Origin: Nannocystis sp.
GTDB taxonomy: Bacteria; Myxococcota_A; Polyangia; Nannocystales; Nannocystaceae
Assembly (NCBI RefSeq): GCF_016714285.1
Contig: NZ_JADJNN010000012.1
Location: 154,040 to 218,039 of the forward strand
Direction of reading: 5' to 3'
Length of the DNA stretch: 64,000 nucleotides
Under the pieces are notes generated by a model that made no database searches, was not told where the DNA came from, and saw nothing but the letters and a program-made list of their open reading frames with translations. Positions 1 through 64,000 of this stretch are shown here, piece by piece; the first letter of the stretch is position 1; the number at the start of each line of letters is the position of its first letter. The translations under genes were made by a program, and so were the position numbers.

Positions 1-585
1 GGCCAGCACCTGCTCGTCGACGCTGGCCTGCTGGCGGTCGATCTCGCGGTCGAGCTGCTGGCGCGCGTCATCCCAGCGGGTGAAGGCCGCGGCGAAGCGG
101 GTGTTCGGGTCGGTCGGCGGCGGGTCGCCTTCGCCTGGCTTTTCGGACAGGCTCGCCCGCACCACCCCGATCGCCGCCGCCAGCTCGCGCGCCTTGGCCA
201 GGTAGTCGGCGGCCGCGGCCTCGAGTTCGACCAGGGGCGGCTGCAGCAGCGGACCCTCGCGCTGCGCCTTCACGCAGGGCTCGAGCCACTCGTCGAGCAC
301 CGGCGTGATCGACTCGGCGCGCGCCTTCTTGCCCGCCGCCTGGGCCGCGTTCACCTCGCGAAACCCCGCGTAGAGCGGCACCCGCGTGCTGTTGGCGCAG
401 TCGACGAAGAGGCTCAGCTTGTTGCTGATCAGCTCCGGCGGCAGCTCGGCCCCGGCGGCGACCGGCCGCTCGCTGTCGGTGAGGCGCTGCTGCAGGCGCT
501 CGCCGATCGTGTTGCGCAGCTCGTCGCCGCACGACGCCGTGAACAGGACGGGGAGGACCGAGAGGAGGAGGCGAGGGGAGGCCAC
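1..585 (-). CDS. putative lipoprotein (C-terminal part runs off window start)
   Basis: The minus-strand frame is open from the window edge to a GTG at 585. The N-terminus reads V/MASPRLLLSVLPVLFTASCGDE, a signal peptide plus lipobox Cys. It was missed by the ORF track, probably because it is edge-truncated. It ends 4 nt upstream of the downstream lipid-kinase gene, consistent with an operon. Confidence 0.45.
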   Translation of the reverse strand, partial: MASPRLLLSVLPVLFTASCGDELRNTIGERLQQRLTDSERPVAAGAELPPELISNKLSLFVDCANSTRVPLYAGFREVNAAQAAGKKARAESITPVLDEWLEPCVKAQREGPLLQPPLVELEAAAADYLAKARELAAAIGVVRASLSEKPGEGDPPPTDPNTRFAAAFTRWDDARQQLDREIDRQQASVDEQVLA

Positions 586-589
586 GGAG

Positions 590-1646
590 CTAGACCCAGT
601 GCGCGTCCTCGGGGACGAGGATGCGGAGGTAGTGGTAGAGGTTCTCGATGCGGTAGTGGTCCGCGGGGATGAACTCCTCGCCGTCGATCTGGGCCTGCAG
701 CGGCGGCATGCCCTCCGGGCGCGTGACCCGGATCTCCACCACGCGGCCGCTGGGGATCTCGCGCTGCGGCAGGCCGAGCACGGCGAGGTCGTCGCGCGTG
801 ACCGGGTTGCGCTTGTGGGCGCCGATCGCCGCGGCGCCCCAGTCGGCGTTGTTCTTGACGATGATGACCTCGAATTTGCCGTCGTCGGGCTTGCCGTCCG
901 GCGCGAAGATCCAGTCGCCGCCGTAGAGCAGCGTGCCCTTGACGACGATGTCGTTGACGCCGTCGAAGCGCAGCGTGCGGTCGTCGATGCGGATCTCGGC
1001 GGCGAAGCGGGCGCGCCCGATCAACGACTTGAACACGTTCTTGAGGTAGCTCGACAGGCCGGCCCGGATGTAGACCAGCTTGTCACGGTAGATCTGACGC
1101 ACGACCGGGATCCGCTTCACGAACTCCCGCTCGCGGTTGCGCTTGGCGAGGATCTGCGCCGACAGGCCGAGGCCCCAGCTGTCGAACCACAGGTCGCGCA
1201 GCAGCAGCTCGCCCGCGGGGTCGAAGGCCTCGACCTTGCCGACGTCGAGCCACTGTTCGATCCCCGTGGCGATCACCTTGATGTTGGCGCCGAGCGCCTT
1301 GACCCCCGAGTGCACGCCGAACGATCGGCCCTGGTCGTTGGCCGTGCCCATCGGCAGCATGCCCATCGGCGCGTCGACCCCATATTGCTCGCGCGCCAGG
1401 ATGATGCCCTTCGCCGTCTCCGCGAAGGTCCCGTCGCCGCCGAGGTAGATGACACGGGCCACGTCCCCCTTCTCGAGCCGCTGCGCCAGCGCGGCCACAG
1501 TGGCGCCCTCGGGCAGCGTCGAGAAGAATTCCGGCTGCAGCCGCGCTGTCTGCAAGCCCGTCATCGCCGCCTCGATCGCCGCGGCGGCCTTGCCGGAGCG
1601 GGCGGTCGGGTTGCCGACCAGCAGCGATACACGGGGCCTTGGCACG
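590..1646 (-). CDS. diacylglycerol-kinase-family lipid kinase (YegS/DAGK_cat-like)
   Basis: The ORF 590..2029(-) contains RVSLLVGNPTARSGK...VIYLGGDGTF...LPMGTANDQGRSFGV, the DAGK catalytic GGDGT motif. The N-terminal ~120 aa of the ORF are Arg/Pro junk. The start is placed at the in-frame GTG (1646) immediately before RVSLLVGNP. Confidence 0.6.
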
Positions 1647-1862
1647 TGCCGGTAGCCTACACGTCGGCGCTGTCCCGCGGCCTGGCAGCGGCCCCGGTCT
1701 GCTGCGGGGACCTTGCTCACGGCCCCGCCACAGCGCGTGGTCGCAGCGGAGCGCAGGAGGAAGACCCGCGAGCCGCGGTCCGGGTTTCGCGCTGGCCCCC
1801 GGCGGCGACTCACGGGCCCGGGACTGCCCAGCGCACGCGTAGATCTGATACCTGTCAATGCC

Positions 1863-4130
1863 ATGTCGTGCGTGCGTTCCAAGCTCTCCATCGCCTTCTC
1901 GTCTCTGCTCTTGCTGGCCTGCAATGGCAGCAAGGCTGACTCCGCGAACCCCGGCGGCAGCGGCAGCGAGGTGCAGGCGGGCGGCGACACCACGCCCGCG
2001 GCCTTCAAGTTCCAGAACCCCGGCGGCATGTGGATGCCCCGTCAGATGGCGCAGCACGCCGACACCTTGAAGAAGCTCGGCGTCAGCTACGACCCGAAAG
2101 CCCTCACCGACCCGACCGCCTTCCCGCTCAACGCGGTCGTCAGCCTCGGCGGCTGTACGGCCTCCTTCGTCTCGCCGGACGGCCTGCTCATCACCAACCA
2201 CCACTGTGTCACCCGCTACCTGCAGCACAACGCCACCCCGGAGAAGAACCTGCTCAAGGAGGGCTACCTCGCGGCGACCCGCGCCGACGAGAAGTCGGGC
2301 GGACCGACCGCGCGGGTGTGGGTCACCACGGCCTTCACCGACGTGAGTGACAAGGTGCTCGGCGGCCTCGAGGCCGTCACCGACGACAAGGATCGCTACA
2401 AGCAGATCGAGGAGCGCCGCAAGCAGATCGTCAACACCTGCGAGAACGGCCGCCCCGAGGTCGCCTGCTCGGTGGCCAGCTTCTTCGAGGGCGCGCAGTT
2501 CTTCCAGATCGAACAGGCCGAGATCCGTGACGTGCGCCTCGTGTACGCCCCGGCCGCGGGCATCGGCAACTACGGCGGCGAGGTCGACAACTGGCGCTGG
2601 CCCCGGCACACCGGCGACTTCTCGTTCCTCCGCGCCTACGTCGGCAAGGACGGCAAGCCGGCCGACTTCAGCCCCGACAACGTCCCCTACAAGCCGGCTC
2701 ACCACCTGAAGGTCGCCACCACCAAGGCCGCGGCCGACGGCTTCGTCATGGTCGCCGGCTACCCCGGTCGGACCCAGCGGCTCAAGACCGCCGCCGAGGC
2801 GCAGCAGGCCGCCGACTGGTACTACAGCCGCCAGATCGCGCTCTACGAGGAGCACATCGCCGTGCTCGAGACGATCGGCAAGGACCGGCCCGACGTCGCG
2901 ATCAAGGGCGCCTCCCGCCTGCGCAACCTCCACAACTACCTCACCAACTTCAAGGGCGTGCGCGACGGCCTGGTCAAGGGTGGCGTCGCGGCCGAGAAGG
3001 CCCGCCTCGAGGGCGAGCTGCAGAAGTGGATCGACAGCGACGTGGCGCGCAAGGCCAAGTACGGCGACGTGCTCGCCAAGATGGCGGCGCTCAGCCAGGA
3101 GCGGGCCCGGACCCGCGAGCACGACATGGCCCAGGACGAGCTCCTGCGCGGCTCCCAGCTGCTCGGCGTCGCCGACACGATCGTCAAGCTCGCCGACGAG
3201 CGCCAGAAGCCAGACCCCGAGCGCAAGCTCGGCTTCCAGGAGCGCGACGCCAAGGACCTCGAGCAGGGCTTCCAGGCCATGCAGAGCTCCTACGATCCGG
3301 ACATGGACCGCGCGGTGTTCAAGCTCTACCTGCAGCGCGCCGCCAAGCTGCCGGAGGCCGAACGCCCCGAGGTCCTCGCCGCGGTGCTCGGCGCCGGCAA
3401 GGCCAGCGACGCCGACATCGATCGCGCCCTGACCGCGCTCTACAAGACAAGCAAGCTCGGCGACTCGAAGGCCCGCATCGATCTGCTCAAGACGGCGACC
3501 CCGGCGAGCCTGGCGAAGAGCAAGGACCCCTTCATCAAGCTCGCGCTCAAGGTCAAGCCGGTGGTCGACGCCTACAAGGCCCGCAGCGAGGCCCAGGCCG
3601 GCGCGCTCGCGGCCCTGCGTCCCCGCTACATCGAGGCGCTCCAGACCTACTCCGGCGGCACCCTCGCGCCCGACGCCAACGGCACCCTGCGCATCACCTT
3701 CGGCACCATCCGCGGCTACAGCCCGCAGCCCGGCGCGCCGGTCTACACCCCGTTCACGAAGCTCTCCGAGGTCGTCGCCAAGCACACCGGGGAGGAGCCC
3801 TTCAACGCCCCGAAGGCGCTGCTCGACGCCGTGGCCGCCAAGAAGTTCGGGCCCTATGTTGACCCGACCCTCGGCGAGGTCCCGGTCAACTACCTCACCG
3901 ACCTCGACATCACCGGCGGCAACTCGGGATCGTCCACCCTCAACGCCGCCGGCGAGCTGACCGGCCTCGTGTTCGACGGCAACATCGAGGCGATGGCCAG
4001 CGACTGGGTGTTCATGCCGGCGATCACCCGCTCGATCCACGTCGACATCCGCTACGTGCTGTGGGTGATGGACGCGGTCGACAACGCCGACCACCTGCTC
4101 ACCGAGATGGGCGTCACGCCCGCGATCTGA
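1863..4130 (+). CDS. S46-family dipeptidyl-peptidase (DPP7/DPP11-like), lipoprotein
   Basis: The internal Met starts MSCVRSKLSIAFSSLLLLACNGS, a signal peptide with lipobox. The catalytic His motif GGCTASFVSPDGLLITNHHC and the C-terminal Ser motif GGNSGSS are present. The upstream part of the ORF (1713..) is Arg-rich junk. Confidence 0.8.
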   Translation: MSCVRSKLSIAFSSLLLLACNGSKADSANPGGSGSEVQAGGDTTPAAFKFQNPGGMWMPRQMAQHADTLKKLGVSYDPKALTDPTAFPLNAVVSLGGCTASFVSPDGLLITNHHCVTRYLQHNATPEKNLLKEGYLAATRADEKSGGPTARVWVTTAFTDVSDKVLGGLEAVTDDKDRYKQIEERRKQIVNTCENGRPEVACSVASFFEGAQFFQIEQAEIRDVRLVYAPAAGIGNYGGEVDNWRWPRHTGDFSFLRAYVGKDGKPADFSPDNVPYKPAHHLKVATTKAAADGFVMVAGYPGRTQRLKTAAEAQQAADWYYSRQIALYEEHIAVLETIGKDRPDVAIKGASRLRNLHNYLTNFKGVRDGLVKGGVAAEKARLEGELQKWIDSDVARKAKYGDVLAKMAALSQERARTREHDMAQDELLRGSQLLGVADTIVKLADERQKPDPERKLGFQERDAKDLEQGFQAMQSSYDPDMDRAVFKLYLQRAAKLPEAERPEVLAAVLGAGKASDADIDRALTALYKTSKLGDSKARIDLLKTATPASLAKSKDPFIKLALKVKPVVDAYKARSEAQAGALAALRPRYIEALQTYSGGTLAPDANGTLRITFGTIRGYSPQPGAPVYTPFTKLSEVVAKHTGEEPFNAPKALLDAVAAKKFGPYVDPTLGEVPVNYLTDLDITGGNSGSSTLNAAGELTGLVFDGNIEAMASDWVFMPAITRSIHVDIRYVLWVMDAVDNADHLLTEMGVTPAI

Positions 4131-4146
4131 GGGCCAGGGGGCGCGC

Positions 4147-4335
4147 GTGCATATTCGCTGCCCCATCTGCCGCAAGCAGATCCGCGACGCGCCGGACGAC
4201 TTCGCCTGGCGCCCGTTCTGCTCCAAGCGCTGTCAGACGATTGACCTCGGCAACTGGCTCGGCGGGGCCTACCGCATCACCCGTCCGCTCGGCCCCGACG
4301 ACGTCGACGACGACGGCGAGCGCGGCGTCAACTGA
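4147..4335 (+). CDS. yacG: DNA gyrase inhibitor YacG (zinc-ribbon)
   Basis: The 62-aa product reads CPICRK...FCSKRCQTIDLGNWL, a Cys4 zinc ribbon with an acidic tail, typical of YacG. Confidence 0.75.
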   Translation: MHIRCPICRKQIRDAPDDFAWRPFCSKRCQTIDLGNWLGGAYRITRPLGPDDVDDDGERGVN

Positions 4336-4398
4336 GCTCGCACACGCGGCACCCAGCTCAATAACCGCGGTCGCCGACGCCGTGACGCGAGCGTCTGT

Positions 4399-4425
4399 CA
4401 CGTTCACGGCAGCGCCGTGAACGTG
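4399..4425. terminator. perfect 11-bp stem / 5-nt loop hairpin between convergent yacG and ffh
   Basis: The sequence is cacgttcacgg-cagcg-ccgtgaacgtg. It is a GC-rich stem-loop with no T-run, as expected in a high-GC genome, and is a candidate bidirectional terminator. Confidence 0.45.
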
Positions 4426-4431
4426 GCCGCC

Positions 4432-6297
4432 TCACTTGCGGCGGTTCTTCTTGCGCGCCAGCTTCTCCGCCTTGCGCTTCGCCGCGATCGCCTTGTAGTC
4501 GATGGCACCCTTCGGCGCGCCCGGGTGCCCGCCCATGCCGCCATGCCCACCGAGGTTCGGCGCGCCCTGTTGTCCACCCGGCAGCCCCGGCATGCCTGGC
4601 AGCCCACCCATGCCCGGCATGCCGCCCATGCCCGGCATGCCGCCCATGCCCGGCAGTCCGCCCATTCCCGGCATGCCGCCGCCGCCGAACATCGAGCTCA
4701 GCGCCTCCGGGTTCTGGGCCAGCTTGCGCAGCGCGTTGAGCTGCTTGAGGCTGCCCATCCCGGGGATCTTGTCCATCAGCCCGCCGAGGCCGCCGCGCTT
4801 CTGATCACCGCCGGGCATGCCCGGGATGAGCCCGCCGAACATGCCGCCCATCATGCCGAACATGTCGCGCATGCTGATGAAGCGGGCGATGAGCCCACGG
4901 ACCTCGTCCTCCGTGCGCGCGCTGCCGCGGGCCACCCGGGCGACGCGGCTCTGCACGAAGTCCTCGGGCTTCATGTTGTTGGGGTCGGGCATGCCGGCCG
5001 CCGGGTCACGCCGCTTGCGCCGGCTGAGTTTGGCCGCGGCCGACTGCTTCGGATCCTTGTCGAAGAACAGCTCCGGCTCGTTGCGCTCCGCCTTCGTCAT
5101 CGAGCGGATCATCGCCTCGACCTTGCCGAGCTCCTTGTCGTCCGTGGCTTGCTGCATCGCCTCCGGCGGGATCTCGATCCCGAACATGCTGGCCAGGGGC
5201 ATCTTCTCCATGATGTCCTTGAGGCTGCCCATGCTCTGGATGTTCTTGATCTGGGTCAGGAAGTCATCCATCGAGAACTTGCCCGAGAGCATCTTCTCGG
5301 CGTCCTTCGCGGCCGTCTCCTCGTCGACGACCTCCTGGAAGTCGTTCATCAGCCCGACCAGGTCGCCCATCCCTAGGATGCGCCCGGCCAGACCCTCGGG
5401 GCGGAACTCGTCGAGCTTGTCGAGCTGCTCGCCGATGCCGAGGAACTTGATCGGCTTGCCGGTGACCGCCTTCACCGACAGCGCCGCGCCGCCGCGGGCG
5501 TCGCCGTCGAGCTTGGTCAGGATCACGCCGGTGACGTCGAGCTTCTCGTCGAAGGCCTTCGCGGTGGTCACCGCGTCCTGGCCAATCATCGCGTCGATCA
5601 CCAGGAAGATGTTCGACGGCTGGACCCGCGTCTTGATGTCCGCGAGCTCCTGCATCAACACGGCGTCGATCGTCAGGCGACCGGCGGTGTCGTAGATGAC
5701 GAAGTCGTAGTTCTCGGCCGCGGCGGTGTCGGTCGCGTCGGCGCAGATGTCGACCGGGTTGGCCCCGTCGATCGAGAACACCGGCAAACCGAGCTTCTCG
5801 CCCAGCACCTTGAGCTGGTGCACCGCGGCCGGACGGTACACGTCCGCGGCCACCAGCATCACCTTGTAGCCGGCCTTCTGCAGCTTGCGCGCGAGCTTGC
5901 CGGTGGTGGTCGTCTTGCCCGAGCCCTGCAGGCCCACCATCATGATGCCCGTGACGCCCTTGCGCGCCCGCGACAGCGAGGTGTCCACCGGACCCATCAG
6001 CGCGATCAGCTCGTCGTGGCAGATCTTGACGAAGTGGTCCTCGGCGCGGACCCGCAGCGTCTCGCTCTGCTTCTTCGCGACCAGCTGCACCTTCTCGCCG
6101 AGCGCCTTCTCTTTGACCGCCTGCAAGAAGCGCTTGACCACCCCGAACTCGACGTCCGCCTCGAGCAAGCTCAGGCGCACGTCCTTCAGAGCGGCGTTGA
6201 CCACGTCCTCGGTCAACTCGCCTTTGCCAGTCAAACGCTCGCGCGCGGCCCGGAAACCCTTCGATAATGTCTCGAACACGGCCGGGCGTTCTACCAC
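4432..6297 (-). CDS. ffh: signal recognition particle protein Ffh
   Basis: It has an SRP54 N-domain, a GTPase domain (GLQGSGKTTT...DTAGR...TKLDGDARGG) and an M-domain. The C-terminal tail is an extended Gly/Met/Pro-rich repeat (GGMPGMGG x several) followed by a Lys/Arg-rich end. Confidence 0.9.
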   Translation of the reverse strand: MVERPAVFETLSKGFRAARERLTGKGELTEDVVNAALKDVRLSLLEADVEFGVVKRFLQAVKEKALGEKVQLVAKKQSETLRVRAEDHFVKICHDELIALMGPVDTSLSRARKGVTGIMMVGLQGSGKTTTTGKLARKLQKAGYKVMLVAADVYRPAAVHQLKVLGEKLGLPVFSIDGANPVDICADATDTAAAENYDFVIYDTAGRLTIDAVLMQELADIKTRVQPSNIFLVIDAMIGQDAVTTAKAFDEKLDVTGVILTKLDGDARGGAALSVKAVTGKPIKFLGIGEQLDKLDEFRPEGLAGRILGMGDLVGLMNDFQEVVDEETAAKDAEKMLSGKFSMDDFLTQIKNIQSMGSLKDIMEKMPLASMFGIEIPPEAMQQATDDKELGKVEAMIRSMTKAERNEPELFFDKDPKQSAAAKLSRRKRRDPAAGMPDPNNMKPEDFVQSRVARVARGSARTEDEVRGLIARFISMRDMFGMMGGMFGGLIPGMPGGDQKRGGLGGLMDKIPGMGSLKQLNALRKLAQNPEALSSMFGGGGMPGMGGLPGMGGMPGMGGMPGMGGLPGMPGLPGGQQGAPNLGGHGGMGGHPGAPKGAIDYKAIAAKRKAEKLARKKNRRK

Positions 6298-6425
6298 TTC
6301 CCGGCCCCGCGCGGCGCTCCGGACGTGCCCGGGGGGCCTAGCTCACACGCATGGCCGTGGGCGCGAGCTGCCCGGAGACCCGGCTGGTGAATCCGGCGGC
6401 CGCGCGCTACGTTGGCTGCCCCACC

Positions 6426-8321
6426 ATGACGAAAACCGCCGCCAGGGCCCAGGGATGGGGCGTCAGCCTGCTGTTTCGCGGTCGCAGCGTCGCCGAGTGC
6501 AGCGTCCGCGACGGCGCTCCGCTGCGTGTGGGCGAAGATCCCGCGTGCACGCTGGTCGTGCCGGGCCTCGGCGGCAGCGCCTTGCTCGCGCAGGGCGAGC
6601 GCCTCCTCGGCGTGCCCGGACTCACCGGTCTGGTCCACCGCGACGGCGAGCCCGAGCCCGTGCAGGAGACCGACGGCACGACCCTCAGCGTGGGCGAGCG
6701 CGCCGAGCTGCATTTCGTCGCTCACCCGGAGATCACCCTCGAGCTGCGTCGCCAGCAGTTCGATCGCCTCCCGCTCGGCACGCTGCTCAACGTCCGCGAG
6801 CTCGGTCGCCAGCTGGCTCTCGGCGCCGGCCTGGTCGCCGGCATGATCTTGCTGGTCCGCAGTGAGGCGCCGGTCAACACCCTCGAGGTCAAGGGCGAGC
6901 CCGACGCGCCCGAGGACTCGGCCCTGGTGCGGGCGATGTTCGCCACCGCGGTGGAGCCTGTACCGATCGTCGACGTCCGTTGGCTGCCCGTGCCTGTGCC
7001 CGTCGCTCCGCCGTCGCCCGAGCCGCCCGCGCTTGCCAGCCTCGCCGCGCTCTTGCCCCCGCCCGTCGCCGTGCCCGTCGCCGACGCACCGCCGCGAGCC
7101 CGCAAGCGCCGCGCCCCCGAGCCCGAGGTCACCGCGATGCTGCTCGGCTCGCTGGAAAGCGACGAGCTCGGCGGTGTGTTCGACGAAGCCGTGGTCGGCG
7201 GTGTGGTCGGCGGCGTGGTCGGCGGTACGGTGGCATCCGACGTGATGGCCGAGCGCAGCCCGGACGCCCCTGGCCTCGCCTTCGGCCTCGCGGACGGTGG
7301 TGCTGGCGGCCTGGGTGGCGGCGGCACGGGCGAGGGCGTCAGCGCCCGTCCGACCGTCGGCGACGAGCTCGTGGTCCGCGAGCTCCACGATCAGCCCAGG
7401 CCCGAGCTCGTCGAGCTCGACGAGCCGGCCGACGACAGCTTCGTCGAGGCGATCATGGGCCCCGGCACCAGCGACACACCTGTCCCCGGGGACAGCCCGC
7501 CGCCGCCTCCGCAGGCTGGCCCGCACAGCCACGGCGAGGCCGGCGTCGCCGTGCTGCGTGGCACCGCCGACGGGCTCGCCGCGGTCGCCCCCGAGGACCG
7601 CTGCGACGACCCCACGATCAGCAAGAAGCGCCAGCTCGACGTCGTCTTCGTCGTCGACGTCTCGACCACCATGAATTTCATGCTCGGCCGCATCGAGCAG
7701 CAGCTCGCGCAGGTCGACGCCGAGGCGCGGGCGGCCGGCCTCGACACTCGCTACGGCCTCGTCGTCTTCGTCGACGACGTCCAGCTCGGCAACCAGGGCC
7801 AGCCCTACGTCGACCTCGCCGCCGTGCAGCGGGACCTCGCGCACTGGCAGGCCTTCACCAGCAGCAACCGCCAGATCGGCAGCGAGGCCGCCAACCTCGA
7901 CTGGCCCGAGAACAGCCTCGACGCCCTCCACAGCGCCGCCACCGGCTTCGCCTGGCGACCCGCCGACACCACCCTGCGGATGATCGTCCACGCCACCGAC
8001 GACGACTTCGGCGAGGCCCCCGCGGTCCAGAGCGGGCAGCAGATCCAGCACAGCTACCAAGCGACCGTCACGGCCCTGCGCGCGGCGGAGGTCCGCATGT
8101 TCAGCTTCGCCGCAAAGATCGGCGGTCAGTGCGAGTGCCTCGACGTCCGCCCGGGCCTGTTCACCCGCCACCGCGGCCGGCCCTCGCTGCCGAGCGCCAC
8201 CGGCGGGGTCGTGTTCGACATCGACGAGGTCGCGAGCGACAAGCTCAGCTTCGCGGCCGCGGTCGGCGGCGCGATCAAGAGCGGCGTCTGCACCCGCTAC
8301 CCGCTCTCGCCGTTCGGCTGA
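6426..8321 (+). CDS. FHA-domain / von Willebrand factor A-domain protein
   Basis: The internal Met starts MTKTAARAQGWGVSLLFRGRSV...PLRVGEDPAC (FHA-like). The C-terminal half has KRQLDVVFVVDVSTTMNFMLGRI...YGLVVFVDDV, a VWA MIDAS-type fold. The middle is a Pro/Ala-rich linker. Confidence 0.7.
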   Translation: MTKTAARAQGWGVSLLFRGRSVAECSVRDGAPLRVGEDPACTLVVPGLGGSALLAQGERLLGVPGLTGLVHRDGEPEPVQETDGTTLSVGERAELHFVAHPEITLELRRQQFDRLPLGTLLNVRELGRQLALGAGLVAGMILLVRSEAPVNTLEVKGEPDAPEDSALVRAMFATAVEPVPIVDVRWLPVPVPVAPPSPEPPALASLAALLPPPVAVPVADAPPRARKRRAPEPEVTAMLLGSLESDELGGVFDEAVVGGVVGGVVGGTVASDVMAERSPDAPGLAFGLADGGAGGLGGGGTGEGVSARPTVGDELVVRELHDQPRPELVELDEPADDSFVEAIMGPGTSDTPVPGDSPPPPPQAGPHSHGEAGVAVLRGTADGLAAVAPEDRCDDPTISKKRQLDVVFVVDVSTTMNFMLGRIEQQLAQVDAEARAAGLDTRYGLVVFVDDVQLGNQGQPYVDLAAVQRDLAHWQAFTSSNRQIGSEAANLDWPENSLDALHSAATGFAWRPADTTLRMIVHATDDDFGEAPAVQSGQQIQHSYQATVTALRAAEVRMFSFAAKIGGQCECLDVRPGLFTRHRGRPSLPSATGGVVFDIDEVASDKLSFAAAVGGAIKSGVCTRYPLSPFG

Positions 8322-8341
8322 GCGCCCGTGCCCGCTCGCGG

Positions 8342-10699
8342 GTGATACCCTGGCCGCACGTGGAAGCCTCGCGGTCGATCGCCCTGTGTCTCCTGCTCGC
8401 CGCGTGCAAGGGCGGCGACGGCAACGACGGCGGCAGCGAGACTGGGGGCACCGGCGGCGGCTCGGCCAGCAGCGGCGACGAGCCGACCACCGGCGACCCC
8501 GTGTGCACCGACTGCACCCCCGTCGGCATGATGAGCTTTCGCCTGCCCTCGCCCGCGGGCGCGACCCTGTGGACCGCGACGACGATGGACAAGGTCCTGC
8601 GCGAGGCGGCCCCGCCCGAGGCCACCGCCCCCGCGATCCAGATCCACGCCGCCCGCAACGAGTACGAGCCCTTCCAGCTGGTCGTGCGCAGCGACACCGA
8701 CGCCATGGTCAGCGTCAGCGTCTCCGATTTCAGCGGACCCGGCCCGCTCCCCGCGGTGACGCTGCACCGCGTCGACTACGTGAACATCGCCGCCCCCTCC
8801 GACCCGGGCGCGATCCTCAGCGGCCAGATCCCCGACCCGTTGGTCCCGATCGCCTTCGGCACCCCCGTGGCTGTCAGCGCCGCGAGCAACCAGCCGCTGT
8901 GGTTCACCGCGCAGGTCCCCGCCGACGCCCTCGCCGGCGACTACAACGCCACCATCACGGTGACCATCGCCGGCCTCGCCCACGAGGTCCCGGTCCAGCT
9001 CCACGTCTTCAACTTCGCCATCCCGGCCCAGCTCGGCTTCGACGGCAACTGGAACACCAGCTTCGAGGCCCTCGGCGGCGGCGCCAGCCTCGAGCGCGTC
9101 GAGCTGCTCAAGGACTTCTTCTTCGCCCACCGACTGGTCCCATCGTCGGTCGCCTGGCCGGCGGGCACCAACTACAACGGCGGCATCATCTACGACTGCG
9201 CCGCCGGCGTGTTCAAGGAGGAGGTCAACGACTACGACATCTCGTCGCTCGGCCCGAAGTACATCGACGGCGTCGGCTGGAACGGCGTCGGCTTCCCGTC
9301 GTTCCAGGCCATGACCTTCGTCGACAACAGCACGCCGCGGCCGCAGCTCTTCTGCGACGTCGACCGCGGCCCCGACCACGTCGGCACCGCCGAGTACAAC
9401 GCCGCCTGGTCGAAGATGCTGACCGCTCTCGACGCCTACCTGGTCGGCAAGGGCTGGGCCGGCAAGGCCTACTACTACACGCAGAACGAGCCCCAGGGCC
9501 CCGTCGACTACGACACCGCCGCCTACCTGGCGACCCTCACCCGCAGCGCCGCGCCCAACCTGCGCCTGGCGATCAGCGAGGAGCCCAAACCCGAGATCGC
9601 CGAGCACCCGCAGATCGCCGGCAACCACTACGACCTGTGGTGGGCCAACCTCTCCGCCTTCGAGCCCGTCTACGCCGCCACGCGTCAGGCCCTCGGCGAG
9701 CAGGTGTGGTGGTACTTCCTCTACGGCGACCTCCCGCCGCACTTCAACCCGATCACCATCGATCACGCCGGCGTCGAGACCCGCGTCGCCCACTGGGCCG
9801 CCTGGAAGTTTCGCATCCGCGGCTTCGCCTACTACTCCGTCACCGGCTGGGGCGCCGACCCGATCGCCGACCCGCGCCCGCAGGGCACCAATCAGAACGG
9901 CGACGGCTTCCTCCTCTACCCCCCCCAGGGCGACGCGCTCGTCACCAGCATCCGCTGGGAGCTGCTGCGCGAGGGCATCGAGGACCACGAGTACCTCCGC
10001 CTCGCCGCCGGCGGCAACTATCCCGCGACCCCGGCCGAGGTCGTCGGCTGCGACGTCTCGGTCGCCAGCGCCGTCTCCTCGACCACCGCCTACACCCGCG
10101 ACGCCTCGGGCCTGCAGCACCTGCGCGACGAGCTCGGCTTCTACCTCGAGGGTGCGCGCAGCGGCTGTCCGCTGCTCATGACGAACGCCCCCGGCGTGCA
10201 CAAGCGGGCCCCGTACTACCTGAACTTTCAGGACCCCGCCGGCGAGCCCGCCACGGACCCGCTGCAGGTCGACGGCCAGACCTGGCAGAAGGTCGGCTGG
10301 GTCCCCTACGCCGTCGAACAGGGCTTCGGCTGGTCGGGCCCCTACATCGGCGATCCCGCGATCATGAAGGCCCAGTACCTCGCTGATGCCCCCGTCGATG
10401 AGCTGCAGCGCAGCATCCTCTACAACGACTACGGCCGCACCGACACCTTCAACTGGGACATCGAGCCCGGCCTCTACACCGTCACCGTCTCGGTCGGCTG
10501 GCACGGCAAGGACTACCCGAAGCACCGCGTCATCGTCGAGGGCACTCCGCTGTTCGACTCGGTCCCCACCACGATGGCCGAGCCCTACCGCGTCGCCTCG
10601 ATCGACGTGATGGTCAGCGATGGCAACCTCACCCTCGAGGCGGGCCAGATGGACGAGTACACGATGCTCAACTGGCTCAGCATCGTCCCGAAGGATTGA
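8342..10699 (+). CDS. secreted lipoprotein, DUF4091/GH123-like putative glycoside hydrolase
   Basis: The real frame begins at a GTG after the VWA gene stop. It has the lipobox IALCLLLAACKGG and a Gly/Ser linker. Later it carries ...NQNGDGFLLYPPQGD...IRWELLREGIEDHEYL, reminiscent of the DUF4091 GDGxLxYP region; this is recalled from memory and needs confirmation. The first ~450 aa of ORF 6980..10699 are out-of-frame junk overlapping the VWA gene. Confidence 0.5.
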   Translation: MIPWPHVEASRSIALCLLLAACKGGDGNDGGSETGGTGGGSASSGDEPTTGDPVCTDCTPVGMMSFRLPSPAGATLWTATTMDKVLREAAPPEATAPAIQIHAARNEYEPFQLVVRSDTDAMVSVSVSDFSGPGPLPAVTLHRVDYVNIAAPSDPGAILSGQIPDPLVPIAFGTPVAVSAASNQPLWFTAQVPADALAGDYNATITVTIAGLAHEVPVQLHVFNFAIPAQLGFDGNWNTSFEALGGGASLERVELLKDFFFAHRLVPSSVAWPAGTNYNGGIIYDCAAGVFKEEVNDYDISSLGPKYIDGVGWNGVGFPSFQAMTFVDNSTPRPQLFCDVDRGPDHVGTAEYNAAWSKMLTALDAYLVGKGWAGKAYYYTQNEPQGPVDYDTAAYLATLTRSAAPNLRLAISEEPKPEIAEHPQIAGNHYDLWWANLSAFEPVYAATRQALGEQVWWYFLYGDLPPHFNPITIDHAGVETRVAHWAAWKFRIRGFAYYSVTGWGADPIADPRPQGTNQNGDGFLLYPPQGDALVTSIRWELLREGIEDHEYLRLAAGGNYPATPAEVVGCDVSVASAVSSTTAYTRDASGLQHLRDELGFYLEGARSGCPLLMTNAPGVHKRAPYYLNFQDPAGEPATDPLQVDGQTWQKVGWVPYAVEQGFGWSGPYIGDPAIMKAQYLADAPVDELQRSILYNDYGRTDTFNWDIEPGLYTVTVSVGWHGKDYPKHRVIVEGTPLFDSVPTTMAEPYRVASIDVMVSDGNLTLEAGQMDEYTMLNWLSIVPKD

Positions 10700-10732
10700 C
10701 CGCCGCGCGCGAGATTGCGCTAAGCTGCCGCA

Positions 10733-12370
10733 GTGCGCCTCCTGACCCTGCTTTGCGGCTCGCTCCTCGCCACCCCGGCCCTCGCCGGCGAGACCAAGAT
10801 TGTCCTCGATGGCGCCGTCCCTGACGGCGGCCTCGACCACTTCTTCGTGCCCTTCGACGTCCCGCCCGGCACCGTCGAGATCGAGGTGCAGCACGATGAC
10901 CTCTCCGACGCCAACATCCTCGACTGGGGCCTCAACGACCCCGCGGGCTTTCGCGGCTGGGGTGGCGGCAACAGCGAGCCCGCCGTCGTCGGCCTCGCCG
11001 CCGCCTCGCGCAGCTACGTCGCCGGCCCGATCGCCGCGGGCGAGTGGCGGGTCGTCGTCGGCAAGGCGAAGCTCGTCGAGACCCCCGCGAGCTACGCCCT
11101 CACGGTGATCCTGCGCGACGCGCCGAGCCTCGCGCCGCAGCCCGAGCGCGCCCCCTACCAGCCCTTCGCGGGCCTCGGCGGCGGTCCGCGCTGGTACGCC
11201 GGCGACTTCCACGTCCACTCGCGCGAGAGCGGCGACGCCAAGCCCCCGCTCGCCGAGATCGCCGCCCTCGCGCGCAGCCGCGGCCTCGACTTCGTCGAGA
11301 TCAGCGACCATAACACCCTCACCCAGCTCGAGTTCTTCGCCGCCGCCCAGGCCGAACAGTCGGAGCTTCTGTTCGTCCCGGGCAGCGAGTTCACCACCTA
11401 CGCGGGCCACGCCAACGCGATCGGCGCGACCGCTTGGGTCGACCACAAGATCGGCCAGCCCGGCGTCACGATCGCCGCCGCAGCCGCGGCCTACGCCGCC
11501 CAGGGCGCGTTGTTCTCGATCAACCACCCGGCGCTCGACCTCGGCGACGTGTGCATCGGCTGCGCCTGGAAGCACGAGATCCCGGCCGAGCTCGCCGCCG
11601 TCGAGGTCGCAACGGGCGGGCTCGACAAGGCCGGTAAGTACCTCACCGACGATAGCATCGCCTTCTGGGACAAGCTGTGCGGCGAGGGCCGTCACCTCGC
11701 GGCGATCGGCGGCAGCGACGACCACCGCGCTGGGAAGGACCTCGGCGCCTTCGACAGCCCCGTCGGCGACCCCACCACGATGATCTACGCCGACGAGCTC
11801 AGCACCCCCGCGCTGCTCGCGGGCATCACCGCGGGTCGCACCGTGGTCAAGCTGCAGGGACCCGGCGATCCGATGCTCGAGCTCGCCGCCGATGTCTCCC
11901 CGATCGGCGACACCATCACCGCCGACGCCGTCACCCTGCAGGCCACGGTCACCGGCGCGCCCGCGGGCAGCAGCGTCCGCTTCCTCCGCAACGGCCAGGG
12001 GATGCCCCCGATCCCGATCGACGACGACCCCTTCGTCGCCAGCGTGCAGGCCACCGCGCCCGCCACCGGAGAGGACCGCTGGCGCGCCGAGGTGATCGTC
12101 GACGGCCAGCCACGCACGATCACCAGCCACCTGTGGCTGCGCGACGATCCCTCGTCCGCCCCGACCACCGGCCCCGAGCCCACCACCGGCCTCGACGCGA
12201 GCAGCGGCAGCACCGCCGCGCCCACCGGCGGCGCTCCGGGCAGCAGCAGCAGCGGTTCCCCCGAGGAGACCCCAGGCGAAACTGGCGGCTGCGCGTGTGA
12301 CCTGAAGAAAAGGCCGAGCGCCCCCATGTTGCTGGCGCTGCTCGTGCTCATCCGCCGACGCCGGGACTAG
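10733..12370 (+). CDS. PHP-domain (CehA/McbA-type) metallo-phosphoesterase with MYXO-CTERM sorting signal
   Basis: There is a signal peptide, MRLLTLLCGSLLATPALAGE. The PHP motifs YAGDFHVHSRESGD...VEISDHNT are present. The extreme C-terminus reads GGCACDLKKRPSAPMLLALLVLIRRRRD, a Cys motif plus hydrophobic stretch plus Arg tail, which is the MYXO-CTERM pattern. Confidence 0.7.
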   Translation: MRLLTLLCGSLLATPALAGETKIVLDGAVPDGGLDHFFVPFDVPPGTVEIEVQHDDLSDANILDWGLNDPAGFRGWGGGNSEPAVVGLAAASRSYVAGPIAAGEWRVVVGKAKLVETPASYALTVILRDAPSLAPQPERAPYQPFAGLGGGPRWYAGDFHVHSRESGDAKPPLAEIAALARSRGLDFVEISDHNTLTQLEFFAAAQAEQSELLFVPGSEFTTYAGHANAIGATAWVDHKIGQPGVTIAAAAAAYAAQGALFSINHPALDLGDVCIGCAWKHEIPAELAAVEVATGGLDKAGKYLTDDSIAFWDKLCGEGRHLAAIGGSDDHRAGKDLGAFDSPVGDPTTMIYADELSTPALLAGITAGRTVVKLQGPGDPMLELAADVSPIGDTITADAVTLQATVTGAPAGSSVRFLRNGQGMPPIPIDDDPFVASVQATAPATGEDRWRAEVIVDGQPRTITSHLWLRDDPSSAPTTGPEPTTGLDASSGSTAAPTGGAPGSSSSGSPEETPGETGGCACDLKKRPSAPMLLALLVLIRRRRD

Positions 12371-12536
12371 CTGGCCCGAGAGACAGCCTCACACGAAGGG
12401 CGAGCGGTACGGCGGCCGGCGCCGGGTGTTCGTCCCGAGCTCGGCGTAGCTGGCCCGAGAGACAGCCTCACACGAAGGGCGAGCGGTACGGCGGCCGGCG
12501 CGGGGTGTTCGTCCCGAGCTCGGCGTAGCTGGCCCG
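12369..12536. repeat. 79-bp direct tandem duplication (2 copies plus about 10 bp of a third, 1 mismatch)
   Basis: The unit agctggcccgagagacagcctcacacgaagggcgagcggtacggcggccggcgc[c/g]gggtgttcgtcccgagctcggcgt occurs at 12369-12447 and 12448-12526. Copy 2 is the last ~22 codons plus the stop of tsaB. Copy 1 fills the tsaB/PHP intergenic space. Confidence 0.85.
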
Positions 12537-13187
12537 CAGGTACAGCGCGTCGACGTGATCGATCTCGGCGGGTTGATCGCGCCTGAAGGCCCGGGCGGCC
12601 GCCCGCCACAGCCCGCGCCCGTCGACGCCCGGCGTCGTCTGCAGCGCGAAGCCAGCCAGCGCCTCCGCGTAGGCCGCCGCGCCTGGTCCCACGACCTGGA
12701 TGCCTGGCGCATCGACCATGTCCGTGAGGACCTGTCCGATCGGACAGCAGCGCGGCTCGCCCAGTGCCCGCGGTCCCTCCTCCGCGAGTACGAAGCGAGC
12801 CGCGTAGACCTCGCCGCGTCGCGCGTCGAGCAGCGCCAGCACCTCGCCGTCGCGCGTCGCCCCGCCGGCCAGGCTCGCCAGGGTGCTGAGCGCGAACAGC
12901 GGGCAGGGGAGGGCGAAGGCCAGCCCCTTCGCCGTCGCCAGCGCCACGCGGGTGCCGGTGAAGGTGCCCGGCCCCACGCCGCAGGCGATCGCTCCGAGCT
13001 GGCGCGGTGTGATGCCCGCCTCCTCGAGCAGCGCGGAGATCCTCGGCGCGAGCAGACTTGAGGCCGGCGCCGCGCGATCGTCGTGGGTCGCCTGCGCGAC
13101 CAGTCCGTCCGCGTCGCCGCCGACCCGCCCAAGGGCGAGCGCCGTGCACGGCGTCGAGGTGTCCAGCGCCAGCAGCCAGGTCGACAT
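12468..13187 (-). CDS. tsaB: tRNA threonylcarbamoyladenosine biosynthesis protein TsaB (YeaZ)
   Basis: The internal Met starts MSTWLLALDTSTPCTALALG...ACGVGPGTFTGTRVALATAKGLAFAL, the Kae1/YeaZ fold. Its start overlaps the rseP stop (TGATG). The upstream 153 aa of the ORF are junk. Confidence 0.75.
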   Translation of the reverse strand: MSTWLLALDTSTPCTALALGRVGGDADGLVAQATHDDRAAPASSLLAPRISALLEEAGITPRQLGAIACGVGPGTFTGTRVALATAKGLAFALPCPLFALSTLASLAGGATRDGEVLALLDARRGEVYAARFVLAEEGPRALGEPRCCPIGQVLTDMVDAPGIQVVGPGAAAYAEALAGFALQTTPGVDGRGLWRAAARAFRRDQPAEIDHVDALYLRASYAELGTNTPRRPPYRSPFV

Positions 13188-14818
13188 CAGTCCATCCAGA
13201 TGCGCATCACGTCGTTGCGCAGGGCGATGAGGAGGAGCAGCAGGATGATGACCAGACCGATCGCGCTGGCGATCTCCCGCGCCCGCTGGCTGAGCGGTCG
13301 GCGGCGCAGCGCCTCGATCGTGAAGAACATCAGGTGCCCACCGTCGAGGATCGGGATCGGTAGCAGGTTGACGAAGCCGAGGTTGATGCTGAGCAGCGCC
13401 ATCAGCCGCAGGAACTCGGCCCAGCCCTGGTTGGCGGCCGTGCCAGCGACGTCGAAGATGCCGACCACCGAGCTCAGCTCCTCCACGCCGCGCTCGCCGG
13501 TCACCATCTGCCGCAGGGTCGTCCACATCATCATCAACATCGACCCGGTGGTCGTCAGCGCCGAGCGCATCGCGTACGTGAAGCGCCCGCGGATCGGCTC
13601 GGGCGGCGGCGTCATGCGGCTGTGGTAGGGCTCGGCCCCGAACCACAGGTAGCTGCGCGCGTCCTTGTAGAGCCCGCGGTAGCTGCGGATCTCCTGCGTG
13701 ACCTGCACTTCGCGCGGCGCCTGGCCAGGCGACTGCACCGTCAACGCCAGTGGTTGCTCGCCCTGACGATCGAGCAGCACCGCGACCGTCTCCCAGCGCG
13801 TCACCGGTCGATCAGCCACCGCGAGCACCCGGTCGCCCGGAGCGATGCCCGCCTTCGCGGCCGGCGAGTCCGGCTCGACCGTGCGGACGAAGGTGTTGGC
13901 CGGCAACAGCCCGGTGCTCTGCCCGCGCTCGTGCCGTGGCAGCAGGCGCGCGTGGTACGAGTCGAACCACAAGTAGCGACCGAGCTCGCCGCGCACGGCC
14001 TGGGGCCGCAGGTAGGTGAGGCGCAGCGCGCCGTCGCGGCTGCGCTCGAGCTCTCGCTCGAGACCCTCGATCGTCTCGACCGGCTCGCCGTTGACCGAGG
14101 TGATGATGTCACCGGTCTGCAGGCCCTCGGCGTGGGCCGGGGAGTCGGTGTCGATGATCCCTATCTGCGGCGCGTAGACCCACTGGGTCACCCCGAGCAG
14201 GCCGCGCGCCTCGTGTTCGCCCACCATGTTCTTCGCCACGCTCTTGCGCGGCGTGACGAAGCGGTCGAAGCGGACCCCGTCGCGCTCGATCTGCAGGCGA
14301 AGCTCGCGGCCCGGGGCGACACGTACGCGGTCCTGCATCTCCTGCCACGCGTGGATGTCATCGCCCTCGATCGCCACGATGCGATCGCCCGACTGTAGGT
14401 CCGAGGCCGCCGCCGCCGAGTCGTCGAGCACGGTGCCGATGATCGGCGGTGCCACCACGGTGTGCCCGAGGAAGAACGCGAAGTAGATGAACAGCGGGAG
14501 CAGCAGGTTGAACGCCGGACCTGCCCCGAGGACCAGGTAGCGGGCCCACAGCGGTTTGTTGCGCAGCGCCCGGTCGGCGTCCTGCGGGCTCAGCTCCTCG
14601 TCCGGCGACGCGCCCAGCAGGGTCACATAGCCGCCGAGCGGGATCGGAGCGATGCGGTACTCCGTCTCCCCGATCTGCACCCGCGCCAGCGCCGGACCGA
14701 AGCCCAGCGAGAAGCGCACAGCCTTGACCCCGACGAGCTTCGCCGCCAGCAAGTGACCGAGCTCGTGGATGAAGATCAGCGGCCCGATCAACAGGATGAA
14801 CGCGAGAAAATACGTCAC
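13187..14818 (-). CDS. rseP: RIP zinc metalloprotease RseP (site-2 protease)
   Basis: It has the HELGH zinc motif in TM1, two PDZ-like segments, and the C-terminal LDGG motif (NLLPIPILDGGHL). Confidence 0.85.
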   Translation of the reverse strand: MTYFLAFILLIGPLIFIHELGHLLAAKLVGVKAVRFSLGFGPALARVQIGETEYRIAPIPLGGYVTLLGASPDEELSPQDADRALRNKPLWARYLVLGAGPAFNLLLPLFIYFAFFLGHTVVAPPIIGTVLDDSAAAASDLQSGDRIVAIEGDDIHAWQEMQDRVRVAPGRELRLQIERDGVRFDRFVTPRKSVAKNMVGEHEARGLLGVTQWVYAPQIGIIDTDSPAHAEGLQTGDIITSVNGEPVETIEGLERELERSRDGALRLTYLRPQAVRGELGRYLWFDSYHARLLPRHERGQSTGLLPANTFVRTVEPDSPAAKAGIAPGDRVLAVADRPVTRWETVAVLLDRQGEQPLALTVQSPGQAPREVQVTQEIRSYRGLYKDARSYLWFGAEPYHSRMTPPPEPIRGRFTYAMRSALTTTGSMLMMMWTTLRQMVTGERGVEELSSVVGIFDVAGTAANQGWAEFLRLMALLSINLGFVNLLPIPILDGGHLMFFTIEALRRRPLSQRAREIASAIGLVIILLLLLIALRNDVMRIWMD

Positions 14819-15160
14819 CCTCGACCTCCTGCAGGCCGTTCGGCGCAGCGTGCGAACTCGCGCTGGCGCTGGTGTGGCGTCGTCATGCCAGAGCCCTGGA
14901 TACTCGACTCACGCGCGCAGGTCCATCGCGGCACCCCTCCGAGCCGAGCATCGTGACAGCAATCACGGGCCAGGAAGCGACCGTGTGACGCCAAAAAAGA
15001 TGCTGGTCTCGCCTGGACCTCGCCGTACACTTGTCCGCCGCGCGGGCTCAGGTGGCGCGCTCGAGCGACTTGTCTCGACGTCCAACCTGCACCGCCTGAA
15101 TCCCGTCCAAACCCGGGCGTCTACCGCCCCTGAATTTCCGACCTCCACGAGGACTTCCCG

Positions 15161-15991
15161 ATGATCCGCAATACTCTGATCCTGGTAGCGAGTTTTGGGC
15201 TGATGGCTGGTTGTGCCACCTCTTCCGCGACCTCCACCCCCCAGAACCCCGATGCTGGCAAGGTCAACTACGACGTCGGCAGCGCGCCGAATGGCGGCAC
15301 CGGGTCTGGCTCTGGCGGCACCGAGCCGGCGACCGATGGCGGCGCTGCGCCCCACACCGCCAAGGGCCGCGACTCGACCAGCACCAAGTCTGTCGGGCTC
15401 AAGCCCAAGGTGGTGAAGAAGATCGCCGCCGCCAAGCCGCCCAAGCCGGAGGAGCCCGCGGCTGATCCCAAGGTCAAGCCGACCCGCAAGGGTCGCGTCG
15501 ACGTGAATGGCCTGCTGGCCGAGGCGTTCGCCATCGAGGCGACCACGACGAAGCTCCCGGACCTCACCACGTTCGCCGGGCCGAGCAGCATCTTCATCGC
15601 CGCCACGGTCGACGCAACCGGCAGCACCCCGCTGGCGGGCATCCCGGCGACCGTAGCGACCCCGACCGCGCTGCGTTTCACCGGCACGATCAACATCACC
15701 GCTGGCGACGAGTACAAGCTGTGCACCAAGAGCAGTGACGGCTCGCAGCTGCTGATCGAGGATACTCTGGTCGTCGATAATGACGGCGTTCACGCCGAGG
15801 CCGTCGAGGTGTGCGAGCTCGTCAACCTCGAGCCCGGCGAGTACAAGATCGAGATTCGCTCGTTCCACACCAAGTCGGTGCTGGTCCAGGCCAGCTGGGC
15901 CGTCGGCAAGGATGGCACCCCGGCCGCGATCCCGACCCGCTCGTTCTTCCGGCCGGCCGACGCCGACGCTCGTGTGAAGGCCAAGAAGTAG
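15161..15991 (+). CDS. lipoprotein with C-terminal PA14-like domain
   Basis: The lipobox is LMAGCAT. There is a Lys/Pro-rich linker. The C-terminus reads GTINITAGDEYKLCTKSSDGSQLLIEDTLVVDNDGVHAEAV...GEYKIEIRSFH...ASW, the PA14 pattern. Confidence 0.6.
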   Translation: MIRNTLILVASFGLMAGCATSSATSTPQNPDAGKVNYDVGSAPNGGTGSGSGGTEPATDGGAAPHTAKGRDSTSTKSVGLKPKVVKKIAAAKPPKPEEPAADPKVKPTRKGRVDVNGLLAEAFAIEATTTKLPDLTTFAGPSSIFIAATVDATGSTPLAGIPATVATPTALRFTGTINITAGDEYKLCTKSSDGSQLLIEDTLVVDNDGVHAEAVEVCELVNLEPGEYKIEIRSFHTKSVLVQASWAVGKDGTPAAIPTRSFFRPADADARVKAKK

Positions 15992-16057
15992 CGCCACCCA
16001 CCGATGGCAACCCAGGGGCGCGCCGCGGAACTCCGCGGTGCGCCCTTTGTCGTTGGC

Positions 16058-17311
16058 TCACTCGTGGTCGCAGGCGGCCGCGACCCGGCGCGAGCCCCCA
16101 TCGGCGCGCACGAGGAACTGGCCCCGGCCGGCGAGCGACACCTGGGCCCCGGGATCGAGGGTGAGCGCGCCGGTGCGATCGACATCGACGCCCTTCTCGT
16201 CGATCGGCGCGATCGTCCACGCCTGGCCCTGGATCTGCCCCAGCGCCACGCGGCCGCCGATCTGCAGCAGGTGTGAGCTCAGCTCCTTGCGCGCCGTGGC
16301 CATGATCCGCGCCTGTCCGGTCGCGTCGTCGCGGCCGGCCCGGTACAGGAAGTCCTGCTCCGGCAAGGTCGCGTCGTCGGTGAGTGGCACCAGCCCGGCG
16401 AGCCAGTACAGCGCGTCGCGGTCGGTAGCGATGAACGCCGGCGACACCACGACCGGTCCGGTCGTGGTCCAGTACGGCAGGTCGCGGCGCAGCATCGTCG
16501 GCGGCTGATCGGGCCCGAGCGAGCGCAGCTCCACGTTCGCCACCAGCGTGGTGTACACGGCCGTCGTCGCCGGTGGGTCGGACATCTTCGAGGAGTACAT
16601 CCCGATCAGCGCCGCTGCTCCGCCCACGCTGCCCCCCTCGGTGGTGCCGAGCAGCTCGAGCTCGATCGGGCCGCTCAGCAGTGGCGGCTGGCACGGGAGC
16701 ATCTCATCGATCTGGCCTTCAGGACAGGCTTGCCACAACGGCAAGCCAAGCGCCGGCTCAGGCGCGAGCGTGTCGTCGAGACGCGAGAGCATCACCTCGA
16801 CCGTGCTGGCATCGCCGCTGTACGGCACCGCAAGGACGTGGGCGACTTGATCGAGGAACACGAGCCTGCGCGTCCAGTTACCGGCCGCCGGGAAGTCGAC
16901 GAGGCGCGGGCCGGCGACGAGATCCCCGTCCTCGCTGTCGCTCACCCGCCACACCTGCGCCTCGTTGGGACGGTCGAGCAGCACCCAGGTCTCGCCCTCG
17001 ATCGCACCCGGTACCAGCTGCAGCTCGGCGATCGTGCCGATCTCGGAGAAGTCGTGCGCAGCTCCGTCGGGCGATGCAACCAGTTGCAGTCGACCCTCGC
17101 CGTCGGTCGCCAGCGCCCACGCGCGCGCCCCCTCGCTGCGTTCGATCGCCAGCGCGTGCACCTGCCAGCCTGGCAGCAGCGCCGGGTCGCGCACCTCGAG
17201 GGCGATGCGGGCGCAGATGCGGCCGAGGTCGATCTCGAGGTCGGGATCCGGCCCGCTGACGCAGGACGCCGCGGCGACGACGGCGAGCAGGACTCGGCGC
17301 ATGCCCGACAT
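16058..17311 (-). CDS. hypothetical lipoprotein
   Basis: The N-terminus MRRVLLAVVAAASCVSG has a lipobox. No recognisable catalytic motifs were found. Confidence 0.45.
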   Translation of the reverse strand: MSGMRRVLLAVVAAASCVSGPDPDLEIDLGRICARIALEVRDPALLPGWQVHALAIERSEGARAWALATDGEGRLQLVASPDGAAHDFSEIGTIAELQLVPGAIEGETWVLLDRPNEAQVWRVSDSEDGDLVAGPRLVDFPAAGNWTRRLVFLDQVAHVLAVPYSGDASTVEVMLSRLDDTLAPEPALGLPLWQACPEGQIDEMLPCQPPLLSGPIELELLGTTEGGSVGGAAALIGMYSSKMSDPPATTAVYTTLVANVELRSLGPDQPPTMLRRDLPYWTTTGPVVVSPAFIATDRDALYWLAGLVPLTDDATLPEQDFLYRAGRDDATGQARIMATARKELSSHLLQIGGRVALGQIQGQAWTIAPIDEKGVDVDRTGALTLDPGAQVSLAGRGQFLVRADGGSRRVAAACDHE

Positions 17312-17317
17312 GATAGT

Positions 17318-18655
17318 TCAGGCCAGCGCCGCGTGGACGGCCGCGATCGTCACATCGGCGAGGACGTCGAGCTCCGCGTCGTCGATCACCAGCGGCGGAA
17401 GCCAGTAGATCGTGTCGTGCAGCGGTCGCAGCAGGACCCCGCGCTCGAGCGCAGCCGCCCGCAGGCGCAGCCCGAGGCGGCCGTCGGCCGGCGTGCGCGA
17501 GGGGTCGACCTGGAACGCGCTGATCATCCCGATCTGGCGTTGCTGCACGATCGCCGGGCAGGCCGCGGTGACCGCCTCGCGGCGCGTCGCCATCGCGGCC
17601 ACTCGCTCGGGCAGGCGCGCGAGCAGGTCGCCGTCTCGAAACAGGCGCAGGCCAGCAAGCGCCGCGGCGCACGTGATCGGGTTGGCCGTGAAGGTGTGGC
17701 TGTGCAGGAAGCTGCGGCTCGGTGCCCCGGTGAACGCGTCCTCGAAGCCGGCCCGGATCAACACCGCCGCCAGCGGCAGCACCCCGGCGAGGCCCTTGCT
17801 CAGGCACAGGAAGTCGGGCGTCACGCCGGCCCAGCTCGACGCGAACAGGCGTCCGGTGCGGCCGAAGCCGACCGCGATCTCGTCGGCGATGACGTCGATC
17901 CCCAGCCCATGTGCGGCCCCCGCGAGTCGGCGGTAGAAGCCAGTACCGGTCATCGTCATGCGCCCGGCGCACTGCACCAGCGGCTCGATCACCACCGCGC
18001 TGAGCTCCGCGGCGTGCTGCTCCAGCAGCGCGACCGCGGCGTCCGCTTCGGGTGTGTCCGCCCCTAGATCGCCATCGCTGTCCTCCGGGCGGTGCGCCGG
18101 GAAGGCCGGCGCCGGCAGCTCCAGCGCGTCGAAGAGCAGCGGCGCGAAGCTGTCACGATAGGGCCCGCTGCCGCACAGCGCCAACGCCCCGAGGGTCTCG
18201 CCGTGGTAGCTGTTGCGCAGCGTGGCGAAGCGTCGGCGCCGTGGTTCGCCGATCTGCTGGTGTCGCTGATAACTGAGCTTGAGCGCCACCTCCACCGCCG
18301 CCGAGCCGCAGTCGGCGAAAAACACCTTGCCGAGCCCCGGCGGCGCGAGCTCCAGCAGAGACTCGGCGAGTTCGACCGCCGGCGCATGCGTGAAGCCGGC
18401 GAACATCACGTGGTCGAGGTGCTCCGACTGGGCGCGGATCGCCGCGACGATCGCCGGGTGGCCGTGCCCGTGGACGCAGGTCCACCACGACGCGATCGCG
18501 TCGAGCAGCCGCCCGCCCGACTCGTCGTACAGCCAGCAGCCGAGGGCGCGTTCGATGGCGATGGGGGGCAAGCGATCGAGGTCGGCGAAGTGGGTCGCGG
18601 GGTGCCACAGGTGCGCGCGGTCGCGGTCGCGGAGGGACACAAGCCGGTTCGCCAT
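17318..18655 (-). CDS. bioA: adenosylmethionine-8-amino-7-oxononanoate aminotransferase
   Basis: It is a class-III aminotransferase: HLWHP near the N-terminus, ...DEIAVGFGRTGRLFA..., and the PLP Lys region LCLSKGL. The start is taken at MANRLVSL (18655); the longer ORF start is less likely. Confidence 0.8.
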   Translation of the reverse strand: MANRLVSLRDRDRAHLWHPATHFADLDRLPPIAIERALGCWLYDESGGRLLDAIASWWTCVHGHGHPAIVAAIRAQSEHLDHVMFAGFTHAPAVELAESLLELAPPGLGKVFFADCGSAAVEVALKLSYQRHQQIGEPRRRRFATLRNSYHGETLGALALCGSGPYRDSFAPLLFDALELPAPAFPAHRPEDSDGDLGADTPEADAAVALLEQHAAELSAVVIEPLVQCAGRMTMTGTGFYRRLAGAAHGLGIDVIADEIAVGFGRTGRLFASSWAGVTPDFLCLSKGLAGVLPLAAVLIRAGFEDAFTGAPSRSFLHSHTFTANPITCAAALAGLRLFRDGDLLARLPERVAAMATRREAVTAACPAIVQQRQIGMISAFQVDPSRTPADGRLGLRLRAAALERGVLLRPLHDTIYWLPPLVIDDAELDVLADVTIAAVHAALA

Positions 18656-18807
18656 CGCCACGGCAGCCTGGTCCGCCCGGTCCTTCGCCGTCAACCCCGC
18701 GACCTCTGCGTTGCCCGATGGCCCCGGACGGCGCACGCTGTGGTATCACCCTCGACAGACACGCCGGTTGAAATGCCGGTTGTGCGCAGCGTCACGGACG
18801 GTTCGCC

Positions 18808-19521
18808 ATGCCACGCAGTTCCAGGTCCCTGATCCCCTCGCTCCTCGCCTTCCTCGCAACCGCCTCCCTCGGCGCTGGCTGTGTGCTCTACGGCGGCCCC
18901 GAGGACTACAAGACCTGCGCCGAGGTCGTGTGCGGCAACCATGCCACCTGTGGCGAGAACGCGGACTGTTACTGCGACGCTGGCTACGACGGCAACCCCT
19001 ACGACGGCTGCGTCGATGTCACGCCGGCGGTCGACGCCACCTGCAAGGTCGACTGCGGGCAGAACGCGTACTGCTCGGAGGGCGCCTGCTACTGCGAGCT
19101 CGACCACATCGCCGTGTGCGGTGCGAACGCTGGATGCATGCCCGAGGCCCGCGTCTGCGACGGTCAGCCTGACTGTCCCAACAGCGCCGACGAGGCCGTC
19201 GCTGTGTGCAGCAAGCCGGTGTTCCAGGAGTGGCTGATCACCGACGATTGTGACGACGGCCTCGACATCGAGTGGCGGCTGTACGCCCAGGATCGCGACT
19301 GGGCCTGGCCCGACGCGACCTCCACTTTTGTCACCACTGGCATCGGCGCCGAGGACTTCCAGACCATTCAGTGCTTCGACGGCGAGACGATCTGCATGGC
19401 GGGCGCCGCAGGGGACACCGTCTGGGGCTTGAACCTCGACGGCACCGGCAGCTGTGACACGTGTTGCTTTCTCTGCGGCAGCCCAACGTACATCGACCTC
19501 GGCTTCCAGACCTGCCAGTAA
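18808..19521 (+). CDS. Cys-rich secreted lipoprotein with EGF-like and LDL-receptor class A-like modules
   Basis: The lipobox is LGAGCVL. The repeats CGNHATCGENADCYCDAGYDGNPYDGC and CGQNAYCSEGACYC are EGF-like. CDGQPDCPNSADEAVAVC has the LDLa signature (C..DG..DC.D.SDE..C). The protein has 30+ Cys. Confidence 0.55.
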   Translation: MPRSSRSLIPSLLAFLATASLGAGCVLYGGPEDYKTCAEVVCGNHATCGENADCYCDAGYDGNPYDGCVDVTPAVDATCKVDCGQNAYCSEGACYCELDHIAVCGANAGCMPEARVCDGQPDCPNSADEAVAVCSKPVFQEWLITDDCDDGLDIEWRLYAQDRDWAWPDATSTFVTTGIGAEDFQTIQCFDGETICMAGAAGDTVWGLNLDGTGSCDTCCFLCGSPTYIDLGFQTCQ

Positions 19522-19668
19522 TTGGCCCCCGATAATTGGCTCAGCGAACAGATCGCTGGGGGCTCGCGGGGCCTTGCAATCGCGGCCATTTGCCGCTACG
19601 TCTCTCCTCCCCGTGCTTGTACTCTCGTGTTTCGCGCGACGCATTGCGCCGCGATCCATGGTGGCCCC

Positions 19669-20181
19669 ATGACAGAGATCGCCCAGCTCTTCGAGTCTGC
19701 GCTCCGGCAGAACCGTGCCAACCTGCTGCGCAAAGCCGCGATCAACACCGTGGCCAAGATGCCGGCACAGACCACCTTGCACGAGCTCCTCAGCAGCGAA
19801 GCAGGCACCTCGATCCGCGAGCTCACCCTCCACGAGCTGCGTGAGGCGCTGACCGGCTTCGTCCCCGCAGCGGGCGCTCGTCGGAGCCCGGGTGCAGCCA
19901 GTCACAGCGGCCCAGGCGGCCACACCAGTCACTCCGGCGTGACGGTGAACGCCGCCACGCCGGCCGCCAATAACGCCTCCCCGGAGAGCCGCGAGGCCCG
20001 GCTCTACCGCCAGATCATCGACGCCGTCGGCCACGAGCCGAAGACCATCGGCCAGCTCGCCAAGGTCGTCGATGTCGACGTGGTCGAGCTCCGCGGCTAT
20101 CTCGCGTGGATGAAGAAGATGGGCAAGATCGACAGCACTGGCCGAGCCCGGGCCACGCGCTATCACCTGCCAGCTGGTTGA
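19669..20181 (+). CDS. hypothetical protein with C-terminal winged-helix-like segment
   Basis: The start is taken at MTEIAQLFESAL. The C-terminus IGQLAKVVDVDVVELRGYLAWMKKMGKIDSTGRARATRY looks like a wHTH. Weak. Confidence 0.35.
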   Translation: MTEIAQLFESALRQNRANLLRKAAINTVAKMPAQTTLHELLSSEAGTSIRELTLHELREALTGFVPAAGARRSPGAASHSGPGGHTSHSGVTVNAATPAANNASPESREARLYRQIIDAVGHEPKTIGQLAKVVDVDVVELRGYLAWMKKMGKIDSTGRARATRYHLPAG

Positions 20182-20182
20182 C

Positions 20183-20252
20183 CACGCCAGGCTGACCACG
20201 CCAGGCGCCAGGCTGACCACGCCAGGCTGATCACGCCAGGCTGATCACGGCA
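20183..20252. repeat. about 5 copies of a 14-bp tandem repeat (gaccacgccaggct / gatcacgccaggct)
   Basis: The array ttgaccacgccaggctgaccacgccaggcgccaggctgaccacgccaggctgatcacgccaggctgatcacgg lies in the intergenic region upstream of the sigma54-regulator locus. Confidence 0.8.
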
Positions 20253-20311
20253 CATGGCACGCCTGAGGGTGCTTGCTCCGGCGCGCGAGCTGGGGGATCC
20301 TTGCGCCGGCC

Positions 20312-20740
20312 ATGGACGACAGCAGCGACGACCTCGAGTTTGGCCGGCAGATCGCCGCGCTCAAGCACGACCTCGGCAAGTATGTGGCGTGGATGTCGGC
20401 CAACCTCGATGAGGACTGCTGGCATGGCCCCGTGCGCGACGAGCTGATCGACGCCCTCGAGCGCGACCTGCTGCGCACGCGGACCCCCGCGGACGGCCCG
20501 CCCGAGCCCGCCTGGGCGGTGTGGCAGCGGCTGGCTGGCGCGCTCCCCAAGCCCTGGCGCCACCCCGAGCTGCACGACGTCGACGCCGCCGTCGCCGAGC
20601 TGCAGGCGGCCGAGCCGGCGCTGCGGGCCCGCGATCGCGTCGCGCTCGCCAGCCAGCGCTCGACCATCCGCGCCGCGCAGCGGACGATCCGCAGCGCCTT
20701 GCAGCAGCTCCATCGTCGTCTCCTCCAGGCCGAGACCTAA
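20312..20740 (+). CDS. hypothetical protein
   Basis: The ORF is 20273 (TTG) or 20312 (ATG, MDDSSDDLEF)..20740. The sequence is charged and helical with no known motif. It ends 9 nt before the sigma54 EBP gene. Confidence 0.3.
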   Translation: MDDSSDDLEFGRQIAALKHDLGKYVAWMSANLDEDCWHGPVRDELIDALERDLLRTRTPADGPPEPAWAVWQRLAGALPKPWRHPELHDVDAAVAELQAAEPALRARDRVALASQRSTIRAAQRTIRSALQQLHRRLLQAET

Positions 20741-20749
20741 GAGCCTCGC

Positions 20750-22420
20750 ATGTCCTCGATCCTCATCATCGACGACGAGGACAGCTACCTCGAGCTGTGC
20801 CGGCGCCACATGCCCGAGCACAGCTTCTTGCCGCCGGCCCGCAACTATCGCGAGGCCGCCGACACGCTGCGGCGTCACGCCGGCAAGGTCGACCTCGTCC
20901 TGCTCGACGTCCACTTCGACATCCCCGAGGCCGATCTGTTGCCGCAGGACAAGGCCGCGCTGCTGGCCCGCGGCGACGCCAGCCGCCAGATCGAGCGCCT
21001 GCGCCGTAGCCAGGGCTTGCACATCCTCGCCGCGATCCGCGAGCGTTACCCCGATCTGCCGGTGATCGTGATGACCTCGCGGGACGACCTCCCGCTCGAG
21101 ACCGACGCCGAGCGTCTGCAGGCCGAGGACTACACCTACCTGCTCGCGGACGACTACCTCGACGCGCGTTCGCTCAAGCTGCAGGTCGACGCCATCCTCG
21201 CCCGCCGCGAGCGTCCGGCCGCCAACGACGACGACCCCTTCTACTGGGGCGCGACCGGGGCGATGTCCAGCCTCCAGCGCCGGCTCTCGATCCTCGCGCG
21301 CGGCCGCCTGCCGATCATCATCCAGGGCGCCACCGGCACGGGCAAGAGCCTGGTCGCCCGCGAGTTCATCCACCCGCGCTCGCAGCGACCTGGCCCCTTC
21401 GTCGCCGTCGACCTCTCGACGCTGCCGACCGATCTGATGGCCGCGCACCTGTTCGGCGTGATCAAGGGCGCCTACACCGGCGCGACCAACACGCGCGAGG
21501 GCGTGCTGACGCGGGCCCACGGCGGCACCCTCTTCCTCGACGAGATCGGCAACCTCTCGCTCGAGCTGCAGAAGTCGCTGCTGCTGGTGCTGCAGGAGGG
21601 CGTGTACCGCCCGGTCGGCGCCGTCAAGGAGATCGTCACCGACATCAAGATCGTCGTCGCCACCAACGAGAACCTCGGCGCCCTGGTCCGCGCGGGCCGC
21701 TTCCGCGAGGACCTGTACATGCGCCTGAACCCGGCCACCGCGGTCACCCTGCCGAGCCTACGCGAGCGTCGCGACGACTTCGAGGATCTGCTCGCCTGGT
21801 TCATGCGTCAGGTCGTCGGCGAGGCCTACAACCGCGACCTGCTCGGGCAGTACGCCGAGCAGCGCGGCCTCGCGGCCAACCTCCCGATCAGCGCCGGCCG
21901 CGGCGTCCCACCCCGCGCCGACGTGCGGCGGATCCATTTCCTGCTCCACCCGAGCAGCTTCAAGCTGCTGCACGACTTCGAGTGGCCGGGCAACTTCCGT
22001 CAGTTCGCCATGACCCTGTCCAACCTCGTCACCTTCACGCTGGTCGAGCTGGTCGAGCGCGCCGAGAAGATCGAACCCCAGCGCCCCGGCGAGGGGCGCC
22101 CCGACGTCATCCCGATCCCGCCGAAGATCGTCAGCGACCTGCTGCGACCGATGACCCCGCCCGAGGTCGTCGACCTGCCGATGGCCGCCGCGGGCCCGCG
22201 GCGCTTCGTCGTCGATCTCGAGGCCGGGGACTCGCTCAACGCGGTCTCCTGCGCCGTCGAGCGGCAGTACCTCGAGCAGCTCTACGAGCGCTGCGGCGCC
22301 GATCTCGGGCAGATGGCCGCGCTCCTGCTCGGCGACGAGACGGCCGGGCGCAAGATCCAGCTGCGCATGAACCAGCTCGGCATGAAGCTGCGCCTCCTCA
22401 AGCGCAAGACGGGGGAGTGA
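20750..22420 (+). CDS. sigma-54-dependent response regulator (NtrC family enhancer-binding protein)
   Basis: The receiver reads ILIIDDE...LVLLDVHFD. The AAA+ sigma54-interaction domain has Walker A GATGTGKS, the GAYTGA variant of GAFTGA, and the ESELFGH-type region. A C-terminal Fis-type HTH is present. Confidence 0.85.
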   Translation: MSSILIIDDEDSYLELCRRHMPEHSFLPPARNYREAADTLRRHAGKVDLVLLDVHFDIPEADLLPQDKAALLARGDASRQIERLRRSQGLHILAAIRERYPDLPVIVMTSRDDLPLETDAERLQAEDYTYLLADDYLDARSLKLQVDAILARRERPAANDDDPFYWGATGAMSSLQRRLSILARGRLPIIIQGATGTGKSLVAREFIHPRSQRPGPFVAVDLSTLPTDLMAAHLFGVIKGAYTGATNTREGVLTRAHGGTLFLDEIGNLSLELQKSLLLVLQEGVYRPVGAVKEIVTDIKIVVATNENLGALVRAGRFREDLYMRLNPATAVTLPSLRERRDDFEDLLAWFMRQVVGEAYNRDLLGQYAEQRGLAANLPISAGRGVPPRADVRRIHFLLHPSSFKLLHDFEWPGNFRQFAMTLSNLVTFTLVELVERAEKIEPQRPGEGRPDVIPIPPKIVSDLLRPMTPPEVVDLPMAAAGPRRFVVDLEAGDSLNAVSCAVERQYLEQLYERCGADLGQMAALLLGDETAGRKIQLRMNQLGMKLRLLKRKTGE

Positions 22421-22426
22421 CGGAAC

Positions 22427-24976
22427 ATGCGGACGCGGGCGGGCGTCATCGGGGCGATGTCCCTGCGCATCGCCGCTACTGGCCTCGTGCTCGGCCTCGT
22501 GCTCGGCCTCGCCGGTCACGTCGTCGCCGCGCCCGCTGGCAAGAAGTCCGCTGAAGCGCGCCCGCCTGCAGTCACCGTGAAGCCCGCGCTCGAGGCCGAG
22601 GGTCCGGCCGATGGCTTGCCGCCGCCGCCGGTGCTGGAGGCCGACACCGGCGAGACCGGCGGACCCGGCGACGAGTTCGGCGAGACCCCGCCGATGACCC
22701 CGCAGCAGCGGCTGCAGGAGTTCGACCTGCACATCAGCCGCGCCCAGCGGGCCGAGCGTGAGAACCGCCTCGACGACGCGATCCGCGAGTACAGCGCGGC
22801 GCTCAAGCTCCAGCCCGGCGATCCGGCGGCGCTCAAAGGTCGCGCCTATCTCCGGCACAAGCGCACGAAGGAGGGCCAGTGCCCCAAGCGCGCGATCGAA
22901 GATCTGCGGCTGCTGCGGACCTACGACCCGCGCGGCCTGTGGCTCGAGCAGCGCGGCACCCTCGTCACCTGGCTGGGTCAGTGCGACACCCGCACGGACG
23001 CGGAGCGCCTGAGCCTCGCGCTCGAGGTCGCCGACGACGACCCCAAGTCGGCCAATCGCCCCGGCGACATCCGCTTCACCATCGCCGTCCTGCAGGCGCG
23101 CCAGGCCGAGGCCGCCGAGCGGGAGCGCGAGCGGCTCGCGCTCCAGCGGGCCGCGCTGCAGGAGCTCGAGCGCTACCGCAAGGACTGCGAGCAGATCGGG
23201 CGCAAGCCGGCCGCCGACGCGCTGGCCCTGCAGGCGGCCCTCTACCGCAGCACCGACAACCCCGAGGCCGCGATCCAGATCTACGAGGAGCTGCTGCGCC
23301 GCTACCCGGGCACCACCGCCGCCAAGCAGGCCAAGAAGAGCGTCGACGACCTCAAGCTCGAGGTGCAGCTCGACCGGCTGGAGAAGGAGCAGGGCGGCAA
23401 GCCGAGTCAGGCCGCGGAGGCCGCGTACACCAGCGCCGTCGCGGCGCTGCGAACCGGTGACCTCGCCACCGCCGAGCGCGAGCTCGACAAGGCGATCGCC
23501 GACTCGCCGTGGTTCCCCAAGGCGCACTACGTCCTCGGGATCGTCCACGCGCGCAGCGGTCGGGTCCCGAAGGCCGCCGAGGAGCTGAAGATCAGCATCC
23601 GCATGGACCGCTTCGACTACGAGGCGCACATGGCCCTCGGCCTGCTCTACAAGAAGGAGTTCGCCGGCGGCGAGGACGAGCAGGCGATCAAGCACCTCGA
23701 GACGGCGCTGCTGCTGCGCCCCGATCTCTACCACCTGCACTTCCAGCTCGGGCAGCTCTACGCCCGCATCGACCGCGAGCGGGCGCGTCGCTCCTTCACC
23801 CGCTTCCTCGACGCCCCGATCCCCGAGGACGACCCCGACCGCGAGCTCGCCCGGCGCGCCCGCGACGAGCTCAACCGCGAGCCCGCCGCCGAGAACCCCT
23901 CGATCCTCCCCGAGCCCCCGCGCGACCTCCAGCGCCTCGATCCCGAGCTGCAGCGCATGATCAACGAGGCCTACCTGCGCGTCAGCGAGGAGCAGGACTT
24001 CCAGCAAGCCGAGCGGGTGCTCGAGCGCGCCCGCAAGAAGTTCCCCGGCGAGGAGGTCGTGCTCAACGAGCTCGCCAAGGTCGCCTACGCGACCGGCCGC
24101 TTCGGCAACGCCCGCGAGTTCTGGGAGACCTCGCTGGCGATGAAGGAGGACCAGATGGAGGTGCACGAGCGCCTCGGCCTCTTGCTCGAGAGCGACCTGC
24201 CCGACGAGGCCACCACCCACCTGCGCCGGGCCGCCGAGCTCGGCGCCTCGACGGCCCGCTTCCGCCTGGCCCAGCTGCTGTGGTCCGACCTGCGCGTGCT
24301 CGACGCCTCCGACGAGCTCGACCGCTACCTCGCCGCCGCCGGCCCCTACGACCTCTACTGGGACGCGGGTCGGCGCCTGCGGGAGCGCATGGACCAGGTG
24401 TTCCTGCGCCTCTATCTCGCGATCGGCGCCCTGCTCCTGCTCCTGATCTCGATCCCCGCGTGGCAGGTGTACCGGCGCCTGCGCGGCGCCTCGCTGGCCC
24501 AGCTGCTGCAGCGCGCGCCCAAGAGCTTCCCCGAGGTCGCCCGGATCTTGAGCCTCATCCGCCACGAGATCCTCAAGCACAACACCGCCTTCCTCACCGA
24601 CGTCGGCCGCGCGCTCGAGATGGACGAGCCCGACGCCGAGGTGCGGGCCGGCATCGTCGCCCGCCGCCTGTTCGGCGAGCACCGCGGCGGGGCCCCGGCG
24701 GGTCAGCCCGCCGGCATGCGCGAGCGCGGCATCTACGGCCGCTTCCTCGGCTACGTCGCCGAGCTGCAGAAGGTCGGGCGCAGCCACGGCGTCACCCTGA
24801 ACCTCGGCCGCAAGGACCCGATCTTCAGCGCCATGATCACCGCCTTCGAGGATCTGCGCGGGCTCGAGGCGATGCAGCGCACCCCACCCGCGACCGCCCG
24901 ACCGTTAAGCTCGACTGGTCGCGCCGGCTGGTCCGCTCGGGCCACGTGCTCGGGCGCAAGGCCTTCGAGTCGCTGA
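22427..24976 (+). CDS. TPR-repeat membrane protein with cytoplasmic H-box (sensor-kinase DHp-like) segment
   Basis: There is a signal/TM, then ~600 aa of TPR-like repeats, then a TM helix (AIGALLLLLISIPAW). The cytoplasmic part has SLIRHEILKHNTAFLTDV, matching the HisKA H-box (HELRTPLTAI). The last ~30 aa overlap the next gene in another frame. Confidence 0.55.
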   Translation: MRTRAGVIGAMSLRIAATGLVLGLVLGLAGHVVAAPAGKKSAEARPPAVTVKPALEAEGPADGLPPPPVLEADTGETGGPGDEFGETPPMTPQQRLQEFDLHISRAQRAERENRLDDAIREYSAALKLQPGDPAALKGRAYLRHKRTKEGQCPKRAIEDLRLLRTYDPRGLWLEQRGTLVTWLGQCDTRTDAERLSLALEVADDDPKSANRPGDIRFTIAVLQARQAEAAERERERLALQRAALQELERYRKDCEQIGRKPAADALALQAALYRSTDNPEAAIQIYEELLRRYPGTTAAKQAKKSVDDLKLEVQLDRLEKEQGGKPSQAAEAAYTSAVAALRTGDLATAERELDKAIADSPWFPKAHYVLGIVHARSGRVPKAAEELKISIRMDRFDYEAHMALGLLYKKEFAGGEDEQAIKHLETALLLRPDLYHLHFQLGQLYARIDRERARRSFTRFLDAPIPEDDPDRELARRARDELNREPAAENPSILPEPPRDLQRLDPELQRMINEAYLRVSEEQDFQQAERVLERARKKFPGEEVVLNELAKVAYATGRFGNAREFWETSLAMKEDQMEVHERLGLLLESDLPDEATTHLRRAAELGASTARFRLAQLLWSDLRVLDASDELDRYLAAAGPYDLYWDAGRRLRERMDQVFLRLYLAIGALLLLLISIPAWQVYRRLRGASLAQLLQRAPKSFPEVARILSLIRHEILKHNTAFLTDVGRALEMDEPDAEVRAGIVARRLFGEHRGGAPAGQPAGMRERGIYGRFLGYVAELQKVGRSHGVTLNLGRKDPIFSAMITAFEDLRGLEAMQRTPPATARPLSSTGRAGWSARATCSGARPSSR

Positions 24977-25455
24977 GCAGCGTGATCCACTCGCTGTGCA
25001 TCGTCGAGGTCGCGCCCGGCCTGGTCCGCGAGGTCTTCGCCCAGGTCGTCGCCGAGGCCCAGTTCGGCGGCGTGCAGGTGCGCGAGCTCGAGGTGGCGGG
25101 GGAGGGCGCCCGCGTGCGAGTGTTCCGCTCCGACCTCGAGGACATCCTGACCAACGTCATGCGCAACTCGCTGCAGTCGAGCGTCCTCTACGCGCCCAAG
25201 CCGATCGCCCTCGGGGTCGCCCTGGTCACCGAGATGGACGAGATCACCGGCCTCAGCAGCCTGGCGATCCGCATCCAGGATCGCTCGAGCGAGCAGCTCA
25301 GCAACGAGATGTTGCGCGGCCGCTACGTCGAGCGCGGCATGGGCATCACCGCCGACCTGCTGTCCCGCTACGACGGCTCGATCGCCGTCGAGCCCGAGCC
25401 CGGCTGGCAGAAGGCCGTCGTGCTCCGCTTCTTCACCGTCGAGGAGGTCCCATGA
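24946..25455 (+). CDS. stand-alone GHKL (HATPase_c) ATPase domain protein, or frameshifted C-terminus of the preceding sensor
   Basis: This is the frame +1 relative to the TPR gene. It has the N-box LTNVMRNSLQSS and the G2-box ERGMGITADLLSRYDGSIAV. The only nearby in-frame start is a GTG at 24946. The preceding ~1400 nt of this ORF are Arg/Pro junk. Confidence 0.45.
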   Translation: MLGRKAFESLSSVIHSLCIVEVAPGLVREVFAQVVAEAQFGGVQVRELEVAGEGARVRVFRSDLEDILTNVMRNSLQSSVLYAPKPIALGVALVTEMDEITGLSSLAIRIQDRSSEQLSNEMLRGRYVERGMGITADLLSRYDGSIAVEPEPGWQKAVVLRFFTVEEVP

Positions 25456-25958
25456 GTTCGTCCAACACTTCCGGGTCGCGAGAGATCGACCCACGCGAGA
25501 TCAAGGTCCTGATCGTCGAGGACGGCGACGAGTACCTGCAGAACCTCTCGACCTTCGTCGCCCGCGGGATCCGCTACACCCAGGCCAAGAGCGGCGGCTG
25601 GGCCTGCACCCTCCTGAGCACGCTGCAGCCCGATCTGGTCTACCTCGACATGCGCTTCGATCGCACGCCGAACGAGGCGCTGCTCGGCGACTTAGTCGGG
25701 CTCACGGCCCGCTTCAACGGCGACGTCGCCCGCGCCCGCGCCTTCCAGCAGGACAACCAGGGCCTGTTCGTGCTGCGAGCGCTGCGCGACGCCGGCTTCC
25801 ACGGCCCGGTGATCCTCTCCTACGACTTCAGCCGCGAGGAGCGGCGCTTCCGCGCCCTGTCCGACAAGGACCCCGCGCTCTCGTACTGCCCCGACTACGC
25901 CGACGCCAGCGAGATCCAGGCCGCGATCTTCCGCGCCGTCGGGCGTCGGCCGCCGTGA
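25452..25958 (+). CDS. atypical receiver (REC-like) domain protein
   Basis: MSSSNTSGSREIDPREIKVLIVEDGDEY...PDLVYLDMRF...VILSYDFS has a flavodoxin-like receiver topology with candidate acidic pocket residues. Its ATG overlaps the stop of the GHKL gene (ATGA). Confidence 0.45.
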   Translation: MSSSNTSGSREIDPREIKVLIVEDGDEYLQNLSTFVARGIRYTQAKSGGWACTLLSTLQPDLVYLDMRFDRTPNEALLGDLVGLTARFNGDVARARAFQQDNQGLFVLRALRDAGFHGPVILSYDFSREERRFRALSDKDPALSYCPDYADASEIQAAIFRAVGRRPP

Positions 25959-26001
25959 TCGCCGATCGTCGCTGGCGCTTCACCGGCGGGCGGGCGACAG
26001 T

Positions 26002-26394
26002 GTGCGCGCCATGACTGAAGACCTCGGCTCTCCCGCGATCCGCGTGCTGATGATGCCGCGCGACACCAACGCCCACGGCACGATCTTCGGCGGGCACATC
26101 CTCAGCCTCATCGACCAGGCCGGCGCCGTCGCGGCCCACGGCGTCGGCGCGCGCAAGGTCGTCACCGTGGCGATCCGCGAGGTCGTGTTCAAGGCCCCCG
26201 TGCACGTGGGCGACATCGTCAGCTGCTACGCGCGCGTGGTGAAGCGCGGCCGGACCTCGCTCACCGTCCAGGTCCGCGTGCTCGCCGAGGATCCCGTCGC
26301 GCGCGACTGCGTCGAGGTCACCAGCGCCGAACTCGTCTACGTGCACGTCGACGAGGACGGCCGCCCGAACGCGCTGCCGCCGGCCAACGCTTGA
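26002..26394 (+). CDS. acyl-CoA thioesterase (hotdog fold, YciA-like)
   Basis: MPRDTNAHGTIFGGHILSLIDQAG...VTVAIREVVFKAPVHVGDIV is the 4HBT/hotdog pattern. Confidence 0.7.
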   Translation: MRAMTEDLGSPAIRVLMMPRDTNAHGTIFGGHILSLIDQAGAVAAHGVGARKVVTVAIREVVFKAPVHVGDIVSCYARVVKRGRTSLTVQVRVLAEDPVARDCVEVTSAELVYVHVDEDGRPNALPPANA

Positions 26395-26396
26395 AC

Positions 26397-26436
26397 GGCC
26401 CTGGACGGCCCTGGGCGGCCCTGGACGGCCCTTGAC
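26397..26436. repeat. 10-bp tandem repeat ggccctgg(a/g)c x about 4
   Basis: The intergenic array ggccctggacggccctgggcggccctggacggccc lies directly after the thioesterase stop. Confidence 0.7.
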
Positions 26437-26467
26437 CGCCGCGAACCCTTTCCGTAGCGTGCTCGCC

Positions 26468-26680
26468 ATGCGCACCGCATTTCACCTCGTCCTCGGTCTG
26501 TCCCTCCTGAGCCTCGGCGCCTGCGCCGAGCAGCCCGGCAAGAAGAAGGAAGAGACCAAGGCCGAGACCAAGACCGACAGCAAGACCGACAAGCCCGACG
26601 GCACCAAGACCGAGACCAAGACCGAGACCAAGGTTGAGACCAAGGTCGAGACCCCGCCGACCCCGCCGCCGGCCACCTGA
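26468..26680 (+). CDS. small secreted lipoprotein with Lys/Thr/Glu-rich repetitive tail
   Basis: MRTAFHLVLGLSLLSLGACAE has a lipobox. It is followed by KKKEETKAETKTDSKTDKPDGTKTETKTETKVETKVETPPTPPPAT. Its stop overlaps the next ATG (TGATG). Confidence 0.5.
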   Translation: MRTAFHLVLGLSLLSLGACAEQPGKKKEETKAETKTDSKTDKPDGTKTETKTETKVETKVETPPTPPPAT

Positions 26681-27609
26681 TGCGCCTCCCGCTGCGTCAT
26701 CCGCCGCCCGTGGCGGACACGCCGCTGCGACGTTGCGCTCACCTCGAGGCGCTGGCCGAGTCGGCCCTCGGCCTCGGCCTCGGGCCCGCGGCCGCCCTGG
26801 TCGCGCCGATCCACGCCCGCGGCCGCTTCGGCAACGCCCTGCAGTGGCACTTCGGGCTCGACCCCCACGACAGCTCCGAGCAGCTCGACTGGGAGGACCG
26901 CATCGAGCTCAAGCTGGTGTCCGTGTGGCGCCGCCGCGACGGCGGCCTCGCCTGCGACAAGCTCAAGGTCTGCGACATCACGGCCGACCCGTGGCGCAAG
27001 CTGGGCAACGTGCTGTGGGTGTTCGCCGATCGCATGACCCGCGCGATCGTCGGTCACCGATTCACTCGGCTCGCCGGGGCGGCCCGCAGCTCGCTCGCCG
27101 CGGCCTGGGACCACGACCCTCACTTCGACCGCCCCGCGATTTTCGTCGAGGCTCGTGAGCAGGACGAGCGCCAGGCCCCCGCGTACTACCTCAGCGCCAC
27201 CTGGCTCGCCGAGCACGTGCTGCCCGCGAGCCTGCCCGGTGTCTACCGATTCGACGCGAAGTGGTGGTCCGAGGCCCGCGGTCACGGCCGCTGGCGCCGC
27301 GATCCCTTGCTGGCGCTGTGGCGCGGCGAGCCGTCACCCGTGGCCTGCCCGCGCTGCGGCGGCCCGCTGCGCTGCGAGCTCGATCGGCTGCGGGCCGAGG
27401 GCTGGTCGCCAGCCGTGCACGCGATGCCGCTGGGCCCCGACTGTGGCCTGCAGGCGCACGCGGTGCTCGCCATGGCCGGCCTGCCGCTGGCCCCTGGCGC
27501 CCTCGGCTTCGACGATCTGGTCGCCGCGATCGAGAGCCGCGTGGCGGCGAGTCAGGTCGCCCGCCTCAGCGACCGCGTGCTCGAGCCCGAGGACCACGAG
27601 CACGACTGA
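26680..27609 (+). CDS. MutH/Sau3AI-like PD-(D/E)xK nuclease-fold protein with C-terminal Cys4 zinc ribbon
   Basis: GNALQWHFGLDPHDSSEQLDWEDRIELKLV aligns with the MutH catalytic region (PDFPELGVELKT, i.e. D...E.K). The C-terminus has CPRCGGPLRCELD. Confidence 0.45.
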   Translation: MRLPLRHPPPVADTPLRRCAHLEALAESALGLGLGPAAALVAPIHARGRFGNALQWHFGLDPHDSSEQLDWEDRIELKLVSVWRRRDGGLACDKLKVCDITADPWRKLGNVLWVFADRMTRAIVGHRFTRLAGAARSSLAAAWDHDPHFDRPAIFVEAREQDERQAPAYYLSATWLAEHVLPASLPGVYRFDAKWWSEARGHGRWRRDPLLALWRGEPSPVACPRCGGPLRCELDRLRAEGWSPAVHAMPLGPDCGLQAHAVLAMAGLPLAPGALGFDDLVAAIESRVAASQVARLSDRVLEPEDHEHD

Positions 27610-27633
27610 CGGACGGCCCGCGATCGCGCTACC

Positions 27634-29505
27634 GTGCCGGCCTCACGGAGGAGCATGACGCAGGCAAACCCTGGCTTGGCGGAGTTCACGGCGCGCGCGG
27701 TGATCACGGGCATCGTCCTCGGGCTGGTGTTCGGGGCGGCCAACGCCTACCTCGGCCTCAAGGTCGGCATGACCGTCTCGGCCTCCATCCCCGCCGCGGT
27801 GATGACCGTCGCCGTGCTGCGCCGTCGCGGCGTGACGATCCTCGAGGCCAACATGGCCCAGACGATCGGCTCGGCCTCGACCTCGCTGGCGACCGGCACG
27901 ATCTTCACGATCCCCGCGCTGTTCCTGTGGGGCCTCGCGCCGCCGTACTGGCAGGTGGTCGTGCTGGCGCTGCTCGGCGGCCTGCTCGGGCTCGCGGCGA
28001 TGATCCCCCTGCGCCGCCTGCTCATCGTCCAGGCCCACCACGAGCTGCCGTACCCCGAGGGCACCGCCTGCGCCGAGGTGCTGCGCGCGACCACCTCGGG
28101 CGCCTCCGGCAGCGCGTGGATCTTCCGCGGCATCGCCGTCGGCGCGCTGGTCAAGCTCGCCGGCTCGCTGCTGTTCCTGATGCCCACCGAGCTGCACGCC
28201 GGCCTGCCGATCCTGCCGCGCGCCGAGCTGGCGATCGAGGTCGCGCCCGCGCTGCTGGCCGTCGGCTTCATCCTCGGCTACCGCCAGGCCGCGGTGGTGG
28301 TCGCCGGCGCCGTGATCTCGTCGCTGGCCCTGATCCCCCTGATCGCCTGGATCGGCGCCGGTCTGCCCGGACCGCTCTACCCCGAGCCGCTCCTGCGCAT
28401 CGCCGACATGGACACCGGCGAGATCTGGGCCCGCTACATCCGTTACATCGGCGCCGGGGCGGTCGCCACCGCCGGCGTGCTCACCGTCGCCCGCAACCTG
28501 CCGACCATGCTCGGCGCCTTCGTGGCTGTCCTTCGGGGCATGCGCAAAGGGACAGGTCCCACCAGCGACGAGCGCACCGACCGCGACCTCCCCGGCAGCT
28601 TCATCGCCGCCGCGATCGCCACCGTGGTCCTGGTCGTCGCCCTGGTCCCCGGCGTGCTCGCGGGTGAGATGGGCCTGGCCGCGCGCTCGGTCTGCGCGGC
28701 TGGCGTGGCGGTGTTCGGCCTGCTCTTCGTCACCGTCGCCGCGCGCATCGTCGGCATCGTCGGCGTGTCCTCGCAGCCGACCTCGGGCATCACCCTGGTC
28801 ACCCTGCTCGGCACCGCCTCGCTGTTCGCCGCCTTCGGCTGGGTCGAGCCCGGCGCCCGCGCGGCGGTGCTGACCGTCGGTACGATCGTCGCGGTCGCGG
28901 CCTCGAAGGCCGGCGACATCTCGCAGGACCTCAAGACCGGCTTCCTGGTCGGCGCCACCCCGGCGCGCCAGCAGCTCGGCCAGCTCATCGGGGCCGCGTG
29001 CGCCTGCTGGGCCGTCGCCGCGACCGTGATGCTGCTGTCGAGCTACGGCTTCGGCAGCAAGGAGCTGCCCGCCCCGCAGGCGACCCTGATGAAGACGATC
29101 ATCGAGGGCGTGCTCAGCGGCGAGCTGCCCTGGGGCCTGGTGCTCACCGGCGCCGGGGTCTCGGGCGCGGCGATGCTGTGCGGCGTCTCGGGCCTGGCCT
29201 TCGCGATCGGCGTGTACCTGCCGCTGGCCTCGATGGCCCCGATCTTCGTCGGCGGCTGCGTGCGCGCCATGGCCTCGCGGGGCGCCGCGCCGGAGCGCGA
29301 GGGCGAGGCGCGGGCCGGCATCCTCGCCGCCTCGGGCGTGGTCGCGGGCGAGGGCCTCGCGGGCGTGCTGGTCGCCGGACTCGTCGCCGCGGGCGTGCTC
29401 GCCAAGTCGAGCCCGCCGCTGCTCTCGGGCGTGTACGGCTCGCTCGTCGCCGGCCTCGCCGTGGTCGGCGTGTGCGGCTTCCTCGGCCGCGCCGCGCGGG
29501 CCTAG
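27634..29505 (+). CDS. OPT-family oligopeptide transporter
   Basis: It is a polytopic membrane protein (~16 TM) with OPT signatures ...ATGTIFTIPALF... and SQDLKTGFLVGATP. Confidence 0.8.
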   Translation: MPASRRSMTQANPGLAEFTARAVITGIVLGLVFGAANAYLGLKVGMTVSASIPAAVMTVAVLRRRGVTILEANMAQTIGSASTSLATGTIFTIPALFLWGLAPPYWQVVVLALLGGLLGLAAMIPLRRLLIVQAHHELPYPEGTACAEVLRATTSGASGSAWIFRGIAVGALVKLAGSLLFLMPTELHAGLPILPRAELAIEVAPALLAVGFILGYRQAAVVVAGAVISSLALIPLIAWIGAGLPGPLYPEPLLRIADMDTGEIWARYIRYIGAGAVATAGVLTVARNLPTMLGAFVAVLRGMRKGTGPTSDERTDRDLPGSFIAAAIATVVLVVALVPGVLAGEMGLAARSVCAAGVAVFGLLFVTVAARIVGIVGVSSQPTSGITLVTLLGTASLFAAFGWVEPGARAAVLTVGTIVAVAASKAGDISQDLKTGFLVGATPARQQLGQLIGAACACWAVAATVMLLSSYGFGSKELPAPQATLMKTIIEGVLSGELPWGLVLTGAGVSGAAMLCGVSGLAFAIGVYLPLASMAPIFVGGCVRAMASRGAAPEREGEARAGILAASGVVAGEGLAGVLVAGLVAAGVLAKSSPPLLSGVYGSLVAGLAVVGVCGFLGRAARA

Positions 29506-29545
29506 GAGCGGCGCGTCGACCTCCGCCGCGGGCTGCTGGCGACGA

Positions 29546-30172
29546 TCAGTCCTCCTCGCTGACGTAGCTGGCGAGGGCAGGGTAGGGGTGCAGCGGCGCC
29601 CCGATCAGCCACAGAGGATCGACCGCGAAGGCCCCGAGCTTGACCGTGAGGTGCAGGTGCGGCGCCTCGCTGCGCCCGGTGTTCCCGACCAGCCCGAGCG
29701 CCACCCCGCGATCCACCGGCAGCCCGACGTGCACGAGGATGTCGCTCATGTGGCCATAGAAGCTGGTCACCCCGAGCCCGTGATCGACGATCACAAGGTT
29801 GCCGAGCAGCGGGTCGCTGCCCGCGAAGCTCACCACACCCGGGCCGATGCTGAGGATGAGGTCGCCGGTCTCGCCGCGCAGGTCGAGCCCGCGGTGCAGC
29901 TTGGTCCCCGCGCCCGTGATCGGGTTGGTGCGCCACCCGAAGTACGAGGTGATGTGCACGCTCTCCACCGGCCAGTCGAAGCGCAGCCCCGGTCGCGCGA
30001 ACTCGATGTCGCCAGCGTGGAACGCATCGGCCAGCGGCGCCGGCGTCTGCTCGCGCGGGCTCGCCGGCGTCTCCTCCGGGGACACCCCAAGGCCCGCGTC
30101 GCCCGCGTCGACCGCGACCCCGGCCTCACCGCAGGCGGCCAGGAGCAGCAGCGCGAGGGAGCGGCGGAGCAT
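29546..30172 (-). CDS. M23-family (LytM-like) metallopeptidase lipoprotein
   Basis: The lipobox is LLLLAACGE. The M23 motifs HRGLDL...VDHG...YGHM...GNTGRSEAPHLHL are present. Confidence 0.8.
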   Translation of the reverse strand: MLRRSLALLLLAACGEAGVAVDAGDAGLGVSPEETPASPREQTPAPLADAFHAGDIEFARPGLRFDWPVESVHITSYFGWRTNPITGAGTKLHRGLDLRGETGDLILSIGPGVVSFAGSDPLLGNLVIVDHGLGVTSFYGHMSDILVHVGLPVDRGVALGLVGNTGRSEAPHLHLTVKLGAFAVDPLWLIGAPLHPYPALASYVSEED

Positions 30173-30216
30173 CGCGGCGCGACCCTACCCGATCTCCCGC
30201 CCGCGTACACCCGGCC

Positions 30217-31248
30217 TCACGCCGGTGCTTCGAGCACCGCGAAGTCGACCAGCCGCGCCACCAGATCCGGGGTGAGGATCACCCCCTCGCGGGCCAGCTC
30301 CGCGAGCACCTGCTCGGTCGGGCGACCGTCAAAGCGCGGCAGCAGGGCGAGCAGCTCGTTCGGCAGCTCGAGCGCGTCGCTGTCGCTGTAGGTCACGACC
30401 CGAGTCGTCGTCGGCCCGCGCTGCGCCAGCTTCACCGTCCCCGGCACCAGCACCGCCGGCGGACGTCGCAGCGCGACCAGCCCCGACGCCGGCCCGGCCG
30501 AGCCCTCCGATCGCAGCGCCGCGTGGGCGGCCTGCAACTGCTCCACCAGCGCGGCCAGCTCGGGCCCGCCGATCACCTGTACTTCGGGCCAGCTCAGCTC
30601 GTCGACCAGGGCCGCCGCGCGCAGGTAGTAGTCGCGGCGCAGCGGCACCCAGGCCGACCACTCCGACAGCGAGTCATCGATCTCCGCGGCCCCCGGCGGC
30701 GCCTCGCGGTACAGCAGCTGACACGCGCACCAGTGGCACAGCTCGCGCTCGGCGAGGGTCAGCAGCGCCTCCGCGGCCTGCCAGAAGCGCTGCCCGGCCG
30801 CGCCGCGATCGTGCTTGCAGAACCAGGTCGCGCACACGCCGTTGCGCTGGCGCCAGATCCCGCACAGGCCGCCCTGCTCCGCCAGGTAATGCGGGCAGCG
30901 CAGGTCGGGGTCGCGGCCGAAAGTCTCGGCGGCGACCAGCGCCTGGTAGCGCGCGCGGTCGGCCTCGCTCACGTCGAGCCCGTGCGGCGTGCAGGTCGCC
31001 AGGTCCTCGATCCGCGACTCGAGGCTCGCGCGCCCCGGCCCCGGCGGCAGCTCGCGCAGCGCCGCACCGACCAGGAAGTTCGGCAGCGCCGGCACGTAGG
31101 TGCAGCACTTGGCGTCGGCGCGGAAGCGGTAGCCCTCCGCCACCGCCTCGCCCTGCATCGCGCAGCTCGAGCAGGTCGCCGCCTGTTCTTCGGGCAATGT
31201 CCCTCCGAGCAGGTCGGTCAGCCATTTCGCGTAGCGCGGCGGCAGCAT
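30217..31248 (-). CDS. hypothetical Cys-rich cytoplasmic protein
   Basis: The start is taken at MLPPRYAKWL. There are about 14 Cys in clustered pairs (CSSC, KCC, CTPHG, CPHY, CGIW, CATWFC, CHWCAC). No family is recognised by eye. Confidence 0.4.
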   Translation of the reverse strand: MLPPRYAKWLTDLLGGTLPEEQAATCSSCAMQGEAVAEGYRFRADAKCCTYVPALPNFLVGAALRELPPGPGRASLESRIEDLATCTPHGLDVSEADRARYQALVAAETFGRDPDLRCPHYLAEQGGLCGIWRQRNGVCATWFCKHDRGAAGQRFWQAAEALLTLAERELCHWCACQLLYREAPPGAAEIDDSLSEWSAWVPLRRDYYLRAAALVDELSWPEVQVIGGPELAALVEQLQAAHAALRSEGSAGPASGLVALRRPPAVLVPGTVKLAQRGPTTTRVVTYSDSDALELPNELLALLPRFDGRPTEQVLAELAREGVILTPDLVARLVDFAVLEAPA

Positions 31249-31535
31249 CGTGCGTGCGCGCCGACGTGATCTTGTCGCGGCGCGAGGGCCCATCGTACCA
31301 TCGCCGCGGGGGTGACGGGTGGACGGGCGGGGTGGGGCGCGGGTCTTCGACGCGGGGGTTGTGCGGCGCGTGCCAGGCGGCATCGCCTCGCAGACCCTCG
31401 CACAGCTGCAGTCGCTGCGTCCGGCACATTCGCCACATTCGCCACACCGGGGCGACATCGTCGCGTCCAGCGCTCCGGCAGCGGCTATCGTCGCGCGCAT
31501 GTCCCCGAGGCCCCGCACCCGCCGAGCCGAGCCCC

Positions 31536-31955
31536 GTGTTCGAGCAGCGCCGCACCGTCGTCGCCGCCGACATCGACGCCCTCGGCCACGTCAACAACCT
31601 CCGCTACCTCGAGTGGGTCCTCGCCGCCGCGATCGATCACTCGGAGGCCGTCGGATGGAGCCTCGCCCGCTACCAGGAGCTCGGCGCCGCGTGGGTCGTG
31701 CGCTCGCACGCGATCGAGTACCTGCGCCCCGCCTTCGTCGACGACGATCTGCTCGTCCGCACCTGGGTCAGCGAGATGACCAAGGTCAGCTCGCGCCGCA
31801 AGACGACCGTGTCGCGGGCCGACGGCACCACGCTAGCCCGCTGCGAGACCCTCTGGGTGTTCGTCAGCCGCCGCGCCCACGCCCTCGACCGCGTCCCGCC
31901 CGAGCTCGCCGCCGCCTTCCCGCTGATCCCCGACGCCCCGCCGCGCGTCCGGTGA
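31536..31955 (+). CDS. acyl-CoA thioesterase (4HBT/YbgC-like hotdog)
   Basis: From a GTG start: MFEQRRTVVAADIDALGHVNNLRYLEWV...RSHAIEYLRPAFVDDDLLVRTWV. The upstream part of ORF 31197.. is junk. Confidence 0.6.
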   Translation: MFEQRRTVVAADIDALGHVNNLRYLEWVLAAAIDHSEAVGWSLARYQELGAAWVVRSHAIEYLRPAFVDDDLLVRTWVSEMTKVSSRRKTTVSRADGTTLARCETLWVFVSRRAHALDRVPPELAAAFPLIPDAPPRVR

Positions 31956-32027
31956 TGCTGGCCCGCCCCGCGTCGGGTGATGCGGGTCCCGGGCGCTCCG
32001 CCGCGCGTCCGGTGATATAAGGCTCGC

Positions 32028-33050
32028 ATGTCCACCACGCCCGTCGTCACCGTGCTAGGCGCTGGCAGCTGGGGCACCGCGCTGGCCCTGCACGCCGCGC
32101 GTCGCGGCCTCCGCACCCGCCTGTGGACCCGCAGCGTCGAGCACTTCGAGCTGATGCGACGCGAGCGGAGGAACGCCCGCTACCTCCCCGACTTCCCGTT
32201 CCCCGACAACCTCGAGGCGAGCGCCGACCAGGCCGCCGCGCTCGCCGACGCCGCGCTCGTGATCCTGGCGATCCCCAGCCACGCCCTGCGCACCTCGTTG
32301 CTCGCCGTGCGCGAGGTCCAGGCCGAGCTCGCCGACCCGCCGCTCTACCTGGTCGCGGCCAAGGGCGTCGAGGTCGACACGCTCGCGACGATGGCCGAGG
32401 TCGTCGCCCAGACCCTGCCTCCCGCGCACGCCCGACGCATGGCCGTGCTCGGCGGTCCGAGCTTCGCCGCCGAGGTCGCCCGCGGCCTGCCCACCGCCGT
32501 GGTCATCGCCAGCCACGAGCGCGCCGTCGCCGAGCAGATCCAGCACATGCTCGGCGGCGACGGCGTGCGGGCCTACGTCACGGAGGACGTCGTCGGTGTC
32601 GAGCTCGGGGGCGCCTTCAAGAACGTCATCGCCCTCGGCGCGGGCGTGTGCGACGGCGCCGGCCTCGGCCAGAACGCCCGCGCCGCGCTCATCACCCGCG
32701 GCCTCGCCGAGATCGGCCGCCTGTGCCACGCCCTCGGCGCCCACCCGGCCACGCTCTCCGGCCTCGCCGGCCTCGGCGACCTCGTGCTCACCTGCACCGG
32801 CGGCCTCTCACGCAACCGCCGGGTCGGCCTGGCCCTCGGCCAGGGCCAGCAGCTCGACGCGATCCTCAAGGAGATGGGCATGGTCGCCGAGGGCGTCAAC
32901 AACACCCTCAGCGCCCACCGCCTGGCCCGGCGCGAGCGCGTCGAGATGCCGATCACCGCGATGATGCACGCGATCCTCTACGAGGGCATCAGCGTCCGCA
33001 CCGCGGTCGACGCGCTCATGCAGCGAGATCTCAAAGCGGAGCGCGACTGA
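32028..33050 (+). CDS. gpsA: NAD(P)H-dependent glycerol-3-phosphate dehydrogenase
   Basis: The Rossmann motif VLGAGSWGTALA is present, together with ...GGAFKNVIALGAG... and C-terminal GpsA signatures. Confidence 0.9.
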   Translation: MSTTPVVTVLGAGSWGTALALHAARRGLRTRLWTRSVEHFELMRRERRNARYLPDFPFPDNLEASADQAAALADAALVILAIPSHALRTSLLAVREVQAELADPPLYLVAAKGVEVDTLATMAEVVAQTLPPAHARRMAVLGGPSFAAEVARGLPTAVVIASHERAVAEQIQHMLGGDGVRAYVTEDVVGVELGGAFKNVIALGAGVCDGAGLGQNARAALITRGLAEIGRLCHALGAHPATLSGLAGLGDLVLTCTGGLSRNRRVGLALGQGQQLDAILKEMGMVAEGVNNTLSAHRLARRERVEMPITAMMHAILYEGISVRTAVDALMQRDLKAERD

Positions 33051-33324
33051 CAGGACTGAGTGGGACTGCCAGTGGAGCGAGCCACAGCAGCGACGGGAGC
33101 GCGACAGGGCGCCGCGCGGAAAGCCGAAACCGCGGACGTTTCGCGGCCCGGCCCGGCGCCCGCGGCCACCGCCCAGGTCCGAGTCCGTGCACAAACACCG
33201 GTAGTCCTCCGGGTCAATGCCCACGCCATCGCAGCGAAGTCACCGCCTCACCACCCGCGGGCCGCGTCTCGCCCTCTGCCCGGGGCTTGGCGCTGGATCC
33301 CGGATCCGTTAGGCTGGTGCGACC

Positions 33325-34905
33325 TTGAGCAACATTGAGCCCACGCCATTCGGCGACAAATATGTGCTGGTCGAGCACATCGCGACTGGCGGTATGGCGG
33401 AGATCTATCGCGCCCAGTACTCGGGCATCGAGGGCTTCGCCAAGGAACTCGTGGTCAAGCGCCTGCGCGAGGAGTTCGCCGCCCGCCCCAGCGTCGTCCA
33501 GATGTTCCTCGACGAGGCCCGCGTCGCCGCGACGCTGACCCACCAGAACGTGGTCCACACCTACGACCTCGGCGAGCTGCAGGGCGAGTACTTCATCGCC
33601 ATGGAGCTCCTCAAGGGCGAGGAGCTGGTCGCCGTGCTGCGCCGCGCCGTCAAGACCGGCCACATGTTGCCGATGCAGATCGCGATCGGCATCGTCATGC
33701 AGTCGCTCGAGGGCCTGCACTACGTCCACACCCGCGCCGACGATCGCGGCCGCCTGCTCGGCCTGTGCCACCGCGACATCAACCCCACGAACATCCACGT
33801 CGGATACGACGGCACCTGCAAGATCGTCGACTTCGGCATCGCCGCCACACGCGCCAGCCTGCAGACGGCCGGCGAGGGCCAATTCGCCGGCAAACTGGCC
33901 TACATGGCCCCGGAGCAGGTCCTCGGCCACGAGCTCGACCTCCGCGCCGACATCTTCGCCCTCGGCATCGTCCTCTACGAGATGTGCCTCGCCCGCCGCC
34001 TGTTCCGCGGCCTGCCCGAGGAGGTCGCCGAGCGCATCGTCGAGGGCGACATCCCGGCGCCCACCTTCGTCAAGGCCGAGTTCCCGCCCGCGCTCGAGGC
34101 GATCATCATGAAGTCGCTCGAGGTCGACCCCGCCGAGCGCTACCAAAATTGCGACCACATGTTCCGTGACCTGGAGAAGTACACGGAGCAGGCCGGCATC
34201 CGCTGCACGCCGCGCATGATCAGCGCCTACATGAGCGAGATGTTCGGCGAGGGCGCGCCCGCCGAGGTCAACTACGACGATCAGTACGACGACCTCGTCG
34301 ACGAGGCCCTCGACTTCGACAAGTTCGACTCGCTCGAGGCCGCCAAGAACGACGACGCCCCCGAGTGGGCCCGCTCCTTCGAGTCCCAGCCGGACACATC
34401 CGGCGTCCGCAACAAGAAGTCGATGACGATCGGCAACCTCGAGGCCCTGCTCGGGCCCGAGTTCCAGCAGCTGCGCGAGCAACAGGCTTCGGCCGCGGCC
34501 ACCCCCGCCGCCACCGAGTCCGACGCCGCTGGCTCCGGGCGTCGCGGCAAGAAGGCTGGCCCGCGTGAGCGGGTCGCCATGCCCCGCATCGAGGCCGAGG
34601 CCCCGCCGCGCAAGGGCCCGGCGACCCGGCCGCCCGTGCCAGGCCCGGTCGCCCCGGTCCAGAAGCAGGGCCCCGCGCAGCTCGGCCGCGTGCCGACCGC
34701 GGGCCGCCCGGTCATCCGCCCCGGCCAGTCCATGACCACCGGCGCGCTGTCCTCGCTCGACACGGGCGCGACCGCCGGCAGCTTCGGTCACGGCGTGATG
34801 GCCGAGCAGAACAAGAAGGGCGGTGCAGCCCTCACCTGGCTGCTCGTCATCTTCGGCCTCGGCGGCCTGGGATACATCGCCTACACCGTCTTCACCATGA
34901 AGTAG
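33325..34905 (+). CDS. Hanks-type Ser/Thr protein kinase with C-terminal TM anchor
   Basis: The start is a TTG. It has the Gly-loop region IATGGMAEIYRA, VAVKRL, catalytic HRDINPTN, DFG and APE, then a Pro-rich linker and a terminal TM helix LTWLLVIFGLGGLGYIAYTVF. Confidence 0.85.
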   Translation: MSNIEPTPFGDKYVLVEHIATGGMAEIYRAQYSGIEGFAKELVVKRLREEFAARPSVVQMFLDEARVAATLTHQNVVHTYDLGELQGEYFIAMELLKGEELVAVLRRAVKTGHMLPMQIAIGIVMQSLEGLHYVHTRADDRGRLLGLCHRDINPTNIHVGYDGTCKIVDFGIAATRASLQTAGEGQFAGKLAYMAPEQVLGHELDLRADIFALGIVLYEMCLARRLFRGLPEEVAERIVEGDIPAPTFVKAEFPPALEAIIMKSLEVDPAERYQNCDHMFRDLEKYTEQAGIRCTPRMISAYMSEMFGEGAPAEVNYDDQYDDLVDEALDFDKFDSLEAAKNDDAPEWARSFESQPDTSGVRNKKSMTIGNLEALLGPEFQQLREQQASAAATPAATESDAAGSGRRGKKAGPRERVAMPRIEAEAPPRKGPATRPPVPGPVAPVQKQGPAQLGRVPTAGRPVIRPGQSMTTGALSSLDTGATAGSFGHGVMAEQNKKGGAALTWLLVIFGLGGLGYIAYTVFTMK

Positions 34906-34950
34906 TTGGGTTGCAGTCAGCAGTGCGTGCGTGAACGCGAGGCTCGTCGG

Positions 34951-35664
34951 ATGAACAGCGCTGAGGTCCAAGGAAACCACACCTGGGGGAAGTTCTCCGC
35001 CTTCCGCGTGCTCGGCGATCACGAGCCCATGCCCGGCTTTCGCCTCGTCATGCAGTTCGCCCCGCGGCCCGAGGGGTTGACTCGATTGCTCGAGCAGCGC
35101 GCCCGCCACAGCGACACCCTCGACTCCGAGCTCGCCCGCCTCACGGTGCGCGCCGGCATCGGCCTGCTGCAGTCGCACAACGTCTCCTTCGCCTACGCCA
35201 ACGCCGAGGAGGTCGTCGCCCTCATCCGCCCCGACGCCGTCGCCCGCATGGGCTCGTCGCTCGCCGTCTATGAGCAGCTGCTGTCGATGTACTCGGCGCG
35301 CCTCGCTGTCCTGCTCGGCGAGGAGCTCCACGTCCACGGCCACATCTTCGAGTTCCCCGACCTCGGCATCGCCCGCCGGGCCTTCGTCGCCGCCCAGGAG
35401 TGGGCCGAGGAGGGCACGCCCCTGCGCTCCGCCAGGCGCCTCGGCTCGCAGCTGCGCGGCCAGGGCCAGGGCTTCCACGCCGGCAGCATCGACTCCGTCG
35501 AGGGTCAGATGACCACCCTGCGCGGCGCCGGCGTCGACCTCGACGCCCTCCCGCACTGGTGGTGGCGCGGCATCGCGGCGCGCTTCCGCAGCGACGGCGG
35601 CGTCGAGCTCTACGACGACGTCCCGCACGGGGCCGAGCTCGCCGCGCTCGTCTCGGACGTCTAG
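34951..35664 (+). CDS. hypothetical protein (possible Thg1/TLP-like fold, divergent)
   Basis: From MNSAEVQGNHTWGKF. Segments AYANAEEVVALI, RMGSSLAVYEQLLSMYSA and HVHGHIFEFPD weakly parallel the Thg1 motifs AYGQSDEYSFVF, RRASKFMTHVASQFASS and PGFDGRVVVYP, but with substituted acidic residues. This is a low-confidence recollection. Confidence 0.3.
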   Translation: MNSAEVQGNHTWGKFSAFRVLGDHEPMPGFRLVMQFAPRPEGLTRLLEQRARHSDTLDSELARLTVRAGIGLLQSHNVSFAYANAEEVVALIRPDAVARMGSSLAVYEQLLSMYSARLAVLLGEELHVHGHIFEFPDLGIARRAFVAAQEWAEEGTPLRSARRLGSQLRGQGQGFHAGSIDSVEGQMTTLRGAGVDLDALPHWWWRGIAARFRSDGGVELYDDVPHGAELAALVSDV

Positions 35665-35686
35665 CCCACGCGCGCAAGGTCCCCGC

Positions 35687-36847
35687 GTGGCCGGCCTCTA
35701 CGTCCACGTCCCGTTCTGCGCCCGCGCCTGTCCCTACTGCGACTTCGACTTCCAGGTCGGTCGCCGCCCCGACGCTGTGGCCTTCATTGCTGGCCTTGGC
35801 TGTGAGCTGGCTGCCCGCAAGGACATGTCCCCGGAGACAGGTGTCATCCCGCCCGGCGACGCCTGGCCGACCGTCTACCTCGGCGGCGGCACCCCGAGCC
35901 TGCTCGGCGTCGACGGCCTGCGCGCGCTCGCGGCCTTCATCGCGGCCAACTTCCCCGGCGCTGGCCGTGGCCCGGGCTCCGAGTACACCGTCGAGGTCAA
36001 CCCGGAGCACGGCGACCCGGCCCTGTTCGCCGCGATCGCCGGCTTCGGCGGCACCCGCGTCTCGCTCGGCGTCCAGACCCTCGACCCCCACGGCCTCGCC
36101 GCCCTCGGTCGCGTCCACAGCCGCACGCGCGCCCTCGCGGCGCTCAGCGACGCCCGCAGCGCCGGCCTCGATATCAGCGCCGACCTCATCGTCGGCTGGC
36201 CCGGACAGACGCTCGCCAGCCTCCGCGCCGACGTGACCGCGATCGTCGATTCGGGCGCCCGCCACGTCTCGATCTACGGCCTCACGATCGAGGCCGGGAC
36301 CCCGTGGGAGACCCTGGTCCGCCGCGGCAAGCGGCGCCTCCCCGACCCCGAGCACCAGACCGACCTCCTGCTCGCCGCGGGCGAGGCCCTGTGCGCCGCC
36401 GGCCTCGAGCACTACGAGGTCGCCAGCTACGCCGCCCCCGGCCAGCGCGCCCGCCACAACCTCGGCTACTGGACCTGGCGCGACTACCTCGGCCTCGGAC
36501 CCTCGGCCCACTCTGCCGTGTACGCCGACGACGGCTCGGTCATCCGCCGCGGCAACCGCCGCGGCCTCGGCCCCTGGAGCGCCGACCCCGGGATCGCCGG
36601 CGAGCTCGATCCACAGGCCCCGCTCGCCGCCGCCGCCGAGGGCCTGTGGACCGGCCTGCGCCACCTCCCGGGCCTCGATCTCGCCGCCTTCCTGGCCCGC
36701 TTCCCCGCCGTCGATCGCGCCTGGATCGCCGCCCGCACGCTGCGGCAGGTCGCCCGCGGCAACCTCGAGCTCGGCGACGCCTGCCTGCGCGTCGCCCCCG
36801 GCCGCTGGCTCTGGCACGACTCGATCGCCGCCGATCTGCTCGCCTGA
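35687..36847 (+). CDS. hemW: radical SAM heme chaperone HemW (HemN-like, oxygen-independent coproporphyrinogen oxidase family)
   Basis: The start is a GTG. LYVHVPFCARACPYCDF is the CxxxCxxC radical-SAM cluster. The HemN C-domain is present. Confidence 0.8.
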   Translation: MAGLYVHVPFCARACPYCDFDFQVGRRPDAVAFIAGLGCELAARKDMSPETGVIPPGDAWPTVYLGGGTPSLLGVDGLRALAAFIAANFPGAGRGPGSEYTVEVNPEHGDPALFAAIAGFGGTRVSLGVQTLDPHGLAALGRVHSRTRALAALSDARSAGLDISADLIVGWPGQTLASLRADVTAIVDSGARHVSIYGLTIEAGTPWETLVRRGKRRLPDPEHQTDLLLAAGEALCAAGLEHYEVASYAAPGQRARHNLGYWTWRDYLGLGPSAHSAVYADDGSVIRRGNRRGLGPWSADPGIAGELDPQAPLAAAAEGLWTGLRHLPGLDLAAFLARFPAVDRAWIAARTLRQVARGNLELGDACLRVAPGRWLWHDSIAADLLA

Positions 36848-36869
36848 GCGCGCGACCCTGGGACTGGCG

Positions 36870-36881
36870 CGTCCCGCTTGA
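36870..36881 (+). promoter_or_regulatory. candidate heat-shock (-35-like) element CGTCCCGCTTGA upstream of hrcA
   Basis: An identical 11-mer CGTCCCGCTTG recurs upstream of grpE (38043-38053). It resembles the sigma32-type extended -35 (tCcCCCTTGAA). Confidence 0.3.
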
Positions 36882-36901
36882 TCGCGCTACCAAGGGCGAC
36901 G

Positions 36902-38038
36902 GTGGCAGAGCTGAGTCCCCGACGACAGCGGATCTTGTTCGCGCTGTGTCGCGACTACATCGTGACCGGTCGCCCGGTCGCGTCGGCCAACCTCACCCAG
37001 CACCTCGAGTGCTCCTCGGCCACGATCCGCAACGAGCTCGCCGCGCTCGAGGAGCACGGCCTCCTGCAGCAGCCGCACCACTCCGCCGGGCGCCTGCCCA
37101 CCGCCGCGGGCATGCGCCTCTACGTGCGCTCGCTCGGCGCCCTCCCGCCGCTGCGCGCCGAGGTCCGCCGCGCCGTCGACGTCTCCTTCGGCGAGGTCGT
37201 CCAGGGCCCCGAGGGCATGCGCGCCGCGGTCCGCGTGCTCAGCGAGCTGGTCGGCTGCGTCGCCGTCAGCTTCGTCGGCGAGGGCCGCCGCGGCGTGATG
37301 CGCCAGGTCGACCTCGTCCCCGTGCAAGGTCATCGCGCGCTGGTCGTCGTCGGCCTCGCCGACGGCGCCACCCACGTGCACCCGGTCAACCTCGACCCCA
37401 GCCTCGTCGGCGGGCTCGCCGGCGATAAGGGCGGCGCCTCGCTGCTGCGCGTCCAGGAGCGCCTGCGCGGCCTGTGCATCGGCAAGACCCTCGCCGAGGC
37501 CCGCGCCGATCTCACGCGCATGTGGGCCGAGCAAGAGGCCCACCTCGATCGCCTGCTCGCCGAGAGCCTGCGCCTCGGCCTGTGGCTGTGCAGCGCCGCC
37601 GCCCTCGATCCGCTGTGGGTCCAGATCGCCGGCCAGAAGCTGCTCGCCGGCCACAGCGGCACCACCCTCGCGCAGATCCTCAGCCTCTTCGACGACTATC
37701 ACAGCCTCGCGGAGCTGCTGTGTCAGCTGCTCCCGGAGCAGGTCGGCTCGGCCCGCGCCGAGGTCCACGTCGCCGGCGAGGTCCCGGGCACGGCTGGCCC
37801 CGCGGGCGCAGCAGGCCCCGCGGGCGCAGCAGGGCCCGGCGGTCTGTTCATCCGCGACGAGCCGCTCGTGCTCGCGGGGCTTAGCCTGGTCGGCTGTCGC
37901 CTCCACTCGACCGACGACGACGGCCGCAAGACCACCGCCGTCGCGCTGCTGGGCCCCGATCACATGGATTACGAGGCCGTCATTCCTCTGGTAGAGTACG
38001 CCGCCCAGGCACTGGCGGCGCGTACAAGCGAGGGATAG
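36902..38038 (+). CDS. hrcA: heat-inducible transcription repressor HrcA
   Basis: The likely start is a GTG: MAELSPRRQRILFALCRDYIVTGRPVASANL... (HrcA N-terminal wHTH). The ORF could also start at the TTG at 36878. Confidence 0.75.
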   Translation: MAELSPRRQRILFALCRDYIVTGRPVASANLTQHLECSSATIRNELAALEEHGLLQQPHHSAGRLPTAAGMRLYVRSLGALPPLRAEVRRAVDVSFGEVVQGPEGMRAAVRVLSELVGCVAVSFVGEGRRGVMRQVDLVPVQGHRALVVVGLADGATHVHPVNLDPSLVGGLAGDKGGASLLRVQERLRGLCIGKTLAEARADLTRMWAEQEAHLDRLLAESLRLGLWLCSAAALDPLWVQIAGQKLLAGHSGTTLAQILSLFDDYHSLAELLCQLLPEQVGSARAEVHVAGEVPGTAGPAGAAGPAGAAGPGGLFIRDEPLVLAGLSLVGCRLHSTDDDGRKTTAVALLGPDHMDYEAVIPLVEYAAQALAARTSEG

Positions 38039-38042
38039 GTCA

Positions 38043-38053
38043 CGTCCCGCTTG
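38043..38053 (+). promoter_or_regulatory. second copy of CGTCCCGCTTG motif, upstream of grpE
   Basis: It is followed 17 nt later by CCACATAC (a CCCCAT-like -10?). The spacing to the grpE ATG (38089) is very short, so the assignment is uncertain. Confidence 0.25.
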
Positions 38054-38088
38054 CGTGTGCACGGCCGAGTCGCCACATACGGAGCCGC

Positions 38089-38640
38089 ATGAGCCAAGCA
38101 AGCAACGACCCCGACCAAAGCCCCGACCACTCGGCCGCCGGCATGGCGCTCCTGGACGCCGAGAAGCTCGCCCTGGCCGAGCAGGAGGTCGCGAGCCTCA
38201 AGGACAAGTGGCTCCGCGCCGTCGCCGATCACGAGAACTTCAAGAAGCGCACCCGTCGCGAGATCGACGACGCCGTGTTCCGCGCCCGCCAGGACCTGCT
38301 CAGCAGCTTCTTCCCGACCGCCGACAACCTCGACCGCGCGCTCGAGCTGGCCCGCGGCAACGAGCAGCTGTTCAAGGGCATCGAGATGGTCGCCCACGAG
38401 TTTCGCGGCGCGCTCGCCCGCCACGGCATCGAGCCCGTGCCCACCGTTGGGCACCCCTTCGACCCGGCCCTGCACGAGGCCCTCTCGCAGGTCGACTCCG
38501 CCGACCACGCCCCTGGCACCGTCACCTTCGAGTTCGAACGCGGCTACCGCCAGGGCGATCGCCTCCTGCGCCCCGCCCGCGTGGTGATCGCCGGCCCCGG
38601 CTCGACTGGCTCGCCTGGCAAGGCCGGCCCCGCGGCGTGA
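38089..38640 (+). CDS. grpE: nucleotide exchange factor GrpE
   Basis: It has a coiled-coil N-terminus (KDKWLRAVADHENFKKRTRRE) and the C-terminal beta domain. Confidence 0.85.
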   Translation: MSQASNDPDQSPDHSAAGMALLDAEKLALAEQEVASLKDKWLRAVADHENFKKRTRREIDDAVFRARQDLLSSFFPTADNLDRALELARGNEQLFKGIEMVAHEFRGALARHGIEPVPTVGHPFDPALHEALSQVDSADHAPGTVTFEFERGYRQGDRLLRPARVVIAGPGSTGSPGKAGPAA

Positions 38641-38660
38641 TCCATGATCGAGATCCCGCG

Positions 38661-40526
38661 ATGACGAGCAAGCCGGGCCCGATCCTCGGCATCGACCTGG
38701 GGACCACCAACTCCTGCGTCGCCGTGATGGACGGCGGCGAGGCGCGCGTGCTCGCCAACCGCGAGGGCAGCCGCACCACCCCGAGCGTCGTCGCCTTCGT
38801 CGGCGACGACATCCTCGTCGGCGAGGCCGCCCGCCAGCGCGCCAGCAAAGATCCAGCCGCCACCGTGTTCGCCGCCAAGCGCCTCATCGGCCGCAAGTTC
38901 GCCGAGGTCGAGGCCGTGCGCCGCGGGCTGCCTTACACCGTCGTCGCCGCGGCCAACGGCGACGCCTGGGCCGAAGTCCACGGCCGTCGCCGCTCACCCA
39001 GCCAGATCTCCGCGCAGGTGCTCGCGTACTTGAAGGACGCCGCCGCCGACGCCCTCGGCGAGCCGGTCACCCGCGCCATCATCACCGTCCCCGCCTACTT
39101 CGACGACGCCCAGCGCCAGGCCACCCGCGACGCCGGCACCATCGCCGGCCTCCGCGTCGAACGCATCCTCAGCGAGCCCACCGCCGCCGCCCTCGCTTAC
39201 GGCCTCCATGACCGCAAGGACAGGCCGCCCCAGATCGTCGCCGTCTACGACCTCGGCGGCGGCACCTTCGACGTCTCCCTGCTCGAGCTGCGCAGCGGCG
39301 CCTTCGAGGTCCTCGCCACCGCCGGCGACTCGCAGCTCGGCGGCGAGGACTTCGACAGCGCCGTCGTCGATCACATCGCCGACCTGTTCCAGCGCGAGCA
39401 CGGCGTCGATCTGCGCAGCGATCGCGCCGCCCTCGCGCGCCTGCGTGACGCCGCCCAGCGGGCCAAGCACGAGCTCAGCTGGGCCCTCGCCACCGAGCTG
39501 AACCTGCCCTTCATCGCCGCCGTCGACGGCCAGCCGCTGCACCTCGCGCTCACGCTCACCCGCCGCGAACTCGAGCGCCTCACGCGGCCGCTGATCGATC
39601 GCAGCCTCGGCCCCTGTCGCCGCGTCCTCGCCGACGCCGGCCTGCGCCGCGACCAGGTCGAGGAGGTCCTGCTGGTCGGCGGCCAGACCCGCATGCCCGC
39701 GGTCGTAGAGGCCGTGGCCGAGTGCTTCGGCCGCCAGCCCAGCACCGCCCACAACCCCGACGAGGTCGTGGCGATCGGCGCCGCGATCCAGGGCGCCGTC
39801 CTGGCCGGCGAGCTCGCCGACCTCGTCCTGCTCGACGTCGTCCCGCTCAGCATCGGCGTCGAGACCCAGGGCGGCGTGTTCTCGGTGCTGATCCCCCGCA
39901 ACACCCCGATCCCCACCCGCCGCACCGAGACCTTCAGCACCAGCGTCGACAACCAATCGATCGTGCACGTGCACGTGCTCCAGGGTCTGCGCGAGATGGC
40001 CGAGGACAACCGCAGCATCGCCCGCCTGCAGCTCACCGACATCCCGCCCGCCCCGCGCGGCGCCCCGCAGATCCAGGTCCGCTTCGAGCTCGACGCCGAC
40101 GCGATCCTCCGCGTCAGCGCCCGCGAGCTGCTCAGCGGCAAGGAGGCCGCGATCGTCGCCCAGCCCGCCTCCGGCCTGACCCGCGCCGAGGTCCAGGCGC
40201 TCGCCCAGGAGGCCGAGGACGCCCGCCAGCACGACCTCTCCCGCCGCGCCATCGTCGAGACGCGCAACCGCTGCGAGACCCTCGCCTACGCCTGCGAGCG
40301 CGCCCTCGAGGGCTACGGCGAGGGCCTCCCCGCCGCCGTCCGCGAGTCGGTGCAGCGCGACGTCGCGGCCCTGCGCGGGCTGCTCGGTGACCATGCGGGC
40401 GCCCGCGGCGGCCCCGAGCTGCAAGCCGCCTTCGCCGCGCTCGAGCGATCGTCCCGCCAGATCTACGCCGCGATGCTCGGCGACGCCGAGACACCCGCCC
40501 TGCTCGCCGAGGGGTCCCGCGAATGA
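38661..40526 (+). CDS. dnaK: molecular chaperone DnaK (Hsp70)
   Basis: The start is the internal [29 protein letters not shown] and the remaining Hsp70 signatures are present. Upstream ORF sequence is junk. Confidence 0.9.
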
Positions 40527-40700
40527 GCTACCAGGATCACTACGCCGTCCTCGGCGACGCCGAGACACCCGCCCTGCTCGCCGAGGGGTCCCGCGAATGA
40601 GCTACCAGGATCACCACGCCGTCCTCGGCGAAACACCCGCCCTGCTCGCCGAGGGGTCCCGCGAATGAGCTACCAGGATCACTACGCCGTCCTCGGCGTC
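40467..40700. repeat. tandem triplication (74-bp and 68-bp units) of the dnaK-stop/dnaJ-start junction
   Basis: gaATGAgctaccaggatcac occurs three times, with ATGs at 40523, 40597 and 40665. Each copy carries the dnaK C-terminal codons ...(D)[13 protein letters not shown] fused behind the dnaJ N-terminal MSYQDH(Y/H)AVLG. Copy 3 has a 6-bp deletion. Confidence 0.85.
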
Positions 40701-41771
40701 GCCGCCAACGCATCGCAGGACGAGGTCAAGGCCGCCTACCGCCGCCTCGCCCTCGCCACGCACCCCGATCGCCACCCCGACGACCCCGACGCCGAGGCCC
40801 GCTTCCGCGCCATCTCCACCGCCTACGCCGTCCTCAGCGACCCGGCCCAGCGCGCCCGCTACGACACCCAGCGCCTCCTCCCCGAGACCCTGATCGGCGG
40901 GCAGGGCGGGCAGGGGGTCAGCCTCCAGACCGCGAAGGACCTGCTCGCCGCCGTCGTCGGCGACGTGTTCGGCCGCCAGCGCCGTGAGCGTCGCCGCGGC
41001 CGCGACATCCGCTACACCCTCACCGTCGAGCTCGCCCAGGCCGTCCTCGGCGGCGAGCACGAGATCAACTTCGAGGCCGCCGGCGCCTGCAGCACCTGCG
41101 GCGGCACCGGGGCCCGCCCCGCCGGGCGCCCGCCCATCACCTGTCCCTTGTGCCAGGGTCGCGGCGAGGTCAAGGGCGAGGGCTTTCTGCGCCGCTACAG
41201 CCCGTGCGGCCGCTGCGGCGGCGTCGGCATGATCCAGCAAGATCCCTGCGCGCCCTGCTCCGGCCGCGGCTCGCGGCGGGAGAAGCGGAGCTTCCACGTG
41301 CGCCTCCCGCCCGGCACCGAGTCGGGCGTCGAGAAGCTCGTCGAGGGCCAGGGCGAGCCCGGTCAATTCGGCGGCGCACCCGGGCACCTGCGGGTCACCA
41401 TCAACGTCCGCCCGCACCCGTGGCTGCGCCGCGAGGGCCTCGACATCCTCGGCGAGCTCTACGTAAGCCTCGGCGAGGCCGCCCGCGGCGGCAAGCTCCC
41501 GGTGCCCACCCTCACCGGGGTGGCGATGGTCGAGATCCCCGCCGGCGTGACCACCGGCGCCAAGCTGCGCCTGCGTGGCAAGGGCGCCCCCGCCGAGGCC
41601 GGACGTCCCGGCGATCAGATCGTCACCGTCGTGATCGAGACCCCGCGGATCACCACCGCCACCGGCGCCCCCGCGACCCACCTCGCCAGCGCCCTCGACG
41701 CCCTCGAGCGCGCCTTCGAGGCCGATCCCCAGCTGCTCCCGCGTCGCGCCGCCCAGCGCAGCGGCGCCTGA
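40665..41771 (+). CDS. dnaJ: molecular chaperone DnaJ
   Basis: The J-domain (YAVLGV...HPD), a G-rich region, four CxxCxGxG zinc-finger repeats and the C-terminal domains are present. Confidence 0.9.
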   Translation: MSYQDHYAVLGVAANASQDEVKAAYRRLALATHPDRHPDDPDAEARFRAISTAYAVLSDPAQRARYDTQRLLPETLIGGQGGQGVSLQTAKDLLAAVVGDVFGRQRRERRRGRDIRYTLTVELAQAVLGGEHEINFEAAGACSTCGGTGARPAGRPPITCPLCQGRGEVKGEGFLRRYSPCGRCGGVGMIQQDPCAPCSGRGSRREKRSFHVRLPPGTESGVEKLVEGQGEPGQFGGAPGHLRVTINVRPHPWLRREGLDILGELYVSLGEAARGGKLPVPTLTGVAMVEIPAGVTTGAKLRLRGKGAPAEAGRPGDQIVTVVIETPRITTATGAPATHLASALDALERAFEADPQLLPRRAAQRSGA

Positions 41772-41797
41772 TCAGGCACCCTCAGGTGCTCTTCAGA

Positions 41798-41812
41798 TGT
41801 CCCAAAGGACAG
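41798..41812. terminator. hairpin TGTCCC-aaa-GGACAG downstream of dnaJ (recurrent motif)
   Basis: The same stem sequence recurs after nusB (47021-47036) and after xerD (58395-58410). It is a candidate conserved terminator or small repeat element. Confidence 0.35.
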
Positions 41813-41863
41813 CCGCGTTAGCGCTGGCGCGGCGCCATGCTTTGAGGCACCTTGCTCGCACGC

Positions 41864-42244
41864 ATGGCAACGGGTGACGCGAACAAGCAGCTGCAGGAGC
41901 TCGAGCAGCTGGCGAGCAACCTCGGCGTGCGCGTCAGCTACGACGCCATGACGGGCCTCAGCCAGGGCGGCGGCGGCCTGTGCAAGGTGCGCGGCGAGTG
42001 GCGCATCATCATGGACAAGCGGCTCAAGGCGGTGGAGCGCATGCAGGTGATCTCCGACGCCCTGCGCTCACGCTTCGACACCGAGGCCCACTTCGTCTCG
42101 CCGCAGGTCCGCAGCATGCTCGCGCCAATGGCTGGCATCCCGGTTGGCATCGGGGCTGGCATCGGGGCTGGCATCGGGGCTGGCATCCCGGCTGGCATCC
42201 CGGCTGGCATCCCGGTTGGCGTCCCGGCACCTGCGGGCACCTGA
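41864..42244 (+). CDS. hypothetical protein with C-terminal (GIGA/GIPA)n repeat
   Basis: MATGDANKQLQELEQLASNLGVRVSYDAMTGL...CKVRGEWRIIMDKRL is followed by GIPVGIGAGIGAGIGAGIPAGIPAGIPVGVP, encoded by 12-nt tandem repeats (42126-42225). Confidence 0.35.
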   Translation: MATGDANKQLQELEQLASNLGVRVSYDAMTGLSQGGGGLCKVRGEWRIIMDKRLKAVERMQVISDALRSRFDTEAHFVSPQVRSMLAPMAGIPVGIGAGIGAGIGAGIPAGIPAGIPVGVPAPAGT

Positions 42245-42287
42245 CCCAAAGGTCAGGTCTCTGCCCACCGGAGGTGCCTCCGACGCC

Positions 42288-42659
42288 TCACACGCGCAGG
42301 AGATCGGCCAGGGTCGGATCGCCAGCGAGCAGCGCCTCGACCTCGGCCCGGATCTCGCGCCACAGCGCTGGATCAGCCCCTGCGGGCATCTGCGCCGCGA
42401 CCACCGCGTCGATCAACTGCACGCGCGCCGCCTCAGCGTCGATAGCGCCCGCAGCCAGGGCCTCGCTGATCGACGCCACGGGATCCGCCGCCGCGGCCTC
42501 GACCGGGGCCACGCCGGTGAGCCCGCCGCTCGCCGCGACCTCACCGACCTCCGCGACCGAGTCGACGTCCGCAGCCGGCTGCGCTGCGCCGCTGGGTCCG
42601 ACGCGCTCAAGCCGGGGGAGGGGGTCTGGTCCGCTGGGATCGTCGTGCCGGTCTCGCAT
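42288..42659 (-). CDS. hypothetical small acidic Ala-rich protein
   Basis: It is a 123-aa ORF with no recognisable domain. Coding periodicity is consistent. Confidence 0.3.
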   Translation of the reverse strand: MRDRHDDPSGPDPLPRLERVGPSGAAQPAADVDSVAEVGEVAASGGLTGVAPVEAAAADPVASISEALAAGAIDAEAARVQLIDAVVAAQMPAGADPALWREIRAEVEALLAGDPTLADLLRV

Positions 42660-43015
42660 GGGTACGCCTCGCAGACCTTATCATCGGCCGTCGCAGGGGG
42701 ATCGTTGCAGCCCCACGATCGACCACGGCCCGGTCCGGAGCCCGCCCAATCTCACCACGCCCGGCCGGTCGTGGACAAACCCGCGCCAGGTCCCACGTGC
42801 GTCCGCAGGGGCCGCGGCGGGCCAGCGGCCAGCCCCAAAATAGCCTGAGTGCCCCGAATACCCCGCCCTCCTGGCCCGGTTTTCCGGTCGTGGCCAAAGC
42901 CTCCCCCAAAGCCTCCCCCAATGCCTCTTGAAGCGACGAGGACGTTGACTTTTGCCAGGCTTCGGGCTCACATGTTGCAGCCCTACGTCCACGCGCGTAC
43001 GGGTCGGAGTTCCTG

Positions 43016-45925
43016 TTGAATCAGATCACCCAATTCGGCCCTTACAAGCTGATCGAGCGCATCAGCGTGGGTGGCATGGCAGAGGTGTACAAGGCCACAG
43101 AGCACGGCGTGGAGGGCTTCGAACGCACCGTCGCGGTCAAGCGGATCTTGCCCCACATCGCGGAGGATGACGAGTTCATCACGATGTTCAAGGACGAGGC
43201 CAAGATCGCCGGCCAGCTCCAGCACGGGAACATCGCCCAGATCTACAACCTCGGGCAGCAGGGCGACAGCTTCTACATCGCCCTCGAGTACGTCGCCGGC
43301 AAGGACCTGCGCAACATCTTCACCCGCTGCCAGCAGCAGGGGCGCGCCATGCCGATCGCCCAGGCCTGCTTCATCGTGATGAAGGTCGGCGAGGGCCTCG
43401 ACTACGCCCACAACAAGCGCGACAAGCACGGCCGCCACCTCAACATCGTCCACCGCGACGTGAGCCCGCCGAACGTGCTCGTGTCCTACGAGGGCGAGGT
43501 CAAGCTCATCGACTTCGGCGTCGCCAAGGCCGCCGGTCGCGTCAGCCGCACCCAGGCCGGCATCCTCAAGGGCAAGTTCGGCTACATGTCCCCGGAGCAG
43601 GTCCGCGGCATGCCGCTCGACCGCCGCAGCGACGTGTTCTCGCTCGGCGTCGTCCTCTTCGAGACCCTCGTCGGTCAGCGCCTGTTCCAGGGCGACACCG
43701 ACTTCGCGACCCTCGAGATGGTGCGCACCGTCGACGTGCCCGCCCCGAGCAGCAAGAACCCGGAGATCCCCAAGGACCTCGAGGCCATCATCATGAAGGC
43801 CCTCTCCGGCGAGCCGGAGACCCGCTACCAGACGGCGATGGAGCTCCACGACGACCTCCAAGCCTTCATGTTCCAGCACGGCATGTTCTACAGCCGCAAG
43901 GACCTCGCCGCGTGGATGCGCAAGCAGTACGCCCGCGAGATCGAGCTGGAGAAGGACAAGAACACCGGCAAGTCGGCGCCCCCGCGGCCCGCACCGCCGG
44001 GCGCCGCCGCTGGTCGCAAGCCCACGCTGAGCGGTGTGCCGGCCCCCAAGGCCGCGCCGCCCGCGGCCCCACCCACGCCCGCAGCCGGCGCCCCGCGCCC
44101 GCCGCCCGCGGTCAAGCCGCCGCCCGGCTCGCCCGGCCCCAAGCCGCCCGCCGTTGGTCTGCCCAAGCCCGGCGCCGGCGATGCCCTCGAGCCCACCGAA
44201 GAGCAGCTCGCCGCCGCCCGCAAGCGCAGCAAGACCATGCTCATGTCGCCGTCGAATCGGCCGACGACGCTCAAGCCCGGGGCAACCGGCGCCGTGCCGA
44301 CGATCCCCGCTGGCCTCGCAGCGATGCCGAAGCCCGCCGATCCGCTCAAGCAGACGATCGTCCCCGGCGGCGCCCCGCCGCCCGCAGTCGTCGCGCCCAA
44401 GATCGCATCGGTGCCGCTGCACCCGCCGACGCAGGCGCCCCGGCCCACCGTCGCCCCGGTCGCCAAGGCTGCCCCGTCCAGCGAGGACGGCCCCGATCTC
44501 GACTGGGACGACGACGAGCTCGAGACCAAACTCTTCGACGAGCCCGGTGGCCCGGGTGCCCCCGGTGCCCCTGCCATGGCCGCCTCCGTGCCGAGCGCCG
44601 CGCGCAGCAAGGTCAAGCCCGAGGAGGCCGGTTCGATCGCGCCGCTCATCCCGAAGGTCGGGCAGATCGAGGCCGACGAGGACGATGGCCCAGCCACCGT
44701 GCAGCTGCCGCCCAACGCGGCTGCCGTCATCATCCAGCCGCTCATGGCCGCTGCAGCCGCTGCAGCTGCGGCCGCTCAGTCGATGCCCGGCGGCTCGATG
44801 CCCGGCGGCTCGATGCCCGGCGGCGCCATGCCCGGCGCCTCGATGTCCGGCGGCGCCATGCCCTCCGCCCCCGGCTTCCCGCAGCAGTCGAGCCCCGGTC
44901 TGCCTCAGCCCCCGCGCCGCGGCCAGCAGACGATGCCCACGCCGGAGCTCGCCGACGTCGAGGACACAGAGACTGGCAAGCGCAAGCCCAACTTCCTGCT
45001 CATCGGCGGGATCGCGGCGGGTGTGCTCCTGCTGATCGTCGTCATCGCCATGTTCTCCGGCGGCGGCGACAAGCCCGGCAAGGTCGCCAGCAACGACTCC
45101 GGCACGCCAGCTGCGGCCAGCGGCGGGGCTGTGCCAGGGCCGACGGTCGGCGGCCTCCAGATCGAGGTCTCGCCCGCGGACGCCAAGATCCTGGTCGACG
45201 GCGCCGAGGTCCCCGGCAGCGGCTCCTCGCGCGTGGTCAACAACCTCGCGGTCGGCAAGCACAAGCTCACCGTCAACTTCGGCGACGCCTATCTCCCCTT
45301 CGAGCAGGAGGTCGACGTCGTCGCCAGTCAGCTGGCCAACTTCCCGGTCAAGCTCAGCGTCCGCGACGTCACCGTCACGGTCACCACCGAGCCGGCAGAG
45401 GCCGCCCTCAAGCTCATCGAGGGCCAGAACCCGCCGACCGTCGTCGGCAAGGGCGGCGACAGCTTCAAGGTCCAGCGCAAACCCGGCGCGACCTACAAGC
45501 TGCTCGCCGAGCTCGCCGGCTACGATCCCAGCGAGATCCCGCTCACCTTCACCGGTGGCCCCAACGACAGCGCCAAGCTCGTGCTCATCAAGAGCAAGGC
45601 CGGCACGCCGCCGACGCCACCCGAGACCACGCCGCCGATCCCGACCCCGCCCCCCGGCGAGGTCACGCCGCCCAAGCCCAAGGATCCGAAGCCCAAGCAG
45701 CCGCCGAAGGCCAAGACCGCCGAGCTCAAGATCGGCTCGGGCCCCGGCCTCCCGCCCGCGACTGTGTGGGTCGACGGCCAGAAGCAGCCCAAGCCCACGC
45801 CAGTCACCGTGATGGTCACCGCCGGCGCCCACACGGTGAAGTGGAAGTATCCCGACGGCAAGACCACCACCAAGAAGGTCACCGCCGCGGACAAGTCGAG
45901 CCAGGTCATCAAGGGCACCCTCTAA
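43016..45925 (+). CDS. Hanks-type Ser/Thr protein kinase with Pro-rich linker, TM helix and C-terminal PEGA domain
   Basis: The start is a TTG, the only in-frame start, with GGAG 6 nt upstream. It has VGGMAEVYKA, VAVKRIL, HRDVSPPN, DFG and SPEQ, then ~300 aa Pro/Ala-rich with GSMPGG repeats. The TM is LLIGGIAAGVLLLIVVIAMF. The PEGA-like segment reads LQIEVSPADAKILVDGAEVPGSGSSRVVNNLAVGKHKLTVNFGDAY. Confidence 0.85.
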   Translation: MNQITQFGPYKLIERISVGGMAEVYKATEHGVEGFERTVAVKRILPHIAEDDEFITMFKDEAKIAGQLQHGNIAQIYNLGQQGDSFYIALEYVAGKDLRNIFTRCQQQGRAMPIAQACFIVMKVGEGLDYAHNKRDKHGRHLNIVHRDVSPPNVLVSYEGEVKLIDFGVAKAAGRVSRTQAGILKGKFGYMSPEQVRGMPLDRRSDVFSLGVVLFETLVGQRLFQGDTDFATLEMVRTVDVPAPSSKNPEIPKDLEAIIMKALSGEPETRYQTAMELHDDLQAFMFQHGMFYSRKDLAAWMRKQYAREIELEKDKNTGKSAPPRPAPPGAAAGRKPTLSGVPAPKAAPPAAPPTPAAGAPRPPPAVKPPPGSPGPKPPAVGLPKPGAGDALEPTEEQLAAARKRSKTMLMSPSNRPTTLKPGATGAVPTIPAGLAAMPKPADPLKQTIVPGGAPPPAVVAPKIASVPLHPPTQAPRPTVAPVAKAAPSSEDGPDLDWDDDELETKLFDEPGGPGAPGAPAMAASVPSAARSKVKPEEAGSIAPLIPKVGQIEADEDDGPATVQLPPNAAAVIIQPLMAAAAAAAAAAQSMPGGSMPGGSMPGGAMPGASMSGGAMPSAPGFPQQSSPGLPQPPRRGQQTMPTPELADVEDTETGKRKPNFLLIGGIAAGVLLLIVVIAMFSGGGDKPGKVASNDSGTPAAASGGAVPGPTVGGLQIEVSPADAKILVDGAEVPGSGSSRVVNNLAVGKHKLTVNFGDAYLPFEQEVDVVASQLANFPVKLSVRDVTVTVTTEPAEAALKLIEGQNPPTVVGKGGDSFKVQRKPGATYKLLAELAGYDPSEIPLTFTGGPNDSAKLVLIKSKAGTPPTPPETTPPIPTPPPGEVTPPKPKDPKPKQPPKAKTAELKIGSGPGLPPATVWVDGQKQPKPTPVTVMVTAGAHTVKWKYPDGKTTTKKVTAADKSSQVIKGTL

Positions 45926-46010
45926 GGTCCCCGCTTCAGGCTTGGGCTTCGGGCCCCGCTCGTCGGGCTCGCGCTTGAACAAAGCTCGGGGACAGGGTAA
46001 TCCGCCCGCC

Positions 46011-46529
46011 ATGAGCGAGCGGCCGCAGATCTTCGAGGGCACGCTGGACGCGACCGGGCTCCGCTTCGCGATCGTCGTCAGCCGCTTCAACAACTTCATC
46101 ACCGACCGCCTGCTCGACGGCGCCATCGACACGCTGCTCCGCTCCGGCGCCAGCGTCGGCGACATCCTCGTCGTCAAGGTCCCCGGCGCCTTCGAGATCC
46201 CCAGCGCCGTCACCCAGGTGCTCGGCGCCCGCAGCGTCGACGCCGTCATCACGCTCGGCTGCCTGATCAAGGGCGACACGATCCACTTCGACCTCATCGC
46301 CCAGGAGGTCACGCGAGCGATCGGCCAGCTCGCGCTCGCCTTCGAGGTCCCGATCAGCTTCGGCGTCCTCACCACCGACACCCTCGAGCAGGCGATCCAC
46401 CGCGCCGGCGCCAAGGCGGGCAACAAGGGCGGAGAGGCGGCCCTCGCGGCGATCGAGCAGGTGCGCCTGTTCCGGGCCCTCGCCGCCGGCGCACAGGGGC
46501 AGGGCGAGGCCAGCGATGCTACCGGTTGA
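46011..46529 (+). CDS. ribH: 6,7-dimethyl-8-ribityllumazine synthase
   Basis: LRFAIVVSRFNNFITDRLLDGAIDTL...GAFEIP...ITLGCLIKGDTIHFD is the RibH pattern. Confidence 0.85.
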   Translation: MSERPQIFEGTLDATGLRFAIVVSRFNNFITDRLLDGAIDTLLRSGASVGDILVVKVPGAFEIPSAVTQVLGARSVDAVITLGCLIKGDTIHFDLIAQEVTRAIGQLALAFEVPISFGVLTTDTLEQAIHRAGAKAGNKGGEAALAAIEQVRLFRALAAGAQGQGEASDATG

Positions 46530-47019
46530 CGACTCGCCGGCGGCGCGTGGCCGCAGCCGGGCCGGCCGCGCCGAGGGCCGCGAGCTCGCGCTGCTCGCCC
46601 TCTGCCACCTCGAGTCCTACCGCGAGCCCGAGCGCGCCCAGGCCCTCGACATCTTCTGGACCCACGCCCCCAGCGAGGCCGGCGACGACGGCGCCGAGCT
46701 GCGCAGCTGGCTGAGGGACCCCGAGGCCACGGCCTTCGCCCGCCGTCTGCTCGCCGCGGCCCTCGAGCGCGGCCCCGAGATCGACGCCGCGATCGAGGCC
46801 ACCTCCCGCAGCTGGCGGCTCGCCCGGATGGACCGCGTCGACCGCAACCTCTTACGCCTCGTCGGCGTCGAGATGCTCGCCATCGAGGACACGCCGCGCG
46901 CCGTGATCGTCGCCGAGGCTGTCCGCCTCGCCGCCCGCTATGGCAGCGATCGCAGCGCCCCCTTCGTCAACGGCGTCGCCGAGGCGCTGGCCAAGCGCCT
47001 GCGTCCGACTGGCAAGTAG
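46516..47019 (+). CDS. nusB: transcription antitermination factor NusB
   Basis: It overlaps the ribH 3' end. The NusB helices RELALLALCHLE...DRVDRNLLRLVGVEML are present. It is in the conserved ribH-nusB order. Confidence 0.8.
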   Translation: MLPVDDSPAARGRSRAGRAEGRELALLALCHLESYREPERAQALDIFWTHAPSEAGDDGAELRSWLRDPEATAFARRLLAAALERGPEIDAAIEATSRSWRLARMDRVDRNLLRLVGVEMLAIEDTPRAVIVAEAVRLAARYGSDRSAPFVNGVAEALAKRLRPTGK

Positions 47020-47020
47020 C

Positions 47021-47036
47021 CTGTCCCTTGAGACAG
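47021..47036. terminator. hairpin CTGTCCC-ttga-GACAG downstream of nusB
   Basis: It is a member of the recurrent CTGTCCC..GGACAG hairpin set. Confidence 0.3.
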
Positions 47037-47149
47037 CCGTGCGGGCGTTCACGCCCCCGCGGAGATCCCGCTCGTGGCGTGCTATGCCCTCCAGGCGGCC
47101 CTCCAGCGGCCGCCCCGGGCGTCCAACGACCGGCGTATACTGCCCGGCG

Positions 47150-47545
47150 ATGTCGATCCGGGTACTTCTCGTCGAGGACTCCCCCGCCATGCGCAGCTTC
47201 GTGGGCTCCGTGCTCGAGTCGGCCGGCGAGTACCACGTCGACGAGGTCAAGGACGGCTTCGACGCCCTGCGGGTGATGCCGCGAACCGACTACGACCTCG
47301 TGATCACGGACATCAACATGCCGGACATCAACGGCCTCGAGCTCATCCGCGCCGTCCGTCAGCAGCCGCGCCACGTCCACACCCCACTCATCGTCATCAC
47401 CACCAACGACCGCGCGCAAGACGTCGAGCGCGCCCTGAAGCTCGGCGCCTCCGCGGTGCTCACCAAGCCCTTCACGCCCGAGGCGCTGCTCGACACCGTC
47501 GCTCGCCTGTGCAAGACGGCCCGCGGCCCAGGAGGCGGCGGTTGA
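47150..47545 (+). CDS. cheY: CheY-like single-domain response regulator
   Basis: IRVLLVEDSPAMR...YDLVITDINMPDINGLEL...LIVITT...LKLGASAVLTKP is a canonical receiver. Confidence 0.85.
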   Translation: MSIRVLLVEDSPAMRSFVGSVLESAGEYHVDEVKDGFDALRVMPRTDYDLVITDINMPDINGLELIRAVRQQPRHVHTPLIVITTNDRAQDVERALKLGASAVLTKPFTPEALLDTVARLCKTARGPGGGG

Positions 47546-49965
47546 GCAGCGTCGACCAGAACGCCTCCGAGTTCATCGCCGAGGCGCAGGAGGTCATCGA
47601 GACCTTCTCGCGCACGCTGCTCGAGCTCGAGGCCCAGTCGCGCACCGGCTCCACCGACCCGGACCTCCTCAACGCCGCGTTCCGGGCGATCCACAGCCTC
47701 AAGGGCCTCGCCGGCCTGTTCGGCGCCGCCGCGATCGGCGGCCTCAGCCACACCCTCGAGAGCACCCTCGACAGCCTCCGCCTCGGCAAGCTCGGCCTCG
47801 GCCGCGTCGTGCTCGACGTCCTGTTCGAGGCGATCGAGATGTTCGGTCGCCTGCTCACCCCGCGCGACGAGACCGACGAGCCCGAGCCCGACATCGAGCC
47901 GATCCTCGCCCGCCTGCGCGCCCTCACCGAGCAGGAGGCCCCGGAGCTGCCGCAGGACAACCTCGAGTGGGTCGGCGAGGCGATCCTCAGCGTGCTCACC
48001 GAGTACGAGGAGCACCGCCTGCGGGAGAACATCCGCTCCGGCCGCGGCCTGTTCCGCGTCCACGCGAAGTTCGACATCCTCGCCATCGACGTCGGCATCG
48101 AGCAGCTCAAGGACAAGATGAAGCTCTACGGGGAGGTCATCACCTACCTCCCCAGCGCCGACGGATCGTCCGACGACGCGATCGAGCTCGACATCCTGCT
48201 CGGCTCCAAGAGCAGCCTCGCCGAGCTGTCCTCCGCCCTCGCCGTCGGCGACGTCACCGTCCACCGCCTCGCCGCCGCCGAGGCCAGCTCCGCCATCACC
48301 CCCGCGCCCGCACACAAGCCGGCGAGCCCCGCCCCGGCGAGCCCCGCCCCGGCGAGCCCCGCCCCGGGCCGGGCCGCCGCTCCCCCGCCGACCCGGACCG
48401 CCGCCGCCTCGGCGCCACCGCCCCGGCCCGCCGCCGCCCCGCCGCAGACACCCGCGCGCCGCGACCCCGAGCCCGCGCCAGCCCCCGCGCGCGCCCCCGT
48501 CGCCCGCGGCCCCGTCACGCCCGCACCGTCTCGCCGCGAGCCCGCGCCCGTGCCGCTCGGCGACGACGCCCCGGTCGAGGCCGCCAGCTCCGAGACCAGC
48601 CTGCGCAGCCTCAGCCAGACGGTCCGCGTCGACCTCCGTCGCCTCGACCTCCTGATGAACCTCGTCGGCGAGCTCGGCCTCGTCCAGAACAACCTCGCCG
48701 GCGTGCTCGAGGCCGTGCGCCAGCTCGACCACAGCGCCGACGTCTCGCGCGAGCTCTCGGTCCAGATCCGCGACATGACCCGCAAGCTCGCGCTGCTGCA
48801 GCAGTGCATCCTCGACGTCCGCATGGTCCCGATCGGCCAGGTCTTCGACAAGCTGGCCCGCGTCGTCCGCAAGCTCAGCCGCGACCTCGACAAGGAGATC
48901 CGCCTCGTCATCTCCGGCGCCGAGACCGTGCTCGACAAGCTCATCGTCGAGGAGCTCAGCGACCCGCTGATGCACATGATCCGCAACTGCATCGACCACG
49001 GCATCGAGCCCGCGGGCGAGCGGGCCCGCCTCGGCAAGCAGCCGGCCGGACGCATTGAACTCCGCGCCTTCCAGAAGGGCAACCGCGTCGTCATCGAGGT
49101 CGAGGACGACGGCGGCGGCATCGACTGGCTGCGCATCCGCGACATGGGCGTGCGCCGCGGCCTCGTCAGCGCCGAGGAGGCCGTCTCCATGACCCCCTCC
49201 GAGGCGATCAACCTGATCTTCTCCCCCGGCTTCTCGATCCGCGAGCACGCCACCGAGGTCAGCGGCCGCGGCGTCGGCATGGACATCGTCAAGACCAACA
49301 TCGCCAAGCTCAGCGGCATGATCGACGTCACCACCGAGGTCGGCCGCGGCACCAAGTTCGCGATCACGCTGCCCGTCACCCTGGCGATCATCCAGGCCCT
49401 CGTCATCCAGAGCGCCGGCCACACCTTCTGCATCCCGCTCAACTCGGTGCTCGAGTCGATCATGGTCGAGGTCCGCGAGATCAGCACCATCGAGGGCCAC
49501 GAGGTCATCATCCTCAACAAGCGGACCCTGCCGCTGCTCTACCTCTCGCGCCTGTTCGCCCTGCGCCCGCTGTCCCGCACCTACCGCGATCCCAACCGCG
49601 TCTACGTTGTGGTCGTTGGGCTCGCGCAGCACCGTGTCGGCCTCGTCGTCGACGAGCTGCTCGGCCAGCAAGACGTCGTCATCAAGCCGCTCGGCAGCGC
49701 CGTGCGCAACGTCCCCGGCATCGCCGGCGCCACCGAGCTCGGGGCCAACCGCACGGTCCTGCTCCTCGACGTCGGCCGCCTCGTCGACGAGGGCGTGCGC
49801 CAGGCCGACGCTGCCATCTCCATCGGTGGCTCGCTCGGTGGCTCGCTCGGCGGCTCGGGGGGCGGCAACCTCGGCGGCGCGAGCGTGGGCGGCAACTCCG
49901 GCTTCGGCGGCCTGTCCGGCGGCACCCAGTCCTCGCATCTCGGAGGTACGACGCATGTCCGTTGA
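47542..49965 (+). CDS. cheA: chemotaxis histidine kinase CheA
   Basis: The TTG start overlaps the cheY stop. It has the HPt domain (AFRAIHSLKGLAG), a Pro/Ala-rich linker with 3 x 15-bp PASPA repeats (48318-48368), a dimerisation domain, HATPase (NCIDHGIE...GRGVGMDIV) and a C-terminal CheW-like domain. Confidence 0.85.
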   Translation: MSSVDQNASEFIAEAQEVIETFSRTLLELEAQSRTGSTDPDLLNAAFRAIHSLKGLAGLFGAAAIGGLSHTLESTLDSLRLGKLGLGRVVLDVLFEAIEMFGRLLTPRDETDEPEPDIEPILARLRALTEQEAPELPQDNLEWVGEAILSVLTEYEEHRLRENIRSGRGLFRVHAKFDILAIDVGIEQLKDKMKLYGEVITYLPSADGSSDDAIELDILLGSKSSLAELSSALAVGDVTVHRLAAAEASSAITPAPAHKPASPAPASPAPASPAPGRAAAPPPTRTAAASAPPPRPAAAPPQTPARRDPEPAPAPARAPVARGPVTPAPSRREPAPVPLGDDAPVEAASSETSLRSLSQTVRVDLRRLDLLMNLVGELGLVQNNLAGVLEAVRQLDHSADVSRELSVQIRDMTRKLALLQQCILDVRMVPIGQVFDKLARVVRKLSRDLDKEIRLVISGAETVLDKLIVEELSDPLMHMIRNCIDHGIEPAGERARLGKQPAGRIELRAFQKGNRVVIEVEDDGGGIDWLRIRDMGVRRGLVSAEEAVSMTPSEAINLIFSPGFSIREHATEVSGRGVGMDIVKTNIAKLSGMIDVTTEVGRGTKFAITLPVTLAIIQALVIQSAGHTFCIPLNSVLESIMVEVREISTIEGHEVIILNKRTLPLLYLSRLFALRPLSRTYRDPNRVYVVVVGLAQHRVGLVVDELLGQQDVVIKPLGSAVRNVPGIAGATELGANRTVLLLDVGRLVDEGVRQADAAISIGGSLGGSLGGSGGGNLGGASVGGNSGFGGLSGGTQSSHLGGTTHVR

Positions 49966-50596
49966 GCGCGAGGACATGTGGCAGGCGCTGCTGCGCAGCG
50001 GCGAGACCCTCGCCACCGACGAGGACTACGAGCACGGCTACAAGCGCGAGGTCCCGCAGGACCTCCAGCAGTACGTCAGCTTCCGCGTCAGCGGCGAGAT
50101 CTATGGCCTGCCGATCCACGAGATCGAGGAGATCAGCAAGGTCTTCGGCACCACCCACGTGCCGCGCACCGCCGATTTCCTGGTCGGCATCGGCAACGTC
50201 CGCGGCCGCATCATGCCGGTCATCGACCTCGCCCGCCGCCTGCGCCTGCGCCCGGTCGAGCGCGGTCGCACCGCCCGCGTCCTCATCGTCAACCTCAACG
50301 ACGAGTCCTACGGCCTCGTCGTCGACGCCGTCATCGACGTCATCCGCATCCCCCCCGAGAAGATCGAGGAGAAGCCCGGCGGCATCACGGGCCCGCGCGC
50401 CGAGTACATCCGCGGCCTCGGCCGCCGCAAGGGCGCGGTCACCGTCGCCAAGGGCGCCGACGTCAAGGACCGCGGCGTGGTCGAGGACATCGTCATCATC
50501 CTCAACCTCACCACCCTCCTCGACCCCAAGGACTTCATCCGCACGGGTCCGGCCGTAGGTGGGCCGTCGGGCGGCGGCGAGGAGGGCAGGGGATGA
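49955..50596 (+). CDS. cheW: CheW coupling protein
   Basis: YVSFRVSGEIYGLPIHEIEEI...VGIGNVRGRIMPVIDL is CheW-like. It overlaps the cheA end by 11 nt. Confidence 0.8.
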   Translation: MSVEREDMWQALLRSGETLATDEDYEHGYKREVPQDLQQYVSFRVSGEIYGLPIHEIEEISKVFGTTHVPRTADFLVGIGNVRGRIMPVIDLARRLRLRPVERGRTARVLIVNLNDESYGLVVDAVIDVIRIPPEKIEEKPGGITGPRAEYIRGLGRRKGAVTVAKGADVKDRGVVEDIVIILNLTTLLDPKDFIRTGPAVGGPSGGGEEGRG

Positions 50597-51108
50597 GCGA
50601 CCAGGAGCGTCTCGCTGGCGCCGAGGAGGACCTGAAGCTGGCCGGCTTCTACGTCGGCCAGGGCCTCTACGGCATCGAGATCATGCGCATCAAGGAGGTC
50701 ATCCAGACCCGCAACCTCACCGTGCGCCCGGTGCCCTTCGCCCCCGCGATCGTCGAGGGCGTGATCCAGCTGCGCGGCGTCGTCATCCCCGTCGTCGACC
50801 TCCGCCGCCGCTTCGACAGCCCGATCGACCCCGCGATCGAGCACCTCAACAAGCTCATCATCGTCAGCGTCGCGGGCCGCATCGCCGGCCTCAAGGTCGA
50901 CCGCGTGCTCGGCGAGCTGCGCGTGGCCGCCGGCGGCCTGCGCCCGGCCCCGTCCATGCTCCGGGCCGACGGCGAGCGCAGCAGCGGCAGCGACAACGTG
51001 TTCAGCGGCGTCAGCCGGATCTCCCGCGACCGCTCCGATGCCGAGATGGTGTTCGTGATCAACCTCGACGTGCTCCTCCGCGGCGGCCAGCCCGGCGGGG
51101 GGCGGTAG
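50593..51108 (+). CDS. cheW: CheW coupling protein (second copy)
   Basis: FYVGQGLYGIEIMRIKEVIQ...VEGVIQLRGVVIPVVDL is CheW-like. There is an ATGA overlap with the upstream cheW. Confidence 0.8.
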   Translation: MSDQERLAGAEEDLKLAGFYVGQGLYGIEIMRIKEVIQTRNLTVRPVPFAPAIVEGVIQLRGVVIPVVDLRRRFDSPIDPAIEHLNKLIIVSVAGRIAGLKVDRVLGELRVAAGGLRPAPSMLRADGERSSGSDNVFSGVSRISRDRSDAEMVFVINLDVLLRGGQPGGGR

Positions 51109-51117
51109 GCCCAGGGG

Positions 51118-51903
51118 ATGGAGAAGTACAAGATCCTGGTCGCCCACGAGCGCCCCGTCATCGCCCGCGCGATCGCCAGGGTGCTCGCCGCGCAGGGCCT
51201 CGTCGCCGAGGTCGCCCGCGACGGCGACGCGGTCTGGCGCGCCCTCGAGAGCGACAGCTGGGACGGCCTCCTCCTCGACGTCGCCCTGCCCGGACCGCCG
51301 GTGCACCAGATCGTCGCCCTCGCCAAGACCGGCGTCCCCCTGGCCCTGCGCGCGGTCATCCTCCTCGCCTCCGTGTTCCGTCGCTCGAGCTACAAGCGCC
51401 GCCCGCAGCAGCTCTACGGCGCGGACAGCTACGTCGAGGGCCACCAGCTCGGCGCCGAGTTGTCGACCAAGCTGTGGCGCCTGCTCTCCCCCGACCCCGC
51501 CGGCCCCGGTGACATGGTCGAGGCCGAGGCGCTGCTCGTCGAGCTGCAGGCCGAGGCCGAGGCCGCCGCCGCCGCCGAGGTCGCCGAGGCCGCCACCGCA
51601 GCCACCGGCGCTACCGTTCAGCGCCCCCGCGATCCCGCCGCCGAGCTCGCCGATCTGCTCGTCGCCGACCTCCTGCTCCATGCCGGCGAGAAGCTCAGCG
51701 ACGCCGACGCCGACGCGGCTGACCCCCCGCGCGCGAGCGACATCGCGGTCGTCCACGAGGTCCTCGCCGACGAGCTCGCCCAGGCGCGCGAGCTCCACAG
51801 CGCCGCCCTCGGCCCCGCGACGGCCGACGCCGACCCGATCGCCGCGGCCCTCGACCGCTTCCTGCGTCCGTCCGCGGACGAGCGAGGCGGCGCGTGGACC
51901 TGA
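51118..51903 (+). CDS. pseudo-receiver domain protein (degenerate acidic pocket) with Ala/Glu-rich tail
   Basis: KILVAHERP replaces the usual DD pair. The D57-like residue in LLLDVALPG is retained. The C-terminal ~120 aa are low-complexity AEAEAAAAAEVAEAATAA. Confidence 0.5.
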   Translation: MEKYKILVAHERPVIARAIARVLAAQGLVAEVARDGDAVWRALESDSWDGLLLDVALPGPPVHQIVALAKTGVPLALRAVILLASVFRRSSYKRRPQQLYGADSYVEGHQLGAELSTKLWRLLSPDPAGPGDMVEAEALLVELQAEAEAAAAAEVAEAATAATGATVQRPRDPAAELADLLVADLLLHAGEKLSDADADAADPPRASDIAVVHEVLADELAQARELHSAALGPATADADPIAAALDRFLRPSADERGGAWT

Positions 51904-53930
51904 CACCCCAGCCCCTCCCGCCGGAGCTCGAGCGCCTGCTCGCTCGCTTCTCTGGCGAGAGCTGGCGCGAGCGCAAGCAGGCCGTCAAGGATCTTCAGGC
52001 CGCGCTCGAGCGCGTCCCCCCGACCCCGGAGGTGCTGGTCGCGCTGCTCGAGCGCCTGCTCGACGGCCTCACCTCGGAGTCCGTCCCGGCCCGCTCGACC
52101 TGCCACGAGATGCTCGTCCACCTCGGCAGCTCCGGCCTCGCCGGCGCGCTGCGACGCCTGCAGGCCGGCGGTCGCGGGGCCCGGATGTACGTCGACCTCC
52201 TGGCCGACATCGGCAAGCCCGAGCACGTCCCGCTGCTCGCCGTGGTCCTGCAGACCGCCACCGACGACAACGTCCGCGCCTCCGCGGCGGCCGCCCTCGG
52301 GGCGATCGGCGGGCCCGCGGCCGAGGCGGCCCTCAAGCAGGCCCTGGCGGACAGCTCCGACATGCTGCAGCTGTTCGCCCTCGACGCGCTGCGCTCGATC
52401 GGCGCCGCCCTCTCGGTCGATCTCCTGCTCCCGCGCATCGACAACGCCGTCACTCGCCGCGCCGCCACCTCGCTGCTCGGCCACAGCGCGACCCCGGAGG
52501 CGCTCGACCTCCTGGTCGCCCTCCTCCGCGACAGCATGGCCGGCGTGCGCGCGGCGGCGGCGGTCGCCCTCGTGACCCTCGACGCCGCCCTCGCCGACCA
52601 GGGCAAGCCCGACGCCGTCGCCGCGGCGCTCGCCGGCAGCATCGACGACGCCGTCCGTCAGCGCCAGCGCGAGCTCGTCGAGCACCGCCAGACGGAGGTC
52701 AAGATCGCCGCGCTCGAGCTGTGCCGCATGACCAAAGATGCAGGTGCCTTGAGACATGTCCTCTCGGCCATGTCGGACCCCGTCGTGCGTGAGCGGGCCG
52801 CCGGCTTCGTCACCGCCCTGGGCGCCGAGGCCGGCCCGGCCCTCATGGCGCTCGCACCGTCGGTCGGCGCGGCGACCCTCGGTGATCTCTTCGTCCTGAT
52901 CGGCGCGCTCGGCCCCGAGGTCGGGCCGTCCGACGGGCCCCTCATCGCCGTCCTCGTCGCCGGCCTCGAGCACCCCGATCCAGCGACCGCCTGCGTCGCC
53001 GCTGGCGCGCTCGGCCGGGTCGGAGACGCCGCCGCCTTCGCGCCTCTGGTCGCGACGCTCGGCGCACCCGACCCGCTCGGAGAGGCCACCGCCGCTGCGC
53101 TCGTCGTCCTCACCGAACGCCACGGCCCCGCCGCACCCGCGGCCGCGGCCCTCCTGCGCGGCGCCACCACGGCCACCGGCACCCGCGCGCGCAACCTCTG
53201 TCGCGTCCTCGGGGCTCTCGGCCGCGGCGGCGACACCCGCTACGTGCCGCCGCTGGTCGCCCTCCTCGGCGCCCCCGAGCCGCTGGTCCGCGTCGCCGCA
53301 GCGCGGGCCCTCGGTCACATCGGTGGTGAGCACGAGGGCGTCACCGCGTTGTGCATGGTCCTCCACGACGGCGACGCCGGCGTGCGCGCGGCGGCCTGCC
53401 GCAGCCTCGGTCAGGTCGGCGCTGGCGCGGCCGTCCAGGCGCTGCTGGGCGCCACCACCGACGACAGCGCCCAGGTCCGCGCCGCCGCCGTGCACGCCCT
53501 CGTCAGCCTCGACAACCCCGTCGCGCTGGCTCGCCTCCGCGAGATCGTGCTCGCCGACAGCTCGCCGAGCGTCGTCATCCCCGCGATCGCCGGCCTCGGT
53601 CGCGGCGGCGGCGACCTCGACCTCACCCTCCTGATGAGCCTGTGCGGCTCCACCGATCACGAGGTCGCCAAGGCCGCCGCCCGCGGACTGGTCCGCTTCA
53701 GCGCCCACCGGGCCACCGCCGCCGTCCTCGGTCTGCTCGCGCACGATCGCTGGGACGTGCGCTGGGCCGCCGCCGAGGTGCTCGCCGAGCGCGGTGACCT
53801 CACCGCGCTCGCGCCGCTGCGACGCGTGCAGGCGCTCGAGCGCGACCCGCTGGTGCGGCAGGTCCTGGCCGGCGCGGTCGCTCGCCTCGAGGGCCTCGCG
53901 GCGGCCAGCGACTCGGAGCTCCCCGCGTGA
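51894..53930 (+). CDS. HEAT-repeat (PBS-lyase-like) protein
   Basis: The start is a GTG. About 15 tandem HEAT/PBS-lyase-type repeats are present (VRAAAAxALGxIG..AxxAL..LLxDxD recurring). It is comparable to the HEAT-repeat partner of CheY in Myxococcus Che7 (Cpc7). Confidence 0.7.
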   Translation: MDLTPQPLPPELERLLARFSGESWRERKQAVKDLQAALERVPPTPEVLVALLERLLDGLTSESVPARSTCHEMLVHLGSSGLAGALRRLQAGGRGARMYVDLLADIGKPEHVPLLAVVLQTATDDNVRASAAAALGAIGGPAAEAALKQALADSSDMLQLFALDALRSIGAALSVDLLLPRIDNAVTRRAATSLLGHSATPEALDLLVALLRDSMAGVRAAAAVALVTLDAALADQGKPDAVAAALAGSIDDAVRQRQRELVEHRQTEVKIAALELCRMTKDAGALRHVLSAMSDPVVRERAAGFVTALGAEAGPALMALAPSVGAATLGDLFVLIGALGPEVGPSDGPLIAVLVAGLEHPDPATACVAAGALGRVGDAAAFAPLVATLGAPDPLGEATAAALVVLTERHGPAAPAAAALLRGATTATGTRARNLCRVLGALGRGGDTRYVPPLVALLGAPEPLVRVAAARALGHIGGEHEGVTALCMVLHDGDAGVRAAACRSLGQVGAGAAVQALLGATTDDSAQVRAAAVHALVSLDNPVALARLREIVLADSSPSVVIPAIAGLGRGGGDLDLTLLMSLCGSTDHEVAKAAARGLVRFSAHRATAAVLGLLAHDRWDVRWAAAEVLAERGDLTALAPLRRVQALERDPLVRQVLAGAVARLEGLAAASDSELPA

Positions 53931-54790
53931 GTGCCCCGCGTCCGCCCCTCGATCGCGGAGCCGTGCGCATCCGGATCTCGCCCGAGGAGACGCGCCTCCT
54001 GCAGGAGCTGATCCTCGAGCACTGCGGCGTCAACCTCGGCGTCGACGCCGGCTTCCTGTTCGAGCGTCGCCTCGGCGTCCGCCTCGAGGCCCTCTCGCTC
54101 GCGTCCTTCCGCGAGTACTTCCATTACCTCAGCTACGACCTCGACGGCCCCGCCGAGCTCGAGGACTGCATCGAGCGCATCACCACCCACGAGACCTACT
54201 TCTTCCGCGAGCAGTTCCAGCTCGACGCCTTCCGCCAGGAGATCATCCCGCAGCTCGTGCATGGCGACGCCGGGGGCCGCGGTCCCGCCGTGTGGAGCGC
54301 CGGCTGCTCGACGGGCGAGGAGGCCTACACGATCGCGATGTTGCTGGCCGAAGCCGCCCCCCAGGCCGCCAGCCTCGTGATCGGCAGCGACATCAGCCGC
54401 AAGGTCCTCGCCACCGCACAGCAGGGCGTCTACGGCCCCGCCAGCTTCCGCACCACCGACGACGCCGTGCGCGATCGTCAGTTCCTCCCCGCCGGCCCCG
54501 GCCTATGGCGCGTGCCCCCATCGATCCGTCGCATGTGCAGCTTCGTCCACCTCAACCTGCTGGAGGTCGCACGCTACGCCACGCTCGGCCGACTCGACGT
54601 GATTTTCTGCCGCAATGTCCTGATCTATTTGTCGGCTCCAGCCCGCCACCGCATCGTCGAGGCGTTCTACGATGCCCTTGTACCGGGCGGCTTCCTTCTC
54701 CTCGGTCACTCCGAGAGCCTGCTCAACGTCACGACCCGCTTCGACCTCGTGCACCTCACCAGCGACCTCGTGTACCGCCGCCCCGCGTGA
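53927..54790 (+). CDS. cheR: chemotaxis protein methyltransferase CheR
   Basis: The start is a GTG. THETYFFRE, ...VWSAGCSTGEEAYTIAMLL... and DVIFCRNVLIY are the CheR SAM-MTase signatures. Confidence 0.8.
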   Translation: MSAPRPPLDRGAVRIRISPEETRLLQELILEHCGVNLGVDAGFLFERRLGVRLEALSLASFREYFHYLSYDLDGPAELEDCIERITTHETYFFREQFQLDAFRQEIIPQLVHGDAGGRGPAVWSAGCSTGEEAYTIAMLLAEAAPQAASLVIGSDISRKVLATAQQGVYGPASFRTTDDAVRDRQFLPAGPGLWRVPPSIRRMCSFVHLNLLEVARYATLGRLDVIFCRNVLIYLSAPARHRIVEAFYDALVPGGFLLLGHSESLLNVTTRFDLVHLTSDLVYRRPA

Positions 54791-54819
54791 GCGGGTCCTC
54801 GCCAACGCCTCTGCTCGCC

Positions 54820-56034
54820 ATGGAAACCCTCGATCCCCCGCTGCGTGCGCCTGGCCAGAAGGTCCGCGTCCTCGTCGTCGACGACTCGGCCTACAACCGG
54901 CAGACGATCAGCGCGATGCTCGAGTCGGACCCCCAGATCGAGGTCATCGGCCGCGCCTCGAACGGCAAGGAGGCGCTGCGTCAGGCCTTCGATCTCCACC
55001 CGGACGCCATCACCCTCGACCTCGAGATGCCGGAGATGGACGGCTTCGCCTTCCTCCGCCTGTTGATGGCCAAGCGACCGGTCCCGGTGATCGTCATCTC
55101 CAGCCACAGTGAGCGCGACAACGTGTTTCGCGCGCTCGAGCTCGGCGCGATGGACTTCATCGCCAAGCCGGGTCGCCACATCGGCCCCGACCTGCGCATG
55201 ATCCAGGACGACCTCGTGCTCAAGATCCGCACGGTCGCCCGCCTCAGCGTCGTGCGCCTGCTGGCCCGCGCCCAGGCGCTCGTCGAGCAGCGCTCCGATC
55301 GCAGCACCGGCGAGCTCCCGGCCTTCGACAGCGGCCGCTACGACGTCGGCGGCGGGACCCAGCCGCCGATGCTCGGGGTCCTCGGCATCGCCGCGTCGAC
55401 CGGCGGACCGCCCGCGATCCAGCAGCTGCTGTGCGCCCTGCCGTCGACCTTGCCGCTGGCGATCGTCATCGCCCAGCACATGCCGGCTCGCTTCACCCGG
55501 GCCTTCGCCGCCCGCCTCGACAAGATCTGCGCGTTCCAGGTGGTCGAGGCCAGCGACGCCCAGGTGCTCAAGGCCGGCACCGTCTACATCGCCCCCGGCG
55601 CCGCCAACCTCGAGGTCGAGTCGTGCAACCCGCCCGGTGCGGCCCGCGTCCGCGTGCGACCACCGCGGCAGGGCGCCGCCATCGTCCCGTCCGGCGACAT
55701 GCTGTTCAAGACCGCCGCCGACGTGTTCGGGCCCCGCTTCTGCGCTCTCGTGCTGACCGGGATGGGCTCCGACGGCCGCGAGGGCGCCGAGCTGGCGCGC
55801 CGCGCCGGTGCCACCGTGCTCGCCGAGGATCCGCGCACCGCCGTCATGCCCGGCATGCCCGGCTCCGCCATCGACGCCGGTGTCGTCGACCAGGTCCTCG
55901 CGCTCGAGGAGCTGCCCGTGGCGATCCAGCGCTTCGCCGACCACTGCCGCGGCCTGGCTGTCAGCTCCGGCGGGCCTGGCGGGCGCCATGACACCGGGCC
56001 TCGCGGCGATTCCGGCAGCTCCAGCGAACGTTGA
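54820..56034 (+). CDS. cheB: protein-glutamate methylesterase CheB
   Basis: The receiver reads VRVLVVDDSAYNRQ...ITLDLEMPEMDG. The methylesterase has ...GIAASTGGP... and ...LTGMGSDG.... The upstream 340 aa of the ORF are junk. Confidence 0.8.
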   Translation: METLDPPLRAPGQKVRVLVVDDSAYNRQTISAMLESDPQIEVIGRASNGKEALRQAFDLHPDAITLDLEMPEMDGFAFLRLLMAKRPVPVIVISSHSERDNVFRALELGAMDFIAKPGRHIGPDLRMIQDDLVLKIRTVARLSVVRLLARAQALVEQRSDRSTGELPAFDSGRYDVGGGTQPPMLGVLGIAASTGGPPAIQQLLCALPSTLPLAIVIAQHMPARFTRAFAARLDKICAFQVVEASDAQVLKAGTVYIAPGAANLEVESCNPPGAARVRVRPPRQGAAIVPSGDMLFKTAADVFGPRFCALVLTGMGSDGREGAELARRAGATVLAEDPRTAVMPGMPGSAIDAGVVDQVLALEELPVAIQRFADHCRGLAVSSGGPGGRHDTGPRGDSGSSSER

Positions 56035-56977
56035 CCGGCTTCATGCTTTTCTGCACCCCGCGCGCCAGGGCCAGGATCGGGCGGCGCTGCGGCGTGATAT
56101 CTTCGCCGAGATGCGCGTGCAGGACACGGGTCAGGGCGATCGGAGCTCCCGGCCCTTGGCTTCTCTCCAAGACTTCTTCGGCCGCGGCGAGGTGTTTGTC
56201 CGCCAGCTCATCGCCGAGAACCAGCGCCTGCGCAGCGAGCTCCACGAGGCCCACCCTGGCCGTGACGACCTCCCCGCGCAGCATTCCGCCTCGATCATCG
56301 AGGACCTCATGGCCCGCGTCGCCGAGCTCGAGGTGGCCGCCGCGGCGACTGAAGCTGCGGACGACGAGGACGACGACGACACCGACACCGACCCGTCCGA
56401 CTCCGCTCGCGTCCTCGGCCTGACCGAGCGCGTCGAGCAGCTCGAGGACGAGAACTACCACCTCGCCTCGATGTACGTCGCCGGCTTGCAGTTCCACTCG
56501 GCGCGCACGCTCGCCGAGGTGCTGCAGACGGTCACGGAGATTCTGCTCAACTTCGTCGGCGTCGGCGCCTTCACCGTCTTCATGCTCGATGAGGAGCGCC
56601 AGATGTTGTTCGCCCTGGTGCGCGAAGGCGGCGACATCGAGGCCTGCGGCGAGGTGCCGGTCCACGGCGAGGCCGGCGCGTTGGGGCCCTTCGCCGCGAT
56701 GATCCAGCGCGCCCGCCCATGGACCCGCGGAGATCCCGCATACGCGGACGACAACGCGATCCTGTATCTTCCCCTGGTCAGCAACCGCCGGCTCGTCGCG
56801 GTGCTGCGCCTGGAGGGCTTCCTGCCCCAGAAGCCAGGCTTCGACGACAACGACTTCAGCTTGCTGTCTATGATCTCCGAACACGCGGGCATCGCCATCG
56901 AGACGGCCTGGATCCGGGCCCACGCGAAGACAGTGCCGCTGCAACGACAGGCCGTGGAGCATCTGGTGGGCGCATGA
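55988..56977 (+). CDS. GAF-domain protein with acidic coiled-coil N-terminus
   Basis: It has a coiled-coil/acidic stretch (EAADDEDDDDTDTD), then a GAF-like region LAEVLQTVTEILLNFVGVGAFTVFMLDEERQMLFAL...LVAVLRLEG. The ATG at 55988 overlaps the cheB 3' end by 47 nt; an alternative start is the ATG at 56111. Confidence 0.55.
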   Translation: MTPGLAAIPAAPANVDRLHAFLHPARQGQDRAALRRDIFAEMRVQDTGQGDRSSRPLASLQDFFGRGEVFVRQLIAENQRLRSELHEAHPGRDDLPAQHSASIIEDLMARVAELEVAAAATEAADDEDDDDTDTDPSDSARVLGLTERVEQLEDENYHLASMYVAGLQFHSARTLAEVLQTVTEILLNFVGVGAFTVFMLDEERQMLFALVREGGDIEACGEVPVHGEAGALGPFAAMIQRARPWTRGDPAYADDNAILYLPLVSNRRLVAVLRLEGFLPQKPGFDDNDFSLLSMISEHAGIAIETAWIRAHAKTVPLQRQAVEHLVGA

Positions 56978-57387
56978 CGCAAGACAGCACAGAGACCACG
57001 AGACGGCTGCAGGCGCTGGTTGTCGAGGACAGCCCGCCGATGCGCAAGATGATCGTGTTCGCCCTGTCGCGGATCAAGGGCCTCGTGGTCGCCGAGGCCG
57101 ATGACGGCGTCGACGCGCTGCGCCGCCTCGCCGGCACCAAGTACGACCTCATCATCACCGACATCAACATGCCGATCCTCGACGGCCTGAAGCTCGTCAA
57201 GCGCCTGCGCGCCGACGAGTCCTACATGCACGTCCCGATCATCATCATCACCACCGAGGGCGCCGCCGAGGACCGCCAGCGGGCGCTGGCGCTCGGCGCC
57301 AACGCGTACATCACCAAGCCGATCCAGGCCCCACAGGTGATCAAGCTGGTGAAGGAGATCCTCGGCATCGTCGACGACCCGCGCTAG
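56974..57387 (+). CDS. cheY: CheY-like single-domain response regulator (second)
   Basis: LQALVVEDSPPMRKM...YDLIITDINMPILDG...IIIITTE...LALGANAYITKP is a canonical receiver. There is an ATGA overlap with the GAF gene. Confidence 0.85.
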   Translation: MTQDSTETTRRLQALVVEDSPPMRKMIVFALSRIKGLVVAEADDGVDALRRLAGTKYDLIITDINMPILDGLKLVKRLRADESYMHVPIIIITTEGAAEDRQRALALGANAYITKPIQAPQVIKLVKEILGIVDDPR

Positions 57388-57415
57388 CGGCTCGTGACTT
57401 GCTCAGGGCTCGACC

Positions 57416-58384
57416 ATGGCTCGCCCCGCGCCCGGTCGCCGCGCTGCCCCGCCTCGCCCCGCACCTGTCTCGAAGGCCAGCCCCGGGGGCCTCGACGGCG
57501 CGATCGACGAGTACCTCATGCACCTCAAGGTCGAGCGGGGCCTGCGGCCCAACTCGCTCACCGCCTACGCCCAGGACCTGCGCGAGCTGGCCGCCTTCCT
57601 GGTCGCTCGCCTCGGTGACCCGGCCCCGCTCGCGCGCGTCGACCCGCCGCTGCTGCTCGCCTACCTGCAGGCGATCGCCCCGAAGCTCAAGGCCCGCAGC
57701 CAGGCCCGCCGCGTCGTCGCCCTGCGCGGCCTGTTCCGCTGGCTGCGCGAGGAGGGGCAGATCGCCGTCGACCCCAGCCAGGGCCTCGCCGCGCCGCGCC
57801 TGGCCCAGAAGCTCCCCGACCTGCTCGGCCGCGACGAGGTCCTGCGCCTGCTCGCCGCGCCCGGTAGCGACGGTCCGCTCGCGCTGCGCGACACGGCCCT
57901 GCTCGAGCTGCTCTACGCCAGCGGCTGCCGCATCTCCGAGGCGCTCGACCTCAGCCTCGATCGCCTCTACCTCGACCAGGCCGTGGTCCGGCTGATCGGC
58001 AAGGGCGACAAGATGCGCCTGTGCCCGATCGGCGGCCCCGCGGTCGCGGCCCTGCACGCCTGGCTGCGCGACGGCCGACCCGCGCTGGCTCGGGGCAAGC
58101 GCCCGAGCCCGCTGGTCTTCCTCAACAAGAGCGGCGCCCGCCTGTCACGCCAGGGCTTCTTCCAGAAGCTGCGCGAGCACGCGATCGCGGCCGGCATCAC
58201 CCGTGACATCTCGCCGCACAAGCTCCGCCACAGCTTCGCCACCCACCTGCTCGAGGGCGGCGCTGACCTGCGCGCCGTGCAGACCCTGCTCGGCCACGCC
58301 GACATCGCCACGACCCAGATCTACACCCACGTCAGCGACGCCCAGCTGCGCAGCGCCCACCGCAAGCACCACCCGCGCGCCTGA
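57416..58384 (+). CDS. xerD: tyrosine recombinase XerC/XerD
   Basis: The N-terminal core-binding domain is present. The catalytic region reads ...[20 protein letters not shown]...[39 protein letters not shown] (R..HxxR..Y). Confidence 0.8.
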
Positions 58385-58394
58385 GCTGCGCGGC

Positions 58395-58410
58395 CTGTCC
58401 CAAGGGACAG
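58395..58410. terminator. hairpin CTGTCCC-aa-GGGACAG downstream of xerD
   Basis: It is the third member of the recurrent hairpin motif, 11 nt after the xerD stop. Confidence 0.35.
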
Positions 58411-58419
58411 ACCGCTGCG

Positions 58420-59259
58420 TCACGGGCAGCGCGGCGCGACGAAGCTGCCCTCGAGCTGCGGCTCGCTGAAGCTGAAGAAGCCGTCGACGTGGCACAGCCG
58501 GCCCGTCACGTTCTGGTCGTCGATCGCCAGGATCTCGAAGGTCGCGCCGAAGCTGCCGCCACCGAACGCGCAGTCGCTGTTGTTGCCGTTGACCGGGCCG
58601 GTCTCGCTGGCGCTGCCGGTCACGTCCTGCCCGAGCAGGTTGAACACGCCGGGCGACTGAAACTCGGGCGGAATGGCGATCGTCACGTCCCAGTGTTCGC
58701 CGCACGGGAGCGACGCCTGCGGGTCGACGCAGCTCGCCTTCTGGTCCGAGAGCCGCACGTACAGCGTGGCCGGGTCCGGCTCGCCGCCGCCGCTGCTGCC
58801 GCTGGTGCCCGTGGGGTTCGGCTGCGGGGGGATCTGCGACTTGAGATACGCGAGGGTCTCGACCCCGGCCAGCGGCGTGGCCATCCCCTCGCACGGCACC
58901 ACGGGCGGCGGATCGCTGGTGTCGCCGGTGTCCAGCGAGGTCTGGCTGGTGGCGACGGTGGTCGCGCTGGTCGCCCCGGTGGTGGCGCTCGCGGTGCCCG
59001 GATCGCTGGTGGCGGTGGTCGTTGTGCCGGTCGCGGAGCCGGCCGATCCGCCGGAGCCGCTGTTGGTGGCCGACGCGGTACCTGGGCTGGTCGGGTCGCT
59101 GGCGCCGGTGGTCAGCTCCTCACCGGTGGTGGTCATGGTGCCGCTCGAGTCACCACCCTCGTCGTTGCCCATCTTGGGGCCGCAGGCGAGGCCAGCGGTG
59201 AGGCCAGTGGCGAGGCTGATGACGACGAGGGCGGGGAGTTTGTCGAGAAATGAAGCCAT
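58420..59259 (-). CDS. secreted lipoprotein with Thr/Ser/Gly-rich linker and Cys-containing C-terminal domain
   Basis: [29 protein letters not shown] has a lipobox. About 100 aa are TSGA-rich. The C-terminal domain has 6 Cys. Confidence 0.5.
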
Positions 59260-59296
59260 GGCGCCACGGAATAACATGGTGCCGCGGTATTGCGGT

Positions 59297-59335
59297 CACC
59301 TTCACCTGGCGCCTTCACCTGGCGCCTTCACTTGG
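59297..59335. repeat. 13-bp tandem repeat cttcacctggcgc x about 3
   Basis: caccttcacctggcgccttcacctggcgccttcacttgg lies immediately downstream of the small ORF below. Confidence 0.7.
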
Positions 59336-59459
59336 AGAACGCGCGCCCGAGCTCGCGGCTCAGGCGACCGCTCTGCAGGCGGTTCTCGACCTCACCATAG
59401 GCGGCATAGAGGGCGGGGAGCAGGCTGGCGATGGCGACGACGGTGATGAAGAGAGACAT
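59328..59459 (-). CDS. small hydrophobic ORF (43 aa), possible membrane peptide
   Basis: MSLFITVVAIASLLPALYAAYGEVENRLQSGRLSRELGRAFSK has one predicted TM. GAGGA lies about 12 nt upstream. It is below the ORF-track size cutoff. Confidence 0.3.
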   Translation of the reverse strand: MSLFITVVAIASLLPALYAAYGEVENRLQSGRLSRELGRAFSK

Positions 59460-59699
59460 GGTGGTTGCTTCCTCTGCCGGCCCCATTAGCGAGAAGCATG
59501 CCGGTCGCTTGTAGTACTCAACTATTTGAAATCAATGAATTCATGACACATGTCCGGCCTGGCTCGCGCTGGCAACTCGAGTTTCGTGGCCAGCAGCCCG
59601 AGCAGCCACCCCCGCTTGCGAACCTGGCTCTTGAGGCAGGTCATCAGCGCTTCGTCGCTTCGTTGACGGGCCCGGGCCGCTTCTCTACAGTCCCTCGCC

Positions 59700-60569
59700 G
59701 TGACGAAGACAAGCAGTGGCGTGGGATTGTTCCTGGCGGCGCTCTGCGCCTGTGTCACGCCGCAGGGCGGCACGACGAGCGACGCTGGCAGCAGCAGCGG
59801 CGGCGGCTCGGAGCCGACCACCGACGAGCCGCCCGACAGCGACGCGAGCGGCCCGATCCAGACCGTCACCAGCGACACCGACCCCGACCCGACGGGCTCG
59901 AGCACCGCGACCAGCGACGCCAGCAGCAGCAGCAGCGGCCATGGCGACACCACCACCGGCGACGCCTGCACCGGCATCGTCGACGCGCTCGCGCTGGCGC
60001 TCTCGGCCGACGCGCGCTGCCAGCTGCTGCTCGCCCTCGACGCCGACGCCGGCCTGGTCGGCTGGCACGCCGTCTGCGGCGCGGTCCCCCCGGCGGATGT
60101 CTACGACGCGAAGAGCGCCCTCACGGCGACGGCCTGCTGCGCCGACGGCATGTTCCTCCAGGATGTCAGCCCCTTCGTCGTCTACTTCGCCCCGGCGGAC
60201 CCGGCCGAGGGCGGCGTGGCGATCGTCAGCAACCATCTCGGCGCCGTGGTCTTCGACGCCACCATCGGCATCGCCAATCCCGGGACGATCTCCGTGCCCG
60301 ACACGTGGAGCCCCGTGGACATGCTCGGCGTCGGCGCAGGCTGCTCCGACCAGGGCGTCGATCTCACGGGCCTGCAGAGCTTCCACGCCGGGGACGGCGA
60401 GATACCCGTGGGCTTCGAGGCCAAGGTCGGCGAGGCGATCGACGCGACTGCGCTGCCCGCCGCGCTGGCCGGGGCCGCCACCATCGATCGCGCCGTGCTG
60501 CTCGGCTACGAGGACCACGACAAGGCCCCGAGCAGCTACCTCCTGCTGCTCGAGCTGCGCGCCACCTGA
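59700..60569 (+). CDS. secreted lipoprotein (Thr/Ser/Asp-rich linker and Cys-containing domain)
   Basis: The start is a GTG. LFLAALCACVTPQGG has a lipobox. An acidic S/T linker is followed by a domain with 6 Cys. Confidence 0.5.
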   Translation: MTKTSSGVGLFLAALCACVTPQGGTTSDAGSSSGGGSEPTTDEPPDSDASGPIQTVTSDTDPDPTGSSTATSDASSSSSGHGDTTTGDACTGIVDALALALSADARCQLLLALDADAGLVGWHAVCGAVPPADVYDAKSALTATACCADGMFLQDVSPFVVYFAPADPAEGGVAIVSNHLGAVVFDATIGIANPGTISVPDTWSPVDMLGVGAGCSDQGVDLTGLQSFHAGDGEIPVGFEAKVGEAIDATALPAALAGAATIDRAVLLGYEDHDKAPSSYLLLLELRAT

Positions 60570-60741
60570 CGCGCCAACGAGCCCACCCGAGGCGCCCCTG
60601 AAGCGCCACCTGGGGCGCCAGAGCGTCGGCACTCGCCCCCACCAGGCGAACGTGGACCGGCGCCGGTCTGGGACCCCGCCAGACGCCGATCCCCCGCGCG
60701 CGAAAGCTCCGCCGGGCGCGCATTTCATGTTATGTGGGAGC

Positions 60742-61731
60742 ATGCAAACGCGCCTACTTACGCCATTCCTCGCCGCGCTCACGCTCGCCCCGATCGCCTG
60801 TGGTGACGACAAGGGCGGCTCGACCAGCAGCGAGACGGACGCCGCCGGCTCGACCACCGGCACGAGCCCGGCGACCACCGACGGTCCGACGCCGACGACC
60901 ACCGACGGGCCGACGCCGTCGACCACCGACGAGCCGCCGCCGACCACCACCGTCGATCCAGACCCGACGACCACCGGCGACGGCACCACCGGCGAGCCGG
61001 CCGACTGCGCCGCTCCGGCCGACGCGGCCGACGAGGACGGCGACGGCGTGGCCAACATGGCCGACAACTGCCGCTGCGACGCCAACCCGAACCAGCTCGA
61101 CTTCGACGGCAACTCGGTCGGCAACGTCTGCGACGTCCCGCTCAAGTTCACCATCGCCGACGGCACGCCGCCCGAGTTCAACAAGCTCGACACCACCGCC
61201 GAGGCCGAGAAGACCCTGAAGTGCAACTTCCCGGTGAGCCTCATCGTGCTAAACGGCGACGTGCAGGTGACCCTCGACGACGCCGGCACCGCCAAGATCT
61301 GGGCCGCCAAGCTCAACTTCGCCGACACCCCCGAGCTGACCTGCGACCTGACCCTCGTCAAGGTCAAGCTCAAGATCCAGCAGTTCTTCGCCGACGGCCC
61401 CGACAAATTCGTGGTCGGCTTCCCCTTCACCCTCCCCGATCACGACGCGGGCAGCATCAGCGGCCAGACCGACAGCCCGCAGAGCATCCTCGTCAGCGGC
61501 ATCATCAACGTCACCGAGTCCAACAACGAGGGGCTCGCACCGACCGGCGAGAACCCGCTGGAGATGGTCCCCGGCGCCTTCCCGACCGGCCTCGCCTCGG
61601 TCGTCAACAAGGGCGAGCAGGTGTCGGTGGTCTTCGACGACAGCGACTCCATCGTTTTCATGCAGACCACGATGAGCGGCATCAACATCAAGCTCACCGG
61701 CCTCAAGGGCACCCTGCGCCTCAAGATGTGA
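60742..61731 (+). CDS. secreted lipoprotein with thrombospondin type-3-like calcium-binding repeat
   Basis: MQTRLLTPFLAALTLAPIACGDD has a lipobox. A Thr/Pro linker is followed by DEDGDGVANMADNCRCDANPNQLDFDGNSVGNVCD (the TSP3 pattern D.DGDG..D..DNC...NP.Q.D.D), then a beta-rich C-domain. Confidence 0.55.
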   Translation: MQTRLLTPFLAALTLAPIACGDDKGGSTSSETDAAGSTTGTSPATTDGPTPTTTDGPTPSTTDEPPPTTTVDPDPTTTGDGTTGEPADCAAPADAADEDGDGVANMADNCRCDANPNQLDFDGNSVGNVCDVPLKFTIADGTPPEFNKLDTTAEAEKTLKCNFPVSLIVLNGDVQVTLDDAGTAKIWAAKLNFADTPELTCDLTLVKVKLKIQQFFADGPDKFVVGFPFTLPDHDAGSISGQTDSPQSILVSGIINVTESNNEGLAPTGENPLEMVPGAFPTGLASVVNKGEQVSVVFDDSDSIVFMQTTMSGINIKLTGLKGTLRLKM

Positions 61732-61753
61732 GGTGCTACCCTGCGCGGGCTCC

Positions 61754-63673
61754 ATGGCCGCCAGCTCCTCGCGCCCTGCACCTGCCGTCTCGTCCGGCGT
61801 CCCCCCGTCAGGCGGCCCGTCAGGCGGCTCGTCAGGACCTGTCCGTTCGGAGGCCGCGGAGGCGGTCGACACCGTCAAGCCCGTCGAGCGACTGCGCCGC
61901 GTGTTCCGCTACGCGCGGCCGTACCGCGGGCGCCTGACCATCGCCCTGGTCTGCCTCTTCATCGCCTCCGGCCTCGGCCTGGTCCACCCGTACTTCTTCG
62001 GTGAGCTCGCCGGCGCCGCCTTCACCAGCGGCGCCGTGACCGATCACAGCGCGGCCTACCGCGCGCTGGCCGAGAACTCCATCGCCCTGGTCCTGGTGTT
62101 CCTCGCCCAGGCCGTCTTCATCTTCTTTCGCCACTTCTACATGACCTGGATCGGCGAGCGGGTGGTCACCGACCTGCGCATCGACCTCTATCGCCACCTG
62201 GCGACGATGCCGCAGAGCTACTTCCACAGCACCCGCACCGGCGAGCTCATCTCCCGCCTCGCCGATGATGTCACCCGCCTGCAGAACACGGTCGGCCAGG
62301 ACCTCAGCATCTTCCTGCGCAACGTGCTGATGCTGATCGGCGGCGTGGCGATCCTGTTCTACATGAACTGGCTGCTGACCGCGGCGATGCTCGCCGTCGT
62401 GCCGGCGCTGATGATCGCCGCCAACTATTGGAGCCGCATCATCCGCGAGATCAGCCGCCAGGCCCAGGACGAGCTGGCCCGCGCCTCCGGGGCGCTGCAA
62501 GAGGGCCTGTCCGCCATCGAGACCGTCCAGGCCTTCACCCGCGAGCGCTTCGAGGTCGACCGCTACGGCGCCGCGCTCGAGCGCACCTTCGGTCTGTTCA
62601 TCCGCCGCACCCTGGCCCGCAGCTGGTTCGCGTCCGTGATCTCCTTCTTCGCCTTCGTCTCGATCGCCGGGGTGTTCTGGCTCGGCGGCAGCATGGTCAT
62701 CGAGGGCACGATCACGGCCAGCAACCTGATGAGCTTCCTGCTCTATACGCTGATCGTCGCCGGCGCCGTCGGTGCCCTCGCCGAGCTGTTCGGCGGCCTC
62801 CAGTCGACCTTCGGCGCGACCGCCCGCATCTTCGAGATCCTCGACACGCCGCCCGACATCGCCGACCCGCCCGCGCCGGTCGCCACGCCGGCATTGCGCG
62901 GCGCGATCGAGTTCGCCGGCGTCTCCTTCACCTACCGCGACCGCGAGGTCCCCGTGGTCCAGGGCATCGACCTGCGCGTCGAGCCCGGTGAGGTGTGCGC
63001 CCTGGTCGGCCCCAGCGGCTCCGGCAAGACCACCCTCGGCCGCCTCGTCCTGCGCTTCTGGGACCCGAGCGAGGGCAGCGTCCGCCTCGACGGCCACGAC
63101 CTGCGTACGCTCCGACTCGCCGACCTGCGCGGCGTGATGGCGATCGTCTCGCAGGACCCGGTGCTGTTCAGCGGGACGATCCGCGAGAACATCCGCTACG
63201 GCCGCCTCGACGCCAGCGACGCCGAGATCGAGGCCGCCGCGCGGGCGGCCAACGCCGACGGCTTCATCCGCGAATTCCCGGAGGGCTACGCCACCGTCGT
63301 CGGCGAGCGCGGCGTCAAGCTCAGCGGCGGCCAGCGCCAGCGCGTCTCGATCGCCCGCGCGATCCTCCGCGACCCGCGGGTGCTCATCCTCGACGAGGCC
63401 ACCTCGGCGCTCGACAGCCAGAGCGAGCACCTCGTGCAGGAGGCGCTGGAGAAGCTGCAGAAGGGCCGCACCACCCTCGTCATCGCCCACCGCCTCAGCA
63501 CCATCCGCGACGCCGATCGCATCGTCGTCCTCGACCACGGTCACATCGTTGAGGTCGGCCGCCACGAGGCCCTGATGGCCCAGCACGGCACCTACGCCCG
63601 CCTGGTCGCGCGCCAGGCCGCCGCCGCCGCGGACGAGATCACCAGCGCCAACGCCACCGTGGCGAGCGCCTGA
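61754..63673 (+). CDS. ABC exporter, fused permease/ATP-binding protein (MsbA-like type I exporter)
   Basis: It has six TM helices, then the NBD with Walker [10 protein letters not shown], the signature [14 protein letters not shown], Walker [13 protein letters not shown] and an H-loop. Confidence 0.8.
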
Positions 63674-63755
63674 CCCCCCGCGCGGACCCAGGCCCCCGTG
63701 CCTCTGGATCCGGCCTGGATCCGATCCTGGGGGGCGTGTTACTCCTCGCGCCACC

Positions 63756-64000
63756 ATGGCCAGCGCCGACGAGCCCCGCGAGAGCGAGCTGATGCAGAAG
63801 ATCGTGTCCCTGTGCAAGCGCAGGGGCTTCGTGTTCCAGAGCTCCGAGATCTACGGCGGCCTGCGCTCGGCATACGACTACGGCCCGATGGGCGTCGAGC
63901 TCAAGCGCAACCTGATGAGCGAGTGGTGGCGCTTCATGGTCCACAGCCGCGAGGACGTGGTCGGCATCGACGCGTCGATCATCATGCACCCCGACGTGTG
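63756..64000 (+). CDS. glyQS: glycine--tRNA ligase (dimeric GlyQS type), N-terminal fragment
   Basis: [53 protein letters not shown] matches the GlyRS N-terminus. The ORF continues past the window end. Confidence 0.7.

Follow-up and report, generated by a model that had tools for sequence, protein, structure and literature searches.

In two-component systems such as ZraS/ZraR, AtoS/AtoC, and NtrB/NtrC, a membrane sensor with a C-terminal histidine region and a GHKL catalytic (CA) domain adjoins a REC-AAA+ sigma-54 activator. The spacing from the His to the N-box Asn is about 105 to 120 aa in the histidine kinases (HKs) EnvZ and HK853. In Myxococcus xanthus, Nla6S is the kinase partner of the sigma-54 enhancer-binding protein (EBP) Nla6 (Sarwar and Garza 2012, cited in PMC9765219), and is described as the prototype of a new histidine kinase family that departs from standard HK motifs (PMC9765219). 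The PEP-CTERM/EpsH set unites a sensor kinase (PrsK), a sigma-54-dependent response regulator (PrsR), and a TPR protein (PrsT), the last being a lipoprotein in its own right (Haft et al. 2006, PMC1569441).

The locus analyzed here lies in a 64-kb stretch of Nannocystis sp. DNA (the window) and has the same neighborhood as ZraS/ZraR, AtoS/AtoC, and NtrB/NtrC. It combines the three components of the PrsK/PrsR/PrsT system, but with the TPR array fused to the sensor. Membership of that system was rejected for both candidate proteins, with the PrsT model TIGR02917 scoring 65.4 bits against a cut-off of 312.2 and the PrsR model TIGR02915 scoring 166.9 against 502.6 (NCBIfam). As far as the description of Nla6S in PMC9765219 goes, the two are alike in being myxobacterial kinases that accompany a sigma-54 EBP and depart from standard motifs; in the family studied here, unlike in Nla6S as described there, N, D, and G2 motifs are still recognizable and the sensor is of TPR/transmembrane type. 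Positions 22427-25455 very probably constitute one gene for a transmembrane sensor kinase of ~1009 residues, in which one lost C interrupts the reading frame, and we are confident that the kinase is not two proteins by design.

Organization of the locus

All features are on the plus strand. A conserved ORF of 155 aa, ORF A (20273..20740), is directly 5' of the gene for a sigma-54 EBP (20750..22420) with an atypical REC, an AAA+ domain, and a divergent Fis-like C-terminus. There follows an 849-aa ORF (22427-24976) encoding a TPR/transmembrane protein, in which Pfam and ORF calling identify TPR repeats and hydrophobic segments are found at aa 6-38 and aa 655-682. ATPase motifs lie 3' of this ORF in another frame, which ends at 25455. 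The last gene encodes a stand-alone atypical receiver of 168 aa (25452..25958); it is preceded by a GAGGAGG Shine-Dalgarno (SD) sequence at 25441-25447, and its ATG overlaps the kinase stop TGA (25453-25455) as ATGA. A sequence-only reading of this DNA had described the sigma-54 regulator, the TPR/transmembrane protein with a His motif, the ATPase motifs in a different frame, and the receiver, and ORF calling and Pfam find all of them. It had left two interpretations side by side, a single kinase interrupted by an indel and a genuinely split kinase.

The kinase gene consists of a 5' part in frame 2 mod 3 (22427..24886, aa 1-820), delimited by ORF calling, Pfam, GC3, and collinearity with orthologs, and a 3' part in frame 1 mod 3 (24889..25455, aa 822-1009), which encodes the end of the pre-CA helix and the CA (GHKL) domain. 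The 5' part contains a signal/TM1 segment (22442-22540), a periplasmic TPR array (about 22724-24238), and TM2 (24389-24472), followed by a cytoplasmic helical region with the H-box-like motif SLIRHEILKHNTAFL (24551..24595), which includes H713 and H718 of the repaired protein. In the 3' part are an N-box-like DLEDILTNVMRNSL (25132-25173), a G1-like IRIQDRSSE (25267-25293), and a G2-like ERGMGITADLL (25330-25362).

A single base is missing at the kinase junction

Viterbi analysis of codon-position GC placed the switch of coding frame at 24878|24879, 67 nt 5' of the GTG at 24946 and 96 nt 5' of the stop of the upstream ORF. Among the 13 same-strand frame switches in the window, the kinase junction alone has a distant stop (+96 nt) and a distant start (+67 nt), and because of this uniqueness the frame pattern is not due to chance. 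GC3 is 0.97-1.00 in the frame of the 5' part until about 24878 and drops to 0.6-0.7 in the frame of the 849-aa ORF over its out-of-frame tail (24887..24976). This tail, PATARPLSSTGRAGWSARATCSGARPSSR followed by a stop, has no counterpart in any homolog in the protein alignment.

A MAFFT alignment of the DNA with 12 relatives shows that exactly one base is absent from the window in cagcgcac-cccacc (24875-24889). The gap is the sole one at the frameshift site caccccaccc (24880..24889) and belongs to the window alone, which is one base short against all of these relatives. Protein alignment with the homologs likewise requires exactly one additional residue at the junction, RTP-x-RDRPT, and the aligned sequences indicate that the original was likely acc-ccc-acc (C5), now C4. 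The indel that had been suspected at the C-run is thus located, with the length difference and the GC3 switch at the same place. As written, the C4 sequence would be translated for 29 out-of-frame codons past the deletion, and its product would be a TPR-TM-His-box protein without the ATPase.

Could the full-length kinase still be made from the C4 sequence, either by transcriptional slippage at the run or by programmed -1 ribosomal frameshifting? If tRNA-Pro slipped back one base, from CCA (24884-24886) to CCC (24883-24885), the product would read RTP-T-RDRPT, exactly the ortholog length. Against this, the sequence contains no X XXY YYZ slippery heptamer, the 90 nt that follow show no more folding than shuffled sequences (z -0.34), every reliably assembled relative encodes the kinase protein in one frame, and we know of no transcriptional slippage at a run as short as C4. 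Such recoding is extremely unlikely.

Of 27 residues conserved in the family, the repaired protein retains 25, which marks the lesion as either recent or artefactual. There is a slightly better than even chance that the loss of the C is a sequencing error; that it is a real, recent mutation has somewhat less than an even chance. As in the frameshift-split genes of long-read assemblies and in frameshifted pseudogenes, a conserved ORF that is otherwise intact is broken by one base lost from a G/C homopolymer. Unlike generally error-ridden assemblies, however, no second frameshift was found in the rest of the 64-kb window, which points to a clean assembly and therefore somewhat favors a real mutation. 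At the frameshift site the nearest relative, L073, does not differ in length from the window, but its contig, with 91.9% substitution identity to the window, contains 67 single-nt indels over 6.4 kb, and for that reason its matching length is uninformative and cannot arbitrate. An independent sequence from the same species was sought through the activator, and no protein identical to that of the window is on record.

Orthologs encode the kinase as one polypeptide

The related loci retrieved, 72 in number, come nearly all from Nannocystaceae or other Myxococcota assemblies. In 62 of them the H-box and the G2 box share one stop-free frame. The other ten comprise four loci cut by contig ends, four distant loci with a continuing ORF but an unmatched G2 search pattern, L066, which matched neither pattern, and L001, which is broken at another site. 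With the repaired protein as the tblastn query, a single-frame HSP covered about q1-1009 in every complete locus except in two N. pusilla assemblies, where the same kinase gene is broken at other sites and further genes are split. Seventeen homologs of 52-89% identity run uninterrupted across the junction in the protein alignment. An exhaustive profile search for the kinase family gave 438 cluster representatives, and the best 150 of the 438 are mostly 870-1010 aa in length, with the module C-terminal and in one stretch.

Two short proteins were considered as stand-alone CA proteins and rejected: P0010 (221 aa) begins directly after a 100-N scaffold gap, and in the case of P0012 (207 aa), from an N. 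pusilla assembly, another 1-nt deletion precedes the ORF. The aminotransferase and activator genes are also split in the assembly that holds P0012.

The putative DHp region and the CA domain are encoded in different frames in the window as written and on one polypeptide of ~1000 aa in the orthologs, the tblastn outcome that the sequence-only reading had named as speaking against a split. Of its two interpretations, the single kinase with an indel is supported, the relatives being 1 nt longer, and the genuine split, a DHp sensor with a separate CA protein, finds no support, the relatives being unsplit. It was right that the GTG (24946..24948) is the sole candidate internal start: it is the first ATG, GTG, or TTG in the downstream frame after 24729, and gives a 31-nt overlap with the upstream ORF. 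Were the deletion real, a 169-aa CA protein started at this GTG might be made alongside the membrane TPR/His-box protein and cooperate with it in trans. The in-frame GTG would retain 18 residues of the pre-CA helix and the entire CA domain, and the catalytic motifs are all intact. A single precedent makes a split conceivable, as the separated DHp and CA domains of EnvZ reportedly complement each other in vitro; that complementation of domains A and B is engineered, whereas the CA fragment of the window bears no sign of expression. GC3 in the downstream frame is already high from 67 nt ahead of the GTG, and these 67 nt encode ortholog-aligned residues that would be lost. At the position of the GTG codon, 8 of the 12 relatives have GTC, one has ACG, and three have GTG, and no purine-rich SD precedes it in the window, whereas the receiver gene has its GAGGAGG. 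With no natural split in any of the 72 loci or among the best 150 of the 438 representatives, cooperation in trans is very improbable, and judging from codon and SD the internal start is probably unused. We give similarly little credence to the idea that the C4 allele is real and constitutes a newborn split kinase, behind which would stand an uncharacterized family of 438 representatives with an expanded His-box-to-CA region and Lys-less, insert-bearing receiver partners.

The kinase module is divergent in sequence and retains an HK-type catalytic fold

The single-gene kinase has the layout of its intact relatives, a signal/TM1, a periplasmic TPR array of ~600 aa, which sets the sensor apart from canonical HKs, TM2, and a cytoplasmic module of ~330 aa. 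In the module, an RHE(I/V)LKHNT motif is followed by some 90 aa of additional helices, then by a long helix and the GHKL catalytic domain. Conservation across 110 full-length representatives of the family is at least 95% at H, E, K, and H of R-H-E-x-L-K-H-N-T, and likewise at N, R-N, D, and G-x-G of the catalytic domain; RHE(I/V)LKHNT and these catalytic residues are invariant in 30 diverse family members, and the catalytic residues are all present in the window. As in canonical HKs, the N-box Asn, G1 Asp, and G2 Gly-x-Gly are kept; unlike in those, the G1 glycines are replaced (D-R-S).

Fold searching identified the C-terminal CA domain as a Bergerat (GHKL) histidine kinase fold that superposes on ZraS, CpxA, HK853, KdpD, and VanS. 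In a monomer structure model the His motif is at a helix break about 200 aa ahead of the N-box, and the His-to-Asn spacing in the kinase family, about 201 aa, is unlike that of EnvZ and HK853. The long distance from the H-box to the N-box had been taken as an argument against a simple frameshift; this was mistaken, because intact orthologs have the same ~200-aa spacing within one ORF.

Unlike the kinases of canonical HK/NtrC pairs, neither the window protein nor the intact Nannocystaceae relative P0025 has a match to Pfam HisKA or, at E<=1, to HATPase_c (PF02518). The latter model is matched by 15 of 30 diverse family members (best E 4.5e-6), and no HisKA-type family is among the 25 most frequently matched Pfam families. 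For the Nannocystaceae subgroup, the kinase module had no match in Pfam, NCBIfam, PADLOC, or a PDB-sequence profile search, and the family profile matched no solved HK by sequence. The link of the module to HATPase_c is made via the fold search and the more canonical family members only. Histidine kinase chemistry is predicted for the module from its motifs and fold. A GHKL Ser/Thr protein kinase like PDK/BCKDK or SpoIIAB/RsbW, in which the His motif would be structural or regulatory, is an unlikely alternative. A literature search found no description of the family.

A sigma-54 activator and a single-domain receiver form a conserved module with the kinase

The activator gene directly precedes the kinase gene in all loci that extend far enough, the distant L069-L072 among them, and the receiver gene is just 3' of the kinase gene in every locus that extends beyond the kinase stop, making a conserved three-gene module. 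This synteny supports the earlier proposal that the NtrC-family activator is the likely output. ORF A is just 5' of the activator in most loci that reach that far (about 55; 41-82% identity by tblastn) and has no match in Pfam, NCBIfam, or PADLOC.

The activator matches Sigma54_activat with an E-value of 2.6e-51 (Pfam), and its translated AAA+ domain has a GAYTGA loop at the GAFTGA position. Its REC scores 33.8 bits against a Response_reg cut-off of 30.2 (Pfam); the acceptor Asp is D53, in LLDVHFD, and DD and T/S are also present. The full residue set is incomplete, with A-D at the conserved-Lys position in an alignment to the paralogous 168-aa receiver (29% identity, E 2e-8). Unlike in canonical NtrC-family activators, Pfam finds no HTH_8 at E<=1; the last ~45 residues appear Fis-like by eye. 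NCBIfam matches of NtrC/RtcR type are all far under the equivalog cut-offs. A defense-system reading was rejected, as PADLOC matches only the generic AAA+ domain, via RtcR-like models.

A search of the window for TGGCAC-N5-TTGC with up to one mismatch gave one match, at 60063, fewer than expected by chance, and a relaxed sigma-54 promoter scan of 17-30 kb gave intragenic matches with two or three mismatches only, none beyond chance. A TGGCACG 5' of gene A was rejected as a sigma-54 promoter, having the wrong spacing to GTGCT or TTGC and lacking conservation in L004.

Conserved synteny and predicted fold also bear out the description of the downstream protein as an atypical receiver. Its AF2 model (pLDDT 81.3) has a (beta-alpha)5 receiver fold with an acidic pocket, and Foldseek matched it to the KdpE, BfmR, and Spo0F receivers with probability 1.0 and a TM-score (target) of about 0.8. 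The protein has E23/D24, the acceptor D66, S123, and a helical insert of ~30 aa after D66; E23, D24, and D66 are invariant in 30 orthologs. The conserved Lys at the end of beta5 (CheY K109) is absent, and Cys146-Pro147 replaces Lys-Pro, invariantly, at the end of strand 143-146. In contrast to canonical pairs, the conserved Lys is missing from both partner receivers, each of which has an insert of ~30 aa after the acceptor Asp.

Proposed mechanism and implications

In the intact kinase, the TPR array may sense a periplasmic or envelope ligand or protein, upon which the CA domain would phosphorylate H713 or H718 in the His motif. From there the phosphoryl group would be transferred to Asp53 of the sigma-54 activator, to Asp66 of the translationally coupled single-domain receiver, or to both. 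The receiver might act as a sink or connector, and the activator would then turn on sigma-54 promoters.

The consequence for annotation is that ORFs 22427-24976 and 24946-25455 are best joined into a single gene marked as frameshifted, and a label of split two-protein kinase should be avoided. In its intact form the gene is part of a sizeable family, 438 cluster representatives. Standard domain models miss the kinase module in the Nannocystaceae subgroup, and the proteins of this subgroup are labeled "hypothetical" or "TPR protein" as a result. The kinase family is a variation on the two-component theme and not a new kind of system. It is always accompanied by a sigma-54 activator and a single-domain receiver, with the canonical Lys absent from both receivers, and this makes the family a reasonable target for cataloguing myxobacterial signaling.

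A frame switch inside a single kinase gene

On the plus strand, this region of approximately 70% G+C contains a conserved 155-aa ORF (gene A, 20273-20740), a 556-aa REC/AAA+ sigma-54 activator (20750-22420; Pfam Sigma54_activat, E 2.6e-51), an 849-aa TPR-repeat ORF (22427-24976), a second frame that is open from far upstream and ends at 25455, and a 168-aa ORF that weakly matches Response_reg (25452-25958). Hydrophobic segments of the TPR protein at aa 6-38 and 655-682 place the TPR array in the periplasm and the last ~170 residues in the cytoplasm. The histidine motif SLIRHEILKHNTAFL lies in the TPR ORF frame (24551-24595, plus strand), and the N-box-like (25132-25173) and G2-like (25330-25362) motifs are found on the same strand in another frame, where GTG 24946 is the earliest possible start after 24729 and gives a 31-nt overlap with the upstream ORF. 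This layout is as the sequence-only reading described it, with two small corrections: the second frame is -1, not +1, and the C-run spans 24880-24889.

In the upstream frame, third-position G+C stays at 0.97-1.00 up to ~24878, and the downstream frame shows 0.97-1.00 from ~24880; a six-frame Viterbi segmentation, run on the entire window, placed the frame switch at 24878/24879, 67 nt 5' of the sole start codon and 96 nt 5' of the upstream stop. At the other 12 same-strand junctions in the window the stop is no more than 39 nt from the switch and the start no more than ~25 nt, and the minus-strand junctions are likewise ordinary. A switch far from both stop and start is characteristic of a frameshift within a single gene, and 24878/24879 is the sole site of this type in 64 kb. 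Within a minus-strand coding region (58437-59246), there is a 136-nt flip in the Viterbi call (58958-59093) where the stop-free frames 58145-59119 and 58420-59295 overlap; this flip is probably compositional noise.

Relatives encode the kinase in one frame

Homologs at 52-89% identity, retrieved with the conceptually repaired cytoplasmic region, are continuous across the junction (e.g., LQRTPSRDKPTVKLEW), and the window protein fits them once exactly one residue is inserted (RTP-x-RDRPTVKLDW). When the DNA was aligned, the window was one base shorter than 12 of 12 relatives within cagcgcac-cccacc; the simplest original sequence would be acc-ccc-acc, with C5 reduced to C4. The codon aligned with GTG 24946 is GTC in eight of these 12 relatives and ACG in one, and no Shine-Dalgarno sequence precedes this GTG. 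The receiver gene has GAGGAGG, separated from its ATG by 4 nt (25448-25451).

One genome per species was scanned, yielding 71 loci that include Nannocystis punicea, N. exedens, N. bainbridge, N. radixulma, Plesiocystis pacifica, Enhygromyxa salina, and many MAGs. Using tblastn, the 1009-aa protein obtained by restoring the missing base was aligned in a single frame over nearly its full length in all complete loci except two N. pusilla assemblies with breaks at positions other than that of the window. The histidine motif and G2 box are found in one stop-free frame in 62 of 72 loci, which answers the question of whether the orthologs are fused. Among the remaining 10, four loci end at contig edges; four are distant, and there the G2 pattern used fails and the ORF runs on; L066 fits neither pattern, and a single-frame tblastn alignment spans its junction region; and L001 has a separate 1-nt deletion ~100 nt upstream. 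The frameshifts in the two N. pusilla assemblies are at 7880-8004 of L001 (RERG/IYGRF) and at ~7626-7633 of L044 (about aa 535). The aminotransferase and sigma-54 activator genes of L001 are also split, which indicates assembly errors.

An exhaustive profile search returned 438 cluster representatives, and the best 150 of these are mostly 870-1010 aa with the module C-terminal in one stretch. The homolog P0010, considered as a separate CA protein, was rejected because it begins after a 100-N scaffold gap. Of the two explanations offered by the sequence-only reading, a single kinase gene interrupted by an indel is supported. A genuinely split kinase is not supported, given the unsplit relatives, the one-base deficit of the window, and the poor conservation of GTG 24946, and it is very improbable that this strain assembles a working kinase from two separate proteins. 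What was posed as a split kinase is a single-base frameshift in an ordinary, poorly annotated two-component gene.

Sequencing error or real mutation

Of 27 positions with at least 90% conservation across the family, lying on either side of the break, the repaired protein retains 25, and codon bias is intact, so the lesion is either very recent or not real. We lean towards a sequencing error, and in favor of this the base loss falls in a homopolymer; judging from record titles, the contig names of several Nannocystis records resemble long-read assembler output. A real mutation is a substantial possibility, and the lack of any other frameshift in the window favors a clean assembly. The nearest relative, L073 (JGI Ga0558124_11284; 91.9% substitution identity), likewise falls 1 nt short of L002-L004 at the frameshift site (5640-5660) and is equal in length to the window there, but with 67 single-nt indels and 109 gap openings in 6.4 kb it cannot arbitrate between error and mutation, and the match in length may be a coincidence or reflect a common error-prone context. 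Programmed frameshifting at the C-run is unlikely, as there is no X XXY YYZ heptamer at the site, the downstream RNA is no stabler than shuffled sequences (z -0.34), and relatives do not share the break.

A probable divergent sensor histidine kinase

Searches with Pfam, NCBIfam, and profiles against PDB sequences recognized nothing but TPRs in the window's subgroup. An AlphaFold model was made for the cytoplasmic module of the homolog P0001, which is 89% identical (pLDDT 82.6). The TM helix is followed by several short helices, a disordered loop, more helices, a 34-residue helix (173-206), and an alpha/beta domain, and the histidine motif sits where helices 44-62 and 65-77 meet. Key residues are at least 95% conserved in 110 full-length representatives: R-H-E-x-L-K-H-N-T, the N-box (consensus NLLRNA), the G1-position Asp, and the G2 box (RGLGL). 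Pfam HATPase_c is reached by 15 of 30 diverse family members. On the basis of these motifs and matches, we regard the protein as a divergent sensor histidine kinase, with the histidine phosphorylation chemistry of the putative kinase presumed; that the module is instead a PDK-like serine kinase is quite unlikely. The His-to-Asn spacing of ~201 residues is a family-wide trait and no sign of a split, and the earlier argument that so long a distance speaks against a simple frameshift does not hold.

Conserved partners and neighborhood

Wherever a locus extends far enough to tell, the activator, kinase, and 168-aa receiver genes come in this order, also in the distant loci L066 and L069-L072 (28-38% kinase identity). 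Wider synteny within Nannocystaceae includes a secreted, Cys-rich protein that weakly matches LDL-receptor-A (18808-19521), a 170-aa ORF with a possibly winged-helix C terminus (19669-20181), gene A, a 4HBT thioesterase, and a CPRCGG-containing ORF of 309 aa (26680-27609). No convincing -24/-12 promoter was found near the locus.

Several repeats were observed nearby. The spacer between ORF 19669-20181 and gene A contains a tandem 14-mer (20179-20249; TGACCACGCCAGGC, 5.6 copies) that was not seen in the inspected equivalent spacers of related loci L004-L009, L011-L013, L019, L024, and L025, and thus seems to be an expansion particular to the strain or species. A 10-mer (26395-26440; ACGGCCCTGG, 4.6 copies) 3' of the thioesterase gene extends into the first codons of ORF 26432-26680, which encodes an 82-aa lipoprotein-like product (LSLGAC lipobox) with ETK/TKTE repeats encoded by an 8.5-copy 12-mer array at 26552-26653.

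The 168-aa protein is modeled with a receiver fold (pLDDT 81.3; Foldseek probability 1.0, TM ~0.8 to KdpE, BfmR, and Spo0F). Across 30 orthologs, E23, D24, D66, and S123 are invariant, as is Cys146-Pro147 in place of the canonical Lys-Pro, and a helical insert of ~30 aa follows the acceptor Asp. The receiver of the activator (20750-21229) and this stand-alone receiver (25452-25958) are paralogs (29% identity, E 2e-8); the ~30-aa insert following the acceptor Asp is common to them, and the conserved Lys is missing from each.

Assignment to the PrsK/PrsR/PrsT set was rejected, the locus scoring far under the NCBIfam cut-offs. We found no description of this family in the literature; Nla6S, a divergent kinase that is the partner of a myxobacterial EBP, is just a loose precedent. 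The locus would work in the same manner as a classical sensor kinase/NtrC-family pair, from which it differs in its unrecognized His-box region, long spacing, G1 motif, TPR sensor, and Lys-less receivers. The TPR array would sense a signal, the kinase would autophosphorylate, and the phosphoryl group would pass to the activator and/or the single-domain receiver, resulting in sigma-54 transcription; a circuit of this kind, from signal through kinase and receiver(s) to sigma-54, is likely.

Follow-up and report, generated by a model that had tools for sequence, protein, structure and literature searches.

Introduction

In the genome of an uncultured Nannocystis sp. the ATGA overlap between the stop codon of dnaK and the start codon of dnaJ is encountered three times in tandem, which raises the questions whether this array is real, how it originated, and what it would do to the synthesis of DnaJ relative to that of DnaK. 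Overlaps at -4 nt are usually tightly coupled in translation, and coupling is most efficient at spacings of -4 to +3 nt, with an efficiency that is below 1 and depends on the context (PMC6728339; PMC12548453). Besides, microhomology-mediated tandem duplication (MTD) has been reported to be the main way in which tandem duplications arise and expand in bacteria (bioRxiv 10.64898/2026.02.28.708716). A narrow literature search yielded no prior description of duplicated stop/start overlaps.

The locus was analysed within a 64,000-nucleotide (64-kb) stretch of DNA, which is referred to as the window. The data indicate that the array probably originated by a lineage-specific MTD of the dnaK/dnaJ overlap that was later expanded, creating two mini-ORFs that would act as a ribosome relay, with a net effect that would most likely be near-neutral or amount to a modest reduction of the DnaJ synthesis that is coupled to dnaK.

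Genomic context of the junction

The array is located in an operon with the gene order hrcA, grpE, dnaK, dnaJ, as assigned by Pfam:

36878..38038, forward strand: hrcA open reading frame (Pfam); the gene call in the sister metagenome-assembled genome (MAG) corresponds to 36902-38038
38089..38640, forward strand: grpE (Pfam)
38661..40526, forward strand: dnaK (Hsp70), 621 aa, stop codon TGA at 40524-40526 (open reading frame; Pfam HSP70, 3e-209)
40665..41771, forward strand: dnaJ, 368 aa (Pfam DnaJ, DnaJ_CXXCXGXG and DnaJ_C)

The 621-aa dnaK gene call was also made in the sister MAG (L020/L028), and the DnaJ protein of the window is 100% identical to NCBI MBK7827768.1; the DnaK and DnaJ proteins are unaltered by the duplication. 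Searches for regulatory elements were negative: Rfam families over 36.5-42.5 kb at E<=1 gave sub-threshold noise only, sigma-70-like promoters and intrinsic terminators were absent from 36.0-42.6 kb, and the CIRCE operator had no match within 3 mismatches in the whole window. A riboswitch, attenuator or internal promoter as explanation of the array is thus unsupported by the Rfam, promoter and terminator searches of the region.

Structure of the tandem array

Tandem Repeats Finder (TRF) delimited an array at 40476-40704 of 3.2 copies with a period of 74 (or 68) nt, 91% matches and a score of 402. Exactly three copies of its 50-nt core (ACACCC...GGATCAC) are present, all with 0 mismatches, where 100 shuffles gave an expectation of 0; GAATGAGCTACCAGGATCAC likewise occurs three times, which places the ATG of the ATGA overlaps at 40523, 40597 and 40665. 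The following elements could be distinguished:

40476..40704, forward strand: whole tandem array, 3.2 copies, periods of 74 and 68 nt (TRF, core count)
40476..40490, forward strand: dnaK-side microhomology arm CTCGGCGACGCC, inside the near-palindrome CTCGGCGACGCCGAG; encodes L-G-D-A-E (sequence)
40509..40526, forward strand: junction 1, Shine-Dalgarno (SD)-like GAGGGG (40509-14), 8-nt spacer, and ATGA (40523-26) as the overlap of the dnaK stop and the mini-ORF1 start
40523..40600, forward strand: mini-ORF1, 25 aa, dnaJ codons 1-11 in frame with the last 14 codons and the stop of dnaK (open reading frame and translation)
40550..40561, forward strand: joint 1 (CTCGGCG/ACGCC; GTCCTCGGCG/ACGCCGAG), where the dnaJ head meets the dnaK tail within the microhomology arm
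40583..40600, forward strand: junction 2, GAGGGG (40583-88) and ATGA (40597-40600) as the overlap of the mini-ORF1 stop and the mini-ORF2 start
40597..40668, forward strand: mini-ORF2, 23 aa (open reading frame and translation)
40624..40637, forward strand: joint 2, CTCGGCGAAACACC, derived from joint 1 by loss of 6 nt (two codons, D-A) and a GAG>GAA change that is synonymous in the mini-ORF
40651..40668, forward strand: junction 3, GAGGGG (40651-56) and ATGA (40665-68) as the overlap of the mini-ORF2 stop and the true dnaJ start
40692..40703, forward strand: dnaJ-side microhomology arm CTCGGCGTCGCC; encodes L-G-V-A, with a codon phase identical to that of the dnaK arm

The first extra unit spans 40523-40596 (74 nt) and the second 40597-40664 (68 nt); the latter carries TAC>CAC (Y7H) at 40615, and its joint is 6 nt shorter. 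In the repeat unit, the tail half is derived from the last 14-15 codons of dnaK, and every base of the extra units can be traced to the dnaK tail and the dnaJ head at their own locus. Each mini-ORF terminates at a copy of dnaK's own TGA that overlaps the next ATG. The first-pass annotation of this DNA, which had proposed a triplicated dnaK-stop/dnaJ-start junction with periods of 74 and 68 bp and two chimeric mini-ORFs of 25 and 23 codons, is borne out by these data, although the extent is 40476-40704 rather than 40467-40700 and the dnaJ-derived head comprises 11 codons rather than the first ~8. The ATGA was correctly described as retained in each copy, and the SD-like GAGGGG positioned 8 nt upstream is retained as well.

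Distribution of the array among relatives

Comparison with sister genomes, which had been suggested as a check, was performed at assembly level and recovered the same 74+68 triplication in GCA_016717175.1 (L020/L028; 22 substitutions per 7.1 kb, 0.3%) and in GCA_964267895.1 (L029; 88 substitutions per 7.5 kb, 1.2%). All three triplicated genomes, a small sample from one lineage, contain three junctions and the same diverged middle unit, with an identical joint 2 (CTCGGCGAAACACC) in 3/3 MAGs. Within the array, codon 7 of unit 1 reads CAC instead of TAC in L020/L028 (a T/C difference at 40541), and the private changes of L029 are G>A at 40651 and T>G at 40657.

A single junction was found in relatives with at most 96% nucleotide identity, i.e., in L021-L024 and L027 (94-96%), as well as in L025, L003, L013-L019, L026, L001, L002, Enhygromyxa and Plesiocystis. 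These single-copy relatives are mostly short-read assemblies and belong to a different sublineage, and the three assemblies with the triplication may all derive from long reads. A metagenome scan for the conserved junction core recovered only two JGI contigs (L026 and L027), both single-copy, and no additional duplicated (2x) or triplicated alleles; the junctions of these two contigs precede the same dnaJ start of 11 protein letters as in the window.

Origin of the array

The nearest single-copy relatives (L021-L024 and L027) represent the pre-duplication state, with CTCGGCG(A/T)CGCC arms 74 nt apart. In L021, L023 and L027 arm CTCGGCGACGCC starts 47 nt before the ATG and arm CTCGGCGTCGCC 27 nt after it, at a distance of 74 nt from each other. 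The two 12-nt arms share 7 nt exactly, or 11/12 positions. The head-to-tail copies, the flanking arms spaced by one unit and the joint inside the arm, by which MTD is recognized, were all found at this locus, and recombination or slippage between ctcggcgacgcc (dnaK) and ctcggcgtcgcc (dnaJ), as postulated by the first-pass annotation, agrees with the 74-nt arm spacing in L021-L024 and L027 and with joints that lie inside the arm.

We infer from these sequences that slippage or template switching was the mechanism. The ancestor would have had the end of dnaK and the start of dnaJ in an ATGA overlap, with arm CTCGGCGACGCC on one side and CTCGGCGTCGCC on the other. A nascent strand whose end lay in the dnaJ arm could then re-pair with the dnaK arm, by which 74 nt would be recopied; the duplicate would subsequently have expanded to a second extra copy, and one copy would have lost 6 nt and gained point changes. 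The arms are also mutually reverse-complementary (the reverse complement of the dnaK-side arm, CTCGGCGTCGCCGAG, is almost equal to the dnaJ arm) and can form a 13-bp GC stem; such pairing would bring the two arms together.

The arm is read as Leu-Gly-(Asp/Val)-Ala in dnaK and in dnaJ alike, the codon phase being the same, and extra units are therefore automatically in-frame chimeric ORFs. Consequently, the intactness of the mini-ORFs is no evidence for a relay or for design.

CTCGGCG is a common string in the genome, with a frequency of 2.8 per kb. The window contains a second tandem duplication of this kind, of 79 nt with 11-nt arms, at 12368-12536.

Predicted translational coupling

The ATGA overlaps at 40523, 40597 and 40665 display the -4 overlap and the SD-like GAGGGG in the 3' end of the upstream ORF that are associated with coupling. 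The duplex with the anti-SD was predicted at -7.5 kcal/mol for all three ATGs, with a background of -3.1 +/- 2.5 kcal/mol, assuming a canonical anti-SD. The energy required for opening positions -18 to +6 was 10.5, 11.2 and 11.4 kcal/mol at the successive starts and 10.65 kcal/mol in an in-silico single-copy version. A structural on/off effect through altered start-site accessibility is not supported by this difference of about 0.8 kcal/mol or less.

Since the SD-like GAGGGG is identical and the predicted accessibility similar at each ATG, a ribosome relay from dnaK via two mini-ORFs to dnaJ is plausible by analogy with known coupled overlaps. Ribosomes leaving dnaK would pass through two relay ORFs of 25 and 23 codons to dnaJ, and each ATG might additionally initiate de novo. 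With a reinitiation efficiency p at every junction, the part of DnaJ synthesis that is coupled to dnaK would drop from p to p^3. The net effect is most likely near-neutral, or a modest cut in this dnaK-coupled share.

The peptides encoded by the mini-ORFs are presumably throw-away products. Among the three MAGs, the changes in the mini-ORF frame are three non-synonymous substitutions (Y7H, E>K and S>A), one synonymous substitution and one 2-codon deletion, and judged from these sequences the peptides are without sign of constraint. Functional mini-peptides are unlikely, given that they would consist of only the first 11 J-domain residues, without the HPD motif, and a hypervariable DnaK tail, and that the changes are mostly non-synonymous.

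Alternative explanations

The first-pass annotation had itself offered an assembly artefact as alternative, according to which a single real junction gave rise to tandem copies during assembly or polishing. The window is part of a MAG, polishing could have mis-assigned near-identical units and thereby produced the T/C difference at 40541 between MAGs, and L029 has evident single-base indel errors elsewhere. Against this, three MAGs that were assembled independently, in at least two projects, share the 74+68 structure and also the novel joint CTCGGCGAAACACC, a sequence that the reads must contain, along with private substitutions. Moreover, assemblers tend to collapse tandem repeats and not to make diverged ones, and an array of 216 nt is far below Nanopore read length. 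JADJ entries are given as CANU assemblies of Nanopore reads polished with Illumina in the supplementary entries of PMC8012365, and the accession of L020, JADKFZ, falls in the JADJ/JADK block, a project assignment that is made by accession block alone; if L020 belongs to that set, the array would fit within single reads. An artefact is thus highly improbable, and on the assemblies compared the triplication is a genuine, derived state that is confined to one lineage. It is practically negligible, by our estimate, that a mobile intergenic repeat of the MIRU type with its own coupled ORF was inserted at the dnaJ start codon. Such an insertion would account for an architecture that is strikingly close to that of the senX3-regX3 MIRUs (units of 77, 77 and 53 bp with ORFs coupled at -4 nt), but the bases of the unit are fully explained by the local dnaK tail and dnaJ head, the 64-kb window contains only the three local matches at up to 3 mismatches, and the junction core appeared in the metagenome scan only at the single-copy dnaJ-start junctions of L026 and L027. 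A mobile MIRU-like element was therefore rejected: within the window and the metagenome scan, the unit is flank-derived and not dispersed.

The 142-nt insertion puts dnaJ into the frame of dnaK with a single UGA in between, which delimits one hypothetical feature:

40527..40664, forward strand: linker of a hypothetical fusion, 46 sense codons from the dnaK UGA to the dnaJ ATG (ATRITTPSS...RRGVPR; linker peptide ATRITTPSSATPR...; translation)

Leaky reading of this UGA would yield a 1036-aa DnaK-linker-DnaJ fusion chaperone. The dnaK stop and the dnaJ start are both in frame 0, the intervening codons contain no stop, and dnaJ was ancestrally in the -1 frame; set against these points, an in-frame layout has a prior of 1/3, open frames are normal at 72% GC, no signal promoting read-through was identified, and the linker, which results from reading the repeat out of frame, is Pro/Arg-rich, lacks signs of constraint and includes the positions of the L029 substitutions, which makes read-through as the explanation very unlikely. 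More weight can be given to the possibility that the array is a selected device, in which the coupled mini-ORF relay attenuates or buffers the flow of ribosomes from the highly translated dnaK into dnaJ and lowers the DnaJ:DnaK ratio. The efficiency of coupling is known to be below 1 and to vary with context, the three ATGA junctions and their SD-like motifs have been preserved in each of the three genomes, and the sole indel within the array is a multiple of 3, where a frame-breaking indel would fuse the unit to DnaJ or carry ribosomes 106 codons across the dnaJ start. Furthermore, the copy number is invariant over 0.3-1.2% divergence despite the tendency of tandem repeats to collapse: tandem duplications revert at about 1e-4 in Schizosaccharomyces pombe (PMC8639346), and 101-bp repeats in Escherichia coli undergo frequent RecA-independent deletion (PMC8378479). 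Judged from these three genomes, the persistence of the array across this divergence somewhat exceeds the expectation for a neutral unstable repeat and thereby leaves room for selection maintaining it. However, the open mini-ORFs carry no weight here, being automatic from the in-phase arms, and a single in-frame indel is expected by chance in about 1/3 of cases, and more often at the triplet-periodic CGA-CGC-CGA. The sample consists of three genomes of a single lineage, nothing similar was found at the other Nannocystaceae junctions examined, and L029 has changes in the SD region that precedes the true dnaJ start, with no compensation elsewhere. In addition, each ATG has a strong SD-like motif and unchanged accessibility, and the relay may be of no consequence if ribosomes initiate de novo at dnaJ. 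A selected device is therefore considered unlikely, and doubt is at least as strong about the bolder proposal that a relay or attenuator kept by selection sets DnaJ relative to DnaK, maybe with a low level of the read-through fusion, and represents the de novo birth of a MIRU-like chain of mini-ORFs.

Significance

The lineage provides a natural experiment on translational coupling, with one ATGA junction in close relatives and three in series here, the initiation site being otherwise identical. The array suggests that a self-contained module can be formed by a stop/start overlap and its Shine-Dalgarno motif, and that duplication of this module is tolerated since each copy regenerates a legal ORF; this may explain the origin of MIRU-like coupled intergenic repeats. 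If the relay changes DnaJ output, the array would represent a simple and evolvable way of retuning the stoichiometry of chaperone and co-chaperone; if output is unchanged, it is a well-documented case of an ordinary mutation process, MTD, landing harmlessly.

Comparison with known systems

The array shares with MTDs described elsewhere (PMC8639346; bioRxiv 10.64898/2026.02.28.708716) the head-to-tail copies, the arms spaced by one unit in single-copy relatives, the joint in the arm and the expansion from two to three copies. It differs in that the duplicated segment is a stop/start overlap, the result being coupled ORFs in a chain and not an insertion within a gene or a plain intergenic repeat, and in that each arm is in addition the reverse complement of the other (13-bp stem). 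Moreover, MTDs as a rule revert quickly, but the present array seems to have remained stable in three genomes that have diverged.

Coupled termination-reinitiation at ATGA overlaps (PMC6728339, PMC10666635, PMC12548453) likewise involves a -4 overlap, an SD-like motif in the upstream 3' end and predicted structure near the downstream start; here three such junctions are placed in series, two of which end ORFs of only 25 and 23 codons. In synthetic bicistronic designs, or 'delivery' uORFs (PMC12548453), a short functionless ORF similarly delivers the ribosome to an overlapping start. In contrast to those designs, the present arrangement is natural, doubled and located between genes that were already coupled, so that it adds steps and not coupling.

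The closest architectural analogue is formed by the MIRU/VNTR repeats of senX3-regX3 in Mycobacterium tuberculosis (Supply et al. 1997, as cited in PMC12548453 and PMC4213456). In these secondary accounts, 2-3 tandem units of ~50-80 nt are located between co-transcribed genes, the short ORFs of the units overlap their neighbours at -4 nt, with a possible relay and minimal impact on the downstream gene, and one unit is shorter than the others (77/77/53 in the MIRUs, 74/68 here). The same accounts describe MIRUs as dispersed, apparently mobile, unrelated to the flanking genes and variable in copy number among strains; here the unit is built from the ends of the flanking genes, is confined to one locus of the 64-kb window and displays no copy-number variation in three genomes. 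The array does not belong to the MIRU family; it is more like a non-mobile way of arriving de novo at such an architecture.

Architecture of the dnaK/dnaJ junction

Within the hrcA-grpE-dnaK-dnaJ operon, the overlapping stop/start ATGA of the dnaK/dnaJ junction is encountered three times, at 40523, 40597, and 40665, with the following features:

36.9-41.8 kb: hrcA-grpE-dnaK-dnaJ operon; Pfam matches to HrcA, GrpE, HSP70 (3e-209), and three DnaJ domains
38661-40526, + strand: dnaK (ORF, translation)
ATG at 40523, + strand: mini-ORF1, 25 codons
ATG at 40597, + strand: mini-ORF2, 23 codons; head MSYQDHHAVLG followed by dnaK tail
ATG at 40665, + strand: dnaJ, 368 aa
41852-42244, + strand: ORF with a 12-nt repeat, 130 aa, no Pfam match, just downstream of dnaJ

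Tandem Repeats Finder placed the array at 40476-40704 (period 74 or 68, 3.2 copies, 91% matches, score 402), which made it the top-scoring repeat across the whole window (G+C content 71.6%), and its 50-nt core occurred exactly three times versus zero occurrences in 100 shuffles. These three ATGA sites and the associated ORFs agree with the junction triplication described in the first-pass annotation, save for details; the heads of the mini-ORFs do originate from dnaJ, but they comprise 11 codons rather than approximately 8. Unit 2 (40597-40664) corresponds to unit 1 (40523-40596) minus six bases, plus the changes GAG>GAA and TAC>CAC; the missing bases are located in CTCGGCG-ACGCCG-AGACA and are flanked by CGA...CGA repeats. 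The Pfam match of the HrcA protein (36878-38038) was modest (2.9e-16), and despite hrcA heading the operon, the CIRCE operator (TTAGCACTC-N9-GAGTGCTAA) was absent from the whole 64-kb window at up to three mismatches.

The insertion amounts to 142 nt (3n+1) and has moved dnaJ from its ancestral -1 frame into the frame of dnaK, with one UGA and 46 sense codons lying between the two genes; to judge from the sequence, read-through of this UGA would yield a 1036-aa DnaK-linker-DnaJ protein. The shared frame is a curiosity and not a finding, because the prior for in-frame placement is 1/3 and open frames are the rule at 72% G+C.

Occurrence in sister assemblies

Comparison with sister genomes revealed the same triplication in two further metagenome-assembled genomes (MAGs), and a single junction in all other relatives examined. 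The DnaJ protein of the window is 100% identical to NCBI MBK7827768.1, a Nannocystis sp. MAG protein. Across 7.1 kb, 22 substitutions and one 24-nt indel distinguish the window from the sister MAG L020/L028 (GCA_016717175.1, contig JADKFZ010000003.1), which retains the three junctions with their 74- and 68-nt spacing; within the array, the sole difference is CAC for TAC at 40541, the seventh codon of unit 1. For the sister MAG L029 (GCA_964267895.1, a separate submission), the count is 88 substitutions in 7.5 kb; the 74+68 structure and the shortened second joint are again present, and the array has G>A at 40651 and T>G at 40657 as private substitutions. The unit 2 changes (6-nt loss, GAG>GAA, and TAC>CAC) are common to all three MAGs and are therefore older than the divergence of these genomes. 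The T/C state of unit 1 varies, the window and L029 having T and L020 having C, which suggests either conversion from unit 2 or polishing ambiguity.

In the supplement of Singleton et al. (PMC8012365), accessions of the JADJ series are given as Nanopore assemblies made with CANU and polished with Illumina data. We infer that JADKFZ (L020) belongs to this set, in which case the 216-nt array would lie well within single reads. The possibility that the repeat was an assembly artefact, raised in the first-pass annotation, does not hold: since three assemblies agree on the 74+68 structure and its novel joint, each with its own point differences, sequence comparison rules out a one-off artefact for practical purposes.

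L029 displayed single-base deletions at the equivalents of window positions 36878, 38930, and 40912, because of which dnaK is called as two pieces of 123 and 500 aa and dnaJ as a truncated 268-aa protein; the deletions resemble long-read consensus errors more than pseudogenes. Substitutions between the window and L029 were strongly clustered at 35070-35496 and 39131-39235, with long identical stretches in between; for example, approximately 30 changes and a 6-nt indel fall within about 100 nt of dnaK. This pattern suggests recombination tracts among strains.

Single-junction relatives and timing

A single junction was found in relatives at 94-96% nucleotide identity (L021-L024, i.e., three Logan contigs and one ENA contig, with 97.6% DnaJ identity, and the JGI contig L027), at 96% (L025), at approximately 87% (L013-L019 and L026), at 84% (L003), and at approximately 80% (L001 and L002), as well as in Enhygromyxa and Plesiocystis, where the spacer is an ordinary intergenic one. 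Collapse of a repeat in the single-copy contigs is unlikely, because these contigs read straight through the junction and derive from varied samples and assemblers (Logan, MEGAHIT k141, JGI). The triplication dates from after the split from the approximately 95% relatives and before the divergence of the three MAGs.

The DnaK tail following the conserved ...QIYxAML is hypervariable across the Nannocystaceae, ranging from 8 to approximately 39 residues (L001-L003, L010, L013, L021, L025, L026), and some tails contain tandem repeats of their own, including (GDGT)x5 in L010 and STDR-like repeats in L026. The last dnaK codons (EGSRE*), which bear the Shine-Dalgarno (SD)-like motif and ATGA, are conserved in the close subclade.

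Origin of the array

In the nearest single-copy relatives (L021, L023, L027), dnaK contains ...ATG CTC GGC GAC GCC GAG..., followed at a distance of 74 nt by ...GTC CTC GGC GTC GCC GCC... in dnaJ. The extra units fuse GTCCTCGGCG of the dnaJ head to ACGCCGAG of the dnaK tail, which places the joint inside this direct repeat (7 nt exact, 11/12). The origin proposed previously, by recombination between similar dnaK and dnaJ strings, is borne out by these arms, and on all points open to testing in the sequence the array bears the signature of a microhomology-mediated tandem duplication (MTD). According to a recent preprint (10.64898/2026.02.28.708716), MTD is the dominant route by which tandem duplications form in bacteria and grow to three or more copies.

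The dnaK arm is near-palindromic (the reverse complement of CTCGGCGACGCCGAG is CTCGGCGTCGCCGAG), which also allows the two arms to base-pair. The minimum-energy fold of the single-copy relatives (L021 1219-1323 and the L023/L027 equivalents) contains a 13-bp G+C stem with a 6-bp extension; this stem juxtaposes the arms and encloses the dnaJ SD and ATGA (window arms 40476-40490 and 40692-40704). By analogy with palindrome-assisted slippage in general, it is plausible that a hairpin of the paired arms eased strand misalignment here. In the single-copy relatives, the predicted stem may also enforce coupling of dnaJ to dnaK translation.

The tandem-duplication process is evidently ordinary in this genome, because the window contains a second, 79-nt duplication and CTCGGCG is common (2.8 per kb).

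Other repeats in the window

The 79-nt tandem duplication (12368-12536, 2.1 copies, 98% identical) is located between convergent genes, is bounded by 11-nt arms TAGCTGGCCCG, and likewise bears the MTD signature seen in the dnaK/dnaJ array. The TAG is the stop of a + strand ORF (10733-12370, weak PHP-domain match), and the stop of a - strand TsaB/TsaD-like ORF (12468-12470) lies within the second copy. At 42130-42228, a 12-nt coding repeat (GGCTGGCATCCC, 8.2 copies) encodes (G/P)AGI repeats, and its copy number varies between sister MAGs, L020 lacking two units (24 nt, 42145-42168) that the window has. Several additional tandem repeats of short period (12-36 nt) at 4577-4680, 26552-26653, 37785-37838, 44780-44863, 48319-48445, and 60868-60980 apparently encode Pro/Gly/Ala-rich low-complexity segments; one of these, inside hrcA, has an 18-nt unit encoding AGPAGA repeats.

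Predicted consequences for translation

All three ATGs share 40 identical nt upstream and 33 identical nt downstream, with an SD-like GAGGGG 8 nt upstream of each. Assuming a canonical anti-SD, the predicted duplex of -7.5 kcal/mol is the strongest of the operon (background -3.1 +/- 2.5). Opening of the -18 to +6 region was predicted to cost 10.5, 11.2, and 11.4 kcal/mol at the first, second, and third start, and 10.65 kcal/mol in an in silico collapsed single copy; by these predictions the dnaJ start context would be essentially unaltered from the ancestral one. Scans of the operon region returned no Rfam family, promoter-like site, or terminator-like site.

Overlaps of -4 nt are reported to be usually tightly coupled, with coupling being best at -4 to +3 nt and its efficiency differing per gene pair (PMC6728339, PMC12548453). 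Ribosomes ending dnaK would reinitiate at 40523 and stop 25 codons on, then reinitiate at 40597, terminate, and reinitiate at dnaJ, while de novo recruitment could also occur at each ATG. With p as the per-junction reinitiation efficiency, d as the de novo rate, and F(K) as the dnaK ribosome flux, DnaJ input would shift from p F(K) + d to p^3 F(K) + d(1 + p + p^2). The dnaK-coupled share would thus go down by p^2 and the local share slightly up, and the sign and size of the net effect on DnaJ would be set by p and d.

Neutral or selected

The two clean ATGA-linked mini-ORFs are an automatic by-product of the slip position and not evidence of selection. Both arms encode Leu-Gly-(Asp/Val)-Ala, with CTC GGC G read in one and the same codon phase in both genes, and therefore the join of dnaJ head to dnaK tail is an in-frame chimera, which necessarily stops at a copy of the dnaK TGA that itself overlaps a copy of the dnaJ ATG; both unit lengths (74 and 68) leave a remainder of 2 on division by three, which the ATGA chain demands. 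The only internal indel is a multiple of three, but this is weak evidence of selection at best, because a frame-breaking indel would fuse the unit to DnaJ or send ribosomes 106 codons across the dnaJ start, and such variants are probably purged whatever the function of the array. The mini-ORF frames display three non-synonymous changes (Y7H, E>K, S>A), one synonymous change, and one 2-codon deletion; the peptides consist of just the first 11 J-domain residues and the hypervariable DnaK tail, and nothing in these sequences suggests constraint on them.

MTD alleles are reported to revert at about 1e-4 in Schizosaccharomyces pombe (PMC8639346), and 101-bp tandem repeats in Escherichia coli to undergo frequent, RecA-independent deletion (PMC8378479). 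Against such instability, it is mildly notable that the three sampled genomes, 0.3-1.2% diverged with patchy, recombination-like divergence, all have exactly three junctions. The minimum implication is that the array does no appreciable harm compared with its collapse products; positive selection is not thereby demonstrated, given three genomes whose local genealogies may be shallow. A selected regulatory role of the array is accordingly considered improbable, and the array is rather likely to be a tolerated, near-neutral by-product.

Comparison with known systems

The closest architectural analogue is the senX3-regX3 mycobacterial interspersed repetitive unit (MIRU) array of Mycobacterium tuberculosis, described as three 77-bp units, or two 77-bp units and one of 53 bp. 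Each unit bears a short ORF that is coupled at -4 nt to the neighbouring frames, a layout thought to permit insertion with minimal impact on the gene downstream (PMC12548453, PMC4213456). Unlike the MIRU family, the dnaK/dnaJ unit is built from the ends of the flanking genes themselves, and it was not found elsewhere in the 64-kb window; membership of this family was therefore rejected. The array also resembles synthetic bicistronic "delivery ORF" designs, and as a mutation it is a textbook MTD. A limited literature search returned no published description of a duplicated stop/start overlap as such. The feature is real, its origin is an ordinary mutational process, and the neatness of its frames follows from the in-phase arms. 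Taken together, the array is best regarded as an MTD-born, non-mobile, MIRU-like chain of coupled mini-ORFs at a chaperone gene junction, with a putative relay role.
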